Shown: one piece after another, positions 1 to 64,000 of the stretch
How positions within the stretch are numbered: position 1 is the first letter of the stretch
Layout: every line of letters begins with the position of its first letter
Source of the DNA: an uncultured Clostridium sp.
Lineage (GTDB): Bacteria; Bacillota; Clostridia; TANB77; CAG-508
Direction: 5' to 3'
DNA: 64,000 bases
NCBI GenBank assembly: GCA_900553365.1
Contig: USDL01000001.1
Span: 55,967 to 119,966, forward strand
Translations under genes and position numbers: made by a program
Notes under the pieces: model-generated
Databases searched by the model: none
What the model saw: only the letters and a program-made list of their open reading frames with translations
What the model was told of the DNA's origin: nothing

Positions 1-361
1 AGGTGCAACAAACAGCATGATTTGGAATTGGAATGTGGTATCTTTTCAATTCTGGATAAATTACTTTGTTAGCGTCATATTTGGCATTGTGAAAAATCCA
101 AACACTATCTGTCATATAATCTTTTATTTCTTCCCAAACTTCGTCAAATGTAGGGCAATTTTTAATAGTATCATAAGTGATACCATTAACTTTAGATGCT
201 CCACTTTCAATCTAGGTCTACGGATTTACTAATATATATTTATCAACAATTTTTTTGCCGTTTTCATACACTAAAATTGCAATACTAACAATTCTATTTT
301 CTTTAAATCCAGTAGTTTCAGTATCTCCTATAACGAGCTTATTATAATTAGGGAGAGCCAT
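1..361 (-). CDS. DEDD 3'-5' exonuclease (DnaQ/epsilon-like); C-terminus lies beyond the window start
   Basis: ATG at 359-361 lies two nt after the TAA of the preceding gene. Hand translation MALPNYNKLVIGDTETTGF...SKVNGITYD...WIFHNAKYD carries an Exo I motif (DTETTG) and an HxxxD-like motif. Two in-frame TAG codons (218-220, 212-214) explain why the ORF track missed it. Confidence 0.7.
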
Positions 362-363
362 AA

Positions 364-807
364 TTACTCTCCCTCTACATCTTTATTAGATTTCAGAGCA
401 TTTGCTCTTGCTGTTTCAATAGTATTATTTTCATCTTTAATAGCCAGAATTTTCTTCATCTTATTAAAAGCTTCTAAAATATATTTCAAAGAACCAGATA
501 AACACACTCCTAAAGTTGCCACTGTTGAAATAACAGTACTATATTCAGCAGGAATAGGAAGATTGTTTTTGTTTGCCCAAGGAATAATTAAAGAGGTAGA
601 AAGTACAAGTAACATTGTACCACCCGCAAAAGCTAAAATTTTATAAAGGCTATTTATTAATCTTTGTTTTTCAAAAGTCTCTCCTGCAATTTTAATATTA
701 TAATACAAAGAGAAACTAACATTAGAAAGATATGCCATGCCAAAAATAGAAAATCCCACCAAAGCTGCCAAAAGATTTTCTAAGGCTAATTTCCAAAAAT
801 CCTACAT
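364..807 (-). CDS. Small multi-pass membrane protein, function unknown
   Basis: ORF 364-771 extends in frame through TAG (802-804) to ATG 805-807, which is preceded by AAAGGAGAAAG. TAG is codon 2. There are several hydrophobic segments and the stop is TAA. Confidence 0.6.
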
Positions 808-825
808 AACTTTCTCCTTTAAATT

Positions 826-1299
826 TTAATTACCAGAACTTCCAAATCCGCCAGCGCCGCGCGCAGTATCGGGAAGTTCTTCTACTTGTTCAAAAGTAGT
901 GGGAAGCACAGGAAGAATCATAGCTTGAGCAATCCTATCTCCGTGTCTAATAATTTGTGTTTCAGTACTATCATTATGAAGAGCAACAATCCATTCACCA
1001 CGATAATCTGCATCAATTACTCCAACGCAATTTGCAGGACGCAAACCTTGCTTTGTAGCCAACCCACTACGAGCAAAGACAGCACCCCAATATCCAACAG
1101 GAATTGCCGTTGCAATACCAGTCTTTACCTTTACCGTTTCGTGAGGACGAATCTTGATTCCTGCAACATCTTTCTGAACATCCCAACTATAATAACTATC
1201 ATCAGGACAATCAGCATAAAGGTCGAAGCAAGCATCAGTCTCGTGCGCCTTAGTAGGCATTTTAGCTGTCTTAGACAGCAATTTAATCTTTACATCCAT
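826..1299 (-). CDS. dut: dUTP pyrophosphatase (trimeric dUTPase)
   Basis: ORF 826-1308 contains ARSGLATKQGL, GVIDADYRGEW and a C-terminal RGAGGFGSSG, which are dUTPase motifs. ATG 1297-1299 is a likelier start than the TTG used by the ORF track. No TAG codons. Confidence 0.85.
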   Translation of the reverse strand: MDVKIKLLSKTAKMPTKAHETDACFDLYADCPDDSYYSWDVQKDVAGIKIRPHETVKVKTGIATAIPVGYWGAVFARSGLATKQGLRPANCVGVIDADYRGEWIVALHNDSTETQIIRHGDRIAQAMILPVLPTTFEQVEELPDTARGAGGFGSSGN

Positions 1300-1356
1300 A
1301 TTTGTCAATCCTTTTTTGTTTAATTTTAATTTGTTTCTGTTTTATTGTATAATATA

Positions 1357-1387
1357 TAAAAATGGTGGAAAGTTACCCTTCCACCAT
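1357..1387 (-). terminator. Rho-independent terminator overlapping the RNA ligase stop codon
   Basis: A 9 bp stem ATGGTGGAA/TTCCACCAT (1362-1370 / 1379-1387) is followed on the minus-strand RNA by UUUUUAUAUAUU. Confidence 0.6.
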
Positions 1388-2731
1388 AGAATTTTTAAAA
1401 CGCTTTAAATTGTGTAGGGCTTTTGTAATTTCAGAATATTTATAGCAAAACTGTCTCTTTAACAAGAAATCGTTTTCCTGTCCAAGATATTTGGTCTTTG
1501 TTCTGCCCTTTAACACTTTGGGAAGCTTATCCATCCAAAGCATTGCTTCTTTTTTATCATTCCAAAAATCTACACATTCTGCATTTCCTTTAATTAAAAT
1601 TTTATCAATAAGCTCTTTATAAAGATTAAGATATTCATGAACAGTATTATAATACTGCATAATTAATTCTCTATACGCTTCAGGACACTTTGCTAAAAAA
1701 TCATCAAATCTATCTTCATGAATAGCATTAATAACTGCATTAGGAGAAATATTCTTAGACAGTGCCTTATGCATCAAGACATAATCTGATGTTTTAATTT
1801 TACATCTAAAATGATTTTTATATCCATCAACCATATCAACTACCCAACCTTCTTTTTCAGAAGAAAGATAATTATCGGTATCGGCTAAAACACTAAACAA
1901 AGTAGCATTATAATACCATTGAGTCATTTTAGAATCATATTCCTCAGCCATGTCACTAAGAATATCAAAAGAAACTTCCTTGCCATCCTTAACATCCCTT
2001 GCCGCAAGTAAATACAATCCTTCTTGAGATTCATCATACTTAACAACAATGGGGTTTTTTGGAGAAATATATTCAAAAATAAAAGTGTAATCAGGGTAAT
2101 CCCTAATTAATTCTTTTTGTCCCTCAGATAAAAGTTTATAACCCGCCGCAAGTCTCCAAGATTCTACAGGGTCTAATGCCTGAGAACCAGAACCTAAAAT
2201 TCTGTCTTCCTCTGCAATATATCTATATTGCTGATAAGAACCATCAAGTTTATTAGTAATAAAAACTGCATGAGCAAAATGATATTTAGACCTAATTTTT
2301 TTAGGAGACCAATCACCATCATCCTCGCCATAATTCTTAAACTTTGCCAAAGAAGCCAAAGCAATTTCGTCATTCTTTAAATCAAAGACACAAGAACGAC
2401 ATTCCCTATAAAGACCATCATATAATTCAAAAAAAGAATTTAAATCATAATCATCAGACAATTCAATAAAACCTTTATACTTAAAAAGTACATAATGGTC
2501 ATAACAAGTAATCTGAAGAGGGTCAAAAATCTTACTCAACTTTTCATTAAGTTTAGGAGTAATATTCTCCCACGCCTCAAAAATTCTGTCGAGCCAATCA
2601 TTAAAATTGTAATTTTCAGGACAAGGTTCGTTGTTAAGGAGAGTATAAGATTGAATATACTTTCTTTTAACAGTCATAACATATTCATAAAGAGGATGCC
2701 AAAGAAACTCTTTCTTAAAATGAAAATTCAT
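1373..2731 (-). CDS. ATP-dependent RNA ligase (T4 Rnl1-like nucleotidyltransferase)
   Basis: The 452 aa ORF has motif I KLDGS (FITNKLDGSY), motif III FIFEYISP, motif IV EGWVV and motif V FRCKIKT. It lies adjacent to a polynucleotide kinase gene. No TAG codons. Confidence 0.8.
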   Translation of the reverse strand: MNFHFKKEFLWHPLYEYVMTVKRKYIQSYTLLNNEPCPENYNFNDWLDRIFEAWENITPKLNEKLSKIFDPLQITCYDHYVLFKYKGFIELSDDYDLNSFFELYDGLYRECRSCVFDLKNDEIALASLAKFKNYGEDDGDWSPKKIRSKYHFAHAVFITNKLDGSYQQYRYIAEEDRILGSGSQALDPVESWRLAAGYKLLSEGQKELIRDYPDYTFIFEYISPKNPIVVKYDESQEGLYLLAARDVKDGKEVSFDILSDMAEEYDSKMTQWYYNATLFSVLADTDNYLSSEKEGWVVDMVDGYKNHFRCKIKTSDYVLMHKALSKNISPNAVINAIHEDRFDDFLAKCPEAYRELIMQYYNTVHEYLNLYKELIDKILIKGNAECVDFWNDKKEAMLWMDKLPKVLKGRTKTKYLGQENDFLLKRQFCYKYSEITKALHNLKRFKNSMVEG

Positions 2732-2766
2732 CTTAAACTCTCCTTTACTAATTTTTATCTTCTGAA

Positions 2767-3732
2767 TTATTTTTCAGAAGTCCCACTTGCAATTTTATCG
2801 CATTCGTTAAACAAAAAAAGCTTATCAAGGTTTTCTTTTCCCATAATCTTTTCCCATTTAGATTTAGACTTTTCGGTTTCAAGAAAGAATGGAAGCATAT
2901 GAAAATTAACATAAAACAGACATTTTAAAATATCGTCCATATTAGTAAATCCAATACAATTAAGATTTGCTAAAAGGTCATACGTTCCTACATTATGATG
3001 ACTATAATATCTATAATCTCCAGAACCATCTTCCTTGGGCTGTCCAGTAGTTAACTTGCCTAAGTCATGAATTTGTGCAGCTCTATAAAGAATCTTATCA
3101 TCAGTTCTTTTAGCAACTTCTTCGGCACAAATTCTACAATGTTCATCTAAAGTGTACTTATGATGACAAGTTTTCTGGTCAAAGCCCTTCATCAAACTCA
3201 TAATATAATCATCATCAGTAGTCCAATTAGACTGAGGGACAATTACTTCAAACTGATTAAAATTCCAACCAATTAAATTAATTGTATCAAAACCTTCTTC
3301 ATAAAAAGGAATTTCAAACTTGCCAATCTGTCTGTCAATAACTTCTTCGGGAACTGTACGAGTTCTCGCTTTATTCTGTCTTTTACAAACAGCAACGGGA
3401 GTAGTCATAACATAAGCTACTTTAGTAACATTCTCCTTATTGCGAACAATATCCAACAAGCTCTTACGAGATTTAACATTAATATTAGTTGCATCAACAA
3501 TAACATTCATTTTATCAATGCAATTGTTAATACGGCGACGAACTTCCTTAAAAACCTCGTCATTATGAGTCTGGTCGTTTACATCTCCAAAAACAGTTTC
3601 ACGAATTTCATCCGATGAAACAATCATTGTAGGCTGACCCATTTTAGTCAACATATTTTTGAGATTTTGAGCAAGAGTGGATTTACCACTTGCAACAACT
3701 CCAATCATCATCATAAAATTCGTATGTTCCAT
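2767..3732 (-). CDS. Polynucleotide 5'-kinase fused to a C-terminal HD-domain phosphohydrolase (RNA end-healing enzyme)
   Basis: The 321 aa ORF has a P-loop GVVASGKST, a kinase-type SSDEIRE, and then H..HD-type motifs (CHHKYTLDEH, IHDLGK, SHHNVG). RBS AAGGAGGA precedes the ATG. No TAG codons. Confidence 0.75.
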   Translation of the reverse strand: MEHTNFMMMIGVVASGKSTLAQNLKNMLTKMGQPTMIVSSDEIRETVFGDVNDQTHNDEVFKEVRRRINNCIDKMNVIVDATNINVKSRKSLLDIVRNKENVTKVAYVMTTPVAVCKRQNKARTRTVPEEVIDRQIGKFEIPFYEEGFDTINLIGWNFNQFEVIVPQSNWTTDDDYIMSLMKGFDQKTCHHKYTLDEHCRICAEEVAKRTDDKILYRAAQIHDLGKLTTGQPKEDGSGDYRYYSHHNVGTYDLLANLNCIGFTNMDDILKCLFYVNFHMLPFFLETEKSKSKWEKIMGKENLDKLFLFNECDKIASGTSEK

Positions 3733-3743
3733 TTTTGTCCTCC

Positions 3744-4190
3744 TTATTCCATCTTAGATAGAATACTATCAATCTTCTCGTTGAATTCTTTTACTAACTT
3801 TTCTTTATCAGTATCAGGTCTTGTTTGTCCCTCAACAGGAATTAAATCTCCTGCCCAAAACAGCCATTTTGGTTTAGTTTCATCTTCTACAAATTGAACA
3901 AGGCTATTATAATCAGCAGTTTGTCTTTCTTTTTTCAAAGGGTCAAACTCAACTGTAAAAATATCATTTTTGTGTTCAGTAACCCAATTTCTATAATCTT
4001 CTCTCATTTGTTTCCAATCTGGATAGGTAATAATTCGATTATAATCTAAAGTTACTTTTTCACCCTCCCATGCAGTAATGGGATTGGTGGTAATACTGTC
4101 CATTCTTTTAACAAAAGTAATAGCGCTTTCTTTTGTTAAACCTTTTTTAGTGAGCTTCTTTACAACCGCTCTACGTTCTTCTCGATTCAT
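3744..4190 (-). CDS. Hypothetical protein (148 aa)
   Basis: Intact ATG ORF with RBS AAAGGAG, directly downstream of a consensus promoter. No motif recognised. Confidence 0.55.
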   Translation of the reverse strand: MNREERRAVVKKLTKKGLTKESAITFVKRMDSITTNPITAWEGEKVTLDYNRIITYPDWKQMREDYRNWVTEHKNDIFTVEFDPLKKERQTADYNSLVQFVEDETKPKWLFWAGDLIPVEGQTRPDTDKEKLVKEFNEKIDSILSKME

Positions 4191-4213
4191 AGTTACTCCT
4201 TTGAATCATTCAT

Positions 4214-4242
4214 ATAATAACATAATCAAATGAAGTTGTCAA
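4214..4242 (-). promoter_or_regulatory. Sigma70-type promoter (TTGACA-17-TATTAT)
   Basis: On the minus strand, TTGACA (4242-4237), a 17 nt spacer, then TATTAT (4219-4214), about 20 nt upstream of the RBS of the 3744-4190 gene. Confidence 0.65.
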
Positions 4243-4256
4243 GAGGATAATAAAAA

Positions 4257-6719
4257 TTATTCCTCTTGTACTTCATCTTTTTCTTTCCAATCTTTTAGTT
4301 GCCTAATTAAAGTTCTACGCTCTTCATCTTCTTTTCTATGAAGCACATTATACTATTCTCTAAGCTATCTGTATTCCTACTTCAAAAATTCAGGTAGGAA
4401 TGTTCTTTTTGTTGAAACAAAATTTGTATCAATAGAACGTCGTAAGGCTTTAGTTTGAGCTACAAGTACACACAATTTCTTAGCTCTGGTTAATAAAGTG
4501 TAAATCTGTTGCTGACAAAGCATCATTGGAGGAGTACTATAATCTATTACTCCAATAATTACAGGGCAACCAGAACCTTGATATTTATGAGTAGTACAAG
4601 CATATCCTAGAATTAAATGTTCCTTAACTTCTTTGTGTTTTAAAATAATAGGTGCATCTCCTAAATCGAAATCAACGATGGCATTTTCATAATCAATACT
4701 TGTAACTACACCAGTCCACCCATTATACATAGCTGTTTGTGCTCCACTTGTATCAAAAACTTTATAATTGTTTTTAATACACATTACTTTATCACCTTCT
4801 TGAATCCAAAAAGACCTGTCATTTCCAGAAGCATCTTTCATCTTTTGAACGTAAATTCTTGGACGAGATTCATTCAAATCAACAGGATTAATTAATTTTT
4901 GAATATCAAGATTTAAATTGTGAACACAAGCATCTCCACGTTCTTTCACAGGAGAAATAATTTGAATTTTTTCAATGTCACCATTTACAAGAGGGCTATT
5001 AAAATATTTTTCAAAATAAGCAATGGTATCTTTTCTATCATCATCTTTTTCATTTCTAATATCAAGTACCATATCTTTCAGTTCTCCGCGAATTTCAACA
5101 CCTTCATAATCAGTATCTTGATATAATTGAATACCATTTCTTACATTATAAGCGGTAGTTAAAATACCAGAAGCCTTTGCTTGTCTATGTACTTCTTTAA
5201 GTTCAACAGTAGGAATTTCTTTGCTATTAATCATATCCGCAGCTAAATTAAGAGAACCAATAGATTCAAGCTGTCCCATATCACCAAGCATTAAAAGTTT
5301 ACTGCCTGTGGGAATTGCTCTAATTAAATCGAGAAAAATTTCTCCACCCACCATACTAACTTCATCTAAAATAATGATATCATAAGGTAATGGATTATCT
5401 TCTCCATAAGAAAAACCACAACCACCAGTATATCCAAGAAGTCGGTGAATAGTAAAACCTTCTTTGCCGGTAACTTCTTGTAATCTTGCCGCCGCTTTAC
5501 CACTTAAAGCACATTGAGCAAAAGTATAGTCATCAAGTACAGATAAAATACCTGTAACTAACGAACTTTTACCAGAACCAGCTAAACCAGAAATTACGCA
5601 AACTTGTTTTTCAATTCCCAGCTTAATTCCGTCTATTTGCTCTTGAGTAAACTGAAAACCTTGTTTCTCTTCTGCTCTTTTTATTTTCTCTTCAAAATCA
5701 TTAGCAACAAAATAATTATTACCTTGAAGTAATCTTTTAAGATGATAAGCAATATCTTTTTCAAGATTCCAAAAGCTCATTAAATAAACTCTTCGACCTG
5801 ATTTAGTATCGCCCTCTTCAACACGAATTAACTCCTCATCTTGAAGTTCTTTAATAGCTTTACCAACATTGTTTACAAGATTACCATCTTCATCTTCTAC
5901 TATTAAACTTTGTTTTCCGCCAAGGTCTTCATATAACGAGCCCATTAATTCACCAGCGGACACCCAAGAATGGCCTTCTTCTCCTTGGGCATCAAGATAC
6001 CATAAGATATAAGATTTAATTCTCTTTGTGTCATAAGTTTTATAACCTGACCTTAAAGCCACTTTATCCGCAGTAAAAAATCCTACTCCTTTAATATCTT
6101 TTACTAACTGATAAGGATTGTTTTTTACAATATCAATTACCTTTTGTGGAGCTTTATATTTTTCAATTAGTTTAGAAATAAAGTTTGGAGAAAAACCAAC
6201 CTTATCAAGCTCTAAATATACAGTAGACATATCTTTACTGGCTTCGAAACGCTCAATAATACAATTAGAAATATAATCTCCAATACCTTTAGCTTTCTTT
6301 AAAGTTTCTATATCATGGTCTGCAATAGCTTGTAATGGGTCATCGCATACAGCAAACAACTCATCCATTTGACCTTCTGATAAAAAAGTTCTTAAAAAAG
6401 CTCTTTGATTCTTCTGATTAGAAAAATCAATATCTTTATTATAATAAACTAATTGATACTGAACACCATATTTAGGATGTTCAACTTCTTTACCTAACAA
6501 TACATAGGCAGAATTGGGGTCAATTCCATCAGTATATTCCCCTGTAAAAGTAACTTCACCATAAACACTCATGATAGGATTTCCTTGTTCTACTTCAAGA
6601 ATATTCCAAGAAACTATTCCCCAATTTTTACCGTCTGACCCAATTCCAGCACTCGGATAGAGGGTCTTGGAATGAGACGCTTTTATCTTTATGAATTTTT
6701 CTTCGGTATCAACACTCAT
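4257..6719 (-). CDS. RecD-like SF1 DNA helicase (AAA_30/UvrD_C type)
   Basis: Walker A GLAGSGKSS, Walker B IIILDEVSM, and the motifs CTTHKYQGSG and YTLLTRAKK. The ORF-track end at 4377 is a TAG. Reading continues through three TAG codons (4377, 4365, 4353) to TAA at 4257-4259. ATG 6717-6719 overlaps the TGA of the DnaE gene. Confidence 0.8.
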
Positions 6720-8280
6720 CGTCAACCCTCTCTACATCTATTCTGTCAGAAATCATTTCAAGGTCTCCATTATCATCAATACCTTTAATTAACTGAACAG
6801 AATGTTTATATAAACTATCTTTGTACTGTCTTGGAATAAAGTTTTCTCCTCTTCTAAAACCAGTAACAAGAAGTTTAGTTCCACGCTGGAACCAAGATTT
6901 CTCAAGAACAGTTTTTGTTCCATCTTCGTTTATTTGAGAAATCTGCCTATTATAAAAATTAAATTGACCTTTATAAAATTTTATATCACAAACTCCATCA
7001 GGAGTCAATAATGTAACTGTATTTCTATTAGTATCTTTATCAAGAACAGTACCACAAATTCTTTTAAGAACAAAGCGAGCTTTTTCTTGGTCATGCCAAT
7101 AATATTTATAAGCCACTTCTGGTTCTTCTGGTTGTTCTTCAAAAGGTACTATACTATATTTTTCTTTGTTTACATGAGCAAGTTCGTGTTCATGATAATA
7201 CATACAAAGAGAATCCATTTCCCACTTAGAAAGACTTCCAGAAGCTTTTTCATCCCATACAGCTTTAAATTTTGCTTCATTTACAGCCACAAGCATTTTA
7301 GGGTCGCTTAAAATATCGTCTTTAAAATCTGCCATGAGCTTGTTAAAAACTCGGTCTAAACTACCTCTTTTAACAACTCTTTGTCCCTCGTCACTCCAGT
7401 CGTAATCTTTTTTATCAATCATGTCATTAAGAAAATATTTTTCAAAGAATGGCCGTGCAAATTTATTTTCAAGGATATAATAAGCTGTACTTGCACTTTT
7501 ACCTATTTGTTTATAAAAGAATTTTTTCTGGAAAACATAATTTCTAAATCTATATAATCTTAATTCAAACTTTTTTTGATTTTCAGTTAATAAATCAAGA
7601 TTTGCCAAATCTTCAATGTTAGAAATATTGAGCGACTTAACAGGACTTGAGATAAATCTAATAAAGTCTTCCATAATTGCTCTTCTATCTTTTTTCTCAA
7701 GATTATCAAAACACCGAGCTTTGATAAGAGAAATCATAGCTGTATCACCAAATTTATTTTCTTTAGATTCAGACTTGTATTTCTGCATCTTCTCGTAAAA
7801 ATCCCACATCGAAGAATAAGTTTGATTATTAATAATAGCTTTTGCAATAGTAGTTCCAATACCTTGAATTGGTTTTAAACCATAAACAATTTCGTTTTTT
7901 TCAACGTCAGGATGGAAACCAAATCTAACACGGTTTACATCAGGTAATGCTACAGTAACACCTTCTTTTTTGATATTACCAATGGCTTTACTAATTTTAC
8001 CATAATTGGTATTTCCATCTTCACCGCCAGAATCGGAAATTAAATTGGCGGTGTTCCAATAAATAACAGGATAATGATAAGCAAGATTAGCTTCTTGCAA
8101 ACCAACGATTGAATAAGCTAATGTATGAGCACTATTAAACCCGTAACCGCGATTCATACTAATGAGAACATCCCATACATAATGACACAGTTTAGAAGAA
8201 AGATGTTTTTCTTCTATATTTTTATAAAATTCTTGTTGTAATTCAACATAAGCTTTAGGATTCTTTTTCAGTTTTGTTAT
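6709..8280 (-). CDS. dnaE: DNA polymerase III alpha (DnaE-type), predicted exon 2
   Basis: Contains GYGFNSAHTLAYSIVGLQEANLAYHYP, the counterpart of the DnaE GYGFNKSH motif. The ORF begins mid-domain, and the sequence is contiguous with ...ADKLRKSIA at the end of the upstream ORF. Stop is TGA. No TAG codons. Confidence 0.75.
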   Translation of the reverse strand: MTKLKKNPKAYVELQQEFYKNIEEKHLSSKLCHYVWDVLISMNRGYGFNSAHTLAYSIVGLQEANLAYHYPVIYWNTANLISDSGGEDGNTNYGKISKAIGNIKKEGVTVALPDVNRVRFGFHPDVEKNEIVYGLKPIQGIGTTIAKAIINNQTYSSMWDFYEKMQKYKSESKENKFGDTAMISLIKARCFDNLEKKDRRAIMEDFIRFISSPVKSLNISNIEDLANLDLLTENQKKFELRLYRFRNYVFQKKFFYKQIGKSASTAYYILENKFARPFFEKYFLNDMIDKKDYDWSDEGQRVVKRGSLDRVFNKLMADFKDDILSDPKMLVAVNEAKFKAVWDEKASGSLSKWEMDSLCMYYHEHELAHVNKEKYSIVPFEEQPEEPEVAYKYYWHDQEKARFVLKRICGTVLDKDTNRNTVTLLTPDGVCDIKFYKGQFNFYNRQISQINEDGTKTVLEKSWFQRGTKLLVTGFRRGENFIPRQYKDSLYKHSVQLIKGIDDNGDLEMISDRIDVERVDDEC

Positions 8281-8513
8281 CACAGAGCTTTTTATCTCTG
8301 CTTCTTACAATTTCTTGTAAGCTCGGCGTACATTATTAACTCTAACGAGTTAAAGGACACTCTTGGATGGATTATATTTATTCACCATCTACGCTCTACA
8401 ATACTTAATAACCTTTCGCAATTTATTAAGTTATCTCGATGTTTCCATTTTACAGGGTTCACCGATTTTGCCCTTTTCATTTTACTTGTCACCAAATAAA
8501 CGGCCCAAAATTA
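8281..8513 (-). ncRNA. Putative ORF-less self-splicing (group I-like) intron interrupting dnaE
   Basis: A 233 nt non-coding, structure-rich insert sits inside a conserved DnaE helix. It starts with an in-frame TAA and ends in G. The exon end UUGCU can pair with the internal GGCAA (U.G at the junction). GAAA-capped hairpins are present (CTTACAA-GAAA-TTGTAAG; ACTTAATAA..TTATTAAGT), as is TAACTC-GTTA-GAGTTA flanked by GCGTA/TACGC. Confidence 0.5.
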
Positions 8514-10925
8514 AGCAATACTTTTCCTAAGCTTATCAGCCCACAGCAAATCAAAACCACCAATCTCAGGGTCTTGAACTGCCATCATAAAGTCTTCTTG
8601 GTTAGGTAATAAACCATAGCTCTTCTTAGCGTATTTACAAATAACTTCTTGCTCATGTTTAGTCAAACCATAATCATCCATCTCTTTATACCAAAGAGTG
8701 ATATCTTTCTTATAACGACCAAAACGCTCAAGAGGTGTTTCTGCCCGTGGAGAAGGAGCCATAAGTCTCATTACTGAATTTAAAGCAGATAAATCTACCA
8801 AACTTTCAGGTTTACCTATTGCAACAGCTTGATATCCAGTTTGTTTTTCCATCTGGAAAAATGACATAACTTTATGTTCATTAAGCATTTTCCAAATTTC
8901 TGGATTATCCCTTTCTATTTTGTAAACGCCTAAATATTTTTCGTAAGTAGACTTTAAATCACCTTGCCATTCAAGCCTACCGTCTTCCATAAGAAGATTC
9001 ATACAAACATGTTCTTTTTGAAGAGCATCAATAGAAAGCAAATCCCATTTAATAAGAGATACTTTTTCATCAGCGTGTAGGTCAAACTGAGTGATAATAT
9101 CTCCACTCGTTGTCTTCATTAAAGCAGCATGGTCTACAACGTCTGTTGCTGAAAGAACTACCCCACCAGCATGAGAACCAACTCCACTTACTAACCCTTC
9201 AATATTTTGAGCAACTTCCCAAACATCAGGGTACTCATTAGTCATTAAGTTAACAAATTCTTTGTCAGGACGTAAATTGTTTTCTTCATCACCATAAAAA
9301 CATTGTTTTAAAGTAAACTGAATACCACGTTCTTGACCAATATGTGAACTTAACATCTGTCCAATTTCAGGTGGATAACTTAAACCACGACAAGCAGTTT
9401 GAATTGCAACTTTAGCTTTCATCGTAGAAAGTGTTTGAACCTTCATAACACGACGATTTCCTGCTCTCTGGTCATCGCCACAATACTTGCGTTGAAGATA
9501 GTGAATAACATCATCACGATAAGCATTCTCAAAATCCACGTCAATATCTAATGGGCTAACACGTTTAGGATTAAGAAAGCGCCAGTGATAACAAGGAACA
9601 TCTTCTCTCAGAGGATTAACCTGAGTAATTCCTAAAATATACAAAAGAATAAATCCTAAACCTGAACCACGAGAAGGACCAACTAAAGAACCACAAGCCC
9701 AACACGCATTTACCAAGTCACGAGTCTGTAACAAATAAGCTGACCAATGAGCATTATTAGCTTCTGAACTTGCTTTAATAGACTCAAGACATGTTTGAAT
9801 TGCATCATAAGTTTCTTTATTTGCTAATTCATCAGAATCTTTTTCAAGGCGCTTAACAATTTCTCTAACAAGGTGTCTATCAGCATTGTAATCTGAATTA
9901 AAAAACCACTCTAACATAGGAATATCTTTAAAATATTTTTTAGCTAAACCCAAATCAGGTTCAGTTAAATCATCTGGCTCATAAGGAATTTCCAAATTAG
10001 CGAATAAAGTATATTCTTGAACCATGTTATAAATCAACATGGTATTATCTAAGCCTTTTTGTACAACTTCTGGAGTCAAAAATTCATCCATGTAAGAATG
10101 AATTTCTTCTTCGGACATCATATAAGTTGTAGCATAAAACTCTCCAACCTCACGTTCTTTACCACTATCTTCATTAGATTTAAGAAAAGCTTCATGTACT
10201 TTTCTATCTTCTTTTTTGGGATAATGACTATCGGTAGTGATAATATATGGAATATCAAGTTCAGCAGACAGTCCCACTAAAGCCTGATTTACAATAATTT
10301 GTTCTTCACTCTTTGATGGCTGTAATTCCAAAAAGAAATTACCATGCCCAAAACATTTATCGAGTCTTTTTAACCATTTCTTGACGCCCTTATAATCAGG
10401 TTGTAAAGGATTTTGTTTATAAGAATCTAAAATTAATTTTGGACAACGACCACCAAGGCAAGCAGTTGAACCAATAATATGACCTCTATCAGATTCAACT
10501 ACTTCAAACAAATCTTCATAATAAGTTGGAGTACAAATATTAACATAAGTAAAAGAATTATCAATCCATGCTCTTGTACTTAATTCTCTTATTTGCTTAT
10601 GTCCAATGGCATCTTTAGCCAACAAAATGAAGTGATAAAAAATATATTCTTTGTCTTCTTCAATACTTTTTCGATTGCAAAGATAAATTTCATTACCTAA
10701 AATAAGTTTATAATCTTTCCACTTATCAGGATTTTTCTTTCGCAAATCGTCTATTTGAGTTAATGCTTCAACGTGTGCGGCAATACAGTCATGGTCTGTA
10801 ATAGCAACACCTTTATGACCAAGCTCCTAAGTATATGTGAGAAGACCCTTGACAGTGTTAGTGCTGTCAAGGAAACCTCTCGTATTGGAGCCTATGTCTG
10901 TGTGATTATGTACACCTACAAACAC
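8514..10925 (-). CDS. dnaE: DNA polymerase III alpha (DnaE-type), predicted exon 1 (PHP and palm domains)
   Basis: ORF 8511-10745 extends upstream through TAG (10827-10829, codon 33) to GTG 10923-10925, which is preceded by AAGGAGAG. The N-terminus VFVGVHNHTDIGS...AITDHD is a PHP motif, and PSRGSGLGFILLYILGITQVNPL is palm-like. Confidence 0.8.
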
Positions 10926-10954
10926 GGCATTACTCTCCTTTATATTTTTGTCTT

Positions 10955-10983
10955 ATTATATCATGTTACTTTTAATTTGTCAA
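10955..10983 (-). promoter_or_regulatory. Sigma70-type promoter (TTGACA-17-TATAAT) upstream of dnaE
   Basis: On the minus strand, TTGACA (10983-10978), a 17 nt spacer, then TATAAT (10960-10955), just after the stop of the RecJ-like gene. Confidence 0.65.
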
Positions 10984-10985
10984 CC

Positions 10986-13025
10986 TTAAAAATCCAAATC
11001 TTCTAAATCTTTATCTAACATTACTCTTTTCTTCTTGGGCTTTTCAATTTCATCCCAATCAAAATCTGTAGTAGATTTTGCATTTAAGGAAGTCGTTTTA
11101 GAATTAAGAATAGCGTCAGATTTAGTCTTACTTTTTAAATCAGAAGTCTCATTTGTTTTATCCTCCATAACATCATAATATAAAATTTTAACTTCTGGAT
11201 AAATCTTGTCTTCCCAAGACTCTAACTGGAACTGGCAAATTAAATTCATTACCAAATTCTTTTTATTAGCGCCAAAGGTATATCTATCCTTAAGAGTCAT
11301 CATATCAAATTCTGTAGCAGGACAATACTTTTTAATATAAGTAATACCGTTATGCTGGAATCTAATAAAACTCTTAGTTTCGCCATACCCATTAATTTGA
11401 CTAGCATTTATATGAAGATTTGTAATTGCAAAAGTAGGAGTAGGGACAGTATTACCCCACACTTCATAATTTTCAGCTACTTCTTTTACAAATCTTACTT
11501 GCATTTCATTAGCAGGAATTTCCCAATCAACTGGATAAATAGTTTTAAGTTGGTCAAGAGGAAGCATTTCGTTACACTTTTTAATTACCTCATCAACATT
11601 TTTCTTTTTAAGAAATACACCAGCAGCGTTTTCATGTCCAGCACAACTTATAAGTCCAGTTTGCTCTAAAAACTCCTTCAAGTTTTTAATGTTTCCTTTA
11701 TCATATCCGCGACAGGAGCCACCGAATTCTGAGATACTCCTTTCCTTAAGAAGCACCACTGGACGCAAATACTTAGAAGCAATCTTGTTTGCTACTAATC
11801 CCGTAACAGATTTTTTATCAACTATGTCGGTACAATCGACAAATAAAATAGTATTTTTATCTAGTCCTTGTTTGTCAATTTTATCAACAATTTGCTCCAT
11901 AAATTTACGAACGGCTGTATCTTGACGAGACTTTACATTATTAGCTACTCTCGCCATCTCCCATTGAAGTGTATGTTCTTCTGGAAGAGGTTTCGGGTCG
12001 GTAGCTCTTTTTCTTCTTGGTTGATAAATAACAGTTTCTTGTTCTCCAACCATAGCTCTGAATAAATCTCTTTGCTCTTTTTCTGTACCATAACGTACTA
12101 CACCATTAATTCTTGGAGCAAGTACCCAGCCGACATTTGTAATAGTTCTACCAAAGTGAATTTCATCAGCCATTCTTTCTTGAAGTTCATTAAGAAAATC
12201 ATTCTTTTGATTTTCAACTTTCAAACCTTCAAGTACATACCATCTTGTTTCTAAGTCTCTCAAATCCATACTATCTGCAATAATACCAAGAGAAACTAAA
12301 TCAAGATATTCATCAAGCCAACTATCACTACAGTGATACTTTTCACAATAAGCTTCACCAAATTTGCGAACTACACCCACACCAGACAAAGTAGGATTGG
12401 GATAGTGACCATCAGTATCATTTACAGCTACACAATAGTTAATGTAACTATCTTCTTTAATTCTGTCAGACTCTTTTTCTTTAATTTCATCCGCTTCATT
12501 TTTTAAAATCCATTTACCTGTGTTAGTATCTAAATATTCAATTTCAACTAAATGGTGGTCTAACACAATTATAGGGCAATTGTAATTTTTAGCAATTTGA
12601 ATCGCATCTTTACAAATCATTGAAGCATCTGGAATAATAATTAAACCGATTTCATCTTTTGAATATTCACTTAACATCTTGTAAGTTAATCCATGCTCTT
12701 TATTAAAGCTAAAAATATATTCTACTTTAGCTTCAGGATTAAAATGCTCAATAATTTTACTCATTAAAGTAGCAGATGTATATCCATCACAATCGCAATC
12801 GACCTTAATTACAATTTTCTTGTCTGTATCAATATTATCATGAAAAACCTAAACAGCCTCATCCATATTCTTCATCTAAAATGGGTCATTAATAACCTTA
12901 TTTTTTACAGGATGAAGAAAACTTTTTACATCCTAAATATCATAGCTTTTTAAAATAGTTTCAAGAAAATCATATTCATCATCAAAGTTATTCTAAAACT
13001 TTGTCTCCCATAGTAATTTTTCCAT
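10986..13025 (-). CDS. recJ: RecJ-like DHH-family single-strand DNA exonuclease
   Basis: ORF 10986-12764 has a DHH motif (VLDHH). The in-frame upstream extension carries motif I (KVDCDCDGYTS) and four TAG codons (12993, 12933, 12876, 12849; codons 11, 31, 50, 59). ATG 13023-13025 overlaps the primase TAA (TAATG). Confidence 0.75.
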
Positions 13026-14221
13026 TAATTACCTCTTAAAAATATACTCGTAGAACTTTGCCTTTCCCCGTAAGAATAAACAGGTTTTGCTAATTTTATT
13101 AATTGATTGTAAACATCTTTTCCTTTATCAAGAGGTGAATCTTTGATATCTAACAATCCTTTGGTGTCCTTAATAAGAAAGACATTAAAGCTTAAAGCAA
13201 GTCTCTGAGCTAAAGTCCTTAATCGTTCATTATACCTTAAATAGTTATCATATAACAATTTGTCAGCTTTATATACTTCTTCATATTTATCATCAAAGTC
13301 TTTATCAAAACCTAAATAAACTGTATCTACTCCGAGTTTTTCTAAAGCCCTAATTTGCCAATCTGAAACATTAAAGCCACAAGTTGCCACTACGCAACTT
13401 TTACCATTAAAATAAGTGTCTGCTTTTAAAACACTTTTCTCACCCTCAACTATAACCGCTTTCTTAAATCTTTTTATATTTTCTTTATTCTCGTAAAGAC
13501 CATATAAATTCAATCCAAGAGGATGGTCAAATTCTTTACCAGTCATAAACAAAGGCATATATTTTCTTTTAGAATCTTCTGGTTGTAAACTTCTTCGTCT
13601 AATACCAACTAAATGACCATCTATATTATAATGAGGAATAATTATATATTTTTGATATTCATACCATTCAATACCAAATTTTTCCATAGAAGAAATACTA
13701 ATTCCTTCATCAATCCAACCTTTATAAAAAGTATTACAATCAAAATAATTAAAAAGACATTTATAATCATCATAAAACTTCGTAATTTTAGCTTCATGAA
13801 ATTGTTGTCTTCTTTCAATATCTTCTGATTGTTTTACCATTTCAGATAATTGTCCACGCAACTCTGGTGAAATATCATTTCCAAAACCAATACGACTTCG
13901 AGATAATGATTTACCAACTTTTTTAGCAATATAAACAATTACCTTGCTATAAAATTCTCCGTCTTTAGCATTACGAATTCTTTTAATAAACTCAAAAAAA
14001 TTCATTCGTCCACAATTTGTATAACAAAAAAAATCTTTGCTTTCAGTAAAGAAACATAGTTTATGACTATCTCCACCATGACAAATTGTTTTAAACCAAA
14101 GACATTTTTGTTGTGTTCTTCCATCTGTAGAAGTTGAATATAAAGGAGAACCATTTTCTTCCATGATGTTAATAACCACATCTTCTGTTACCAACTTCAA
14201 CAGTTCATCTTTATCTATCAT
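13025..14221 (-). CDS. dnaG: DNA primase (zinc finger plus TOPRIM)
   Basis: Zinc-finger-like CLWFKTICHGGDSHKLCFF...CYTNCG, and TOPRIM motifs VIVEGEKSV and LGFDKDFDD. ATG 14219-14221 follows GAGG. No TAG codons. Confidence 0.75.
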   Translation of the reverse strand: MIDKDELLKLVTEDVVINIMEENGSPLYSTSTDGRTQQKCLWFKTICHGGDSHKLCFFTESKDFFCYTNCGRMNFFEFIKRIRNAKDGEFYSKVIVYIAKKVGKSLSRSRIGFGNDISPELRGQLSEMVKQSEDIERRQQFHEAKITKFYDDYKCLFNYFDCNTFYKGWIDEGISISSMEKFGIEWYEYQKYIIIPHYNIDGHLVGIRRRSLQPEDSKRKYMPLFMTGKEFDHPLGLNLYGLYENKENIKRFKKAVIVEGEKSVLKADTYFNGKSCVVATCGFNVSDWQIRALEKLGVDTVYLGFDKDFDDKYEEVYKADKLLYDNYLRYNERLRTLAQRLALSFNVFLIKDTKGLLDIKDSPLDKGKDVYNQLIKLAKPVYSYGERQSSTSIFLRGN

Positions 14222-14233
14222 AAACAACCTCTA

Positions 14234-16048
14234 TTAATAATCTATTTCTTCTTCCTCTTTTGATGAAGCTTTCTTTTCTTCTTCGTCATCTTCATCATCT
14301 TCTACCATTCTAAATTTCCTGCTTTCAGGAGATTCTAAGAATGGGTCCTCTTCATTTTCAAGAGCTTCTTTAATTTTTTTTGTTACTTCTTCCGTATCTT
14401 CAAAAACATCAAAAGTTCCTTCTTCCTTGGCAGTTTGAGCAATATCAACTGCATCGTTAATCATTTGACTTCGTAAGAAGTCTTTGTTGTTAAAGAATTG
14501 AACCTTTTGGTCTTCTTCAACACGAGTAAATGTTTGAGGAATATCTAAAAGTTCATAGTCATAATCAGTACAAAACAAATCATGAACTCGCATTGTAGAA
14601 TATTCAATATACAACCAAATTTTAACTTTATTGTATTCTCCACCACGATTTTTATAAACTGATAAACATCTATTAGGCTTATATTTTAAGAATTTACTTC
14701 TCAAAATTTTCTCTAAATATTTTTCTTCTTTCTTCGTAACCTCTGACAAAATTGCTCCATGGTCAGCTTTATCAATGATGGCTTTAGCACCACGCACAAT
14801 TGTTTGGTCACGATTCTACTCGTTCTTAAAATCCCCCGTAACCTGTGTCCAAGTATCAATGCAAATATCGTATTTTCGAGTAAGGTCTTTTAATTTCAAA
14901 CTTAAATTTGCAAGAACTTGGTCTTCACGAATTTGCATTCTTGCTTTGGCATTAGCTTGGAACTCACTAATCAAATCAGTTGTTACATGAATATAATCAA
15001 AAAAAACATGAGTTATTCCATGTTGAAGAACGTGTTGTTCAATAACATTCTCTAAAGTTCCGATATCATAGTCAGGTACATATTCAAGATAAATATGTCC
15101 CTCTTCATGAAGAATTCTAATAGCTTCATCAACTCTTTCTTCTTCATCCCCAACATACTTACCCGTCATAATATGTTGCTGAGGAACATCTGCAATATAG
15201 GCCCATAAAATAGGCTCAATCTCTGTAATAAGCTCCATTTCTGTTCCAATATAAAGAGCAGCATTTTGAGTACCATTTGGATTTTTTACGAATTCTCCAA
15301 CATTAGAATCCCAATATTTAGGAGTGAAAGAATGACAAAGATTGGCAATAGTAACTCTCGTTTTTCCTAAACCTGTCCGTGCAGAACAAACAGTAAATCT
15401 TCGTGGTTGCATACCTCTTGTTACGGTAGTCATATAATTACTTGCGTAAGATAAACCATAAGCAGGAGTTTTCTTCCATTCTTCTTTTTGCTTTCGAGCT
15501 TCATCACTACCAGCTTTAACACTATCACGCCCAATTTTGGGACTATATTCTTGAGTAATATTAGATACTTTTTGTCTAAAATAATTAAGTATATCATCAA
15601 TAGTCATTTGACTAAATTGATATCTTTGTTCATCTGCAATTTCAGGGTCTTCTTCGTCAGGATTGTAAATTTCATCAACTTCGATACCTGACTTAAGATA
15701 AGCACGAAGAAGAGAAAACTTTTTCATCTCCTGATAATTAGTATTAAAGTTTTCTGGCGTAGCTAATTCTTTAGCCTTTTCAACATAAAGATTGCCATTA
15801 TTCCTTGTATAAATATTATATAAAGACTGCAAATTGTTTTTTAAGTAGTCATCAATAATATATTGGTCAAGTTTTACCGCACCCTGAGAAAAAAGATTGT
15901 TTATCGCTACAAATAAAAGTTGATGGAAAGCTTCAACAAAATCTTTTTTGTCGATTTTATTACTTGTTAATAAAGTTGGATTCTACAGTAAACAGCCAAG
16001 AACTTCTTTAATTGCAGATTTGCTTTGATAATCTCTATAATCCGCCAA
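14234..16048 (-). CDS. dnaB: Replicative DNA helicase (DnaB-like)
   Basis: Three ORF-track fragments join in frame through TAG at 15983-15985 (codon 22) and 14816-14818 (codon 411). The N-terminus is AIKEVLGCLL-x-NPTLL (DnaB N-domain-like) and Walker A is ARTGLGKTR. TTG start at 16046-16048 lies 6 nt after GGAGG. The C-terminus has an acidic tail. Confidence 0.75.
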
Positions 16049-16049
16049 G

Positions 16050-16751
16050 TTAAGCCTCCCATTCTTCGGGATGTTCAGCCATTATTTCTTGAACATCTCT
16101 TTGTAATTCTGATAAAAACATATTATCTTTTTCCTTTTGCTTTTGCAAATCTTTTCTAAAATTATAATCTCCTATAAAATCTGTGTTTACTATTCCATCA
16201 TCAATAATATCTTCAGCAGAAATTTCTTCCTTGTGATTGCGTTTATTACGTCTTTCCTCTTCTTCTTCCTGCTTTTTAATAATTTCAGAACGAGCTACAT
16301 CTATTGCAACAGGCTGTTTTGTTAAAACATATTCAATTAATTCAGTTTTAGTCATCTTCATTTCTTTGTATTTTTGCCAAAAATCTCTGGATTCAGCAAA
16401 ATAACGTACAACCATGAAGATGTCTGATTCTGTCTTTATGGGAGGAGCTGGATTATCAGCATACTCGTACATATAATATAAAGTATAAAGAATTTGAGAA
16501 TTAGTCAAACCATATTTTTCTTTTATCTTTTTTATATAAGTGGTTACAAGAGAAGCGTTAACCCACTCTCTCATACCCAAGTTATCCCAAAGATAATCTG
16601 TTAAAAGTCTGTAATCTTTAGCATCATGGGCAGGCTATTTGCCGCAAACTGAACAATAATTTTTACCATTTACGGTGATAATTTCTTCAAAAGGGAACAT
16701 TTTGCCACAAACACTACATTTTCTATTTTTTCTTGGTGCTATAATCCTCAC
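16050..16751 (-). CDS. Zinc-ribbon protein, possible replication-organiser/helicase-loader position
   Basis: ORF 16050-16580 extends through TAG (16635-16637) into CSVCGK...CSVCGK. Only non-ATG starts are available (GTG 16749, ATT 16743, ATA 16740) after AAAGGAG, so the start is uncertain. Confidence 0.45.
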
Positions 16752-16822
16752 TCCTTTCTTAAAATATTAAAACGGAAAATAAAGGGGAATAGTAATTAGT
16801 TTTACTATCCCCCAATAATTAT

Positions 16823-17842
16823 TTATTCTACTGTAATATTATTTTCAGTACAGTAATCCTTCAAATCATCGAGAATAAGTAAAAGCATATCCAATTGAGA
16901 TTCATCGCAATCTTTTACACTCTTACCCTTTCCAAGATACTCTGCAATAATCTTCTTATATTCTGTACTACCAGTATTATGAATAGCCTTTACATAGCTA
17001 CCGATTTCAGCAATAAGCTCATCAACGCTCTTCTTTTCATCTTCGGTAACTTCGTTATCCTTAAAGAGATTAACCTCATTATCAACAACTGTCGCACCAT
17101 TAGCCTTTTGTTTATCAATAGCCTTTGCCATATCATCACGCAATGCTTCATAAGTAAATGGAATACATTCAGACATATAAGGACTACGAGAACCAGCTTC
17201 AAGATGCTTATTGCCTCTCATAGTAAGCATGGAATGAACATTACCCTGTTCATCAGTTTCATAAGAAGCGTAACCAGTTACGTCAACAAGACGAGAAACA
17301 ACAAGGAATCCACGGTCGGGTACAGTAGGAATAGTCTTATCATATTTCTCACCGTTTTCCTTAATCTGCTTAGTGGTGGCATGAGAAATACAAATCAAAG
17401 TATAACCAGCCTTAACAATCTCTTGGAAAAACTTATCATACTCACGAGACAAAGCACGATAGCCACGCATCTTTTCAGTCTCATCAAGATAATCTACACC
17501 TTCCTTGTCTACGATATACTTCTCACAAAGGTCGTAGGCAATATCAATAGTATCAACAATTACCGTTTTAAAGATTGTTTCTCTATTTTCTTTTTCAGCC
17601 GCATCTGCATCTTTAAGTAACTGCTTCTTTACTTCAAGAGCTTCTTTCCAAGTGTTAATTGGCTGTGCAATAATGCCATCCAAGAAACCATAGCCTTTTT
17701 CGAAACCAAGCAAAATAGGCTTGGGAAATTTACAAGCATTTGTAGTTTTGCCGCTCTTTCTTTCTCCATAAATGAGAAAACTCTTACCACTAAGGTCACG
17801 AGTGACCACATTAGGCTTAATGCTAAAAATATCAATACCCAT
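16823..17842 (-). CDS. AAA/RecA-like ATPase (phage Sak4/AAA_24-like)
   Basis: The 339 aa ORF has Walker A YGERKSGKTT and a Walker B-like VIVDTID. Its position next to the SSB is typical. No TAG codons. Confidence 0.6.
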   Translation of the reverse strand: MGIDIFSIKPNVVTRDLSGKSFLIYGERKSGKTTNACKFPKPILLGFEKGYGFLDGIIAQPINTWKEALEVKKQLLKDADAAEKENRETIFKTVIVDTIDIAYDLCEKYIVDKEGVDYLDETEKMRGYRALSREYDKFFQEIVKAGYTLICISHATTKQIKENGEKYDKTIPTVPDRGFLVVSRLVDVTGYASYETDEQGNVHSMLTMRGNKHLEAGSRSPYMSECIPFTYEALRDDMAKAIDKQKANGATVVDNEVNLFKDNEVTEDEKKSVDELIAEIGSYVKAIHNTGSTEYKKIIAEYLGKGKSVKDCDESQLDMLLLILDDLKDYCTENNITVE

Positions 17843-17897
17843 TATTTAAATGTCTCCTTTTAAAAATTTTGAATTATTTTTAGTTGTCGATTAGAAA

Positions 17898-18845
17898 TTA
17901 GAAAGGAATATCATCGTCATCATCAACAACAGGAGACATCTTTCCAGAACCCTTCTTACCAAAGCCCGTAGGTGCAGAAGAACCATTACTGCCCTTAGAG
18001 CCCTGATATCCTGCTCCCTCAAGTTCCTTCAAACGACTTGCTCTCTCATTGAGCATAGCCTTACACATCTGAGGAGTGATAATCATATCTTCCTGCTCAT
18101 CTTCATCATAAGCAATATCACCACCAGTAAGAACCATTTCAAGATAGCTCTTGCCCTCAGTTACTCTCTGCTGACCAAAACCCTTGGTCTTAGGCTTTGC
18201 TTCACTCTTTTCATTGGGCTTCCAGCTAACATACATCTTAGCAGTAGCACCCTTAACATAGCCATTATCTTCAAGAGCATCCACAAAATCCTTGGGAATA
18301 ATAATATTCTTAATATCAAGAGCGTTATGATAAAAATCCATACTAATGAGATTTAAACGCTTTCTACCAGTAGGCTTCTTATCATCTTCAGAGCCACGCT
18401 CTTCATCAGTAATACTCTTAATATATCCCTCGATATCAAGGTCACAAGCAAATTCTTCAAAATCATTAAAGAATTGCATAGAAGCAAGAGTACCTTCGTG
18501 AAGCTGTTCATCAGAACCAACATAATCATTTGCACTAAGAGAACCAACAAGTCTCACCATAGTGGCATTTTCCTTATCTTTAGTCATAGGAACTGCTTTT
18601 TTAACCCAGTCAAGAACCTTTTCATAGTTCTCACTATCTGTACCATCAGCTTTCTTCGCCTTGATAAAAGACGTGAAAGAACGAGTCATTACACTTTCTT
18701 CGCCGCACTGAATCTGCCCACGAATACGAATGTAATCAACACCATTCTTGTCCACACCCTACTTGGACTCAATATCAGCGAGATAACCCGCAAGAGTCAC
18801 GCTATTTGTCAATCTACGAATCTGGTCAGTATTTTTTGTAGCCAT
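17898..18845 (-). CDS. ssb: Single-stranded DNA-binding protein (atypically long)
   Basis: The C-terminus DDDDDIPF is the canonical SSB acidic tip, preceded by a Gly/Ser-rich linker. ORF 17898-18755 extends through TAG (18759-18761, codon 29) to ATG 18843-18845. Confidence 0.65.
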
Positions 18846-18880
18846 TATTTTTGTACTCCTTTAATTTTGTCTTTTAATTT

Positions 18881-19066
18881 TTAATTTTCATTTTCATCAT
18901 TGTTGTCATTGTCATCATCGTCAATAGACTTGTAATCATTACAAGCCTCAAACGTCAAAGTAACTCCCAAATCTCTTCGAGCGTCCTCAAGAAAAGGCTT
19001 AAGCTTTGCATACGCCGAGCACTTTACCAAAAAACGACAATCTTCACACGCAAGATTATTAACCAT
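18881..19066 (-). CDS. Small Cys-containing protein with a poly-acidic tail (61 aa)
   Basis: Intact ATG ORF and the first gene after the promoter at 19119-19147. C-terminus DDDDNDNNDENEN. Confidence 0.5.
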   Translation of the reverse strand: MVNNLACEDCRFLVKCSAYAKLKPFLEDARRDLGVTLTFEACNDYKSIDDDDNDNNDENEN

Positions 19067-19118
19067 TTTACTATCTCCTAATTATTCAAAAAAATCAACC
19101 TACCTTGGTTGTGAATAA

Positions 19119-19147
19119 AATATAGCATAGTTTTTTCATCTTGTCAA
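19119..19147 (-). promoter_or_regulatory. Sigma70-type promoter (TTGACA-17-TATATT) at the late/replication module boundary
   Basis: On the minus strand, TTGACA (19147-19142), a 17 nt spacer, then TATATT (19124-19119). The -35 element is embedded in the palindrome CAAGTACTTG. Confidence 0.65.
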
Positions 19148-19165
19148 GTACTTGGCAAAAATTTT

Positions 19166-19498
19166 TTAATCGGTTAGTCCATTATCATCGACACCAAAAC
19201 GTTTTGTTGTTCCATGTTTTGCCATAACCCAGCAATTATTAAAACTTCCTTTTTTAAGCATTATTTCAACAGAATCTCCTTCTCTTAATTCAAAAGGAGT
19301 TTGATTTTGAATTCTTGTAAATTCTGTTTCAGGTTCCCGTGGCAAAATAACATCCACAGTACCATCACTATTTACATTTGTCACCGTAGCACTTTCAATT
19401 CTCGGTGAGGTTCTTTTAATTTCTGCTGTAACGCACTAAAGTATTCTATTCAGCATTTCATCTGCATATTGGTCATAATTGTTATTTTGATTTATCAT
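19166..19498 (-). CDS. Small distal-tail-module protein (110 aa)
   Basis: ORF 19166-19384 extends through one TAG to ATG 19496-19498, which sits next to the TGA of the preceding gene. Confidence 0.5.
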
Positions 19499-19501
19499 AA
19501 A

Positions 19502-20743
19502 TCACCATCTTATTTTCTCTCCTTGACTTTCCTTCTCGGATGTATTAGTAGGTAAGTCAGAAGTATTACAACAACTTAATGATATTTTACCATCTTTACT
19601 ATTATAAGAAATAGAAGTAATTAACAACTTTTCTCGTTGTAAAGACAAAAATTCATCTTCAACTTCACATAAATTATTTACTGTCAAAATTGGATTGAAA
19701 CTAACAGAAACAGAAAATTGCACTCCTACAAAACTTGATTTTCTCAAATAATAATTTGCCAAATCATAAGCTAAGTCATCACTCCACACCTGAGAAGATG
19801 TATATGGAGCATCCATACGCCTTCCAATACGTTCCACACAAATAGGAGAAGAAGGATTATTATTTGTAACCGTAGCGGTGTAAATAGTAGAATCCACACT
19901 ATCTCCCACTACTTTTACACAATTAATAATTTGCTCATTTTGATATTGCAAATCCATATTATGTAAATCTCTACTAAGCTTGGGATAAGTCCAAATAACA
20001 GGTTTAACAGAGTCATCAACTGTTTCGTTAATTGGATAAAAACATAAATTACCAACTGTATTATAATAATATTCAGCAGATAATTGTGTTGCTAAAGCAT
20101 CCAAAATCGAACCCAAAGTCTCTCCTTGTTCCGCTCTAATTGTTTGCTGTGTTTTCAATCCAATAAAACTTGGGTCAAAAATAGGTTCTTTATAATCTAA
20201 GATATAGCCATTTCCAAGAGAAAAATTTAAAACCCCTTTAACAGCATCAATAATATTGCTACCCAATTCAACTTCATACGCCGTCTCAAGAGTACCTGTT
20301 TTACCTTCAAAAACAGCATATTTATCAGAAAGTTGAAGTTGAATAGTTTTGTTCGAATCATCCCTTGTCAAACTAACATCTCCTAAAATATAAACTCCTT
20401 TAGGAAACCAGATAGTTGTATCTTGATATTGAATACCCACATCAAATCCAAATCTTGTATTTACCCAAATACCATTAATATTAGGAGTATATTGTCCATT
20501 TTCGTTTGCTAAAGTAACTGTAATACTTCTTCTTTGCCCATTTTGATAAGATTCAGTATAATTTAAGCCATCTAAAGTAATATCGCTTTCTGGAATAATA
20601 TATGATACTTGTTCATCAGGAGTAAGAATAGATAGTCTATAACGAGAATGAATTACAGGTCTCTCAAGTATTCTTTTTAAAGTGTTAAAAGGAATAGCAT
20701 TTTCATCCCTTAATAACACATCGCCAAAAATATTATCAGCCAT
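19502..20743 (-). CDS. Tail/baseplate structural protein (413 aa), function unassigned
   Basis: Intact ATG ORF with RBS AAGGAGGAAAT. It lies downstream of the tape measure. No TAG codons. Confidence 0.55.
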   Translation of the reverse strand: MADNIFGDVLLRDENAIPFNTLKRILERPVIHSRYRLSILTPDEQVSYIIPESDITLDGLNYTESYQNGQRRSITVTLANENGQYTPNINGIWVNTRFGFDVGIQYQDTTIWFPKGVYILGDVSLTRDDSNKTIQLQLSDKYAVFEGKTGTLETAYEVELGSNIIDAVKGVLNFSLGNGYILDYKEPIFDPSFIGLKTQQTIRAEQGETLGSILDALATQLSAEYYYNTVGNLCFYPINETVDDSVKPVIWTYPKLSRDLHNMDLQYQNEQIINCVKVVGDSVDSTIYTATVTNNNPSSPICVERIGRRMDAPYTSSQVWSDDLAYDLANYYLRKSSFVGVQFSVSVSFNPILTVNNLCEVEDEFLSLQREKLLITSISYNSKDGKISLSCCNTSDLPTNTSEKESQGEKIRW

Positions 20744-20752
20744 ATTTCCTCC

Positions 20753-21772
20753 TTATCTGGCACTTGAAACAATAGAAATCGAATCTACGTCTAAAGCTTC
20801 CTACCAAGAGAAAGAAATTGTTGTTTGCAAAAGATTAGATTGCATATTTATATTATAAGTAGGAGCAGAAGTTACTTGAATAACCCAAGAGTTTCCTTTG
20901 TAATCTTTTAATAATTTTAAACTACCATTATTAATAAATTCTCTCCAAGCATTATATTTTTCTACTTCACGAGAATACATATCTTCTTTATTAACTCGTT
21001 CTGTATAACCATTTGCAGTTTTAACTTTGAAGGTTGTAATACTTGAACCATTTTCTTCTTTCGTAATAGCTTCTGTTTCTGAATAGTCAGAAATATCACC
21101 TAACAAACAAGTAACAGTAGAACTCATATAATCTTTCTTACCTTTAGAATATTTTGGAAACTGTCCCAAAGTATCCCAAGTAGAAATGCTATTATTTTGA
21201 GTTAACTCTCCATTGTCCATATTATAACGAAGTTTCCAAATGTTGCCAGTTTTAACATAAAGTTTTTCAGTTTCAGTCTCTTCAATATCACAAATAGTCC
21301 AAGAATCCCATTTAGTAGAAATATAAGCGGGAGAGGTTGTACCGTCAAGATTTACAATGGTATCCTCATACATTTTATAAGACCCACTGCTTTGACGATA
21401 AGCAACTAAATAATGATAAAATGCATTGGCTTTAATATTATAATCCAACATACTATAGTTACCATACATATCACAAATATATGTATAAAAGCTATCTTCG
21501 GGAGCTTTTTTGTAAACAGAAAGAGCACCATTTGACCCAAGTAAACTTTGAAAATAATAAGCTAAAATTGAAGTTCCAGTACCCTAATCCTTCAAATTAA
21601 ATTTATTGTACAAAATCAAGTCGGAGGACAAAGGCGAAGAATAAGGATTAGCTTTCAATTTTGCAGTAACTTCTTTACGAATAGTATCAGGAGATTTTGT
21701 AATATCGGTATCAATACCAACATCTCGAATTTCTAACCGTGGCGCATAATAAATATAGCTGTTAATATTCAT
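20753..21772 (-). CDS. Tail structural protein (339 aa), function unassigned
   Basis: ORFs 21584-21772 and 20801-21469 join in frame through TAG at 21584 and 20801. The true stop TAA (20753-20755) sits directly before the RBS of the next gene. Confidence 0.6.
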
Positions 21773-21789
21773 TAATTATCCTCCTTTCT

Positions 21790-24700
21790 TTATTCTGTAA
21801 CTAAAACAATAGAACAATTAACAGGAACTTCTTTAGAATTATCTACTGTTAAATTAAAATCAAACCATCTCTAAGAAATCTAAGCCATATTAGTTTGTTT
21901 AACAGCTTGAGAATCAGGCATCCAAATATAATCTGATTCTTCTTTTCCTGACCCGTTTTTGGGTCCCCAACGATATTTAACAGGCCCACTAACAGTACCT
22001 CCTGTTGGGTCACTTGCAATAATTTTACCATCACCAGTTTTCCCCAATTCAGTGTAAGTATTGCTGATATAATTATAAGCAGTATAAGTTAAAGAATTAA
22101 GGTCAGAATCAGAGAGTAAAATAGAAACTCCACCCTCAATAGTTAATTTTTTATCGGCGGTATAGGTTAAAATTTTCTTTTTATCTATTAATGTTGTTGT
22201 GCCATTCGTCACTGAAAGATACACTAAAGATGTTTTGGGAACAATCCCTTTGTCTGTAAGTCCAACAGTCAAAGCTATTTCATATGTATAATTCCCCGTC
22301 TCTGAATTGCGAGAATAAATCCTATACGCATAAATTGTTCCAGTGTAAGGAAGGGTTTTTTCTATAGTTAACACATTTCCTGTATAAGAGTTAATCTTAT
22401 ATCTTTGTATTACCCCATTTTCAGAATACATAGAATTTCCAGCTTCGTTTATTGCAAAGCCGATGTAAGCCTCGCTATGTTCTGATAAATAATTTGCCAA
22501 CGCTTCATTATATTCATTTGTAGTAAAAATTCTATTTTCTTTTGTTGCCGCTATAGCATTAGCTAAAATAGTATCATACTAATTTGTAGCAATAGAAGTA
22601 TAAGTCTAACCACCACCAGTAGATTCTCCTTCAGTCAAATCTTTATCAATTACAACATCAATAGCTTTGCCATCTTCATCTTTGTAATCTCCGCTTTCAT
22701 CAAGGTACAAATATTCTGTATCAACCTAAAGAATCCAATCAGCAGAACCATCTGCATTAACAATATATTTATATTGACCAACATAATAAGTTTTCGCTTC
22801 TTTCCCGAAAGGAGCAAAAACAATATCTTTAGTTAAAATATAAACCATATTCTAATCCATGTAATCAGGTTCTTCTTTAAATTTTTCTACAAGCATATAT
22901 TTTAATGTAGTTTTGTTAGAATCTGTATATTTGTATTGAAGAGCGAAACCAAATTTATCAGGAACAGTCATATTACTTAACATGCTTTGTATATCATAAC
23001 TGGTAGATTTGCCCCCATTAAAACAAGCCAAAGGTTCATTTGAACCATTTTTAAATACTTGCATTTTAAGCATATTAGGATTTTTACGAATTATTTTATT
23101 TTTTTCGTCAACAAGAAGTAAATCCAATCCTCCAACTTTTACAGTATAAACATCTCCGCCAAGAGATATATCACCTGATGTAGAAGATGGCAGTGGAATA
23201 TAATTATTTGCAGACTTAAGAGTGTATGCTTTATAATTAAGATTATTATAACTATCGCTCTTTAAACTACTTTCAATAACAAGTTCTCCTGTTTCTTTAT
23301 TATATGAAAGTAATTTTTTGTATTCATCCGCAGAATTTTCATCTGAGAAAATAGAAAGATAAATCGAACGTCTATCAAGCTATCCATTATTTAAAGAAGT
23401 TGACGAACCAATTTCATCTTTAGTAACCTTATCATAATAAACATAATGGTCAAAAGATGTAACAGGAGTATCAATTTTCTCTTCTACGACAATTTTAGTG
23501 GAAGACATTGTATAACTACTTAAAGTATAATACACAATTTTACCATCACTGTCTTTTATAGGAGTAGTTTCATCTGAATACAAAACAATAGAAATTCCGT
23601 CAGGATAAAGTGGAATTGCATCTGCAAGAGCTTGATTGTCTTGTCTTGTATATAAAGTAGAATAAAGTTCATTATAAAGAACAGTGTCTACCTAACTTAA
23701 ATAAAATTGAGTATAACTTGCATGAGCAATTTCCATTAATGTTTTTAAATCAGTTCCTGTAATGTTATTAAAGAAACCAACCTTGTTATCAGAAGTTATA
23801 TATGGAAATCTAAATCTTGTAAAAAAAGAAAACACCTCTGGAATCTAAATGGGGGTGTTGTTTGCATCTGCAACTTGAGTGTAATTTAACACCCTTCCAG
23901 AAGTTGTGTCTGCGTAATAATATTTTAAATTACTACTTAAATACACATCATTCGAAGTAATTGTTTTTTCTGTGCCTTTATCTGTAGAAATAACATAAAC
24001 AGGACTAACTACTTCAAGTTTTATGGCTTGTTCATCACAAATCAAAGAATTAGCCAAAGGAACTACAGAGCTATAAACTGCATATTCAATATAAAAAGTA
24101 TTTTCTTCACTATATGCTTTACCATATTTATCATGAATGGTTATTCTAACTTTATAGAAGTTGTTTGTCTCAAAACCTTTAAAATTCCATTCAAGAGAAG
24201 AGTCGTAAATATCATCAGATTCAGCAATTAAAGTTTCGTTATTATAATTATCAATCGAATATAAATAATAATGATAATATTTAATTTCAACATTATTTAT
24301 AGAATCCCATGTACCCAAAAAAGCCACATCTCTCCATGGAGCAGGAACAGACTAGTCAATACTTATATACGGTATATTTTCCAAATCCAATTCACGGTAA
24401 TCTTTATATTTAATCCCTAATGTTGGCGCTTGTCGAGCATATAAAACAGCATTTGGAATAGAATCCATAAAATCAGTATAAACTGTGTAATCAGTTTGAG
24501 GAACAATTATTTGCTAAATATCACCTGTACTTTGAGTTGCAATTTTGCAATTTCCTTTTAACAACCATTGAGTATTATCAAGTTTATTAAAAGTAATATC
24601 AGTTTTCTTCCCTGCAACATATTGTCCTAATGTACTAATTTTTTGTGTTATATTTAACCTCGCGCCATTTTCCCAAACAATTTGAGGAGGGTTTAAAGTA

Positions 24701-25809
24701 TCTGATTTAATATTTATATTTGGCTGAACAAAAATTTGATGGTCTGCTTCACTATTCCAATAAGAAGTCATAATTTTAAAATTTGGATTCGTAATAGGAG
24801 CTCCACCTACTTTTCTCTCGGCAGAACTGTGGTAAGTTTTTTGCGAAAATTGCGAAGAAGATGAAGTCAAATCTTTTGTCCAAAGTTTATAAGTATCTCC
24901 ATTTTTAGGAACGGTCACAAAACCTTCCTATAATCTAATTTCGCCAGTTTCTTGCCCATATCCAATAATTTTCCTTTTTACACTATCATCGTTATTTAAC
25001 GAAATATAATTGCCTAATTCAATATCATCATTGGGCTCGACATAAAAATTATTTAAAGTATGCTAATCAGAAACGTTATAAAGAGTAAATGTTTTACCAT
25101 TTGTATAATTATATGTAAAAGATTCAGTGAGTTCAATTTTTATAACATCTTTATCCCAACCTAAATCTGTATAAACCCAGTTAATTTGTCTACGTTCTCT
25201 ATAAGGCCAAGTAGTAGGATAAGCCAAATTATCTTTGTTTGGAAGAGTGATAGCCATCATGCCATCGTTTTTACTTGAAGCAGATATCTCTATCCATCTA
25301 TCATATTTAAGCTAGTCTTTAACTAATTTCTTAGTTTCTTCGCTACTAATGCCACTTAAATCCACCCAAATAACAGAAGTAGTAGAACCAACGGTAAAAC
25401 CAGAGCAAACTAAAGTTGTTGGGTCTTCGTCTGTTGTCCTTGGAGAATGATTTTCATACATCCTAATATTCCATTGATAATCTTTTCCGTTTTGAAAAGA
25501 CTAATTTTCTTCACACTAAGCTGTCGTTGATAATCCTTTTTTCCCTTCTTCTTTAAAAGTAACAAAATTACCAGAAGAATCCACGGTTAAATTTAAAGAA
25601 AGCTACTCTTTATTCCTAATTTCTTGTCCTAGTGCTTGAGAAGGCTAATTAAGAATCATTGTAGCGCCATCTCCCGACAAAAAATTGATAGAATAAGCTT
25701 TTACAGATGTTCCAAGGGTGTTAACCTAAGCCTAAAATGGGTTCCGAGCGGTAGATAAAATATCTATTTCATTCAAGTTTGGACTTAGCGAAGATGCTTT
25801 ATATATCAT
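21790..25809 (-). CDS. Large distal tail protein (1339 aa), a tail-fibre / receptor-binding candidate
   Basis: Seven ORF-track fragments plus the gaps between them were checked triplet by triplet. The frame is open from ATG 25807-25809 (RBS AAAGGAG) to TAA 21790-21792 and is interrupted only by 20 TAG codons. Confidence 0.65.
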
Positions 25810-25898
25810 TTCTTTTAACTCCTTTCGTTATTTTTTCGTCTAAGGGATGAGGTGTGGCGAGTTTTTGTTCCACACCACACCCCTTTTTTCTTGCTCTT

Positions 25899-25927
25899 AT
25901 TATAAGCTATTTTTATTTAATTGTCAA
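25899..25927 (-). promoter_or_regulatory. Sigma70-type promoter (TTGACA-17-TATAAT) between the tape measure and distal tail genes
   Basis: On the minus strand, TTGACA (25927-25922), a 17 nt spacer, then TATAAT (25904-25899). Confidence 0.65.
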
Positions 25928-25980
25928 TAAACTTTTCCAAATTTTTTATCCTCTTTTTGAAAATTTTATTTTTGGTAAAT

Positions 25981-28900
25981 TTATCCTCTGGTTTTACGAG
26001 TTACATTCCACCTTGACCCCATTGCTGTAGTTACTCCACTCCAGAACTTGGCAGGGTCATTAACTCCTTCAAGTACAACATCACCTTGAACAATATACTG
26101 TGTACCACAATTATTGTCAGTTCCAGTGCGTTCCATCTCAGGAAGTCTCGTGGTTGCCATATTGCGTAACAAATTATAAGCTTGGTCACTATTTAAGACA
26201 TACTCAGGCTTAGAAGGCGTACCATGTAACATCGCAAGTCCTGTATAAGTTACTGGCCCTTCTTCAATACCAGTAGCATAAGGAGTTACAGTAAATCCAG
26301 ATTTGTTAGTGTTAGGATGCAACTTCAACCACTGGTCATACAATTGTTGGTTCGTAGGCCATTTACTTGTGTCTTGTCCAGCAGCTTTCGCTTGCTTAAT
26401 TTTAGCAGTTCTTTGGTCTGCCAAACGCCAGAACTACTCAGAAGTCTTGGCATTGAGCATTGCTGTACCAATGTCACTTCCGCCCCAAGAAGAACTGCTT
26501 GCGCTACCACCTTGAGAGGGCTTAACAATTGTAGGAGTGTTTTTATTAGACCCACTTGAACTACTACCAGAATTATTTTTATTAGAACTACTAGAATTGC
26601 TTGAAGTAGAAGTAACTCTATTTGGAGTATTATTAGAAGAATTGGTCCTTCCCTGTCCAGACAGCCATTGCTGATAAAGTTCATCATTACTTTGATATCT
26701 AAACTTGTTACCAGCTTTATCATAACCATAACCACTACCATCAAGAGTAATGCCCATTCTACGAGCTTTTTCATCACGGTAAGCAGCCCATTTCTTAAAT
26801 TCTCCTTCATCCCTTGCAGCCAACATTTTTGCAGCATAGTCTGTATTCATGTCAAGGTCAGAGAAATCATAAGTGTTCAGGTCATCTTCTTTAATATACC
26901 CATTTTGATTATTGTTCTTATTATAGAAATCAGAAGTGTCTAATAATTCAAGTCTTTGTCTACGCAATTCTGCTAATTGTTCATTGGCTTGACGATAAGG
27001 CGTAAGTAAGTTGTCTTGGAATATCGTAGTATAATTCTTGTAGTTCTATTGAACATTAGAATTAAACTTCTGCATATCCGCTGTAATACGAGCACGAATC
27101 TCTTCTTCGGAGTTCGCATTCATAAGCTCTTTCAATATGCGTTCATTCTCAAGACGTTCATATTCCTTATAATCCCATTCAAGTTGCTCAAGATATTTGT
27201 CCCAAGCATCTATACGGTCTTGGAGAATTTGTTGCTCTGTATCTTTTGTATTGTTGAGGTCATCAAGGCGGTCTTGTTTATAGAAATCATCAAGGTCTTT
27301 TTGAGCTTCACGCAATTTTGTTGGGTTGGATTCGAACACCCAACCAAGGCCCTAACGATAAACTCTCTCCTTCTCTTTGTTGGCGTTTTTCTTCGCCAAG
27401 AGAAGATTTTCAAGTTCTATTGCCCTTTCACGTTCTTTATTAGCGTCTTCCAAAGGCTTTATCTCATCTTCATAAGCCTACTCAATAGCATCAATAGCAT
27501 CTTGTAATTCATCTTTATAAAGATTAATTCTATAAACAATCGCATCATATTGTTTTTCTTGAAGCTCGGTCTTATCTTCCAAAGCATTTATCTTGGCTTC
27601 ATGTAAAGCAACCGTAGCTTCATTCAAACCATCAACAAGGTCTTTAATTTGTTCATCAGTTAAATCAGACACATCTTCCAACGCCTTCTGATAAACACTA
27701 ACTTGATTTTGCAATAAAGTGCTCCTACTTGCATAGTAGCTTTCAATATCAGAAATTCTAATCCACTCTTGAGGTTTGGAATCTTCAAGAAGTTGTAGCT
27801 TCTTAGAAAGTTCTTCAATTTGTGCAGAAGTTCTATTAACAACATATTCAGTCTTAGAGTCAATTAAATCAAGATATTCTTGCTGTGCTTCACGATATGC
27901 CTTGGAATAATCACTATTACCAAATGCAACATGAGCACGAGCTTCCATTTCACTCATACCTTCAGTCATATAACCATAAACAGCTTGACTAAAATTAAAT
28001 TGAATAGAAGCTTTAGTAGCTTCAATCTACTTTTCAATTTCTGCAAGAGAAGCGTTCATAGCTGCATCATAAGCAGAACTATTACTCCACGCGCTTCCTT
28101 TTACATAATCAAGTTCACGGTCACTTAACTTCTGTTGCCATTCAGAAACCTCTTTACGCAAATCAATCTCGTCTTGAAGCAGATTATTAAGGTCTTTCTG
28201 ATTCTCAAGAAGTTCTTCATATGTGTCAGAAGTCTTAACTAATTGCTGCTTCATCAAAATCAAAGAATTAATAGAAGCTCCATATAATTCAAGAATCTTA
28301 TACTTGTCTTCAACCTCTTCATCATCAAGGTTATTAATAGCTTTTTGATTCTCAATATAATTCTTTTCTGCATCTAATCTCTCTTCTTCTGTGAGATTGG
28401 TATTTTGCATCATACCTTCATAATAAGCTGCTAATTTTTCAAGACTCGCTCTCTTCTTTTCAAAATACTTAGTATACCCAGTAGGAGTTAAAGTATTTTC
28501 ATCAAATACTTTCATCGCTTCCCATTCTTTGTCGATTAAGGAATCATAAGCTTTGAGAAGGTCAAGAACTTTATCTTTAGTGTCTTTCGCAGCTTTGCCA
28601 GCATTCTTTATTGGTTTTGTATAACCTTTCTTGAACGCTTTAGCTAAATTACCAGACTCAAGCATGTCCTAAACACTATAAAGCAAGTGCTCACGCATAG
28701 CAATATTACCTTCATCATAATGAATATTTCCATCTTTATCAGTATGAGTCTTAAATTTAACATCATAACCAGTAACTTTGCCAGTTTTGTCTGTAGTAAC
28801 AACTTCATCAAAACTACCAACCAAACTTTTCAATTCAGATTTAGTACCTTCAATCTATTTTTGCAGAGCTTCAGTATTACCAGACAAATCAATAGTCTTA

Positions 28901-31900
28901 CTTTCCAAAGCCGATTTATCTGTAGGAGTGTACTTAATAGTTTTAACAGCTTTTACACTGCCTATATCTACTGTTTCTCCATTTTGAGCTCTATTTAGCA
29001 AAGAAGCAGCATTCGCAGCCGTTAAATATTGATTAGCTAAATTAGCAAGAGCTTCTCCTTCTGAATCATAAGCATAAACTTTAGCCTTGGTAGATTCAAC
29101 CAAAGCATCAGAAGTTTCAATATAAGTACCAGACAACATTAAAGTTTGAAGTTGATTCTTTAATTGTGCAACTCTTAAATTATCTTCTTGAATCTGTGCT
29201 TGTAAACTAACAGCAATAGTCTAAAGTCTAACTTTGTTCATTATTTCTTCAGCATCAGTTTTAAGCACAATGTTCTCTCCTTCAATCTCCAAAGCATTAA
29301 TATAATCAGCATTTGTAGAAAGAAGTTCAAGAGTAGTTTCAATACTTAATCTACCAGAAGAGGCCATTTCTTCTCTTGCATCTGCAAGCTGGTCAAAAAT
29401 ATTGGAAACATCAGAAAAAGCTTCTTTTAATTCAGACCAAGATTTAATATAACCATCAGGTAATTCCAAGTCAGAAAAATATTCTGAAGACATAGTTTCA
29501 GCAATCTTTTTGCCCTCATCCAAAACAGTAGAATAAGCATTATCATAAGTTGCCCTTAACTAATCAGCCAATCCATTTTCATCAATGTCTCCATTATTAA
29601 GAGCTTCTTGTACTTGACTCAAACTGTTTCTAACAGTTTCAGGAAATTCAGCAAAGAGTTCATTAAGATTAGAGTTCTTTAAATCGTATTTATCACCGTT
29701 AAAAACTTCATCAATCTTAGCTTCAAGGTCATTCATAGCATTCATATCTTCAAGATATTTGTTAATTAAACCATTATCACCAGTTAATTTAGTAAGAGTT
29801 TCTCTATCTGCATAAAACATGGAATTAACAATGCTTTGATTTGTATTCACTCCATTAGAGAAATAACCATCTGTACCCATCCAATTAAACAATTTTTGAC
29901 CTTGAGAAACAGTAAGAGAATTAAAATAATCCTCTGTAATACCCCGTGGTTGTTTACTAAATCCATATTTATCTTTAAATTGTTGTGCTATGTTCTATTT
30001 ATCAACAATTTCACCATCAACGATTTCAAATCCAATTCCAACCACAATTTTCATCAAATTTTCGTCATCTTCAATATTCGGGAAAGTATCTTCCAGATAT
30101 TCCTTTAATTGTGTTCTAGCTTTATTAGCATCTGCAACAGTCATATCAGTGTTTATTTTTTCATCTGTTGCCTCAATTAAAGTTTTTGCTGTTTCATCAG
30201 AAACAAGACTATTTACGGAATTAATCATATCTCTAACTTTTTGTTTATAAAGTTCTGGAGATAAAGCATTTCCCGCTGCATCAACAGCATCAATAGACCC
30301 AATAGCATTATCAAACAAATTACTCGTTACATTATCAACATCATCATATGCCCCAATAAGCCTTGCGTAAGCTTTACCAGATTCACTTAAAGTTTCTTTT
30401 GCACGTATAATAGCTCTATCATAAGCGTTTTGAGCCGCATCGACAGCGGCTTCACCAGCGTTGTTTTCAGCTTGCGCTTCTTTTATTTTTATATCAAGGT
30501 CTGCAACTTGTTTTTCAAGAGAATTTATGTCTTGATGTCCAACTTTATATTCATAAGCTTCTCTAGCTTTATTAACGTTGTCCTAAGCAACAACTATTAC
30601 ATCATTTAAATTTTTCTCTCCATTGGCTCGTCTTTGTTGATAATCAGCCAACCTATTTTCTGCTTTGGTTAATTCATCCTAAAGTTGTTTTATTTCAGTA
30701 TCATTATAATCTTTACGAGCTCTGTCTAATTCTTTTTGCGCTTGTTCTCTTTGTTGTTCTAAAGCTGTTACATCGGTATAATTATTAGCCTTATCAGACC
30801 TTGCGTTATTCAAATCTGAAAGTGCATCTTTATATTCTTGGGTCGCAGTATCTAAGGTATCTTGTAATACTTTTTCACCATCAGAGCCCATAACCATTCT
30901 CTAATCCGCTAAAGTTTGCAAAGAATCTATTAACCGCTTAACTTTATCAGAAGTGGTTTCCATTTCGTTGCCCATATCAGCAATAGCATTACCATTTTCA
31001 TCCGTGCGAACGCGCAACTCAGGAAATGCTTCTACTAATTGATTACTATAATCAAGGAATTTTTCATATTCTTCGTCGGTAAGAGAAACATTTCTTCCTA
31101 AAGAGTCAACACCCTTAGAAAGCTCGTCATATTTCTAAGCAGTGGCTTGTAAAGATTTAGCGTTAGTTAATTTCTCTGCTGCATCTGTAAAAGCAGTTTT
31201 AGCTTCTTCTATCATTTTTTGTTGATGTTTTTTATATAAAGCATAAGCAGCCCCAATAGCTAAAGCTGCAATTCCAATACCAAGAGCAGGTCCTAAAGCT
31301 GCTGGAAGTGCTTTCATGGCAGTAAAAATAGAACCTCCTGCTTTCATAGAATCAACAAATGTAAGAGCTATAGTAGAAGTGGCTTTTCCGCCAATACCCA
31401 TACCTATCATGGTTCCTAAAGAAGTTGCCCAACCACCACCGAGAAGATTTTCTCCAATAGCCATACCAGCTAAAGCACCAAGACCAGACCCAACCATGGT
31501 TGCGCCACCTTTTAAAGCCGCTCTTTGAGGACTTATCCTAGAAGAGCCTTCTAAATCATCTGCAACAGTTTTGACTGCCGCATCATTACGTCTTCTTGCC
31601 AATTCTTCTGTGGCTATCTAAAGCTTTTCTTCATCAGTCAAGCTTCTTTGACCTTGAGTGATTTGTTCAGTCCTTAAACGAAGCTCTTCCTAATCTATAG
31701 TAGACAACATAGCATTTACCCATGCGTTGTTTTGGTCAGCCAAATTTTCTCGTAGCTGTAATGCCGCCTACTCGTCGGTAAGCGCAGTGTTTTTTAAAAT
31801 ACTGGCAATATTTTCTTTTATTTTAGTATTGTAATTAAGCATAGAATTTTGCATTGGAACATAACCATCAACCAATATCTTTTTAGTACTATCAGTTAAA

Positions 31901-34900
31901 TTATCTAAACTATTAATAGTATTAGTTAAGCTTTTTGCGTAATTCTCTTTAAGAGCCACATTAAACGATTCAGTATAATTTGCTTTTAAAGATTCTCCTA
32001 AACTTTGTCTTCCGCCTTGAGTAAAATATCCCTGAGTTGAAATATTCATTTTATCAAGTTTCATAGAAACATTAATACAAGATGAGACAAATTTAGACCA
32101 CGCATTTTGCATAGTGCTTCCAAAACCAACAGAATTCATTGCAGCAATTGCTAGTAAAATAGCTCCCGCCCATGTTACAAGATTATCAGAAACTTCTGCA
32201 ACAGCATTATAGAACCAAATTAAAGTATCAGACTGATTAAGAGCCAAAACCCACTTTTCAAGAGCAACAGTAACTCTATTCTTGGCAGCTTCAACACTAT
32301 CAGTATAAGACTTCATTTTTTCAATAGCAGTGCCATATGCATTAGTAGAAATTTCTTCAAATTTTTCAACAGCATCCCAGTTTTCAAACAAGGTAAGCAA
32401 GTTTTCACGCTGTCTTACACCAGCCAGAGAAGTAGCAATACCAGATTTTTGAACGTCTGTATATGTATTCCACTTGCTAGCAATTTCATCCATAATATCA
32501 TCAAAGTCTCTAAAGCTAGATACAGAATCTCTAATATTAATACCCAACGCACCAAGAGCTTTTTCAACATCATTTAAGTTAGCCCATTCATCGGCATTAT
32601 AATTCTCGCTTTCAATATCAGACTCAGCAGCTACAAATTTACCAGCGGCAATGTTCTAATAACGTGCATAAACCGTTTTCATAGATTCACCAACAGACGC
32701 AGCGCTCTTTTGAGTTACATCTGTAATAGTGGTAAGATACGCAATATATCTATCTAAACTTGTACCAGCCATTTGTGCAGAATTACTAGCACGAGACATA
32801 GCTTCTGCCAAATCACCAGCACTTATAGCGGCCTGCATGTCAACAGCAGTTAATTTGTCCACTACTCCTTGAATTTCGGTTGCTTCTAACTTCCATCCTT
32901 TAAGCACACTAATCAGATAACTCGTAGCATCAGCGCTATTAATCATACCAAGCGTACTTAATTGCATAGAAGCATTAGTTAATTGAGATGCTTCTTGTCC
33001 TTCGTAACCAGCACGAAGCCAATCGTTTGCAGCTTCAGCAATTTCTTCAGTAGTTTTACCGATTTCTTTTGCCAAGTCATTAAACTCAAGCATCATATCG
33101 TGAATATTACTCTTGGTATAACCACTTGCAATTTGAAGGTCAACCATTTTCTAGTCAAGTCTTTCAGTAGCAGAAATAAAATCATTAAATACTTTCTATA
33201 TCTACTGGAAAGAAAATATTTGCATTATAGCCATTCCAATTTGAGAAAAGCTATCTTTAAAATTATCCTTAAGTTGAGTTAAAAACCCTTTGGTTTGATT
33301 AACAGAATCTCCAACTCTATCCATTTCAATCTGATTATTATTTAGGATACGAGTTCTTTCTTGCTCTAATTTGTTAATTTGCTCTTCTGTTAGTTCAATA
33401 CCATTTAAAGTTTTCTTTTGTTCATCATATTTATATTGATTTGCTAAATTATTTTTTTGACTTTGTAAAGAATGAATAAAGGATTTATTTTCAATAGCTG
33501 CATTTCCAGTTAAAGACATTCCTTTATTTTCTGCTCTAGCAATTTCTCTTTCAATTCTACCTTGTTCTTCAAGGTTTCTATAATAACCAGTCAAAGTATT
33601 TTGAAGAGTTGGGTTATTATTTCTTGCCGCTTGAGCATATTTAACATCAGTAGTAGCAGAAGTCCTTGCTGCTTCATTAGTAGCTTTTCTTAAAGCGTCA
33701 AGCTTTTCTTTTCTTTCACTTTCAGTTAAATAAGTAGCCTTAGTAATTTCTTCTTCAAGAGTTTTAGAATCAACAATTTGCCCATTTATAGTTAAAATTT
33801 GTTCAAGATTTTCTATTTGTTCACGAAGAGTTTGACTTAACTGTTGTTGAGCGGTTTGCTTATCTCCTGTTAAACCTTCAGCTTTTAAATCAGAATCTTT
33901 TAATTTGTTCCTCAAACCAAGCAATTCCGTATATTGCTTTAACATCTGACTCAAATCTTTAGTTTGAGAAGTATTGACAGCGGTTGTAACACTCGAAATA
34001 TTTTTAGCTTCTTTAACTTCGCCCTTTGTTTCAATTCTCTTTAATTTTGCCTATAAATCTTCATTACCTTTAGCAGACAAAATGGTTTTACCTATAGCAG
34101 AATTATCATTTACATTAGAAAGAGTAAGCTCTCTTTCAGACATCAAATCTATTTGTGCCTAAATAGCTTCTTTTTGCTTCTCAATTTGTTTGTTTAAAGC
34201 ATTACTTTCGTCTTCTGTGAAATTTACTCCATCCTAAGCCAAAGTATTTTTTTGCTCTTGTAAATTATTAAGTTCAGTTTGTAAAGTAATTAATCTTTGA
34301 TATTCTCCAACGTAAGCATTAATAATAGCTTGCTCTCTTTTATCAATGCTACCATTTTCATCAGGAGCGTAAGAAACAAAATTATTATTAGCAGCTTTTT
34401 CAGATACAGGAGGTTCTGACATACCAAAAACTCTACCTGTGGTCATCTCTCTATTCATGAGAGTTGCTTGTTCATCTTTAGTTAAAGGTTCAGCCTTGCC
34501 ATCTATAATATCATTTGCTCTAACAAGGAGGTCGTAAAATTCCTCTTCAGTTAAAGCCATGTGTTGAATTAATTGAGTAAATCCATCTTTAACATCAGCG
34601 ATAAAAAGTGAAAAATCTTTATCTGTGTCAATTCCACTTTCTTGATATAATTTTTGGAATTCAGGGTTTTGAGCATTAGCTAAAACACCATATAATTGTC
34701 CCGCAAGTTGAAAACTTTCTGTACCATAAGTCTTACCAGTTTTGGTATCAAGAATAAAATTCTAAGGAGAACCATCAGAACTCTTTGCAATCTAGTCAGG
34801 CGTAAAGGAATAATCAAAAGTTCCTTTAGGACCACTAAAACTCGCAGCCATAGGAGTTTCAGAGAAAGGAGTTAATTGAATATGAGCGTTATTTATTGCT

Positions 34901-37900
34901 TTAGTATAACTCTCGACAGCTTGTAATAAAAGTTGTTCAGCATTGTCAATACCAAGCTTGGATAAAAGGTCTGCTTTTTCTTTTAATACTCTTGCGAATT
35001 GTTCTTGAGCATCTACTATCTCTGTAGCACCGTTCCATTTTACCTCAACATCTTTTCCAGCAAAACCTTCAACTCCAGAAAATCCAGTCTTACTTAAAAG
35101 GTCAAAAACCTCATGCTCTAAATTGCCTTTTTCTCTGCTTATAATTGCATTTTTCTTTTTAGCAAAATCTTGCGCGGTCATGCCAATTTTTTCAGCGGTT
35201 AATTGTTCTCCTTTAGGAGTGTTGGCAATAGCAGCCATAAAAGCTTTTTCATCGGCAATAGCTGTTGCAGAAGGAGTAAAGCCTTTTAAAGCTCCACCGA
35301 GTTGAGTAATACTTCTTAACTTGTTACCATTAGTATCGGTATAAGTATGTGTTGCATCATCATAAGATTGCAAATCTTTATATGTATATGTAACACCTTT
35401 TTGAATTTCAGCTTCTTTGGCGCTTTCACTTACTTTATCTAAAGCGCCCTCTTCTTTAGCTAACTATTTAACTAAATCTTGAGACACCAAAATCTTTTGT
35501 TGTTCTGCATCTGCCGCAGATAAAACTTCTGTTTCATGTTTATCTAAAGCAGTATTAACATCGGTTATAGCCGCCTCTTCTTGTTGTAAAGCTTTTTCTG
35601 TTTGAGACGTTTCATTTGCCATAATAGGAGTAGATTCAATTGCTTGTTCTATTTGTTGAGAATCTTGAATTACATTGGTTTTAATTTGTTCAGAAACATC
35701 CTCAACTGTTGTTGCAGCTTGTTCTGAGTAAGTAATAAGCTATTTTAATAAACTATCAAACGTATATTTAACAGTTTTACCGTCTTCTAAAAGAGCTTCA
35801 ATAACTTGCCGAGCTCCTTCTCCTTTTATACCAGTAATTATTCCACCAAAAGTCCGCCTAACAGAATTTTTAGCAGTAAAAGAAGACCCTTGAGAAAAAC
35901 CAGATTGTTTTACACTTTCTTTTAAATTCTTGATTCTTTCAGCTTCAGGATTCAAGGGCGTTGCAACAGGAACATTAAAATCATCTTTTCCTGTATTCTT
36001 TTTACCTTTTCTAACAACTGGGGTTTGAGCCATAACAAGTTCATCCCAGTTTTTATAATGAAAATCTATTTCAGCCTAAATTTCTTGAATGCGTTTTAAA
36101 TTTTTATTTTTACTTGCTTCACTCTTAGGATTAGCAACTAAAGCTTGTACTCTTGCAAGCTCTTTCTTTTTCTGTTCAAGAATACTTTTTGCAATCTCAG
36201 CATTTTCTTGGGGACTGTTACCACCATAAATATTACCAGTTAAACCAGCTTTGTTCTACAAATTGGTAGTTAAAGCAGGAGAAGGATTACTTGTAATTTC
36301 TTCCCAGTTTACATCCTAACCTCTGATACCCTCTCTTTGATAATAGGGAGCATTCACTCCTTTGTTTGGGTTAATGGCATTGCCAGAAGAACTCACTCTA
36401 TATTCTACAGTATCTTCCACCCATCTTTGAGCAGAAGCAGTAGCTCTACGGTCTCCCTCATCTGTTTTTACAACTTTAGAAATAGTTCCGTTCAAATTCT
36501 CGTAAGCTTTAGCAAGAACTGTAATAAACTTATTAACCCCTTCTTCTGTTTGTCCAACAACAGAAAAGAACGCTTGTAATTTGTCACTTACCTTGTCAGA
36601 TTCGACTGAATCATAACGTTCTCTTGCAGCTTTAGATTCTTCATATTTTTGAGCTATTTCAGGATTTTCTTTGAAGAATTTTTCTCTGTATTTTTCTTCT
36701 TTGATAGGTTTAAGTCCTTGTGCCTATCTCGCTTGGTTTAAATTGTTTAAATTATGAGAAAGAGATGCGTCCATCCCCTCGGAAAAAGCATAAATTTTAG
36801 AAATAGAATTTGCAATAGTGTTTGCGTCCATTCCAGTAAACCGAGGATTACCTTCTGCTATTTTACGAAGTCCTTCTTCTAGCTCAGAATTGCCACCTAT
36901 TTCACTTACAATATCAGCGAGCCAATTTATTCTCTCAACTGCTTGCTTGACAGCTTCATCCCCTGCTGTTCCAGTTTGTTGAAATGCTAATGCAGATTGA
37001 ATACGTTGGAATCCTTCAGATAACCCTCCAGCCATCTTACTTCTTTGTTCTTCTAAAACAGCTTGATATTTAGCACTTGAAGTTCCAGTGATTGCACTTT
37101 CTAACGTACTATTCCGCTCTTCTCCTTCATATTTTATAGGGACATTAATAGATTGTTGAGATATAACCTCGCTCATTTGCTGTTTTGCATCAATATCAAC
37201 ACCAGCGGTTTGAACTATTTGTTCTACCAGCGCTAAAACAGCGTTGTGCAACTATTCTTTGTCACCAGATAAGCCAGCCAAGAAATCTTTTATACCCTAT
37301 TGTAAAAGCTCTCCCTTATCATCATAAGTACTTTCTTTGGCCCCTTCTATTGAATGCCAAAGTTCATCTTTATGTTTTTGGTCAATAACTTCTTGCTGTT
37401 TAGCACTAATTTGGTCTCTCTTTATTTGCTTTTCATCTGTTCTATCAGTTTTATCTTGTGTAGGAATTTCAGGTAACTCCCCCACTTCCCACCGTTGAAT
37501 CTTAGATACTTTACCTTTTAATTTTAATTGCTCTCTTAAAACACCGCTAAGTTCACTATTTTTATATAAAGCTCCTCCAATCGAGGACTCTTCAGATTCA
37601 AGAGAGGTAATACCACTTTTCATTCCAGTTAAAGCTTCTTCAAAAGCAGCTTTAATTTCCTTGGAAGAAGTATTGGCATAAGCATCTTTAATCACTTCAG
37701 GAATCAAAGAAGCTAGTTGAGAAATCTTTTGGTATTCCTCAGTTCCTTGTTTTCCACCACTTTCTAAAATCTTAAGCTGATTCAACAAAGAATTATATGC
37801 ATTTTCTATTCCTGTATAGGTTTGGTTTCTTAAATCTCCAACCCGTCCAACATTTCCTATATTTGCTAAACGTGGGTCATAAACTCTAATAGACTTTTTA

Positions 37901-38895
37901 AGCCGCCCTTCAGAATTAGTCGCGGAAACATACTCACCTTCTTTATTAATAAAAGGAGCAAATGCAGTAGTTCTTAAAACAGAAGTGTCAGTACCTTTTA
38001 CAACACGGCCTTTAGCATCAACATAGTGGTCATCTGAATCTTTTACAAAACCTTCTTGGAAGCCTCTAACTTCTATTTTTCGACCCCATTTATCAGAACC
38101 AGCTAAAGTTCTTATGCCACCAGCATGAGTCTTATCTACATATGCCCTGACATCTTTTTCTATCTGTGGATGGCGTTTCTCAAACTCCGTATCCGACATT
38201 TTAGATTTCTTTTGCTAAGTTACAATCCTTTTCATTTCCTCAGCAAAACGAGCCTCTTTCTATCGAGTAATTTTATCTTCTTCCGCCTAATTAGTTTTTG
38301 CGTTAGCTTCATAATATTTACTCATGGCATCAATTTCTTTATTATACTATTCCTCAGTTAAATTCCTTTTTGCCATGGTTTCAGCTTTATAGTCTACTTT
38401 GCCTGTTTTCGCTGCTTTTTCTCTTTCTTTCTTTATTTTTTGTTGATAGGCTTTTTGTTGCTCGGCAGCAACAATAACAGGCTTAAATTCTGTGATTTGT
38501 TTAGTATATTGCCCAATCCAAGAATCTAATTGTTTAATAAAATCAACTCTTTCTGCTAAATATTTTCCAATAGTGTCAAATTGACTATTTACACTTCCAA
38601 TATTGGAAATTTCACCAGACATTTTAGAAATTTGGGCTTTTTTACTAAGAAGAGTCTCTTTTTGTGACTGTAAAGACTAAGTAGAACTATTATTTTTTTG
38701 TAAGAAATCTGACCTTCTTGCGAATCTTTCTTGTGCAGTTAAATTCTATCCTTTGATAGATTCTTCAAATTGTTTGTTCAACTTACTCATTTTATCAGTA
38801 AGTGTTTTATCTATTTTTTCAATTTCTCGGTCTAAAAGCTAAGTACTTTTGTCCAAGCCAAGCTTTATTTCTACTTCGTATTGATTTTGAGCCAT
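25981..38895 (-). CDS. Tail tape measure protein, 4304 codons
   Basis: All gaps between about 30 ORF-track fragments were checked triplet by triplet. There is a single open frame from ATG 38893-38895 (RBS AAGGAGGAG) to TAA 25981-25983, broken only by 41 TAG codons. It contains a TP901-type tape measure core (32656-33147: ...SAGDLAEAMSRASNSAQMAGTSLD...), a Gly-zipper membrane-like segment (31135-31602) and extensive coiled coil. Confidence 0.8.
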
Positions 38896-38909
38896 TTTCA
38901 ATCTCCTCC

Positions 38910-39551
38910 TTATCCTAATTTAATACCATATTTTTGTAGCATTTTCGGTTTAATCTATTTATTAAAACGCTTTTCAAATTCTCGTTGACTTCGTGTATAA
39001 GCTATTTTATAAGTCTCTTCAATAGGAGAAAGACTTAAATTGTTTCTATTATTATTTGCTCTTGTCATATTCCAAAAATCGAATGTTAATTCTTGCACTT
39101 CATCCCACTAAGATAATGAATCAAAACCCGCAAAATCCTCTTCGAATTCTGCCTCATTAAATAAAGTTGTAGCCATATCAAAAACTAAATCTGTATCGCC
39201 AAATTGTTTTATTGTAGATTCTCTTACTGCATTTTTATTAAATGCTTTCTTTTCTTTTTCTATAGGCTTTAAAAATTTTAATTTGTTTTTATTATAAGTT
39301 AAATCAGGCCACAAATTTTTTGTGCTCGGAACAAAAAACAAAGAATCCATTAAACTATCTTTATCATAATTGTCCCCGTAATAATTATCAAAAACACTTT
39401 CAAAAACATTTTTGACTAAAGACATATATTCAAAAGAAACTTCATTCTTAATAGTTGCCATTCTTTGAGGCATTTGTTTTTCTATTTTCTTTACAATTTC
39501 TTTACAAGCATCTTCAAATGCTTTTGAAACTGTATTTGATAAATCACTCAT
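38910..39551 (-). CDS. Hypothetical protein immediately upstream of the tape measure (tail chaperone position)
   Basis: ORF 39108-39551 continues through two TAG codons to TAA 38910-38912, which lies inside the tape measure RBS region. Confidence 0.5.
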
Positions 39552-39576
39552 ATTCTTTTCCTTTCTTTAAACTATT

Positions 39577-39605
39577 AAAGAGGGAAGCGTTTTACTTCCC
39601 TCTTT
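39577..39605 (-). terminator. Terminator-like hairpin
   Basis: An 11 bp stem AAAGAGGGAAG/CTTCCCTCTTT with a 7 nt loop, just after the stop of 39669-40376. The U tract is partly inside the stem, so strength and direction are uncertain. Confidence 0.45.
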
Positions 39606-39668
39606 TAGATATATAATATGTATCTCTAGCTAGAGAACCACAATTTAATGTGGCTTAATCCTTTTTAT

Positions 39669-40376
39669 TTACTTTTTCTCTTTACCAGTTCTAATAGCTT
39701 CTAATTGAGTCAACTTTTTAATAGCTTCTGTAGCTTTATCTGCGTTTTGAGACTTACTTAATACTTCGTAAAGTTCTCTAATTTCCTTAAGAGCTTCTTT
39801 ATCACTTGCCATCTTATTTAAAAGCTCTTCATTCTTCTTCGCGGATTCTGCAAGTGCCTGATAATTAATATTACTCAACAAGCTATCCAAATCTTTCATT
39901 GCATAAATATTTAAAGATTCTTGAATCATTTCTTTCATCTCATTATAATCTTTTTCGCAATATTGCAAAATAAAAGGAGCAAAAATTGGATAAAGTAAAT
40001 CATAAGTTTGATAAGTTTGTAAATCTTTATTAGAAACATCAATCATTGCATACTCGGCAAGAAGAACATTAAAGAACATATTCTTTCTTAATGATACAAC
40101 TCTAATTTCTTCCATTTCAACATCTTGATTGTTCATATCAAAAATAAGAGTCATCATTGCTCTCATCTTATCAAGGATTGGAAGATAAGTACGAACTGTT
40201 AATTTATTTCCAAAAGCATTCAAATCTTCCTGTTTAATTTTACCAGAAATAATTTTAGAAGCGTTGTAAATCAGCTCTTCCAGAGTAATTTTCTCAACTT
40301 TTTCCTCGTTTTTCTGTTCATTTTGGGTCAAATCGACCTGTTTTTCACCAGATAAAAGTTTGTTTTCATCTGCCAT
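39669..40376 (-). CDS. Hypothetical protein (235 aa), possible tail assembly chaperone
   Basis: Intact ATG ORF with RBS AAAGGAGAG. The call rests on position only. No TAG codons. Confidence 0.4.
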   Translation of the reverse strand: MADENKLLSGEKQVDLTQNEQKNEEKVEKITLEELIYNASKIISGKIKQEDLNAFGNKLTVRTYLPILDKMRAMMTLIFDMNNQDVEMEEIRVVSLRKNMFFNVLLAEYAMIDVSNKDLQTYQTYDLLYPIFAPFILQYCEKDYNEMKEMIQESLNIYAMKDLDSLLSNINYQALAESAKKNEELLNKMASDKEALKEIRELYEVLSKSQNADKATEAIKKLTQLEAIRTGKEKK

Positions 40377-40400
40377 TTTTATTCTCTCCTTTTAATCCTT

Positions 40401-41393
40401 TTAATTATCAATACTAATACCAAATAAATCTTCAAGCTCTTTATCATCCTTCGGGGCAAGATATCCCTGCGTAGTACTGATATTATCGTGTCTTGCGATA
40501 AGCCTGAGTTTTTCGATTGGAATAGATGGCATATTATTATCAATCAAATGTTGATGCGTACCATTAGAATAATTCTCTAATGCGCTATGACGTAACGAGT
40601 GAACATTAAAAGATTGCTCTTCTCCTGTCATTTGCTCAACTATCTTTCTCCAACCAACTACCCATTCATACAAATTCCGTGGTGATGCAGCTTTTCCCTC
40701 CGCATTTACAAACAACTCGGGGATTCCATCCTCACCTCTTTGTTCTAAATATTTCTTTGCTGCTTTTTTAGTGTAATCAAAATAAATTAAAGGAAATTGC
40801 TTCCGTCTTTTTCCAGTTACAATATTTGAGCAATTTCTATCATCTCTAACACTATCTTTAAGAACCTAAGACAGTTCATTTTTTCTTGCTGAACTTTCAT
40901 AAGCTAAAGCTAGCAAAGTAGCATCTTTATATTTTTCATTTTCCATAAAATAATTATAAAGCTTCATAATTATATCATTAGAAAGAAATTCAATTTCACG
41001 AACAGCTTCCTTTGGCAATCCTTTAACTTTTGAAGCATTATTAATTAAATAATTATAATCCTGCTCATTGGAAGCATATTCAAGCATTGTTCTAACCATT
41101 GACATAAGACGATTAATACGTGCCGCACTTACTCCCAATTCTTCAGAATAATAAAGTGTAAAATTACGAAAATCTCTCTTACTTAATTCTAAAATACTTC
41201 TATTATCAAGCTTCTGCTTAATATAAAGTAATACAATTCTACCATCATTATAGTACTATGCAATAGTTGATGGCTTTTTCTTTGTTGCCTTACATTCAAT
41301 TATAAAATCATCAAGCAAATCTTTATTTTCTCGATTTACTTTTTTATATTCTTCCTCATCAAAAATTTTATTATAAGGTTGTTGACGAGCCAT
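40401..41393 (-). CDS. Tyrosine recombinase / integrase
   Basis: Three fragments join in frame through TAG at 41256 and 40866 (gaps checked). Catalytic signature: R in YESSARKNEL, HSLRHS, ARHDNISTT, and Y in TQGYL. ATG 41391-41393. Confidence 0.75.
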
Positions 41394-41769
41394 TATTCTC
41401 ACCATCCTTTTCATAATATGCAAACTAATATTCCATTTTCTACCCATCTATAATAACATTACATTTTCTAACATGACCTTTAATGTTTCCTCTTAATGTC
41501 GATTCATTGATTTGATAATACTGGGCAGCTTGATGAACATTTTCAAAGATTTTCCCTGATGTTAAACAAATAACTTGTTTTATTGGTTTTGCTTTTCTAA
41601 GTTTTGTATTCTTAGATTCATCTAAATATCTCCAATGATATCCTTTACCATCTTTATCTTTCCCACAAGTTTCTATTCTTCCATAAAGAACAGCGCGAAT
41701 ATTAGCTTCACTCCTATTAATAGATTCAGCAGCTTTTACTATACTTTCAAATATTTCTCCCGTTTCCAC
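41371..41769 (-). CDS. DNA-binding (NUMOD/IENR-like HTH repeat) module, probably the C-terminal part of the HNH endonuclease
   Basis: Repeated F(E/K)S...AA......I... HTH-like units (EIFESIVKAAESINRSEANI; KIFENVHQAAQYYQINESTL). The frame stays open upstream to the A7/T7 run at 41858-41864. It reads through TAG at 41440 and 41428 to TAA 41371-41373. Confidence 0.5.
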
Positions 41770-41851
41770 ACAGTAAACTGCCTACTTTATTTTTTCAATT
41801 CCTTCTTTTAAGGATAAAATTTCCTTAGCTTTATTTTCATTATATTCACTT

Positions 41852-42388
41852 TTATATAAAAAAATGCAATCCTTTAGCAGTAATATTTTTTTCTCTGTGA
41901 GAACAAACCATATGAATAATACTTCTTTTTACCCCTATATCTTTTGCGGCTTCAGAACAATTAGAATATTCTTTTTTCGTTTCTAAACAGACAACAGGAA
42001 GGGAACATGGATGATTTTTCCGCTAAAATGTATCAACATGCCATTTACGAATTTCAGCAAATTCATCTGCTGTAATATAACAATTTCTTTTTCTTTTATC
42101 AATCCGATTGCTCATAATCCACCAAGCTCGTATTAATGGTAATATTTTTGGATTCTCTTTAGCTAAAAGTTTATGAGCGTAATAATGTTCCTACGCTAAT
42201 AGCCAAATTAAATTCTCTTTGTTGTTTGTTCCTCCACAACTTTTAGGCTTTATGTGATGTCTTTCCATATAAACAGTTTTATATTTTTTATTTTCTCTAC
42301 TTTGTTTAATCCTGTTTATGTAATTATCATACTTTTCGTCATCTAAAGGGACAAACGGGGTAATTTCTTGTAATAATAATTTTTTCAT
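41852..42388 (-). CDS. HNH homing endonuclease (catalytic part)
   Basis: HNH motif HHIKPKSCGGTNNKENLIWL. It reads through two TAG codons (42191, and about 42023) to TAA 41852-41854. It is driven by the promoter at 42502-42530. Confidence 0.7.
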
Positions 42389-42501
42389 ATCTTAAACTCC
42401 TTACTTTTTAAAATATAAAAATAGAGCTACAAAGATAATTACTTAGTAAGGAATAAGTAAAATAGATGCGCTTTCCACTGTCTCTTTGCAACTCTTATTT
42501 A

Positions 42502-42530
42502 ATTATATCATATTTTTTTTATTTTGTCAA
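42502..42530 (-). promoter_or_regulatory. Sigma70-type promoter (TTGACA-17-TATAAT)
   Basis: On the minus strand, TTGACA (42530-42525), a 17 nt spacer, then TATAAT (42507-42502), preceded by AAGTACT as at the 19147 promoter. Confidence 0.65.
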
Positions 42531-42535
42531 GTACT

Positions 42536-43069
42536 TTAAATATTTTCCTTTCTAATATCTTCAAGCATTTTCTTTATATTATAAGTATAATGAGTTCTCT
42601 TTATTTTTTGTTCAATTATAATTGCTCCATATTGAATACAATCTAATTTATTAATGGATTGTTTATCATTTTCACATAAAAATTTACTAAAATTCTATAT
42701 AGATAACCAGTAAGTTACATTATTTGAAATGTCTTCATCATCTCTAAAATTAAATAAAAAACCAGCAAATACCCCCTCCTATTGAGCAAATTTCACCAGA
42801 CTGTTAATCTAATGAGCTTTAATCATCTTAGAAGCTTTGTCTTTTATGTCTCTCTATATAGTCAAAGATTTATAACAAGTGCTTTTGCACTCAATAGCAA
42901 ATAAATTGGGAAGTTCATATACCAAAAAATCACAGGGGTTCTCAGGTTGAAACCTAGAAGTTTTTTCATGCTGCCAAGATAAAGAAGTATCATGTAATCT
43001 TAACACAAACAGTTCATCATTCTTAGCCGCTTCTTGAAAATCCTTTTCAAAAGCTTTTCCTTTATTCAT
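42536..43069 (-). CDS. recU: RecU-like Holliday junction resolvase (PD-(D/E)xK)
   Basis: The N-terminus is NKGKAFEKDF. It also has ..CDFLVYELPNLFAIECKST.. (a D...E.K core) and GVFAGFLFNF. Four in-frame TAG codons. Stop is TAA at 42536-42538. Confidence 0.6.
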
Positions 43070-43100
43070 CTTTCACCTCTTTTAGCCTTTTTGGAATGGG

Positions 43101-43141
43101 AAAAAAAGAGATAGCCCAACCTTACTCAGTTAAGCTATCTC
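43101..43141 (-). terminator. Rho-independent terminator
   Basis: In the minus-strand RNA, the stem GAGATAGC...GCTATCTC is followed by UUUUUUU, and can be extended by AUGGGAAA/UUUCCCAU. Confidence 0.7.
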
Positions 43142-43215
43142 CTTTCCCATGAACGTTGATTATCCAGTTCAATCATTCAAAACTTTTTTAAACCACAAAC
43201 TTTAAGTAAGGGCAA

Positions 43216-43440
43216 TCAATTCCAACCGTCATAGTAGTCATTATCTTCATAATGCTTCTTTTTCTTTTTACGGTTTTCATACCTATTTCTGTTTCGAGTC
43301 TTTTCGTAATCCTCTTCGAATTCAAAAATCTCTTCTTCTTTTTTTTTCTTCACTATCTATTTTTTCTTAACCGGCTTTCTCTCTTCAGATTCATCATCTC
43401 TGTACTAATCAAAAGCCTAATTTTTATTTTTCTTACCCAT
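43216..43440 (-). CDS. Small highly basic/acidic Lys-rich protein (74 aa)
   Basis: ATG 43438-43440. Three in-frame TAG codons. Stop TGA at 43216-43218. Not in the ORF track because of the TAG codons. Confidence 0.45.
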
Positions 43441-43460
43441 AAATTCTCTCTTATTTTTAG

Positions 43461-44771
43461 TTAAACATAATAGAACTTAATATCACTAAGTCCTTTATCA
43501 TAATCAAAAACAAAAGCAATGCATCCAGCATCAGCCATAGTATATCCACTCTTTGTAGTCCAATTATCCATCTTTGTCATGGCGGAAAGAATGAAAATAG
43601 AAACGCCATAATTTTCTCTCAAAGCCCAATCATTGTGATGTAAATGACCACACAACCAATAATGATAAGATGTCTGCCCCCAATCTTCTTTAGCTTCGGT
43701 CTGCATCAAACCATTAATACGGTCTTTTTCATCACTACCATGAGTCAAACCAAGAAGAGTCTTGCCAACTCTAATATATTTCCTTGGAAAAGGAGTTGCA
43801 TCAACTTTAACTTCTTCTACATTTTTATAATACGCTTCAATTATTTGCATTAATGCAAATTCTTCAAATCGAGAGTGATTCCGAGAAACAAATACAACTT
43901 CTACTTGCGCCACTCTACTAAGCATATCTATAACTTCAATCAAAGCTTCTGTGCCTTTTTTGAAGATAGTATTAAAAGTTCCTTCGTTATCCTGCATGTG
44001 AGATTGACTTGTTGTGTAACCAGTAAAACTACTGTTAAGATAATCGTTACCAACCATATAAATAATCTTTCCCACATTATTCCAATGTACAGAATCAATC
44101 ATCTTCTTAGTGGTAGAAAGCATATTCTGTCTTGCAATTTCCATATTATACTCGACCCCTGTTTCATAGGGCTGAGAAATTCTACCAAAATGTACATCAA
44201 GATGACTAAAGAAAACCACATTTGGTTTATTACTAATATCTCCTCTAATATGTTCTGTCTTACGAGGAGACTTGAAACCTTCAAAATATTTTCTAAGCTC
44301 TTCTAAATCTAAGCCACAATCAGTAGGCTTTACAGTAATACGAGAAGAATAAAGATTCTTCAAACCACCCTTTCCATCCCCCTGTTGCCAAATACTATTT
44401 TTAGCATTAAGCAATTCAAACTGAACTGGATTATACCCGTGTGCTTTTAAAAGAGCTGTTTTATCCGTAAGCTCATCTTCTGACAGAGCTACGAATTTTT
44501 CACTTGTTCTCACACCATTACTATCTAAAGTAGTAGTATTCTTAGTGGGAATATTTTTATTAACAGGTTCGTTAACCCATCCTGAAGCATTAAATTCAGA
44601 ATAAAGCAGCGCACCTCTACGAATTGTATCAATAGTCAGAGAAGGTAAACCATACTTTTTACGAATATTATTTGCATTACTCCAAGTTGCGTCACCATTT
44701 GAAATATCCATCATTAATTGACGCATTTCACGAAGATAACCTTCGGGTACTTTATCTGTAACTAAAGCCAT
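43461..44771 (-). CDS. Calcineurin-like metallophosphoesterase with an N-terminal HTH-like region
   Basis: Motifs FSHLDVHFG, MVGNDYLN and LCGHLHHND in a 436 aa intact ORF. No TAG codons. Confidence 0.6.
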   Translation of the reverse strand: MALVTDKVPEGYLREMRQLMMDISNGDATWSNANNIRKKYGLPSLTIDTIRRGALLYSEFNASGWVNEPVNKNIPTKNTTTLDSNGVRTSEKFVALSEDELTDKTALLKAHGYNPVQFELLNAKNSIWQQGDGKGGLKNLYSSRITVKPTDCGLDLEELRKYFEGFKSPRKTEHIRGDISNKPNVVFFSHLDVHFGRISQPYETGVEYNMEIARQNMLSTTKKMIDSVHWNNVGKIIYMVGNDYLNSSFTGYTTSQSHMQDNEGTFNTIFKKGTEALIEVIDMLSRVAQVEVVFVSRNHSRFEEFALMQIIEAYYKNVEEVKVDATPFPRKYIRVGKTLLGLTHGSDEKDRINGLMQTEAKEDWGQTSYHYWLCGHLHHNDWALRENYGVSIFILSAMTKMDNWTTKSGYTMADAGCIAFVFDYDKGLSDIKFYYV

Positions 44772-44782
44772 TTTGAATCTCC

Positions 44783-45439
44783 TTAATTAAGAATTTGTGA
44801 AATATCATCAACAATATGGTCAACCAAAGAATACTGCAACTGTTGAGCATCATCCAAATACCAATCAGTCTTAAGCTTCTTAGTTAAGGTAGACTTGGAA
44901 ATAGTAGTGTTTTCTATAATATTATTATGAACCCTAGAAATCAAATTTTTATATTGCTGGTTCTGCTGTTGAACGGCGTTAAAATCACCCCGTTGCATAG
45001 CACTTCCAGAATGCAGAAGTGCCGTAGAGTTCTTTAAACAATATCTATGACCTTTATGACCATTAATAAGAATCATAGCACCGCAACTCATAGCACAAGC
45101 AAGATTAACGGTGACGATAGGCGTCTTCGAAAGCTTCATAACAGACAAAAACCCCATCGCTGAATACAAATCCCCACCATAAGAATGGACGTAAATAAAA
45201 ATCTTCTTGCGGTCTTCAATAGGAATATCTTTATCAGCATCCTCTTTGTTCCAGCGAATAATTTGCTGCATTTCTTGAAACAAAGTTTCGTCGATATCCT
45301 TGGTTATCCAAAGTTCCCTATTTTTAAGTGACCTATATTTCTAAACTAAAATAGGGTCTGGAAGTTGTAAATTAGCTTCTGGACCAAGTTCCTCTAAACA
45401 AAACAAATCATCTAAAGTATCATTCTTAATTTTATCCAT
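44783..45439 (-). CDS. ClpP-like serine protease (S14 family)
   Basis: ORF 44783-45283 extends through TAG (45351-45353) to ATG 45437-45439. ClpP-like blocks are IYVHSYGGDLYSAMG, ACAMSCGAMIL and ALLHSGS. Confidence 0.65.
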
Positions 45440-45479
45440 TTTAATACCTTTTAATCCTTTTATTTTATTAAAAAATATA

Positions 45480-45547
45480 TTTAAAAGAACAGTAATTGTT
45501 AAACAAACAAGATTTTAACAAAAGGTTAATTACTCCCTGTCCTGTTC
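45480..45547 (-). terminator. Compound hairpin with a U-rich tail downstream of the non-coding island
   Basis: In the minus-strand RNA, GAACA..GTAATT..GTTAAA pairs with TTTAAC-AATTAC-TGTTC and is followed by UUUUAAAUAUAUUUUUU. There is a bulge in the 5' arm. Confidence 0.45.
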
Positions 45548-45958
45548 TTCTTTATTGCATAAAACGCTAAAGCTAAACTCTAACGTCTTAAGGAACTCCT
45601 TGTACACATGGTACATGAGATATGTGGCTCAAACCCGCTTTACGAACCCGTAAGTTTGGTCTTCTTTAAGTCCTCATCCTGTGCTCATGGACACCACATT
45701 AAAAAGCTGCAAGACTATGCCTTGTAGCTGGCCTAAATATACAACATGGTATATAAGGTGATAAGGTTTATGCCGACACCTTAAAACGCCTTTCTCTTCC
45801 GTTTGAAACCACGCATGAAAGTATGTTGGTCGGACAGTTTTAATTGCTACCCTGTGGAAACCTGACAACCCTAATAAGCCTCCATTGCATCACTGGATGG
45901 TAGCCCAATATACAACTTCTCTGGCAACCATGACCTCTTGTGCCAATAGGTTTATTTA
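45548..45958. ncRNA. Unassigned structured non-coding island (~410 nt)
   Basis: Visibly more GC-rich than its surroundings. There is no credible ORF in any frame, even with TAG read as sense. It has many local hairpins (GCTACAAG-gcatagt-CTTGCAGC, TTACG-ggtt-CGTAA, TGTAC-catgt-GTACA, GCTACC...GGTAGC), a duplicated GTTGTATATT..GGC motif, and hairpins bracketing it on both sides. Confidence 0.4.
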
Positions 45959-45979
45959 AAAAGCTTAGTAAAGCTTTTT
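45958..45979 (-). terminator. Weak AT-rich hairpin after the RNase gene
   Basis: AAAAAGCTT-agta-AAGCTTTTT lies 15 nt after the TAA at 45994. The stem has low GC, so this is tentative. Confidence 0.35.
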
Positions 45980-45993
45980 ATACAATTATTTAA

Positions 45994-47442
45994 TTACAAT
46001 AAAATTTCTGTTGATTTGTTGGCTACAACAACTTTATCTGTCCTATTTCTTTTACTAATAAGCTCCGACAAAGTTTTACTTAGCTCAACTCTGTCTTTCA
46101 TGTTACCATGCTGAAGGACAACTTTACCATAACCGCTAGTTCCAAACCCACCACTATAATAATCGCAAAGCTCATCTCTTTGCATGTGACTTGAAAAACT
46201 ATTTAAGTTAATTACTCTACAACGACTCAGAGTTTGTTTTCCATTAATGGCAATGGTCTTAGTCTTCTTTTGTTTAATTTTCCAAGCCAAAGACCCTTCA
46301 ACAGAATACCCAATAAATGCAATTCCATTCTTAGCACTTGGAAGGAGCTTTTCAGCAATACCTACAGCAAAACCAGCGTTAAGCATTCCTGCACTAGAAA
46401 TAAAAATTGCTGGGTCAGGCTTTACTAAAATCTGCTCAATCTCTTCATAATTATTGATAAATTTAACCTTATCCCATGAAGAAGCTTCAATCCATCTCTT
46501 AAGTTGCTCACCCTCTAAAATTTCATTAAAAATTTTATTAATTTTACAAGTTAAAGGAGACCCAACATAAACAGGAATATTAAAATTCTCATCATCTTTA
46601 AACATTTCGTAAAGAATAGTTAAAATTACTTGACTCCTCATTAAAGAGAAAGAAGGGAAAAGCAACTTTCCTTTTCCATCAATGCAAACATCATACACAA
46701 AAGCTTTAATCTTTTCTAAATCTTTTTCTCTATCTTTTGCTTTAGCACTTTTTTCTTTGCTGGCATAAGTAGATTCACCCACTAACAAATTTGCGTTTTG
46801 AATAGGTTCAAACTTATTTGCATAATAAGTTTCAGTTCTAATATTACCTAAATCACCAGTAAACGCTATTTTACGAGTAACGCTACCATTTTTGATATAT
46901 AGAATCAATTGAGCAGCGCCGATAATATGTCCAGAAGGAATAAACTCAAATGTTACCTCATCGTCTAATTTAATTCTTTGCTTAAAAGGATACTCTTCAA
47001 TATGAGTAAGCATATCTTTTACATCAGACTCTTCATAAATTGGGGAATATTCCCTTTTAAGTTTTCGAGATAAATCTTCAACATCTCTTAACATAATCTT
47101 AGCACTATCTAATTGCAATTCTCGAATTAAATTTTTATTGCCATCAGGCACAATAATTTTTCCATCAAATCCTCTTTTGGTTAAAAGGCTTAAACGACCT
47201 GAATGGTCAACGTGCGAATGAGTCACAAATACATAATCTACATTCTTCTCTTTAAATGTAAATCTTGCACTATTAGCCTGATATTCTTTCAAAAGACTTT
47301 GATTACCTTGTACCAATCCACAATCGACAAGAATTGTTCGTTCTGGCTTTCCCCATGTAATAACTGTACAAGAACCTGTTACATCTTCTGCTGCGCCAGA
47401 ATTTTTAAAACTTACTCTAATCTTGTCTTTGCTTTTACTCAT
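45994..47442 (-). CDS. Metallo-beta-lactamase / beta-CASP family ribonuclease (RNase J / CPSF-like)
   Basis: The 482 aa intact ORF has the HxHxDH motif (THSHVDHSG) and later conserved H/D positions (IPSGHIIG, FTGDLG, SSHMQRDEL). RBS AGGGGG. No TAG codons. Confidence 0.7.
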   Translation of the reverse strand: MSKSKDKIRVSFKNSGAAEDVTGSCTVITWGKPERTILVDCGLVQGNQSLLKEYQANSARFTFKEKNVDYVFVTHSHVDHSGRLSLLTKRGFDGKIIVPDGNKNLIRELQLDSAKIMLRDVEDLSRKLKREYSPIYEESDVKDMLTHIEEYPFKQRIKLDDEVTFEFIPSGHIIGAAQLILYIKNGSVTRKIAFTGDLGNIRTETYYANKFEPIQNANLLVGESTYASKEKSAKAKDREKDLEKIKAFVYDVCIDGKGKLLFPSFSLMRSQVILTILYEMFKDDENFNIPVYVGSPLTCKINKIFNEILEGEQLKRWIEASSWDKVKFINNYEEIEQILVKPDPAIFISSAGMLNAGFAVGIAEKLLPSAKNGIAFIGYSVEGSLAWKIKQKKTKTIAINGKQTLSRCRVINLNSFSSHMQRDELCDYYSGGFGTSGYGKVVLQHGNMKDRVELSKTLSELISKRNRTDKVVVANKSTEILL

Positions 47443-47561
47443 ACTTTACCCCCTACGTTATTATAGGAACTTATATTATATTTCTATAATACAAATAATA
47501 CAATTTTTTTAATTGTAGATTTTTGCCTTGATGTATTTATAACATTATTATTTGTATACAT

Positions 47562-47590
47562 ATAATAACAAATATTAATGTTTCTGTCAA
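47562..47590 (-). promoter_or_regulatory. Sigma70-type promoter (TTGACA-17-TATTAT) for the RNase gene
   Basis: On the minus strand, TTGACA (47590-47585), a 17 nt spacer, then TATTAT (47567-47562). Confidence 0.6.
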
Positions 47591-47719
47591 GGACTTTGAG
47601 AAAAATCTTTGTCAAATAAAATCTTCATCAAAAAGATGCTTTTCAAAATCCTTGATTTTACTGGGAAAAATGCGCCTGTTTTACCAAATAAAATTCACTT
47701 TTTATTCTCTTTCGCGTCT

Positions 47720-47748
47720 AAAAAGAGGATGGGATTAACCCCATCCTC
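47720..47748 (-). terminator. Rho-independent terminator
   Basis: In the minus-strand RNA, GAGGATGGG-guuaau-CCCATCCTC is followed by UUUUU, 14 nt after the TAA at 47762. Confidence 0.8.
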
Positions 47749-47761
47749 AGTTTATTTGTCA

Positions 47762-48133
47762 TTACTTACTCTTCTGTAAATCTTTGTACCAAGAAGGTAA
47801 TTCAAATTCAACAGTCTCACCAATAGAGTATTTACCAAAATTATTCATCGTAAGACCTTTCCCATTTTCAAGAATTACCCAAGCAGAAGTCTTCCACTTA
47901 CTATGTACAATCCCTCTTGCCCAACCTTCTTTTAATTTTGACTTTTCGGCAATAGGCTTAACTTCTTCTTCAGCGACACTTTCTAACTCCTGCTTAACAG
48001 ACTCAACAATTTCTTCTTTTACAATTCCCTTGTTGTGCTTGTTTTTGTCATACTTCTTATATTGAATCTGCTTCTCCTTGTTTTCTTTCTTAGGAGAAAC
48101 TTCAATATCAAAAGCGCTGTTCATTTCATCCAT
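47762..48133 (-). CDS. Hypothetical Lys/Glu-rich protein (123 aa)
   Basis: Intact ATG ORF with RBS GAGAGGAG. It lies downstream of the major tail gene. No TAG codons. Confidence 0.5.
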   Translation of the reverse strand: MDEMNSAFDIEVSPKKENKEKQIQYKKYDKNKHNKGIVKEEIVESVKQELESVAEEEVKPIAEKSKLKEGWARGIVHSKWKTSAWVILENGKGLTMNNFGKYSIGETVEFELPSWYKDLQKSK

Positions 48134-48293
48134 TTCTTAATCTCCTCTCACAGCTCGTCATGGCAGGAGAATTTTCCCATGCACACTTCTAATGACAATA
48201 TTTTTGATAAGGACAGAGCCGATGAGGTTCTTTCCCATCGACTCTGCACGTTATTCTTCCACCATTTTCCTGCTGTGCATTACTGCAAAGCAT
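48126..48293 (-). CDS. Candidate small cysteine-rich protein (55 aa)
   Basis: ATG 48291-48293 lies 9 nt after GGAGA. Hand translation: MLCSNAQQENGGRITCRVDGKEPHRLCPYQKYCH-x-KCAWENSPAMTSCERRLRNG, with one TAG. The TGA overlaps the next start (ATGGATGA). The same region could instead be a structured RNA. Confidence 0.4.
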
Positions 48294-48322
48294 TTATTTT
48301 AATCTCCTGTTCGTTAATTAAA

Positions 48323-49357
48323 TTAAGCAACAGTAATATTCATAGTGTCGGAAAGCTTATCATTAGGGACAAACTTAACAGTAACGACACTAGTATCCAC
48401 AACGGTAACGACACCATTAGCATAAGTGCTAGCACCAGTGGTAACAGCAACCGTATACTGGTCAGGATTCAACTTAATAGGAGCACCATCAACAGGGCAA
48501 GCATAGACGTTAAGTTCAATCTTATCGCCAGCCTTTGCGGTCTGGTTTTTATCCTCAATAACAATGCTAACGAACATGTCAGCGGCGGTCTTGTTTTCAA
48601 GAACCTGAACGATTTCAGCATAAACGCCGTCGCCGTCGCAACCAGCACAACCAGAAGCAAGAGCAGAACCTTCAATAGAAGTGTTAGAAACACCAGAAGC
48701 GCTCATGCTGAGTTCTTGAGAACCGTTGAGCATGAAACGAGAAACCTTGATGATAACCTTACCAGCGAGGGTAGAGGTCTCAACATCACAAGAACCACCG
48801 TTGTAAAGATTAGCCTCAAGAATGCAAGTCAGAGTCTTAGGAATGAAGTTAGCGCTAATGGTAATCTTAGAAGCAATATCATTATGATACATATAACGAA
48901 CACAAACTTCGGCATCCTTCATTGCCTCACCAAGAGAAACTTCATTTACACCATCGCCAGCAACAGCATAACGCTGATAGCCTTCGTCGGTGCCAGACTT
49001 CTTAATATAAGCATAAACATTAGTATTACCAACCATAGGAACAGCCTTATAAGACAAAGTAACCTTACCAGTAGCATCAGCAGTGAGCTTCTCGTCTTTC
49101 ATAGCGTCACCACCGAGTTCAACCTCAGAACCAGTATTCATGGCAAGATACTCAAGAGAGAACATGGCATCGGTCAGCTTGAGGTCAAAAGTAGAAGTAT
49201 GCGCATAACGACCGTAAAGTTTATTCCGCATTCCTGCGCGAAGGTCTTCGAACGAAATTCCTATAGTGATACTGGAATCAATTAAGGTATTGGCAGTAGC
49301 GACAAGGCGTTCGCCATCAAGAAGAGTGGCACGGCCTACACCAGCTAAAAATAACAT
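48323..49357 (-). CDS. Major tail (tube) protein with a C-terminal Ig-like domain (putative)
   Basis: The 344 aa intact ORF shows a strong shift towards GC-ending, highly-expressed-type codons. A beta-rich, Ig-like C-terminus reads ...VTVVDTSVVTVKFVPNDKLSDTMNITVA. No TAG codons. Confidence 0.5.
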   Translation of the reverse strand: MLFLAGVGRATLLDGERLVATANTLIDSSITIGISFEDLRAGMRNKLYGRYAHTSTFDLKLTDAMFSLEYLAMNTGSEVELGGDAMKDEKLTADATGKVTLSYKAVPMVGNTNVYAYIKKSGTDEGYQRYAVAGDGVNEVSLGEAMKDAEVCVRYMYHNDIASKITISANFIPKTLTCILEANLYNGGSCDVETSTLAGKVIIKVSRFMLNGSQELSMSASGVSNTSIEGSALASGCAGCDGDGVYAEIVQVLENKTAADMFVSIVIEDKNQTAKAGDKIELNVYACPVDGAPIKLNPDQYTVAVTTGASTYANGVVTVVDTSVVTVKFVPNDKLSDTMNITVA

Positions 49358-49371
49358 AATATATATCCTCC

Positions 49372-50394
49372 TTATTTATTTATTCTTTCCTTTTCTTTAA
49401 AAGGTTTTACATCATTTCTTTGTAAAATTTTATACAAAGTATTATTAGATATCTTGTATCTTTCACAAATTTCTTTGTTATCAACACAAGATAAATAAGC
49501 ATTTATTATTTCTGTTTCTTGAGTTTTAATTCTTCTTTGTTTTTGCCCTTTAGTTTCTATGGAGTAGTCCCTAATAGATAAAAATTCTTGATATTTTTGA
49601 TATTTTCTTTCTAAATATAAAGTACTATCTTTGTATATCCAGTCTAAAAATATTTTAATATCTTCCTATCTATTAATTTTTAAATGAGCACAATTCTCCT
49701 TATTTTGATAATAAACTATATTAACAGAAAGATTTTGCTCTATGACTTCTTTTAATTCTTTTAAGAAAATAGGATGCCCAGCTATTTCTGTCATTCCTCT
49801 TGCTCTTCCTTTGTAAGTTATACTTACACATCCATCCCCATCAAACACCCGTCGAATATAATCTCTTAAATATTCTTTTGGAATATAATCTGGAAAATGT
49901 AAACAATAAGTTTTTCTTTCTGGTAAACCAAGGTCTTCTATTTTCTAACAAAAATATTTATTAGTTAATCTCAAAGAGCACTAAAAATTTTCGCCTCTAC
50001 TTTTTGTCGCTTTTTCATAAACGTCATAAATGGGTCTATTACTTTTTAATAGCTTTTTAAATTTTTCTAATAACTCCTAATCTCTTTTTTGTAATTTAAT
50101 CTAAATATAATTATATTTTTTTAAATTACAGCCATCGGCAGCAAAGAAACCCAAGAAATAAAATTTTTCAGGACTGTCTAATTTATCTAGCCAATGTTCA
50201 TTAAAAGTATACGGAGAAGCTTGATTAGCATCATAAATAGGGTCGTTTGATTTTCTCATTTCAACCCGTTTCTTTTTAAGATAATTTCTAACTGCAACAT
50301 CACTCATTCCATATCTTTCAGCTAACTAATCAGCCGAAAGACCACTAAGATAATCTTCAATTACAGAAGTACCATCTAATTTAGATTTGCCCAT
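49372..50394 (-). CDS. Free-standing double-motif LAGLIDADG homing endonuclease with N- and C-terminal HTH regions
   Basis: Motif 1 is YFLGFFAADGC and motif 2 is IRRVFDGDGC. The fragments join in frame through six TAG codons. ATG 50392-50394 follows GGAAAGGAG. TAA 49372-49374 lies in the RBS of the major tail gene. Confidence 0.8.
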
Positions 50395-50414
50395 AGCAAC
50401 TCCTTTCCTTTTAA

Positions 50415-51422
50415 TTATGTAACAGAAGCAAACTTCTTTTGGAAATCATTCATCGTCATAATTTCCTTAGACATATCCTTCTTGTTATCAGTAAATATCC
50501 AATGGTGAATGTCTCCATCCTTAAACTAAACCATCCGAGACATAGCACCCTAAATCTAAGCATAATAATACCCCTTAGCATCAATGGTTTTTAGCATTAA
50601 AGAAAGTTTTCTCAAACTTACTTGTTCTTTTAACATCTCCATAGTGTATGGAGAACTAATGGATATACAGACAAGCTATTTTTCCAAGCTTGGAGATGTG
50701 TAATTCTTGTTCTGCATCCTCGCCTTTAATTCCATTTCTTCTCTTAAATTGGGGTCGATATACCTATCTCCATCGTAATCCAAAATATTTTGGTGTGTAA
50801 TAATAGCTATAAATTCATCAAGTTCTTTTGGTTCTAAAACTATATCGTATATATATAATTTTTTCATGCCATTAGCACCCGTTTGAATTCCATAGATATC
50901 TCTCATTTTGCTCTTACATTCTGGACATATAACATAATTATTAATAAACTCAAGAGCTTTAACTTTCTTTTCAGTTTCGCTTAAATTATCAGGTAATGTT
51001 TCTTGGAATTTAGCATATTCTTTGATAACTTCAAACTAAGTTCGTTTGAATCCACAATGAGGACAAAACAAACCATTTTTTTCATGGAGCACAAGTTCAA
51101 ACATATTAATTACCTAAGAAGTAACCATAGGTCCATATTCTTGATTTTCCATGTTCTATATTAAATATGCCATATAAGACATACCAATACCTTCGGGATT
51201 AGCCACTTTTTTAGTGGTTTCTATTCCATTTTCATCTACAATTTTTATTTCTTTAATATTTTTATCTTGAGTAAAACAAGATAAATTAGCATAAAAATTA
51301 TAGTAATCTTTCGTTAAAACTGGATAAATTAACAAGCCTTTAAATGGCACTGGTAAATCCAGACCGAAATAGGCTTGTTCGTACATTTCCATTTTAGCTT
51401 GTAACTCTTTAGATATTGCCAA
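50415..51422 (-). CDS. Hypothetical protein with a zinc ribbon (CPHCG...CPEC), 335 aa
   Basis: ORFs 51156-51422 and 50676-50906 plus the gaps join in frame through seven TAG codons. A TTG start follows directly after the upstream TAA. Stop is TAA at 50415-50417. Confidence 0.5.
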
Positions 51423-52079
51423 TTAAGACACCCCACTCATATAGCATCCTAATACAACTTTAATTCCTTCAAAATTTCTGTTGTTCCAAATTCCATATTG
51501 AGCCTATTGGAATCTACTCATCATTGTTGAAAACTCTAAATTACCAACACCCTGCACATGAGCGCCATTGAGCAAAAACAAAACAGCTTTTAACAAAGTA
51601 GAAACACGACTTTTTCCAGTAATAGGAATTTCAACCCCATCAACCGTATCAACAGGATAAGTTTTATCATCATCACTTGGATTGATATTAATACATTTAT
51701 TATGTGTAATTATATCAATTCCAAAGTTAACAACAGCTTTGTATCTATCTGTAGGAATAATTTGGTCGATATAAATTTTTAATAACGTACTTTCAACCGT
51801 CCAAGCATCTTCAAAATGAGGACTTCTAAAAATACGTTTGTCGGTTTGTGTTATATCATCAGAACATATCAAAGAAGTAATCTATTGATATGTAGGCAAT
51901 TCTCTATTAAGAGCATCTGCATCATTATAATATAAAAGTTTCCAAATAATATGAGTTTGTTCTAATTCTTCAGGAGTTTTTTTATTGGGAGATAATAAAT
52001 AATAAATTATTCTATCTTCTACTCCATCTAAATTTACAAAACGGTTAAATGCAGATGGTGCATAACTACTATCTAACAT
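51423..52079 (-). CDS. Hypothetical structural-module protein (218 aa)
   Basis: ORFs 51882-52079 and 51504-51872 join through TAG at 51882 and 51504. The ATG overlaps the upstream TAA (TAATG). Confidence 0.5.
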
Positions 52080-53302
52080 TAATAAAAACCTCCCAATTTA
52101 AAACTAAAAGTCTCACTAATAGTAACCCCTGCAACATCAGGGTCGATACAAGTGGCAATTACATCTAATGTACCTCTATTGCAAGCTTTTAAATTTTTAA
52201 TCTTAAAGGTGTTATCACCAGTTTGTTCAAATTCATAATATTTGGACCAATTTTCTTCTTTTATACCATTTAAAACAACTTTGTACTCGAAGTGAGTGGA
52301 AAGTGTACCACCTTTGAAACTTAATTCAGTTTCACATTCTTTGCTATTGCCAAGAATTATTTTATAATCATCACAATCTTTAAGAGTAATATGATACTCC
52401 TCATCGTGAAGGTCTTCCTTTTTTGGAATAAGATATAAAGGAGCATTATTAGCGACACGTGTTACAGCATCGTCATTAGCACCCCATAAATCTTTATCCA
52501 ACGCCAAGACCACGAAAGGTATATCTTCTAATCCAGTAAAACCACTTTTTGCAAAAGTTTTGGTGGATGTACTCTTTATAACAGCTTTAACTTTATATAT
52601 AGCATTATTTTCAATGTCGTTCTAATCTGTACCACCAAGAATAACTCGGCTATTAATTTTAACAGCATTTGAAAAATAATTTAATTGCATTGTGACATAC
52701 CACTCAGCTTGAGGTATTACCAAAGTTTTATTATAATACTGGTTCATATATTTCAATTCGTTTTCCAGTACAATAGGCTCATACCTTATTTCAGTGGCAT
52801 CTGTTTGACTGTTTGTTGAAGACCCAAGTAATGCAATATTAGCATTACATCTACGAATTACGCAAGAATTCCGTGGATTTATAGGAGAATTATTTATAGC
52901 AATCCAAACACTCGTATTATAATGTTTTTCTTCTTCTGTCATAACGCTTAAATCCTGAAATTCCAAAGAAAAGCGATATCTTTTTCCAAGAGGATTGGGA
53001 TATTTTAAATCTCTAAAAGAAATTTCTGCCCAATCTGTACCCAAATCTTCACCACGTTCACCCTTAACATTTCTTATAACAACAGTCTCAAGAGGTGTAT
53101 ATTCAGGCATTTTGGTTGTGTATTCAATTTGTCGGTCTTTTTCTTCTTCTATGTCAACAGTATTATATCTATACTCCCAATCCTAATTGCGTTTATGTTG
53201 CAGATTTTGAATGTAATAATTATCTCCAACCATGTTATGCTTTAAACGAGCTTTGAGCATGATACTGCTATCAACAATATCGGTAGTATTTAAAATCGCC
53301 AT
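52079..53302 (-). CDS. Hypothetical structural-module protein (407 aa)
   Basis: ORFs 52622-53110 and 52079-52513 plus an upstream extension join through two TAG codons. ATG at 53300-53302. Confidence 0.5.
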
Positions 53303-53319
53303 TTTAATCCATAATCTCC

Positions 53320-53655
53320 TTAACCTTCGTTTTTGTATTTCTTTAATAAATACTCTGCATAATTGATTGATTCAAATATTAACTTCTTAATCTGTCCTTT
53401 ATCTAATTGATTCGTTAAAATAGCATTGATATTAATTATAATACTTACTAATTCACCATCAAAAAGAATATTACTTGACGAAACATACATCATTATTCCA
53501 CCACAATACACACGGTAATTATAAGTGGAATCGGGTTCTTGAGATTTGTCATATACATAAAGAACTTTCTTCAATTTTGAAACTATTTCTTCTAAGCATA
53601 TAATTTTCTCATTAATAGATAAAACTACTTTGAAGTTCTTTTCGTCTTTATCCAT
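53320..53655 (-). CDS. Hypothetical protein (111 aa), head-tail joining region
   Basis: Intact ATG ORF with no TAG codons. Confidence 0.45.
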   Translation of the reverse strand: MDKDEKNFKVVLSINEKIICLEEIVSKLKKVLYVYDKSQEPDSTYNYRVYCGGIMMYVSSSNILFDGELVSIIININAILTNQLDKGQIKKLIFESINYAEYLLKKYKNEG

Positions 53656-53657
53656 CT

Positions 53658-54365
53658 TTACCCCCTTCCTATAAACTTACTACCACCCATAAAACGGATT
53701 TGCCACGCAAGTCTATTTTGATAATTGTATATTTCTGAATCAAGTTGGTCTACCCATTCGTTTTTTGCTTTTAAGATACGGTCATTAGACATAATCTTGA
53801 AATCGCTGTCTTGCATTAAATTGCGAATATCTAATAACAAATTGCGCTCTTCTTCTCCCCATGCTTTTACAAGCAAACGAGCAAGAATATCTTTAACATA
53901 ACCTACCACTAAACTTGTACCATTTACATTTTTATTAGTTAAGCCTTCAAAATTGTCAGTAAATTCACCAACATAATATTGCTCAACTGCATATTGCTTG
54001 CCTTCAGGTAACACATCAGGGAATTCTACAGTGTGAGCTTCTTTATCAATCGAGCCTTGCACCAATAATTCTCCCTCAATATAATTATATACTGAATTAT
54101 CCTGAATCTCAAACTCAGGGTCAAGTTCGAATTTATTATTCTTACCATCCCCTTCAAAAACTTGCATGATACCTTTTGGTTCTTTATATTGAGATAAACG
54201 TAAAGAAACGCTTAGAGGGTTGTTAAACATAGATATTGCATTTTGCAAATAGGTGTACATTATCTTATTAAATTGCAAAGGATTAGTCTCATACGCTGTC
54301 GTAATCCTTGGGTCATCAAATAAGGCTATTGCTTTTCGATAGACATCACTAAACAAAATGCCCAT
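53658..54365 (-). CDS. Hypothetical protein (235 aa), head completion/connector position
   Basis: Intact ATG ORF with RBS AAGGAGGG and no TAG codons. Confidence 0.45.
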   Translation of the reverse strand: MGILFSDVYRKAIALFDDPRITTAYETNPLQFNKIMYTYLQNAISMFNNPLSVSLRLSQYKEPKGIMQVFEGDGKNNKFELDPEFEIQDNSVYNYIEGELLVQGSIDKEAHTVEFPDVLPEGKQYAVEQYYVGEFTDNFEGLTNKNVNGTSLVVGYVKDILARLLVKAWGEEERNLLLDIRNLMQDSDFKIMSNDRILKAKNEWVDQLDSEIYNYQNRLAWQIRFMGGSKFIGRG

Positions 54366-54384
54366 TTAAACCCTCCTTATTTGT

Positions 54385-55233
54385 TTAATGTCTTATTGAA
54401 TCAAAATTCATTTGAGCCAACAGATTGTCAAAAACACCCTTGTTAGAAATTCTGTTCAGAAGCTCAACTTTACTTCTAACACGATATTTAGCATCATTTT
54501 CATAGCACTTTCCAAGCCAATAAGAACAAATAAAGTCTTTATCAGCTTCAGTCAAAGAATTCATGTAATCCTCAAGTTCACGCTCACTCTTCTTGTAAAT
54601 ATTTACGAGGTCTCCCTTCGTAACAACAGCATGACCCTCTCTCTTTAAACAGGAAACATTATAGCGTTCCGCAACATCAGCGAATTCGGGAGCCAAAAGA
54701 ATAATTTCTTTATCGAACCACTTACGATATTTGGAAACACATTCCTCAAACTGTTGCCAACTAAGAACACGCTGTTCTCCGAGAGTATGGAAATTAATAG
54801 TCAAACCAGTAAGCTGAATAGCGGTTGAAAGACCACCAAGCAATTCACGATTATGAACAATAACAATTTCCTTGTCACTCTTTCTATTACCAAGAATTTC
54901 CAGAAGTCTTTCTGTTGTATTAGAAGTATTATCCTGTACTTCTTTTGCCTTAAAAGAACTTTCTGTGTCGCCCTCTTTATTATCCAAAGTAGATTCTTTG
55001 ATTGCTTCTGCCAACTTTTCATTCTTTACTTTCTCTTCCTTGAGTTCACTACTCAAAGATTCAATCGTAGACTGGAACTTTGCCATCATAACTTGAATAT
55101 CTTCTAACGAGATAGAAGACTGAGTAGCAGAAGACTCCTTAACAGAAGTCTCCGCATTCTCAGCAATTTGTTCCTTATTAGTTTCGTTTACAACTTCTTC
55201 TGTATTTTTAATAGTTTTCTTATTTACAGCCAT
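54385..55233 (-). CDS. Hypothetical protein (282 aa) downstream of the capsid gene
   Basis: Intact ATG ORF with RBS AAAGGAGA and no TAG codons. Confidence 0.45.
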   Translation of the reverse strand: MAVNKKTIKNTEEVVNETNKEQIAENAETSVKESSATQSSISLEDIQVMMAKFQSTIESLSSELKEEKVKNEKLAEAIKESTLDNKEGDTESSFKAKEVQDNTSNTTERLLEILGNRKSDKEIVIVHNRELLGGLSTAIQLTGLTINFHTLGEQRVLSWQQFEECVSKYRKWFDKEIILLAPEFADVAERYNVSCLKREGHAVVTKGDLVNIYKKSERELEDYMNSLTEADKDFICSYWLGKCYENDAKYRVRSKVELLNRISNKGVFDNLLAQMNFDSIRH

Positions 55234-55341
55234 TTTTTACAATCTCCTTTTAAACCTTTTAAACATATCTGGAGCAACCAGAATTTACGAAATTAACTAA
55301 TTATTATAATTAATTACTTATAATTAGATTATAATTTGATA

Positions 55342-55953
55342 TTAGTTAAGAGTAATAGCACCAATCTTGCTACCTACAATAGCGTCCATACCCATACGCA
55401 TGTCAACGGTGAAACCGTAAGTATGGTCAGCAGCAAACAAGGGGTCCTTCTCAACAGAAACGGTATTACCCTCCATGACAACCTTGATAGGCTTATTCAT
55501 GCCAAGAGGAAGCATATAAATAATATCGTCGGGAAGAACGACTTCAGGCTCACCATTGATGGTGTTAGGAACAAGAGCATTACCCAGTTCAATCATAGGA
55601 ACATTCTTGTAATCAGGCAGGAAGCCATCTCTAACAATAGCGCTATCCTCACCATAACGGAAACCCTTTGCACTGTCAGGAAGGACAGAAGCGAGAGCAA
55701 TAGAAGTACCAAGAGCATAAACATCAGCACCGCCATTAGCAAGTTTTACCAAACGTGCAACTTTGAGCCAGTTTTCATCAGTAAGACCGTTAGCCATATA
55801 GCCAGCGATACCATCCTGATTGTTAGTAGCAACGTCAGTGTTATTGGTAATAATAGAAGCCATTACCTTAGCAAGACGAGCCTGAATATAAGCGGCAAAA
55901 GAAGCACCAATCTTCTGGAGAAGCTTACCCCAATCTTGGCGGCCCGATGCCAC
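55342..55953 (-). CDS. Major capsid protein, exon 2 (5' boundary approximate)
   Basis: It has the same GC-ending codon style as exon 1. The ORF lacks its own RBS or ATG. It lies directly after the intron-encoded endonuclease. Stop is TAA at 55342. Confidence 0.6.
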   Translation of the reverse strand: MASGRQDWGKLLQKIGASFAAYIQARLAKVMASIITNNTDVATNNQDGIAGYMANGLTDENWLKVARLVKLANGGADVYALGTSIALASVLPDSAKGFRYGEDSAIVRDGFLPDYKNVPMIELGNALVPNTINGEPEVVLPDDIIYMLPLGMNKPIKVVMEGNTVSVEKDPLFAADHTYGFTVDMRMGMDAIVGSKIGAITLN

Positions 55954-57406
55954 GTGGTCAGTTATATTAAGAGTTATTTAGTGTTTTTAGCTTTTTGCTA
56001 TTCATAATCTTTTAAAATTATTTCAGCATAATAATTATTATCTTTTAATAGCCAATTTATCTTGTCAATTATTTCTTGTTTTTCTGGAATAGAATGGTCT
56101 CCTTTTATTCTTAAGACTTTGTAACCCATTTTTTGAACTACTCTATCTCTTTTTATATCTTTCTACTGGTCTTGATGCCAATACCAACCATCATATTCCA
56201 AATCTATTTTAATATCTCCAATAAAAATAGCTACATCTAAATTGAGTTGACTTAAAGGGTAGTTCAACTCTACTTTATATTCATCTAAAAGCATTTCATA
56301 AATTTTTAATTGTTGTGAAGAACATGGAATTAATTCTTTTTTATTAGCTAATGCTTCTTGCATTCTTTTTCGCACTTCTGGATTTTGTACGGGATAATCA
56401 CAACCGTATTTTTCCCTGCAAGTGTTGATAGCTTTAGCCCTTACTTCTTTATTCGAAAAAGGATTTACATCTCCATATTTTTCTAAACAAGTTTTAACAG
56501 CTTTTTCTTTTGCTTCTTTTGTTAAAATTGGATATTCAACTCCATATTTTTTCAAACAAGTCTGTTTTGCTTTTTCTTGACCTTCCTTAATCTACCGAGA
56601 ATTATCCACCCCATATTTTTCATTTAAAGTCTTTTTAGATTTATCCTTAATTTCTTTACTTTTAGCAGGATTATCTACTCCATATTTTTCTAAATTTGTT
56701 TTTATAGACTTATTATTTCTTTGAGCTATTAGCTCTTTATTCTTTCCCCAACAATCTCTACAACAATATTTACCATCATGCTTTTCTATTCTTTTTAAAT
56801 ATTTTTTGTATTGAACCGTTATTTCTTTTCCACAAAAATCACAAACAGCCACAACTTCTCTATGGCTTCCTTCTGGTAATTCTTCTGGTTTAACATGAAT
56901 AGTCTTCCCTTTAAAAAGACTATAACCTTTTTCATTGAAATATTTCTAAGCGGTTTGTGTCCAAGGAATTTCAATCAATTGATTTTCTTTTAACATACAA
57001 ACCTCCTTTTTATTTTATTTAAACACTAAATTTTTCGAATCGTCAATTCGCTCTAACCCTTTCGGATTCTTGTATTTTCACACAAGCTTAGACTATATCT
57101 TCATCCCTATAGGATGTCCACCATTTCGGAATAATTTATTGACTATATTCCTACTCCTCTTACGAGGATAGTCGTTGAACCTTCTTCTTTTCGAAGCTTG
57201 GCTGCTGATTACCAATTTTTAAGATACTTAGGGTTTAACCTTATATCATACAATCAATTTTTTCTGCTTTCGCAACTATCACGATTAAATCTATTTCAAT
57301 TTTGCGTTGTAGTTTGATTGTCTTTACGGTATTCCAGCAATTAAATGGAAATATTTTTACGCATATTACTATACGCCCTAGCTATTTATAACGTGCTTAT
57401 ATTTAA
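55954..57406 (-). mobile_element. Group I intron (IA-like) in the major capsid gene, carrying a homing endonuclease ORF
   Basis: On the minus strand the conserved core reads GGTTCAACGACTATCC (R element, 57181-57166) and GAAGATATAGTC (S element, 57102-57091). GNRA/GAAA-capped hairpins include TCCTC-GTAA-GAGGA and AATCC-GAAA-GGGTT. The capsid codon style stops abruptly after ...GTTGACTGG. Exact splice sites are not resolved (roughly +/-20 nt). Confidence 0.8.
55974..56996 (-). CDS. Intron-encoded homing endonuclease (repeated KYG-x-xNP modules plus a C-terminal Vsr/PD-(D/E)xK-like nuclease)
   Basis: ATG 56994-56996 follows AAAGGAGG. Four tandem ..EKYGVDNP.. type repeats are followed by DLEYDGWYWH..KD.KRD...GYKVLRI. 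Four in-frame TAG codons. Stop is TAA at 55974-55976. Confidence 0.7.
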
Positions 57407-57901
57407 CCAGTCAACATAGAGAGAAATCTGCTCTCTCTTAGCAGAAATAGTATACTCAGTGTTAGAAGCAGTCTGAACACCACCACGAGCAATGCCTTCA
57501 GCAAGGCTATTCACAATGAAGAGCTCATTGCTATCGACTTCATACTTAGCAACATCACCGAAACCAACCTGAGTGACATCATAAAGCTGTTCATAACCAG
57601 ACGCAGCAACAGTAGGAACAACAGGAGTGATAGCACCAGCAAGAATGGTATCAAAAGTCTCAAGGAAGTTACTCTTCTTGTAGACCATAGGATTCTTAAT
57701 CATATCGAGACCGCTCCACTTCATGCCAGCGTTCTCAACACAATACTTCATAAACTCTTGGTTAAAGGTCTTATTAGCTTCAATATACTCAGGGGTGTTG
57801 TTCTTACCCTCAATGGACTTCTGAGCCAAAGAATAGCAAGTTTCAACGAGACCATCAGCGACATCTTCGTTGAATTTGTTATAACTAAAAATTTGTTTCA
57901 T
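57407..57901 (-). CDS. Major capsid protein, exon 1 (3' boundary approximate)
   Basis: ATG 57899-57901 follows AAGGAGGA. It lies after the protease/scaffold and decoration-like genes. Highly-expressed-type codon usage (AAG, CTT/CTC, ATT/ATC) ends near 57407. No TAG codons. Confidence 0.6.
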
Positions 57902-58009
57902 AATAACAAAATCCTCCTTAATTAATTTATAAAAATCATAAAGTAAATATCAATATTTTTTTAAACTATTCAAGTTATTCAAGAACAATTATTCAAGAAC
58001 AATTTAAAA

Positions 58010-58537
58010 TTACTCGTGGACAACGGTGCAATAGAACTTCTTACCCTCGTTCTTGACACCGATAATCTTATCCTTGCCAAACTCGACCTTAACACAGAGC
58101 TTGTCAGCAGCAGCAACAGCAGCAGGAGCCCACTGACCATCAGAACCAGCAACAGCGAACTGACCAGCCGTAGGAGCAGACTCAAAGTTATCTTCACCGA
58201 GATAGAACTCGTCACCAAGCTTGGGGCAACGAACGCGAGTATGAGCACCAGCAGGGCAAGGAAGACCGCAAGTCTTAACACCCTCACTGTAGACAACGCC
58301 CATGATTTCGCCCTTAGAAACGCCAACATAGTCAACGATACCGACACGACCAGTACCAGCGTAAGGCTTAATCTCACGAGTATTCATATCCTTCAGACCC
58401 TTATAAACCTCATGGTCGATAAGGTCGCCAATTTCAACCAAAGAACCATCAGCGAGTTCCTTGTCTTTGCAAACGCCAGAAACCAGATAGCTTTTAACAT
58501 CTTCAGAAGCCATCAAAATCTTCTCAATAAATTTCAT
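58010..58537 (-). CDS. Head auxiliary/decoration-like protein (175 aa), putative
   Basis: Intact ATG ORF with RBS AAGGAGGA and GC-ending codon bias like the capsid gene. It lies between the protease/scaffold and the capsid gene. No TAG codons. Confidence 0.4.
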   Translation of the reverse strand: MKFIEKILMASEDVKSYLVSGVCKDKELADGSLVEIGDLIDHEVYKGLKDMNTREIKPYAGTGRVGIVDYVGVSKGEIMGVVYSEGVKTCGLPCPAGAHTRVRCPKLGDEFYLGEDNFESAPTAGQFAVAGSDGQWAPAAVAAADKLCVKVEFGKDKIIGVKNEGKKFYCTVVHE

Positions 58538-58561
58538 AATAAAGTTATCCTCCTTTTTTAA

Positions 58562-60475
58562 TTAAATCTTATTAAGATTTTTCATTGCATTTTTAAGGTT
58601 ATTTGCGCTGTCGTTCACTTCAGTAACAACAGGTTTATCCTTAACGATATCAGCAGAGAACTCTTTCTCCTTAGCTTTTCTACTAAGTTTCTTCTGAGCA
58701 TAAAGAGCATCTGCAATTTTATGGTCAACAGCCTCATTAAGTTCCTCATCGGAAGCATAAGTACTGTTATCACAATTTTCTTTCATAAATGCCTTAATAT
58801 TAGTAGCATTTTCCTCAGTCAAATCTTCTTCAGAATCAACCAAAGAACAAGCCAAAGCATAAAGTTCGGCATTTTTCTTTGCGTTAAACTGAGCATTAAG
58901 AGCATTATACTTTTCAGTCAGTTCAGCGAAAGAGGTATTAAGAGTATTGAATCTCTCATAAAGTTCATCAGCAGTAAGTTGTTCATCACCGACAGCATAG
59001 TGGGTATCCTGAATAACATTACTTTCACCAGAAGGTTGGCCGACTAAAATACTGCCATCATCATGTTCTTTGAGGATATCAGTATCAACTTTAGGAGAAC
59101 CAAGCTCTTCACCTTCAATCTGTCCATAGTCAGCATGAGATTCATCGACAGTTACATCAGTAGCGGCAAACTGAGCGGGGTCTTCGCAATTTTCGATTTT
59201 CTTTTCACCATCGTTATCCTCAGCCTCGGTTTCCTTTTTGCCATCATCATCGTCGTTATCATCATTATCATCATCATGGTCGTGGTCATCATCATTTTTG
59301 TCATCTTCAGACTCATTCTCTTTATGACCGTCATCCTTATTACCATCGTCATCTTCATGCGCACAAGTGCAAGGGTTGTTACCGCAGACTTCGCACTTGC
59401 CGTCTTCAGATTCACATTCCTTGGATTCAGTCTCTTTACCACTCTCATCTTCAGGATTTTCATCCTTAGAGAGTACAATCTTTTCTTTAGCGTCCATATC
59501 AACATTAGCGACATTTTCTTCGTTGATGCTATAAGTAGCTTTAAAATTTTCATCATCAAGGCTAAAGCAAACAACATTGTCGTTAATTTCCGTGACACTG
59601 TAATGAGAAGCATTCTCATCAAGACCGCTATTCAGAAAAGATTCGAGAAGTTGTCTTTTCTCTTCATAGGTCATTGTTTTTGGTTCCTCCCCTCTTTGTT
59701 CATTATCCATCGTGATTTCGTCCACTTTTTCATTAACAACTCCGTTATCAGGAATAATGGAATCGAAATCCTCATTTTTATTATCTGTATCAGAGCCAGA
59801 ATTTTTATCTTTATTGTTATTATCTTCCAGCTCTTTATAAGCGAAAGATAAGCATTTTTCCTGTTTCTGATAAACAGCGTCATTAATTTTATCAAGAATG
59901 GTTAAATGTGCATTAGGGATAGCTTCAGTAACAGCAGAACCAAGAATAGTAAATCCATCAAAAATGAATCTATCTATTACTTCGACTTTATTTTCATCTA
60001 TATGACTTTCAAGGACTTCTATTTCTATAGAAATTTTCTTTTTAGTATCCTTAAGCAATCTTTTAACTTGTTTATAAGCATATTTAGCCCAAAGAACGCA
60101 AGTAAAATGTACCCAAGTTTGACCGTCATGTTCGACAATTTCAACCAAATCTTCGCCACGAATTACGCCAAGTGGGACTTCACATTTACCATTAGTAAAG
60201 TCAAAGTAATCTTGTTGTAACTCATTATCCCATCTATATTCCATTTCATGAGCTTTAAAGTCATCATGAGTAGTATCAAAAGCACCAAGAGCGGGTTTAT
60301 TATAAAAGGTAGGTTTAGCGTCTTGCATAGCAGACACAGGGAAATAGCTATTATTTCTATTAGGGTAGACATCAGAAATCGCGTAAACGTCGATAGCAAT
60401 AAAGTCATTTTTTAACACATTCTTAATTTTCAAACTTTGCGGAGAAAGTTCAAATTTCAGAACTTTTTTATCCAA
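58562..60475 (-). CDS. Prohead protease / scaffold fusion (putative) with an extreme acidic low-complexity linker
   Basis: The 637 aa ORF starts at TTG after GAAAGGAGGAAG. The N-terminal ~200 aa is globular, followed by a D/E/N/H-rich tract and then a coiled-coil C-terminus. It lies immediately upstream of the head genes. No TAG codons. Confidence 0.45.
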   Translation of the reverse strand: MDKKVLKFELSPQSLKIKNVLKNDFIAIDVYAISDVYPNRNNSYFPVSAMQDAKPTFYNKPALGAFDTTHDDFKAHEMEYRWDNELQQDYFDFTNGKCEVPLGVIRGEDLVEIVEHDGQTWVHFTCVLWAKYAYKQVKRLLKDTKKKISIEIEVLESHIDENKVEVIDRFIFDGFTILGSAVTEAIPNAHLTILDKINDAVYQKQEKCLSFAYKELEDNNNKDKNSGSDTDNKNEDFDSIIPDNGVVNEKVDEITMDNEQRGEEPKTMTYEEKRQLLESFLNSGLDENASHYSVTEINDNVVCFSLDDENFKATYSINEENVANVDMDAKEKIVLSKDENPEDESGKETESKECESEDGKCEVCGNNPCTCAHEDDDGNKDDGHKENESEDDKNDDDHDHDDDNDDNDDDDGKKETEAEDNDGEKKIENCEDPAQFAATDVTVDESHADYGQIEGEELGSPKVDTDILKEHDDGSILVGQPSGESNVIQDTHYAVGDEQLTADELYERFNTLNTSFAELTEKYNALNAQFNAKKNAELYALACSLVDSEEDLTEENATNIKAFMKENCDNSTYASDEELNEAVDHKIADALYAQKKLSRKAKEKEFSADIVKDKPVVTEVNDSANNLKNAMKNLNKI

Positions 60476-60497
60476 TATTTTTCTTCCTCCTTTCTCC

Positions 60498-60836
60498 TCA
60501 TGATGTAAACGACAATGACACAGAAGTCATAGCCATTACTTTGTTATTCCAAGCCTCGTTCTTCCGAACGTAGCAATTAGGAACAAGGTTAACTACATTA
60601 ATATAGTCCAATATATCATCTGATGGCTCAAACCATTCTCCATTATTTCTAATTTTATATTGCTAAAATTTAGAATGAAGGTTTTCCTCATCAGCCATAG
60701 TGCCTTTCATATATCCTAAGATATACAATTGCTTATCACTGCCAGTATTTAATTGTTTTAGTCTTTTCTGAACTGAATTTTTAGTATATCCTATTTTAAT
60801 ATTTTCCCCATTTGTTATAAAATAAACATAGCCCAT
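60498..60836 (-). CDS. T5orf172 / GIY-YIG-like domain protein (112 aa)
   Basis: MGYVYFITNGENIKIGYTKNSVQKRLKQLNTGS... matches the T5orf172-type N-terminus. It reads through TAG at 60663 to TGA 60498-60500. Confidence 0.6.
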
Positions 60837-60858
60837 TATATAGTTACCTATATATATT

Positions 60859-61371
60859 TCAGATTTTTGTAAATCCTTCAAAATTAGCGTCAAACAACTC
60901 TGGTGAAGTACTGTACAGTCTAGCTTTTTGTCTCCAAGTATCACACTGATGGAGCAAAGAACCAGCTACTTCAGCCATATTTTCCAGAACAATTACAAAA
61001 ACCTTACATGACTTGTTGTAATCTAAAAATTCAATAACATCAAGAATCTTCTTTTTAAGTCTTTCCATTTCTGTGTAGGCATCATTAAACAGCAATTCGA
61101 TATTATCATAAATATCCACATTAGCCTCAAGAGATTTACGAATAGGACGAACGCCTTCTTGAACCATTATTTCGCTTAACTTGTCAGCAAAAGTATCGCT
61201 TGGAAAAACGTGCGCGAACTTATGATGAAAAATTTCGCTAGCCTATGGGCAGTTCAATTCGCAATCAAGAGAATAAGCCATATTATCTGCAATAGAATTC
61301 ATCTAAAAGAAGCTTCTCAACAAATCATTTAAAGCTTCGACAATCTCTGGCGTATAGTTATTACTTACCAT
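60859..61371 (-). CDS. Hypothetical protein (170 aa)
   Basis: ORF 60859-61167 extends through two TAG codons to ATG 61369-61371 (RBS GAGAGGA). Stop is TGA. Confidence 0.45.
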
Positions 61372-61395
61372 ATTATTGTCCTCTCACTTTCCTTT

Positions 61396-61656
61396 TTATA
61401 GTTTCTCCATAATTCCTTTGACATCTTTTTTAATATCCTGAATATCAGATTTATTTTCCTCTATTTTCTGGAAAACAATTCCCATATTCTTTTCCAACTC
61501 GTAGGTACGAGTAATTAGATTATTGTGAGCATCTACTTTTCGTTGCAACTGCTCGATTTTATAATTGGTTAATTTATTGGTAGTAATGATACCACCAATA
61601 GTACCAACACAAGTTCCGATAAAGGAAATTATAGCAATTATAATTGTAGGGTCCAA
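61396..61656 (-). CDS. Small membrane protein with a coiled coil (holin/XhlA-like candidate)
   Basis: An N-terminal TM segment (IIIAIISFIGTCVGTIGGIITT) is followed by a heptad-rich helix. TTG start lies 8 nt after AAAGGAGG. Confidence 0.4.
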   Translation of the reverse strand: MDPTIIIAIISFIGTCVGTIGGIITTNKLTNYKIEQLQRKVDAHNNLITRTYELEKNMGIVFQKIEENKSDIQDIKKDVKGIMEKL

Positions 61657-61698
61657 TTTAATCGACCTCCTTTACGAAAGACTGAAAAAAGGGAACAA

Positions 61699-61929
61699 TC
61701 AAGCTTTCTCAATTATTAATTCTCCCTTTTCGTCTGTATTAAAGACGAAACATTTTTGACATTGCGAACAAATGTAAAACTATTTATCAGGAGAAACCAT
61801 TAATTTTTTCGTGCTTTTTTGCAACGTGGTATTAGAGTCTAAAGGATTATGATTACAACAAGGTTCAGAATTTGTATGGTCTTTTTTAATACACCACTTT
61901 TTTTCTTTAAATGTTTTAATCAAATTCAC
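61699..61929 (-). CDS. Small Cys-rich protein (76 aa)
   Basis: GTG start just after the portal TGA. One in-frame TAG. CxxC-type pairs are present (CCNH..., CSQCQKC). Stop is TGA. The start is tentative. Confidence 0.35.
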
Positions 61930-61933
61930 ACTT

Positions 61934-63829
61934 TCAATCCTTTACTTTCTTTGGAATCATGTGAGTAAAAGTACTCATATCATTAATACGAGACTCATAC
62001 ATTTCTTCCAAGCATTCGTTACAAATTACATCTTCATCTTCATTCAGTTCTTTTCCGCAAATTTGGCACTTTTTGATATTATATGAAAACTCCTTAATGT
62101 CTGAAACATTAGTTCCAGCATTGGAAGAGTTACCAGTATTATCGTTGGTAATCTCATCGTCATTCAACTTTGGTCTACCAACAGGGTTAGCGATTAAATT
62201 TTCTTGGTCTAATACTTTTTCAACTTTAATATCTAAAGCTTTAAGGTAAGCTTTAGCTTGTTGATAATCATCAACAGTCATACCATTAGCCGACAGAAGT
62301 TTAGGAATAAAGCCTTCCAAGCCAGACACAACTTGTTCTCTAAGGATTTTAATATCCTCGCGAATATTAAAGATATCACCCCAAAGAGAAATTTTCCATT
62401 GGAATTTCAAATCAAAATTCTTATTAATCATTTCATTTAAGAAACTTTCGTACTGTCTGGTAAGGTAATCAATTCTAGCAGCCTAAATATATTGAGCAGC
62501 CTTAACAGAAGCGATAGAAGGTTTATCAGTAATACTCATAAGAGCAGAATTACCAGAAGTAGCGATTAAATCTCTAGTTCTATCGTAAATGATATCCATT
62601 GCTTCGGGCTGATTTTCTAAGGTGTGTAAATCAAATTCAGTAAACGGTGCAAAAAAGGGGAGTATATTACCTGAAATATTCTCCGCAAAGAAATCCTGAT
62701 AACCAAGAATTGTATCAGGAGTAATAACAGTAGAATCGGACCGGGCCTTGGCATCCTTCGTAATAGGAACCTCAGCAGTTAAAACACTGTTAACACCCTT
62801 ACTTAATAAATTTGCTTGCAACCATTTATAGTCATCCAAGTCTGTCAAATCATCAAACAGACCAATAGTATCAGGAAATGCATTAGGATGAGAGCCATCA
62901 AAATAGAATGTATAGCACAAATCTTGAGGCAATCTTACCCAATACATATAATTTTCTCCATTACTTTCCAAGATGTGACCATCGGGAAGTTTAGCTTTAG
63001 GAGAAATTCTCTTTTTCTTAGTTTTCTAATCTATAACGACAACTCCTGTTTCCAGCATTTGATTCCAGACATCCTGAATAAATTGAGGATATTGACTAAC
63101 ATCATAAGCTGGTTGAAGGAAAATTGCCATATTAAAAGCAATAGTAAACTACTGTTTACTACCAAAACCAATCAATTTAACCATATCGGTATTAAGTTTC
63201 TACATGACAAAGAAATTAACATCATTCTTATCATAGCTTGTACGAGGTAAATAAGAAGATTTACCTTCCAAACTCACCTGAGTAGTAATAGTTTTTAAAG
63301 TTAAATTTGGTTTAAAAGCTTTTAAAATCTTATCGACTTTTTGACTTTCTTTTTTAAAAGCTTCGGTAGACATATCTTTCGAGTCAACATACTCTGGGAT
63401 ATAATAATAATTAAATAAGGGAGTATCTCTATTAAGTTTTACTAAAATATTGTAAACATAATTAGTATAATACAGCCACATACTGATTCTCTAAAAAGTC
63501 ATTTCAGAGTTTTCTGGATTGTTTAAAGCATTTTGAAGGTCTTCTGATTGAACTTTTTGAGCCTTAGCGTTAACTTGTTTAATACGTTGATTCTGTAAAA
63601 ACGGATTATTTAATTGACTCCAAGACATAGCCCAAGCGCCAGCCAAGTTGTCAAAACCAGTAGAAGCGTATTTACCAAAAATAGTAGCCCATCTTTGCTG
63701 AATAGCCTTCAATGAAACATCTTCTTCAGGTTTATCCTAAGTCATAGTAATCATTTTAGCTTCTTCATTTACAACAGCTTTAGGCGATTCAACCTTTTTA
63801 GGTCTTCCTCTTTTTTTGGGACTATCCAA
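61934..63829 (-). CDS. Portal protein (putative) with a C-terminal zinc ribbon
   Basis: Four ORF-track fragments are in the same frame and the gaps were checked. They join through six TAG codons. TTG 63827-63829 lies 8 nt after GGGAGG. The product is 631 aa and sits upstream of the protease and capsid genes. The C-terminus carries CQICGK..CNEC. Confidence 0.55.
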
Positions 63830-64000
63830 TATTATTTCCTCCCTTCTTATTAATATCTGTAGTCTTAACAGACTTTTTAGCTTTTTCTTGTTCAGCTAAA
63901 ATATGTTCGAAATTATCGAGAGCTTTCATAGTATCTCTCAATTTCTGTTGCTTTTCTATTTCATATCTTTGTTTTTCTATTGCAACTAAATTGTCTCTAC
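63798..64000 (-). CDS. 3' end of an upstream coiled-coil ORF (partial)
   Basis: Open frame ...RDNLVAIEKQRYEIEKQQKLRDTMKALDNFEHILAEQEKAKK... reads through one TAG to TAA 63798-63800 and overlaps the portal start. Confidence 0.4.

Follow-up and report, generated by a model that had tools for sequence, protein, structure and literature searches.

A putative mobile group I intron with a TAG-containing homing endonuclease ORF in the major capsid gene of an SPbeta-like gut phage

The locus described here raises the question of why a phage major capsid gene should break off in mid-frame and resume ~1.45 kb further on with no start of its own, and of what the DNA between the two halves might be. An earlier note on the 64-kb stretch of DNA analysed here (the window) had answered that a group I intron carrying a recoded homing endonuclease splits the gene, and the minus strand does contain every element that it named, with small corrections to the coordinates. 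We consider it highly probable that the insert is a mobile subgroup IA intron residing in the major capsid gene of an SPbeta-like gut phage that has a genome of ~215 kb and reads TAG as glutamine.

The two halves of the capsid gene

The gene is laid out as follows, in window positions.

57406 to 57901, minus strand: exon 1 of the major capsid protein, from the ATG at 57901 to T57406; 165 codons and the opening base of the Tyr166 codon
55959 to 57405, minus strand: predicted group I intron of 1,447 nt, starting with UAAAU after exon base U57406 and having omega-G 55959 as its last base
55342 to 55958, minus strand: exon 2 of the major capsid protein, opening with the AC of Tyr166, then HVASGRQDWGK..., and closing with the stop codon TAA 55344-55342

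Capsid likeness ends where the earlier note had placed its end, after ...LYVDW (DNA ...GACTGGT), and the unspliced exon 1 frame then offers 7 codons of read-through before a TAA. The reported change of codon style is evident as well, with a GC3 of 0.40 and 0.36 in the exons versus 0.17 in the endonuclease ORF of the insert, and with GC falling from ~0.42 to ~0.28. On the far side capsid coding does resume without a ribosome binding site or ATG, but at A55958 (exon 2 begins ACCACGTGG) rather than at 55953 or 55954, and the length of ~1.45 kb given for the insert agrees with the 1,447 nt found. Its ends were set where the alignment to intron-less alleles breaks, and the match to the group I model RF00028 falls inside them.

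When joined, the exons give 1,113 nt in frame that would encode a 370-aa capsid protein, the Tyr166 codon being rebuilt as T+AC. The spliced reading is ...LYVDW/YHVASG..., and VDWYHVA(S/A)G occurs in more than 100 homologues, many of which are uninterrupted proteins of 363-375 aa; D164, W165 and Y166 are nearly invariant among capsid homologues. Aligning the joined exons with intron-less homologues, as had been suggested, gives a gap-free alignment (more than 100 uninterrupted), the joined DNA aligns to allele L004 with the junction equally free of gaps, and it is not the case that homologous phages encode the halves as separate proteins, an outcome that the earlier note had named as contrary to its reading. 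In the intron-less allele L009 the capsid protein is 100% identical and exon 1 matches at 496 of 496 nt.

A model of the joined protein has an HK97 fold and gives 347 PDB matches at E <= 1e-3; a Pfam search gave no match for the protein, and its name, YonB, was taken from precomputed annotations. In a tblastn search the protein reached no more than 22-25% identity, with matches in SPbeta-like, Lactococcus 949-type, Clostridioides and Enterocloster phages, and none of 50,697 GenBank phage records matched the locus by megablast. The fold, the gap-free alignments and the intron-less alleles support the view that the insert splits an HK97-fold major capsid gene. Gene callers divide the protein into 171 and 203 aa, and into three to four pieces in relatives, but what this group of phages would actually have as its capsid protein is the 370-aa product and not these fragments, such that recognition of the intron would correct both capsid-based classification and structure prediction for ~215-kb recoded gut phages.

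A candidate ribozyme, its guides and a helix around the ORF

The following elements were located within the insert, all of them predicted.

57041 to 57405, minus strand: ribozyme core, P1-P2-P3-P4-P5(abc)-P6-P7-P7.1-P7.2-P3'-P8-P7'-P9-P9.1-P9.2, from RF00028, the MFE fold and covariation
57391 to 57395, minus strand: CACGU, a P10 guide located in the P1 loop and complementary to +4 to +8 of exon 2 (ACGUG, 55955-55951)
57378 to 57384, minus strand: internal guide UAGCUAG, which forms P1 by pairing with CUGGU of the exon and UA of the intron; the wobble pair at the splice site is U57406.G57382
57169 to 57180, minus strand: R element GTTCAACGACTA, comprising J6/7 and the P7 5' strand GACUA (57173-57169); invariant in 17 relatives
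57128 to 57168, minus strand: hairpins P7.1 (57168-57155, GUAA loop) and P7.2 (57151-57128), between P7 and P3'
57091 to 57101, minus strand: S element AAGATATAGTC, comprising J8/7 and the P7 3' strand UAGUC (57095-57091)
57021 to 57031, minus strand: 5' strand of a helix, AUUUAGUGUUU, one arm of a perfect 11-bp inverted repeat
55976 to 55986, minus strand: 3' strand of that helix, AAACACUAAAU, ending 17 nt before omega-G

The assignment of the insert to the group I introns is supported by model, fold and covariation. A covariance-model search of the kind proposed in the earlier note gave 63.9 bits for Rfam RF00028 against a gathering score of 50, at 57400-57069 (E of 2e-15 for 2 kb and 6.9e-14 for 64 kb); the default whole-window Rfam gathering scan did not detect the intron because of its speed filters. 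The core occupies the first ~365 nt of the intron, and the MFE fold recovers P1 to P9.2 (z = -3.97). To measure covariation we used nhmmer, RNAalifold and pair counting on 73 pairs in 17 related introns, and found that 97.3% of cells are paired, versus 38-43% with the partners slid, that compensatory double changes occur in 47 of the 73 pairs, versus 13-21, and that the covariation score is 0.579, versus at most 0.128. Across these relatives P4 and P7 are invariant, and four of the five pairs of P7.1 show double changes. A whole-window scan at E <= 0.001 found no group I intron besides the one in the capsid gene, and nhmmer with the intron core found no second copy in the window. The polymerase gene, too, has an insert, of 245 nt.

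The R element had been described one base away from its actual position (at 57179-57168), and its sequence is unique in the window where 0 copies are expected by chance. The S element lies exactly where it had been placed. As S-type 11-mers with one mismatch allowed number 15 in the window versus 7.9 expected, S boxes alone prove little. A second near-copy of the S box, GGAATATAGTC, does exist at exactly 57151-57141 as claimed, but we reject it as a duplicated core element, for it sits in the loop of P7.2. The closer relatives that retain the hairpin keep the UAGUC of this loop, whereas L028 has another stem sequence; the UAGUC may be involved in a tertiary contact or in an alternative pairing with GACUA. 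Hairpins P7.1 and P7.2 are typical of subgroup IA and would place the intron there.

P1 is among the helices that the MFE fold recovers, and at other insertion sites guide and exon change together. The complementarity between the P1 loop and exon 2 covaries in 10 introns, and all 10 related introns examined end in G. At the other end of the insert, the 3' strand of the 11-bp helix overlaps the end of the endonuclease ORF, from its last codons to base one of its stop codon; an equivalent helix of 11-15 bp is present in every ORF-containing relative, in five different sequences.

From this anatomy we infer that the intron is spliced in vivo. The capsid pre-mRNA would be transcribed through the insert and its first ~365 nt would fold as a ribozyme, whereupon UAGCUAG would pair with exon CUGGU, setting U57406 opposite G, and a free guanosine would attack after U57406. 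The 11-bp helix (57031-57021 / 55986-55976) would loop out the ~1-kb ORF and carry the 3' tail to the core, the P10 guide in the P1 loop would pair with exon 2, and ligation of the exons after G55959 would restore the Tyr166 codon and with it the 370-aa capsid protein.

One might instead take the insert for a decayed relic that no longer splices, the capsid then being made as two polypeptides or the gene being dead, and the fact that exon 2 alone is called as a 203-aa protein from GTG 55953 (P0035, P0042) would suit this. That exon has no ribosome binding site, however, and the called start lies within the conserved motif, whereas the break itself falls at the nearly invariant D-W-Y, directly before a long helix predicted at residues 175-203. 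Moreover, the window copy keeps every core position that is invariant in the 17 relatives, and the capsid gene is essential and the split form persists in several ~215-kb genomes. A relic is therefore hardly credible to us, and an intron that still splices remains the preferred reading.

The endonuclease ORF and its TAG codons

Behind the core lies an open reading frame which the earlier note had correctly described as a 340-aa endonuclease ORF with its own ribosome binding site.

55974 to 56996, minus strand: endonuclease ORF of 340 codons, from ATG 56996 to TAA 55974, with GGAGG at 57006-57002
56948-46, 56594-92, 56165-63 and 56000-55998, minus strand: its four in-frame TAGs

A scan for promoters and terminators performed at chance level (12 found versus 10.4 expected), with the best 'promoter' overlapping the S element, and we therefore claim no internal promoter for the endonuclease. 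The predicted protein combines a zinc-ribbon CxxC...CxxC unit, DUF7487 repeats and a C-terminal Vsr-like/EDxHD nuclease. In Pfam it matches DUF7487 (5e-30), DUF559 (5.7e-7, above its cut-off) and MTES_1575 (2.4e-6, below its cut-off), the zinc-finger match is weak and there is no NUMOD match; PHROG 12131 and 3339, both annotated 'homing endonuclease', match the ORF. The structural model (pLDDT 92) contains a beta-rich CxxC...CxxC unit followed by six helical repeats. With respect to solved structures, phmmer found only a chance zinc-finger match, the family profile reached 3R3P (I-Bth0305I) at a weak E of 0.0035, and Foldseek matched 3R3P with a probability of 0.98, a TM of 0.55 and an rmsd of 4.2 A over 97 residues, albeit with a weak E-value. 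Among 40 relatives E267, Y268, D269, H274, D280 and R283 show no variation and D254 and D284 hardly any, and the window protein has all of them. Domain matches, profile and fold support a homing endonuclease of the Vsr-like nuclease lineage, apparently the same lineage as I-Bth0305I with a different DNA-binding architecture.

Several observations support the reading of TAG as a sense codon, specifically Gln, both in this ORF and across the window, where 118 TAGs were counted among 19,034 codons. One ORF of 4,304 aa, with 41 TAGs, and another of 1,339 aa, with 20, stay open only under a sense reading of TAG, and all 44 ORFs tallied end in TAA or TGA, none in TAG. Among seven near-identical copies of the endonuclease TAG swaps with CAG or CAA at 5 of 7 positions, whereas internal TAA or TGA occurs in none, and one endonuclease TAG aligns with the conserved Gln of DQQKD that is also found in a Paenibacillus homologue (P0231). 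The TAG share of Gln codons in the ORF (0.20) is typical for TAG-using phage genes (0.14 overall). The capsid gene itself is TAG-free. A tRNA search of the 64-kb window found none and hence no suppressor tRNA, so the agent that decodes UAG is not seen in these 64 kb. The four TAGs are thus present and sense as the earlier note held, but its phrase that the element is 'adapted' to the phage code is better put as 'evolving under' it, given that TAG, CAG and CAA interchange freely.

It could be objected that the intron splices while its ORF is a pseudogene, with four true stops and an immobile intron. Under the standard code the TAGs would interrupt the frame, no suppressor tRNA accompanies them in the window, and intron endonuclease genes often decay in the course of the homing cycle. 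Against this, 340 codons run without TAA or TGA in 28%-GC sequence, all seven copies hold the frame while exchanging TAG with CAG or CAA, essential phage genes require TAG as sense, the invariant residues of the family are kept, and intron-plus and intron-minus alleles with an exon signature (see below) argue for recent mobility. We judge a pseudogene very unlikely and an ORF left intact by the reading of TAG as Gln the better account.

Translation of such an ORF, which has its own Shine-Dalgarno sequence, would depend on UAG being read as Gln. By analogy with its family the product would be expected to act in homing: in a mixed infection it would cut intron-less capsid alleles near VDW/YHV, and repair from an intron-plus genome would copy the intron along with a short stretch of exon 2.

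Alleles, mobility and known systems

Intron-plus (L005, L007, L020, L024, L025) and intron-minus (L009-L011) alleles occur within one phage species, and L027 carries an ORF-less version of the intron at the identical site. Relative to L009, exon 2 has eight synonymous differences clustered at +2 to +26, compared with none in the 496 nt of exon 1; the intron-less L009 sequence contains GTTGACTGGTATCATGTGGCTGCTGG and the intron-type exon 2 ACCACGTGGCATCGGG, with position +2 being C in 10 of 10 intron-plus alleles and T in 19 of 20 intron-less ones. This cluster possibly reflects co-conversion, target-site immunity or fitting to P10. Taken with the flanking exon signature, the presence and absence of the intron among alleles would imply recent mobility.

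Related introns were found at at least five capsid sites. The cores at the site occupied in the window (site A) and at site B (L018) are 92% identical, both sites end in ACUGGU and one guide fits both, while the P10 guide differs between them. Relative to the endonuclease of the window, those at site A are 49-89% identical and those at site B only 38-40%. Endonuclease lineage tracks the insertion site whereas ribozyme cores are shuffled, a pattern in keeping with homing at the DNA level and an exchange of cores through recombination. Nearly identical cores served by one guide could also be explained if the intron spread mainly by RNA-level reverse splicing into any CUGGU, with the endonuclease a passenger, but the tracking of sites by endonuclease lineages and the need of each site for its own P10 guide speak against this, and we regard it as improbable next to endonuclease-driven homing.

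Although speculative, and in our view rather doubtful as a whole, the intron might be a kit of two parts in which a shared core, swappable cassettes, a timing gate made of TAGs and a coupling of translation to splicing act together. The core with its CUGGU guide would serve at least two capsid sites, and helix-bounded, site-specific endonuclease cassettes would swap between cores. Sense TAGs inside a TAG-free capsid gene would confine endonuclease synthesis to the phase of infection in which UAG is Gln. Since the helix overlaps the stop codon of the ORF, a translating ribosome would open it, and endonuclease translation and docking of the 3' splice site would be mutually exclusive on any one RNA.

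Among known phage introns, the nrdD (sunY) intron of phage T4, a group IA2 intron which carries the GIY-YIG endonuclease I-TevII, is alike in being a phage intron of subgroup IA with a compact 5' core and the endonuclease ORF downstream of it. This order leaves the 3' splice site ~1 kb away in both introns, and it must return by pairing. The present intron differs in its capsid host gene, its Vsr-like/DUF7487 endonuclease, the sense TAGs in its ORF and an ORF-closing helix of 11-15 bp with covariation support. Three group I introns interrupt orf142 of Staphylococcus phage Twort, and SPbeta-type phages are known intron carriers, having introns in bnrdE and bnrdF; what these cases and ours have in common is that a single gene in a phage of Firmicutes hosts several related subgroup IA introns, whereas host gene, endonuclease family and genetic code all differ.

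Of endonucleases with solved structures, the best match by profile and among the best by fold is I-Bth0305I (PMC3239194; PDB 3R3P), which Bacillus phage 0305phi8-36 encodes in a group I intron of its recA gene; this EDxHD/Vsr-like enzyme has the motif residues D196/N208/H213/D222. Both proteins are intron-encoded in phages of Firmicutes and both have a C-terminal Vsr-like PD-(D/E)XK domain, predicted in ours. The N-terminus of I-Bth0305I, on the other hand, has two NUMOD-2 motifs (PMC3239194) in place of our zinc-ribbon-like CxxC...CxxC unit and 5-6 helical DUF7487 'KYG' repeats, and its ORF interrupts P5 (PMC3239194) rather than following P9.2.

Group I introns, one to four per gene, have been described as interrupting the capsid genes of crAss-like Delta/Zeta phages (Yutin et al. 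2021, PMC7886860), likewise gut phages with alternative codes. Those introns were found via protein domains, and no recoding was seen in the capsid example (PMC7886860); our phage differs from Crassvirales in its SPbeta-like, YonB-type capsid, with ~22-25% identity to capsids of Firmicutes phages. In Agate phages a group I intron endonuclease contains an in-frame reassigned stop, and recoding was proposed to delay the endonuclease until the code switch (Borges et al., bioRxiv 10.1101/2021.08.26.457843). There TGA is read as Trp and the intron lies in an early gene, whereas here TAG is Gln and the intron lies in a capsid gene that is late and free of TAG. For gut phages, introns in capsid genes and intron endonucleases with recoding have both been published already; the new details are the ORF-bracketing helix, the covariation of P10 with exon 2, the presence at at least five capsid sites and the site-tracking endonucleases with shuffled cores. 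Current understanding is unchanged, and our findings extend the published observations on crAss-like, Agate and Jug phages.

What the locus adds is a well-documented candidate for a mobile intron that evolves under a code in which a stop has been reassigned, with natural intron-plus, intron-minus and ORF-less alleles that can be compared. With more than 6,500 matches, the family of Vsr-like/DUF7487 endonucleases is very large, and a literature search for DUF7487 found no paper naming it, making target preferences directly testable. Related endonuclease cassettes are also found in a group II intron (L002).

Capsid gene and junction

The reading of the capsid gene, which lies on the minus strand like all genes near it, breaks after LYVDW and resumes downstream without a ribosome-binding site or ATG, as the earlier note had described. 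The pieces are:

57901-57406, minus strand: capsid exon 1, ATG 57901 to T57406, capsid-like up to ...REQISLYVDW
56996-55974, minus strand: endonuclease ORF, ATG to TAA, 340 residues, GGAGG at 57006-57002
from A55958, minus strand: capsid exon 2, same protein family, about 1.45 kb downstream of exon 1

Reading on past exon 1 adds seven codons (LNISTL) and then TAA. Exon 2 possesses neither a Shine-Dalgarno sequence nor an ATG, and the ORF caller's start (GTG 55953) falls within its frame; the proposed insert size of about 1.45 kb stands, while the capsid frame restarts at A55958 and position 55953 is only the caller's GTG. GC content is about 0.42 on either side but only 0.25-0.32 within the insert; GC3 is 0.17 in the inserted ORF, as opposed to 0.40 and 0.36 for the capsid pieces.

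That the host gene encodes the major capsid protein is borne out by a model of a 95%-identical intron-less homologue (pLDDT 76.7), whose fold resembles that of HK97-type capsid proteins and encapsulins (347 PDB chains at E <= 1e-3), and by one of the closest annotated phages, which labels its homologue major capsid protein. These phages share 22-25% identity and comprise SPbeta-like, Lactococcus 949-type, Clostridioides and Enterocloster phages. In the precomputed Pfam annotation the capsid protein is named YonB and the upstream 637-aa gene YonD_N, and related contigs span 212-220 kb.

Joining T57406 to A55958 yields an in-frame gene of 1,113 nt whose product reads ...LYVDW-Y-HVASGRQDWGK..., the Tyr166 codon being T + AC. 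A database search returned more than 100 relatives, many of them uninterrupted (363-375 aa) and reading VDWYHVA(S/A)G across the junction, with D164, W165 and Y166 nearly invariant; homology thus fixes the junction position. The main alternative named in the earlier note, that the halves are genuinely separate proteins, is excluded because no homologues encode them separately.

Alleles with and without the intron could be compared directly. The intron-less allele L009 (IMG/VR) encodes a 100% identical protein and its exon 1 is identical over all 496 nt, yet eight synonymous changes are crowded into exon 2 positions +2 to +26, versus only seven across the remaining ~590 nt of that exon. Across all loci, the 10 intron-containing alleles all carry C at exon 2 position +2, and 19 of the 20 intron-less ones carry T. 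Intron-plus alleles of the same species are L005, L007, L020, L024 and L025, and L027 carries a 382-nt version without an ORF at the same insertion site.

Ribozyme core and distant 3' splice site

In an Rfam scan of a 2-kb region, RF00028 (Intron_gpI) matched 57400-57069 over the full model with 63.9 bits (E 2e-15), above its gathering score of 50; a permissive scan of the whole window returned the same match at E 6.9e-14. A default whole-window scan at the gathering cut-off missed the intron, a point of note for annotation pipelines. The minimum-energy fold of the single sequence (z-score -3.97) recovers P1 (CUGGU|UA with UAGCUAG), P2, P3, P4-P6 with a large P5 extension, P7.1, P7.2, P8, P9, P9.1 and P9.2. 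P7.1 and P7.2 are two hairpins between P7 and P3', a signature of subgroup IA. The R element is unique in the window and lies at 57180-57169, one base from where the earlier note had put it; for the S element (57101-57091) and the near-copy of S (57151-57141) the note's positions are exact. S-type 11-mers are not rare by chance (15 observed versus 7.9 expected, one mismatch allowed).

Related introns were gathered from relatives of the capsid gene, and 17 cores were aligned. RNAalifold predicted 68 pairs, and 47 of these show compensatory double changes. Once P7 was included as a pseudoknot, 97.3% of cells were paired, versus 38-43% in controls whose partners were slid by 1-3 columns; double changes occurred in 47 pairs (13-21 in controls), and the covariation score was 0.579 (at most 0.128 in controls). 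P4 and P7 are invariant. The 5' splice site falls after U57406, opposite guide base G57382, and the last intron base is G55959. Rfam score, fold and covariation agree on the group I claim, and the insert is very probably a functional, mobile subgroup-IA intron.

Because the endonuclease ORF lies downstream of the core, which extends to about 57041, the 3' splice site is ~1 kb distant. The closest precedent is the T4 nrdD (sunY) intron, whose ORF is also placed 3' of the core. A perfect 11-bp inverted repeat pairs 57031-57021 with 55986-55976, and an equivalent helix of 11-15 bp, represented by five unrelated sequences, is found in every ORF-containing relative, where it always stops 12-18 nt short of the terminal G and overlaps the final part of the endonuclease ORF; L027, which has no ORF, also has no such helix. 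In addition, the P1 loop contains 4-8 nt whose complement lies within positions +4 to +14 of exon 2 and which vary along with the exon. From this covariation we infer that the bracketing helix and the P10 guide may together deliver the distant 3' splice site.

Predicted P10 guide and exon 2 partner in the window and three related loci
Window: CACGU/ACGUG
L008: AAGCAAU/GUUGCUU
L030: UGCGGAAA/UUUCCGCA
L018: CAACUU/AAGUUG

Recoded endonuclease

The 340-aa ORF does have its own ribosome-binding site, and its product is a predicted homing endonuclease, in keeping with the earlier note: it matches DUF7487 (5e-30), DUF559 (5.7e-7) and PHROGs annotated homing endonuclease, within a very large family (>6,500 matches). 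With a 40-sequence profile the best solved relative was the I-Bth0305I catalytic domain (3R3P, E = 0.0035), which a confident model (pLDDT 92) also matches (probability 0.98, TM 0.55). I-Bth0305I is the prototype Vsr-like 'EDxHD' homing endonuclease, likewise intron-encoded, in a Bacillus phage, and carries NUMOD-2 DNA-binding motifs (PMC3239194), whereas the window protein instead combines a CxxC...CxxC unit with six helical 'KYG' repeats. It therefore belongs to the same nuclease lineage without being a full architectural member.

Two giant ORFs open only with TAG as a sense codon:

25981-38895, minus strand: 4,304 codons, 41 TAGs
21790-25809, minus strand: 1,339 codons, 20 TAGs

The window holds 118 TAGs among 19,034 codons, and none of its genes ends in TAG. 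Seven near-identical endonuclease copies are all free of internal TAA and TGA, and at 5 of 7 positions some of them have CAG or CAA where others have TAG; at one TAG the aligned residue is the Gln conserved in DQQKD, also in a Paenibacillus homologue. TAG makes up a similar share of Gln codons in the endonuclease (0.20) and in the phage's other TAG-using genes (0.14 overall). The ORF's in-frame TAGs are sense codons under the phage's code, as had been suggested. TAG is absent from the capsid, scaffold and neighbouring head genes. This head module (53320-60328; the YonD_N-like gene, a 175-aa protein, both capsid exons, and 282-, 235- and 111-aa genes) has a higher GC3 of 0.24-0.44, whereas in many other phage genes TAG accounts for 10-50% of Gln codons; highly expressed late genes seem to avoid the reassigned codon.

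Related introns and other elements

Searching relatives with the window core (nhmmer) placed related capsid introns at these sites:

after W165: the window's site
three bases upstream of the W165 site: L057
after W229
near residues 105-116
near residue 315

Fragment ends (P0012, a homologous protein, and locus L016) suggest an additional site near residues 322-323. Three related group I introns per capsid gene occur in L052 and L053 (IMG/VR UViG_3300013947_000022 and 3300013426_000051; 2142-4872), and L008 has two, with differing endonucleases. At W165 and at W229 alike, the exon before the intron ends in ACUGGU, and one guide serves the two sites. Compared with the window, L018 (W229) has a core 92% identical and an endonuclease only 40% identical, and L030 (W165) has 64% and 49%, respectively; the two identities are uncoupled, and endonuclease lineage therefore follows the insertion site, with cores exchanged.

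Capsid genes split by up to 4 group I introns are known in alternatively coded crAss-like phages (Yutin et al. 2021, PMC7886860). In TGA-recoded Agate phages a group I intron endonuclease bears the reassigned stop codon, an arrangement proposed to delay its production (Borges et al., 10.1101/2021.08.26.457843), and a 2026 report describes jumbo gut phages dense in introns with metatranscriptome-confirmed splicing. Capsid-gene introns and recoded intron endonucleases are thus already described in gut phages and the present case adds to a known type. It is set apart by a phage lineage that is SPbeta-like and ~215 kb in size, and by an endonuclease that joins DUF7487 to a Vsr-like domain, an architecture on which a literature search found no paper.

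In the relative L002 (1950-3710; ENA ERZ26858474 NODE_1876) a head gene of 173 aa, located upstream of the capsid gene and homologous to window 58010-58537, is split by a group II intron (group-II-D1D4-5, 100.6 bits; Intron_gpII, 60.1 bits). The ORF in this intron does not encode a reverse transcriptase; it contains seven sense TAGs, and its product is a DUF7487 + Vsr-like nuclease of 350 aa, of the same family as the window's endonuclease. The intron-less relative L004 (4130-4978, 95% capsid identity) has a free-standing LAGLIDADG_3 gene right behind the capsid gene; at that place the window shows just a short intergenic spacer.

An ORF-less insert of 245 nt (8269-8513, minus strand) likewise interrupts the gene for DNA polymerase III alpha (DnaE), between ...ADKLRKSIA (ending at 8514) and KKNPKAY... 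(starting at 8268); homologues read ADKLRKSIAKKNPK uninterrupted, with I-A-K-K invariant. The insert starts UAA after U, ends ...AACUG and folds with z = -2.69; no Rfam family matched it even at E <= 1. Its probable identity is a small self-splicing intron belonging to a type that the general model misses. Between the first (10986-13025) and second (8511-10121) DnaE pieces, 864 nt without a long ORF (10122-10985) gave no match in a 3-kb Rfam scan and may hold another intervening element. Finally, an Rfam 'drum' RNA motif (45830-45926, minus strand) scores 43.6 bits, with the gathering score set at 43. It is intergenic, flanked by genes at 44783-45439 and 45994-47442, of which the second encodes a beta-CASP/metallo-beta-lactamase nuclease.
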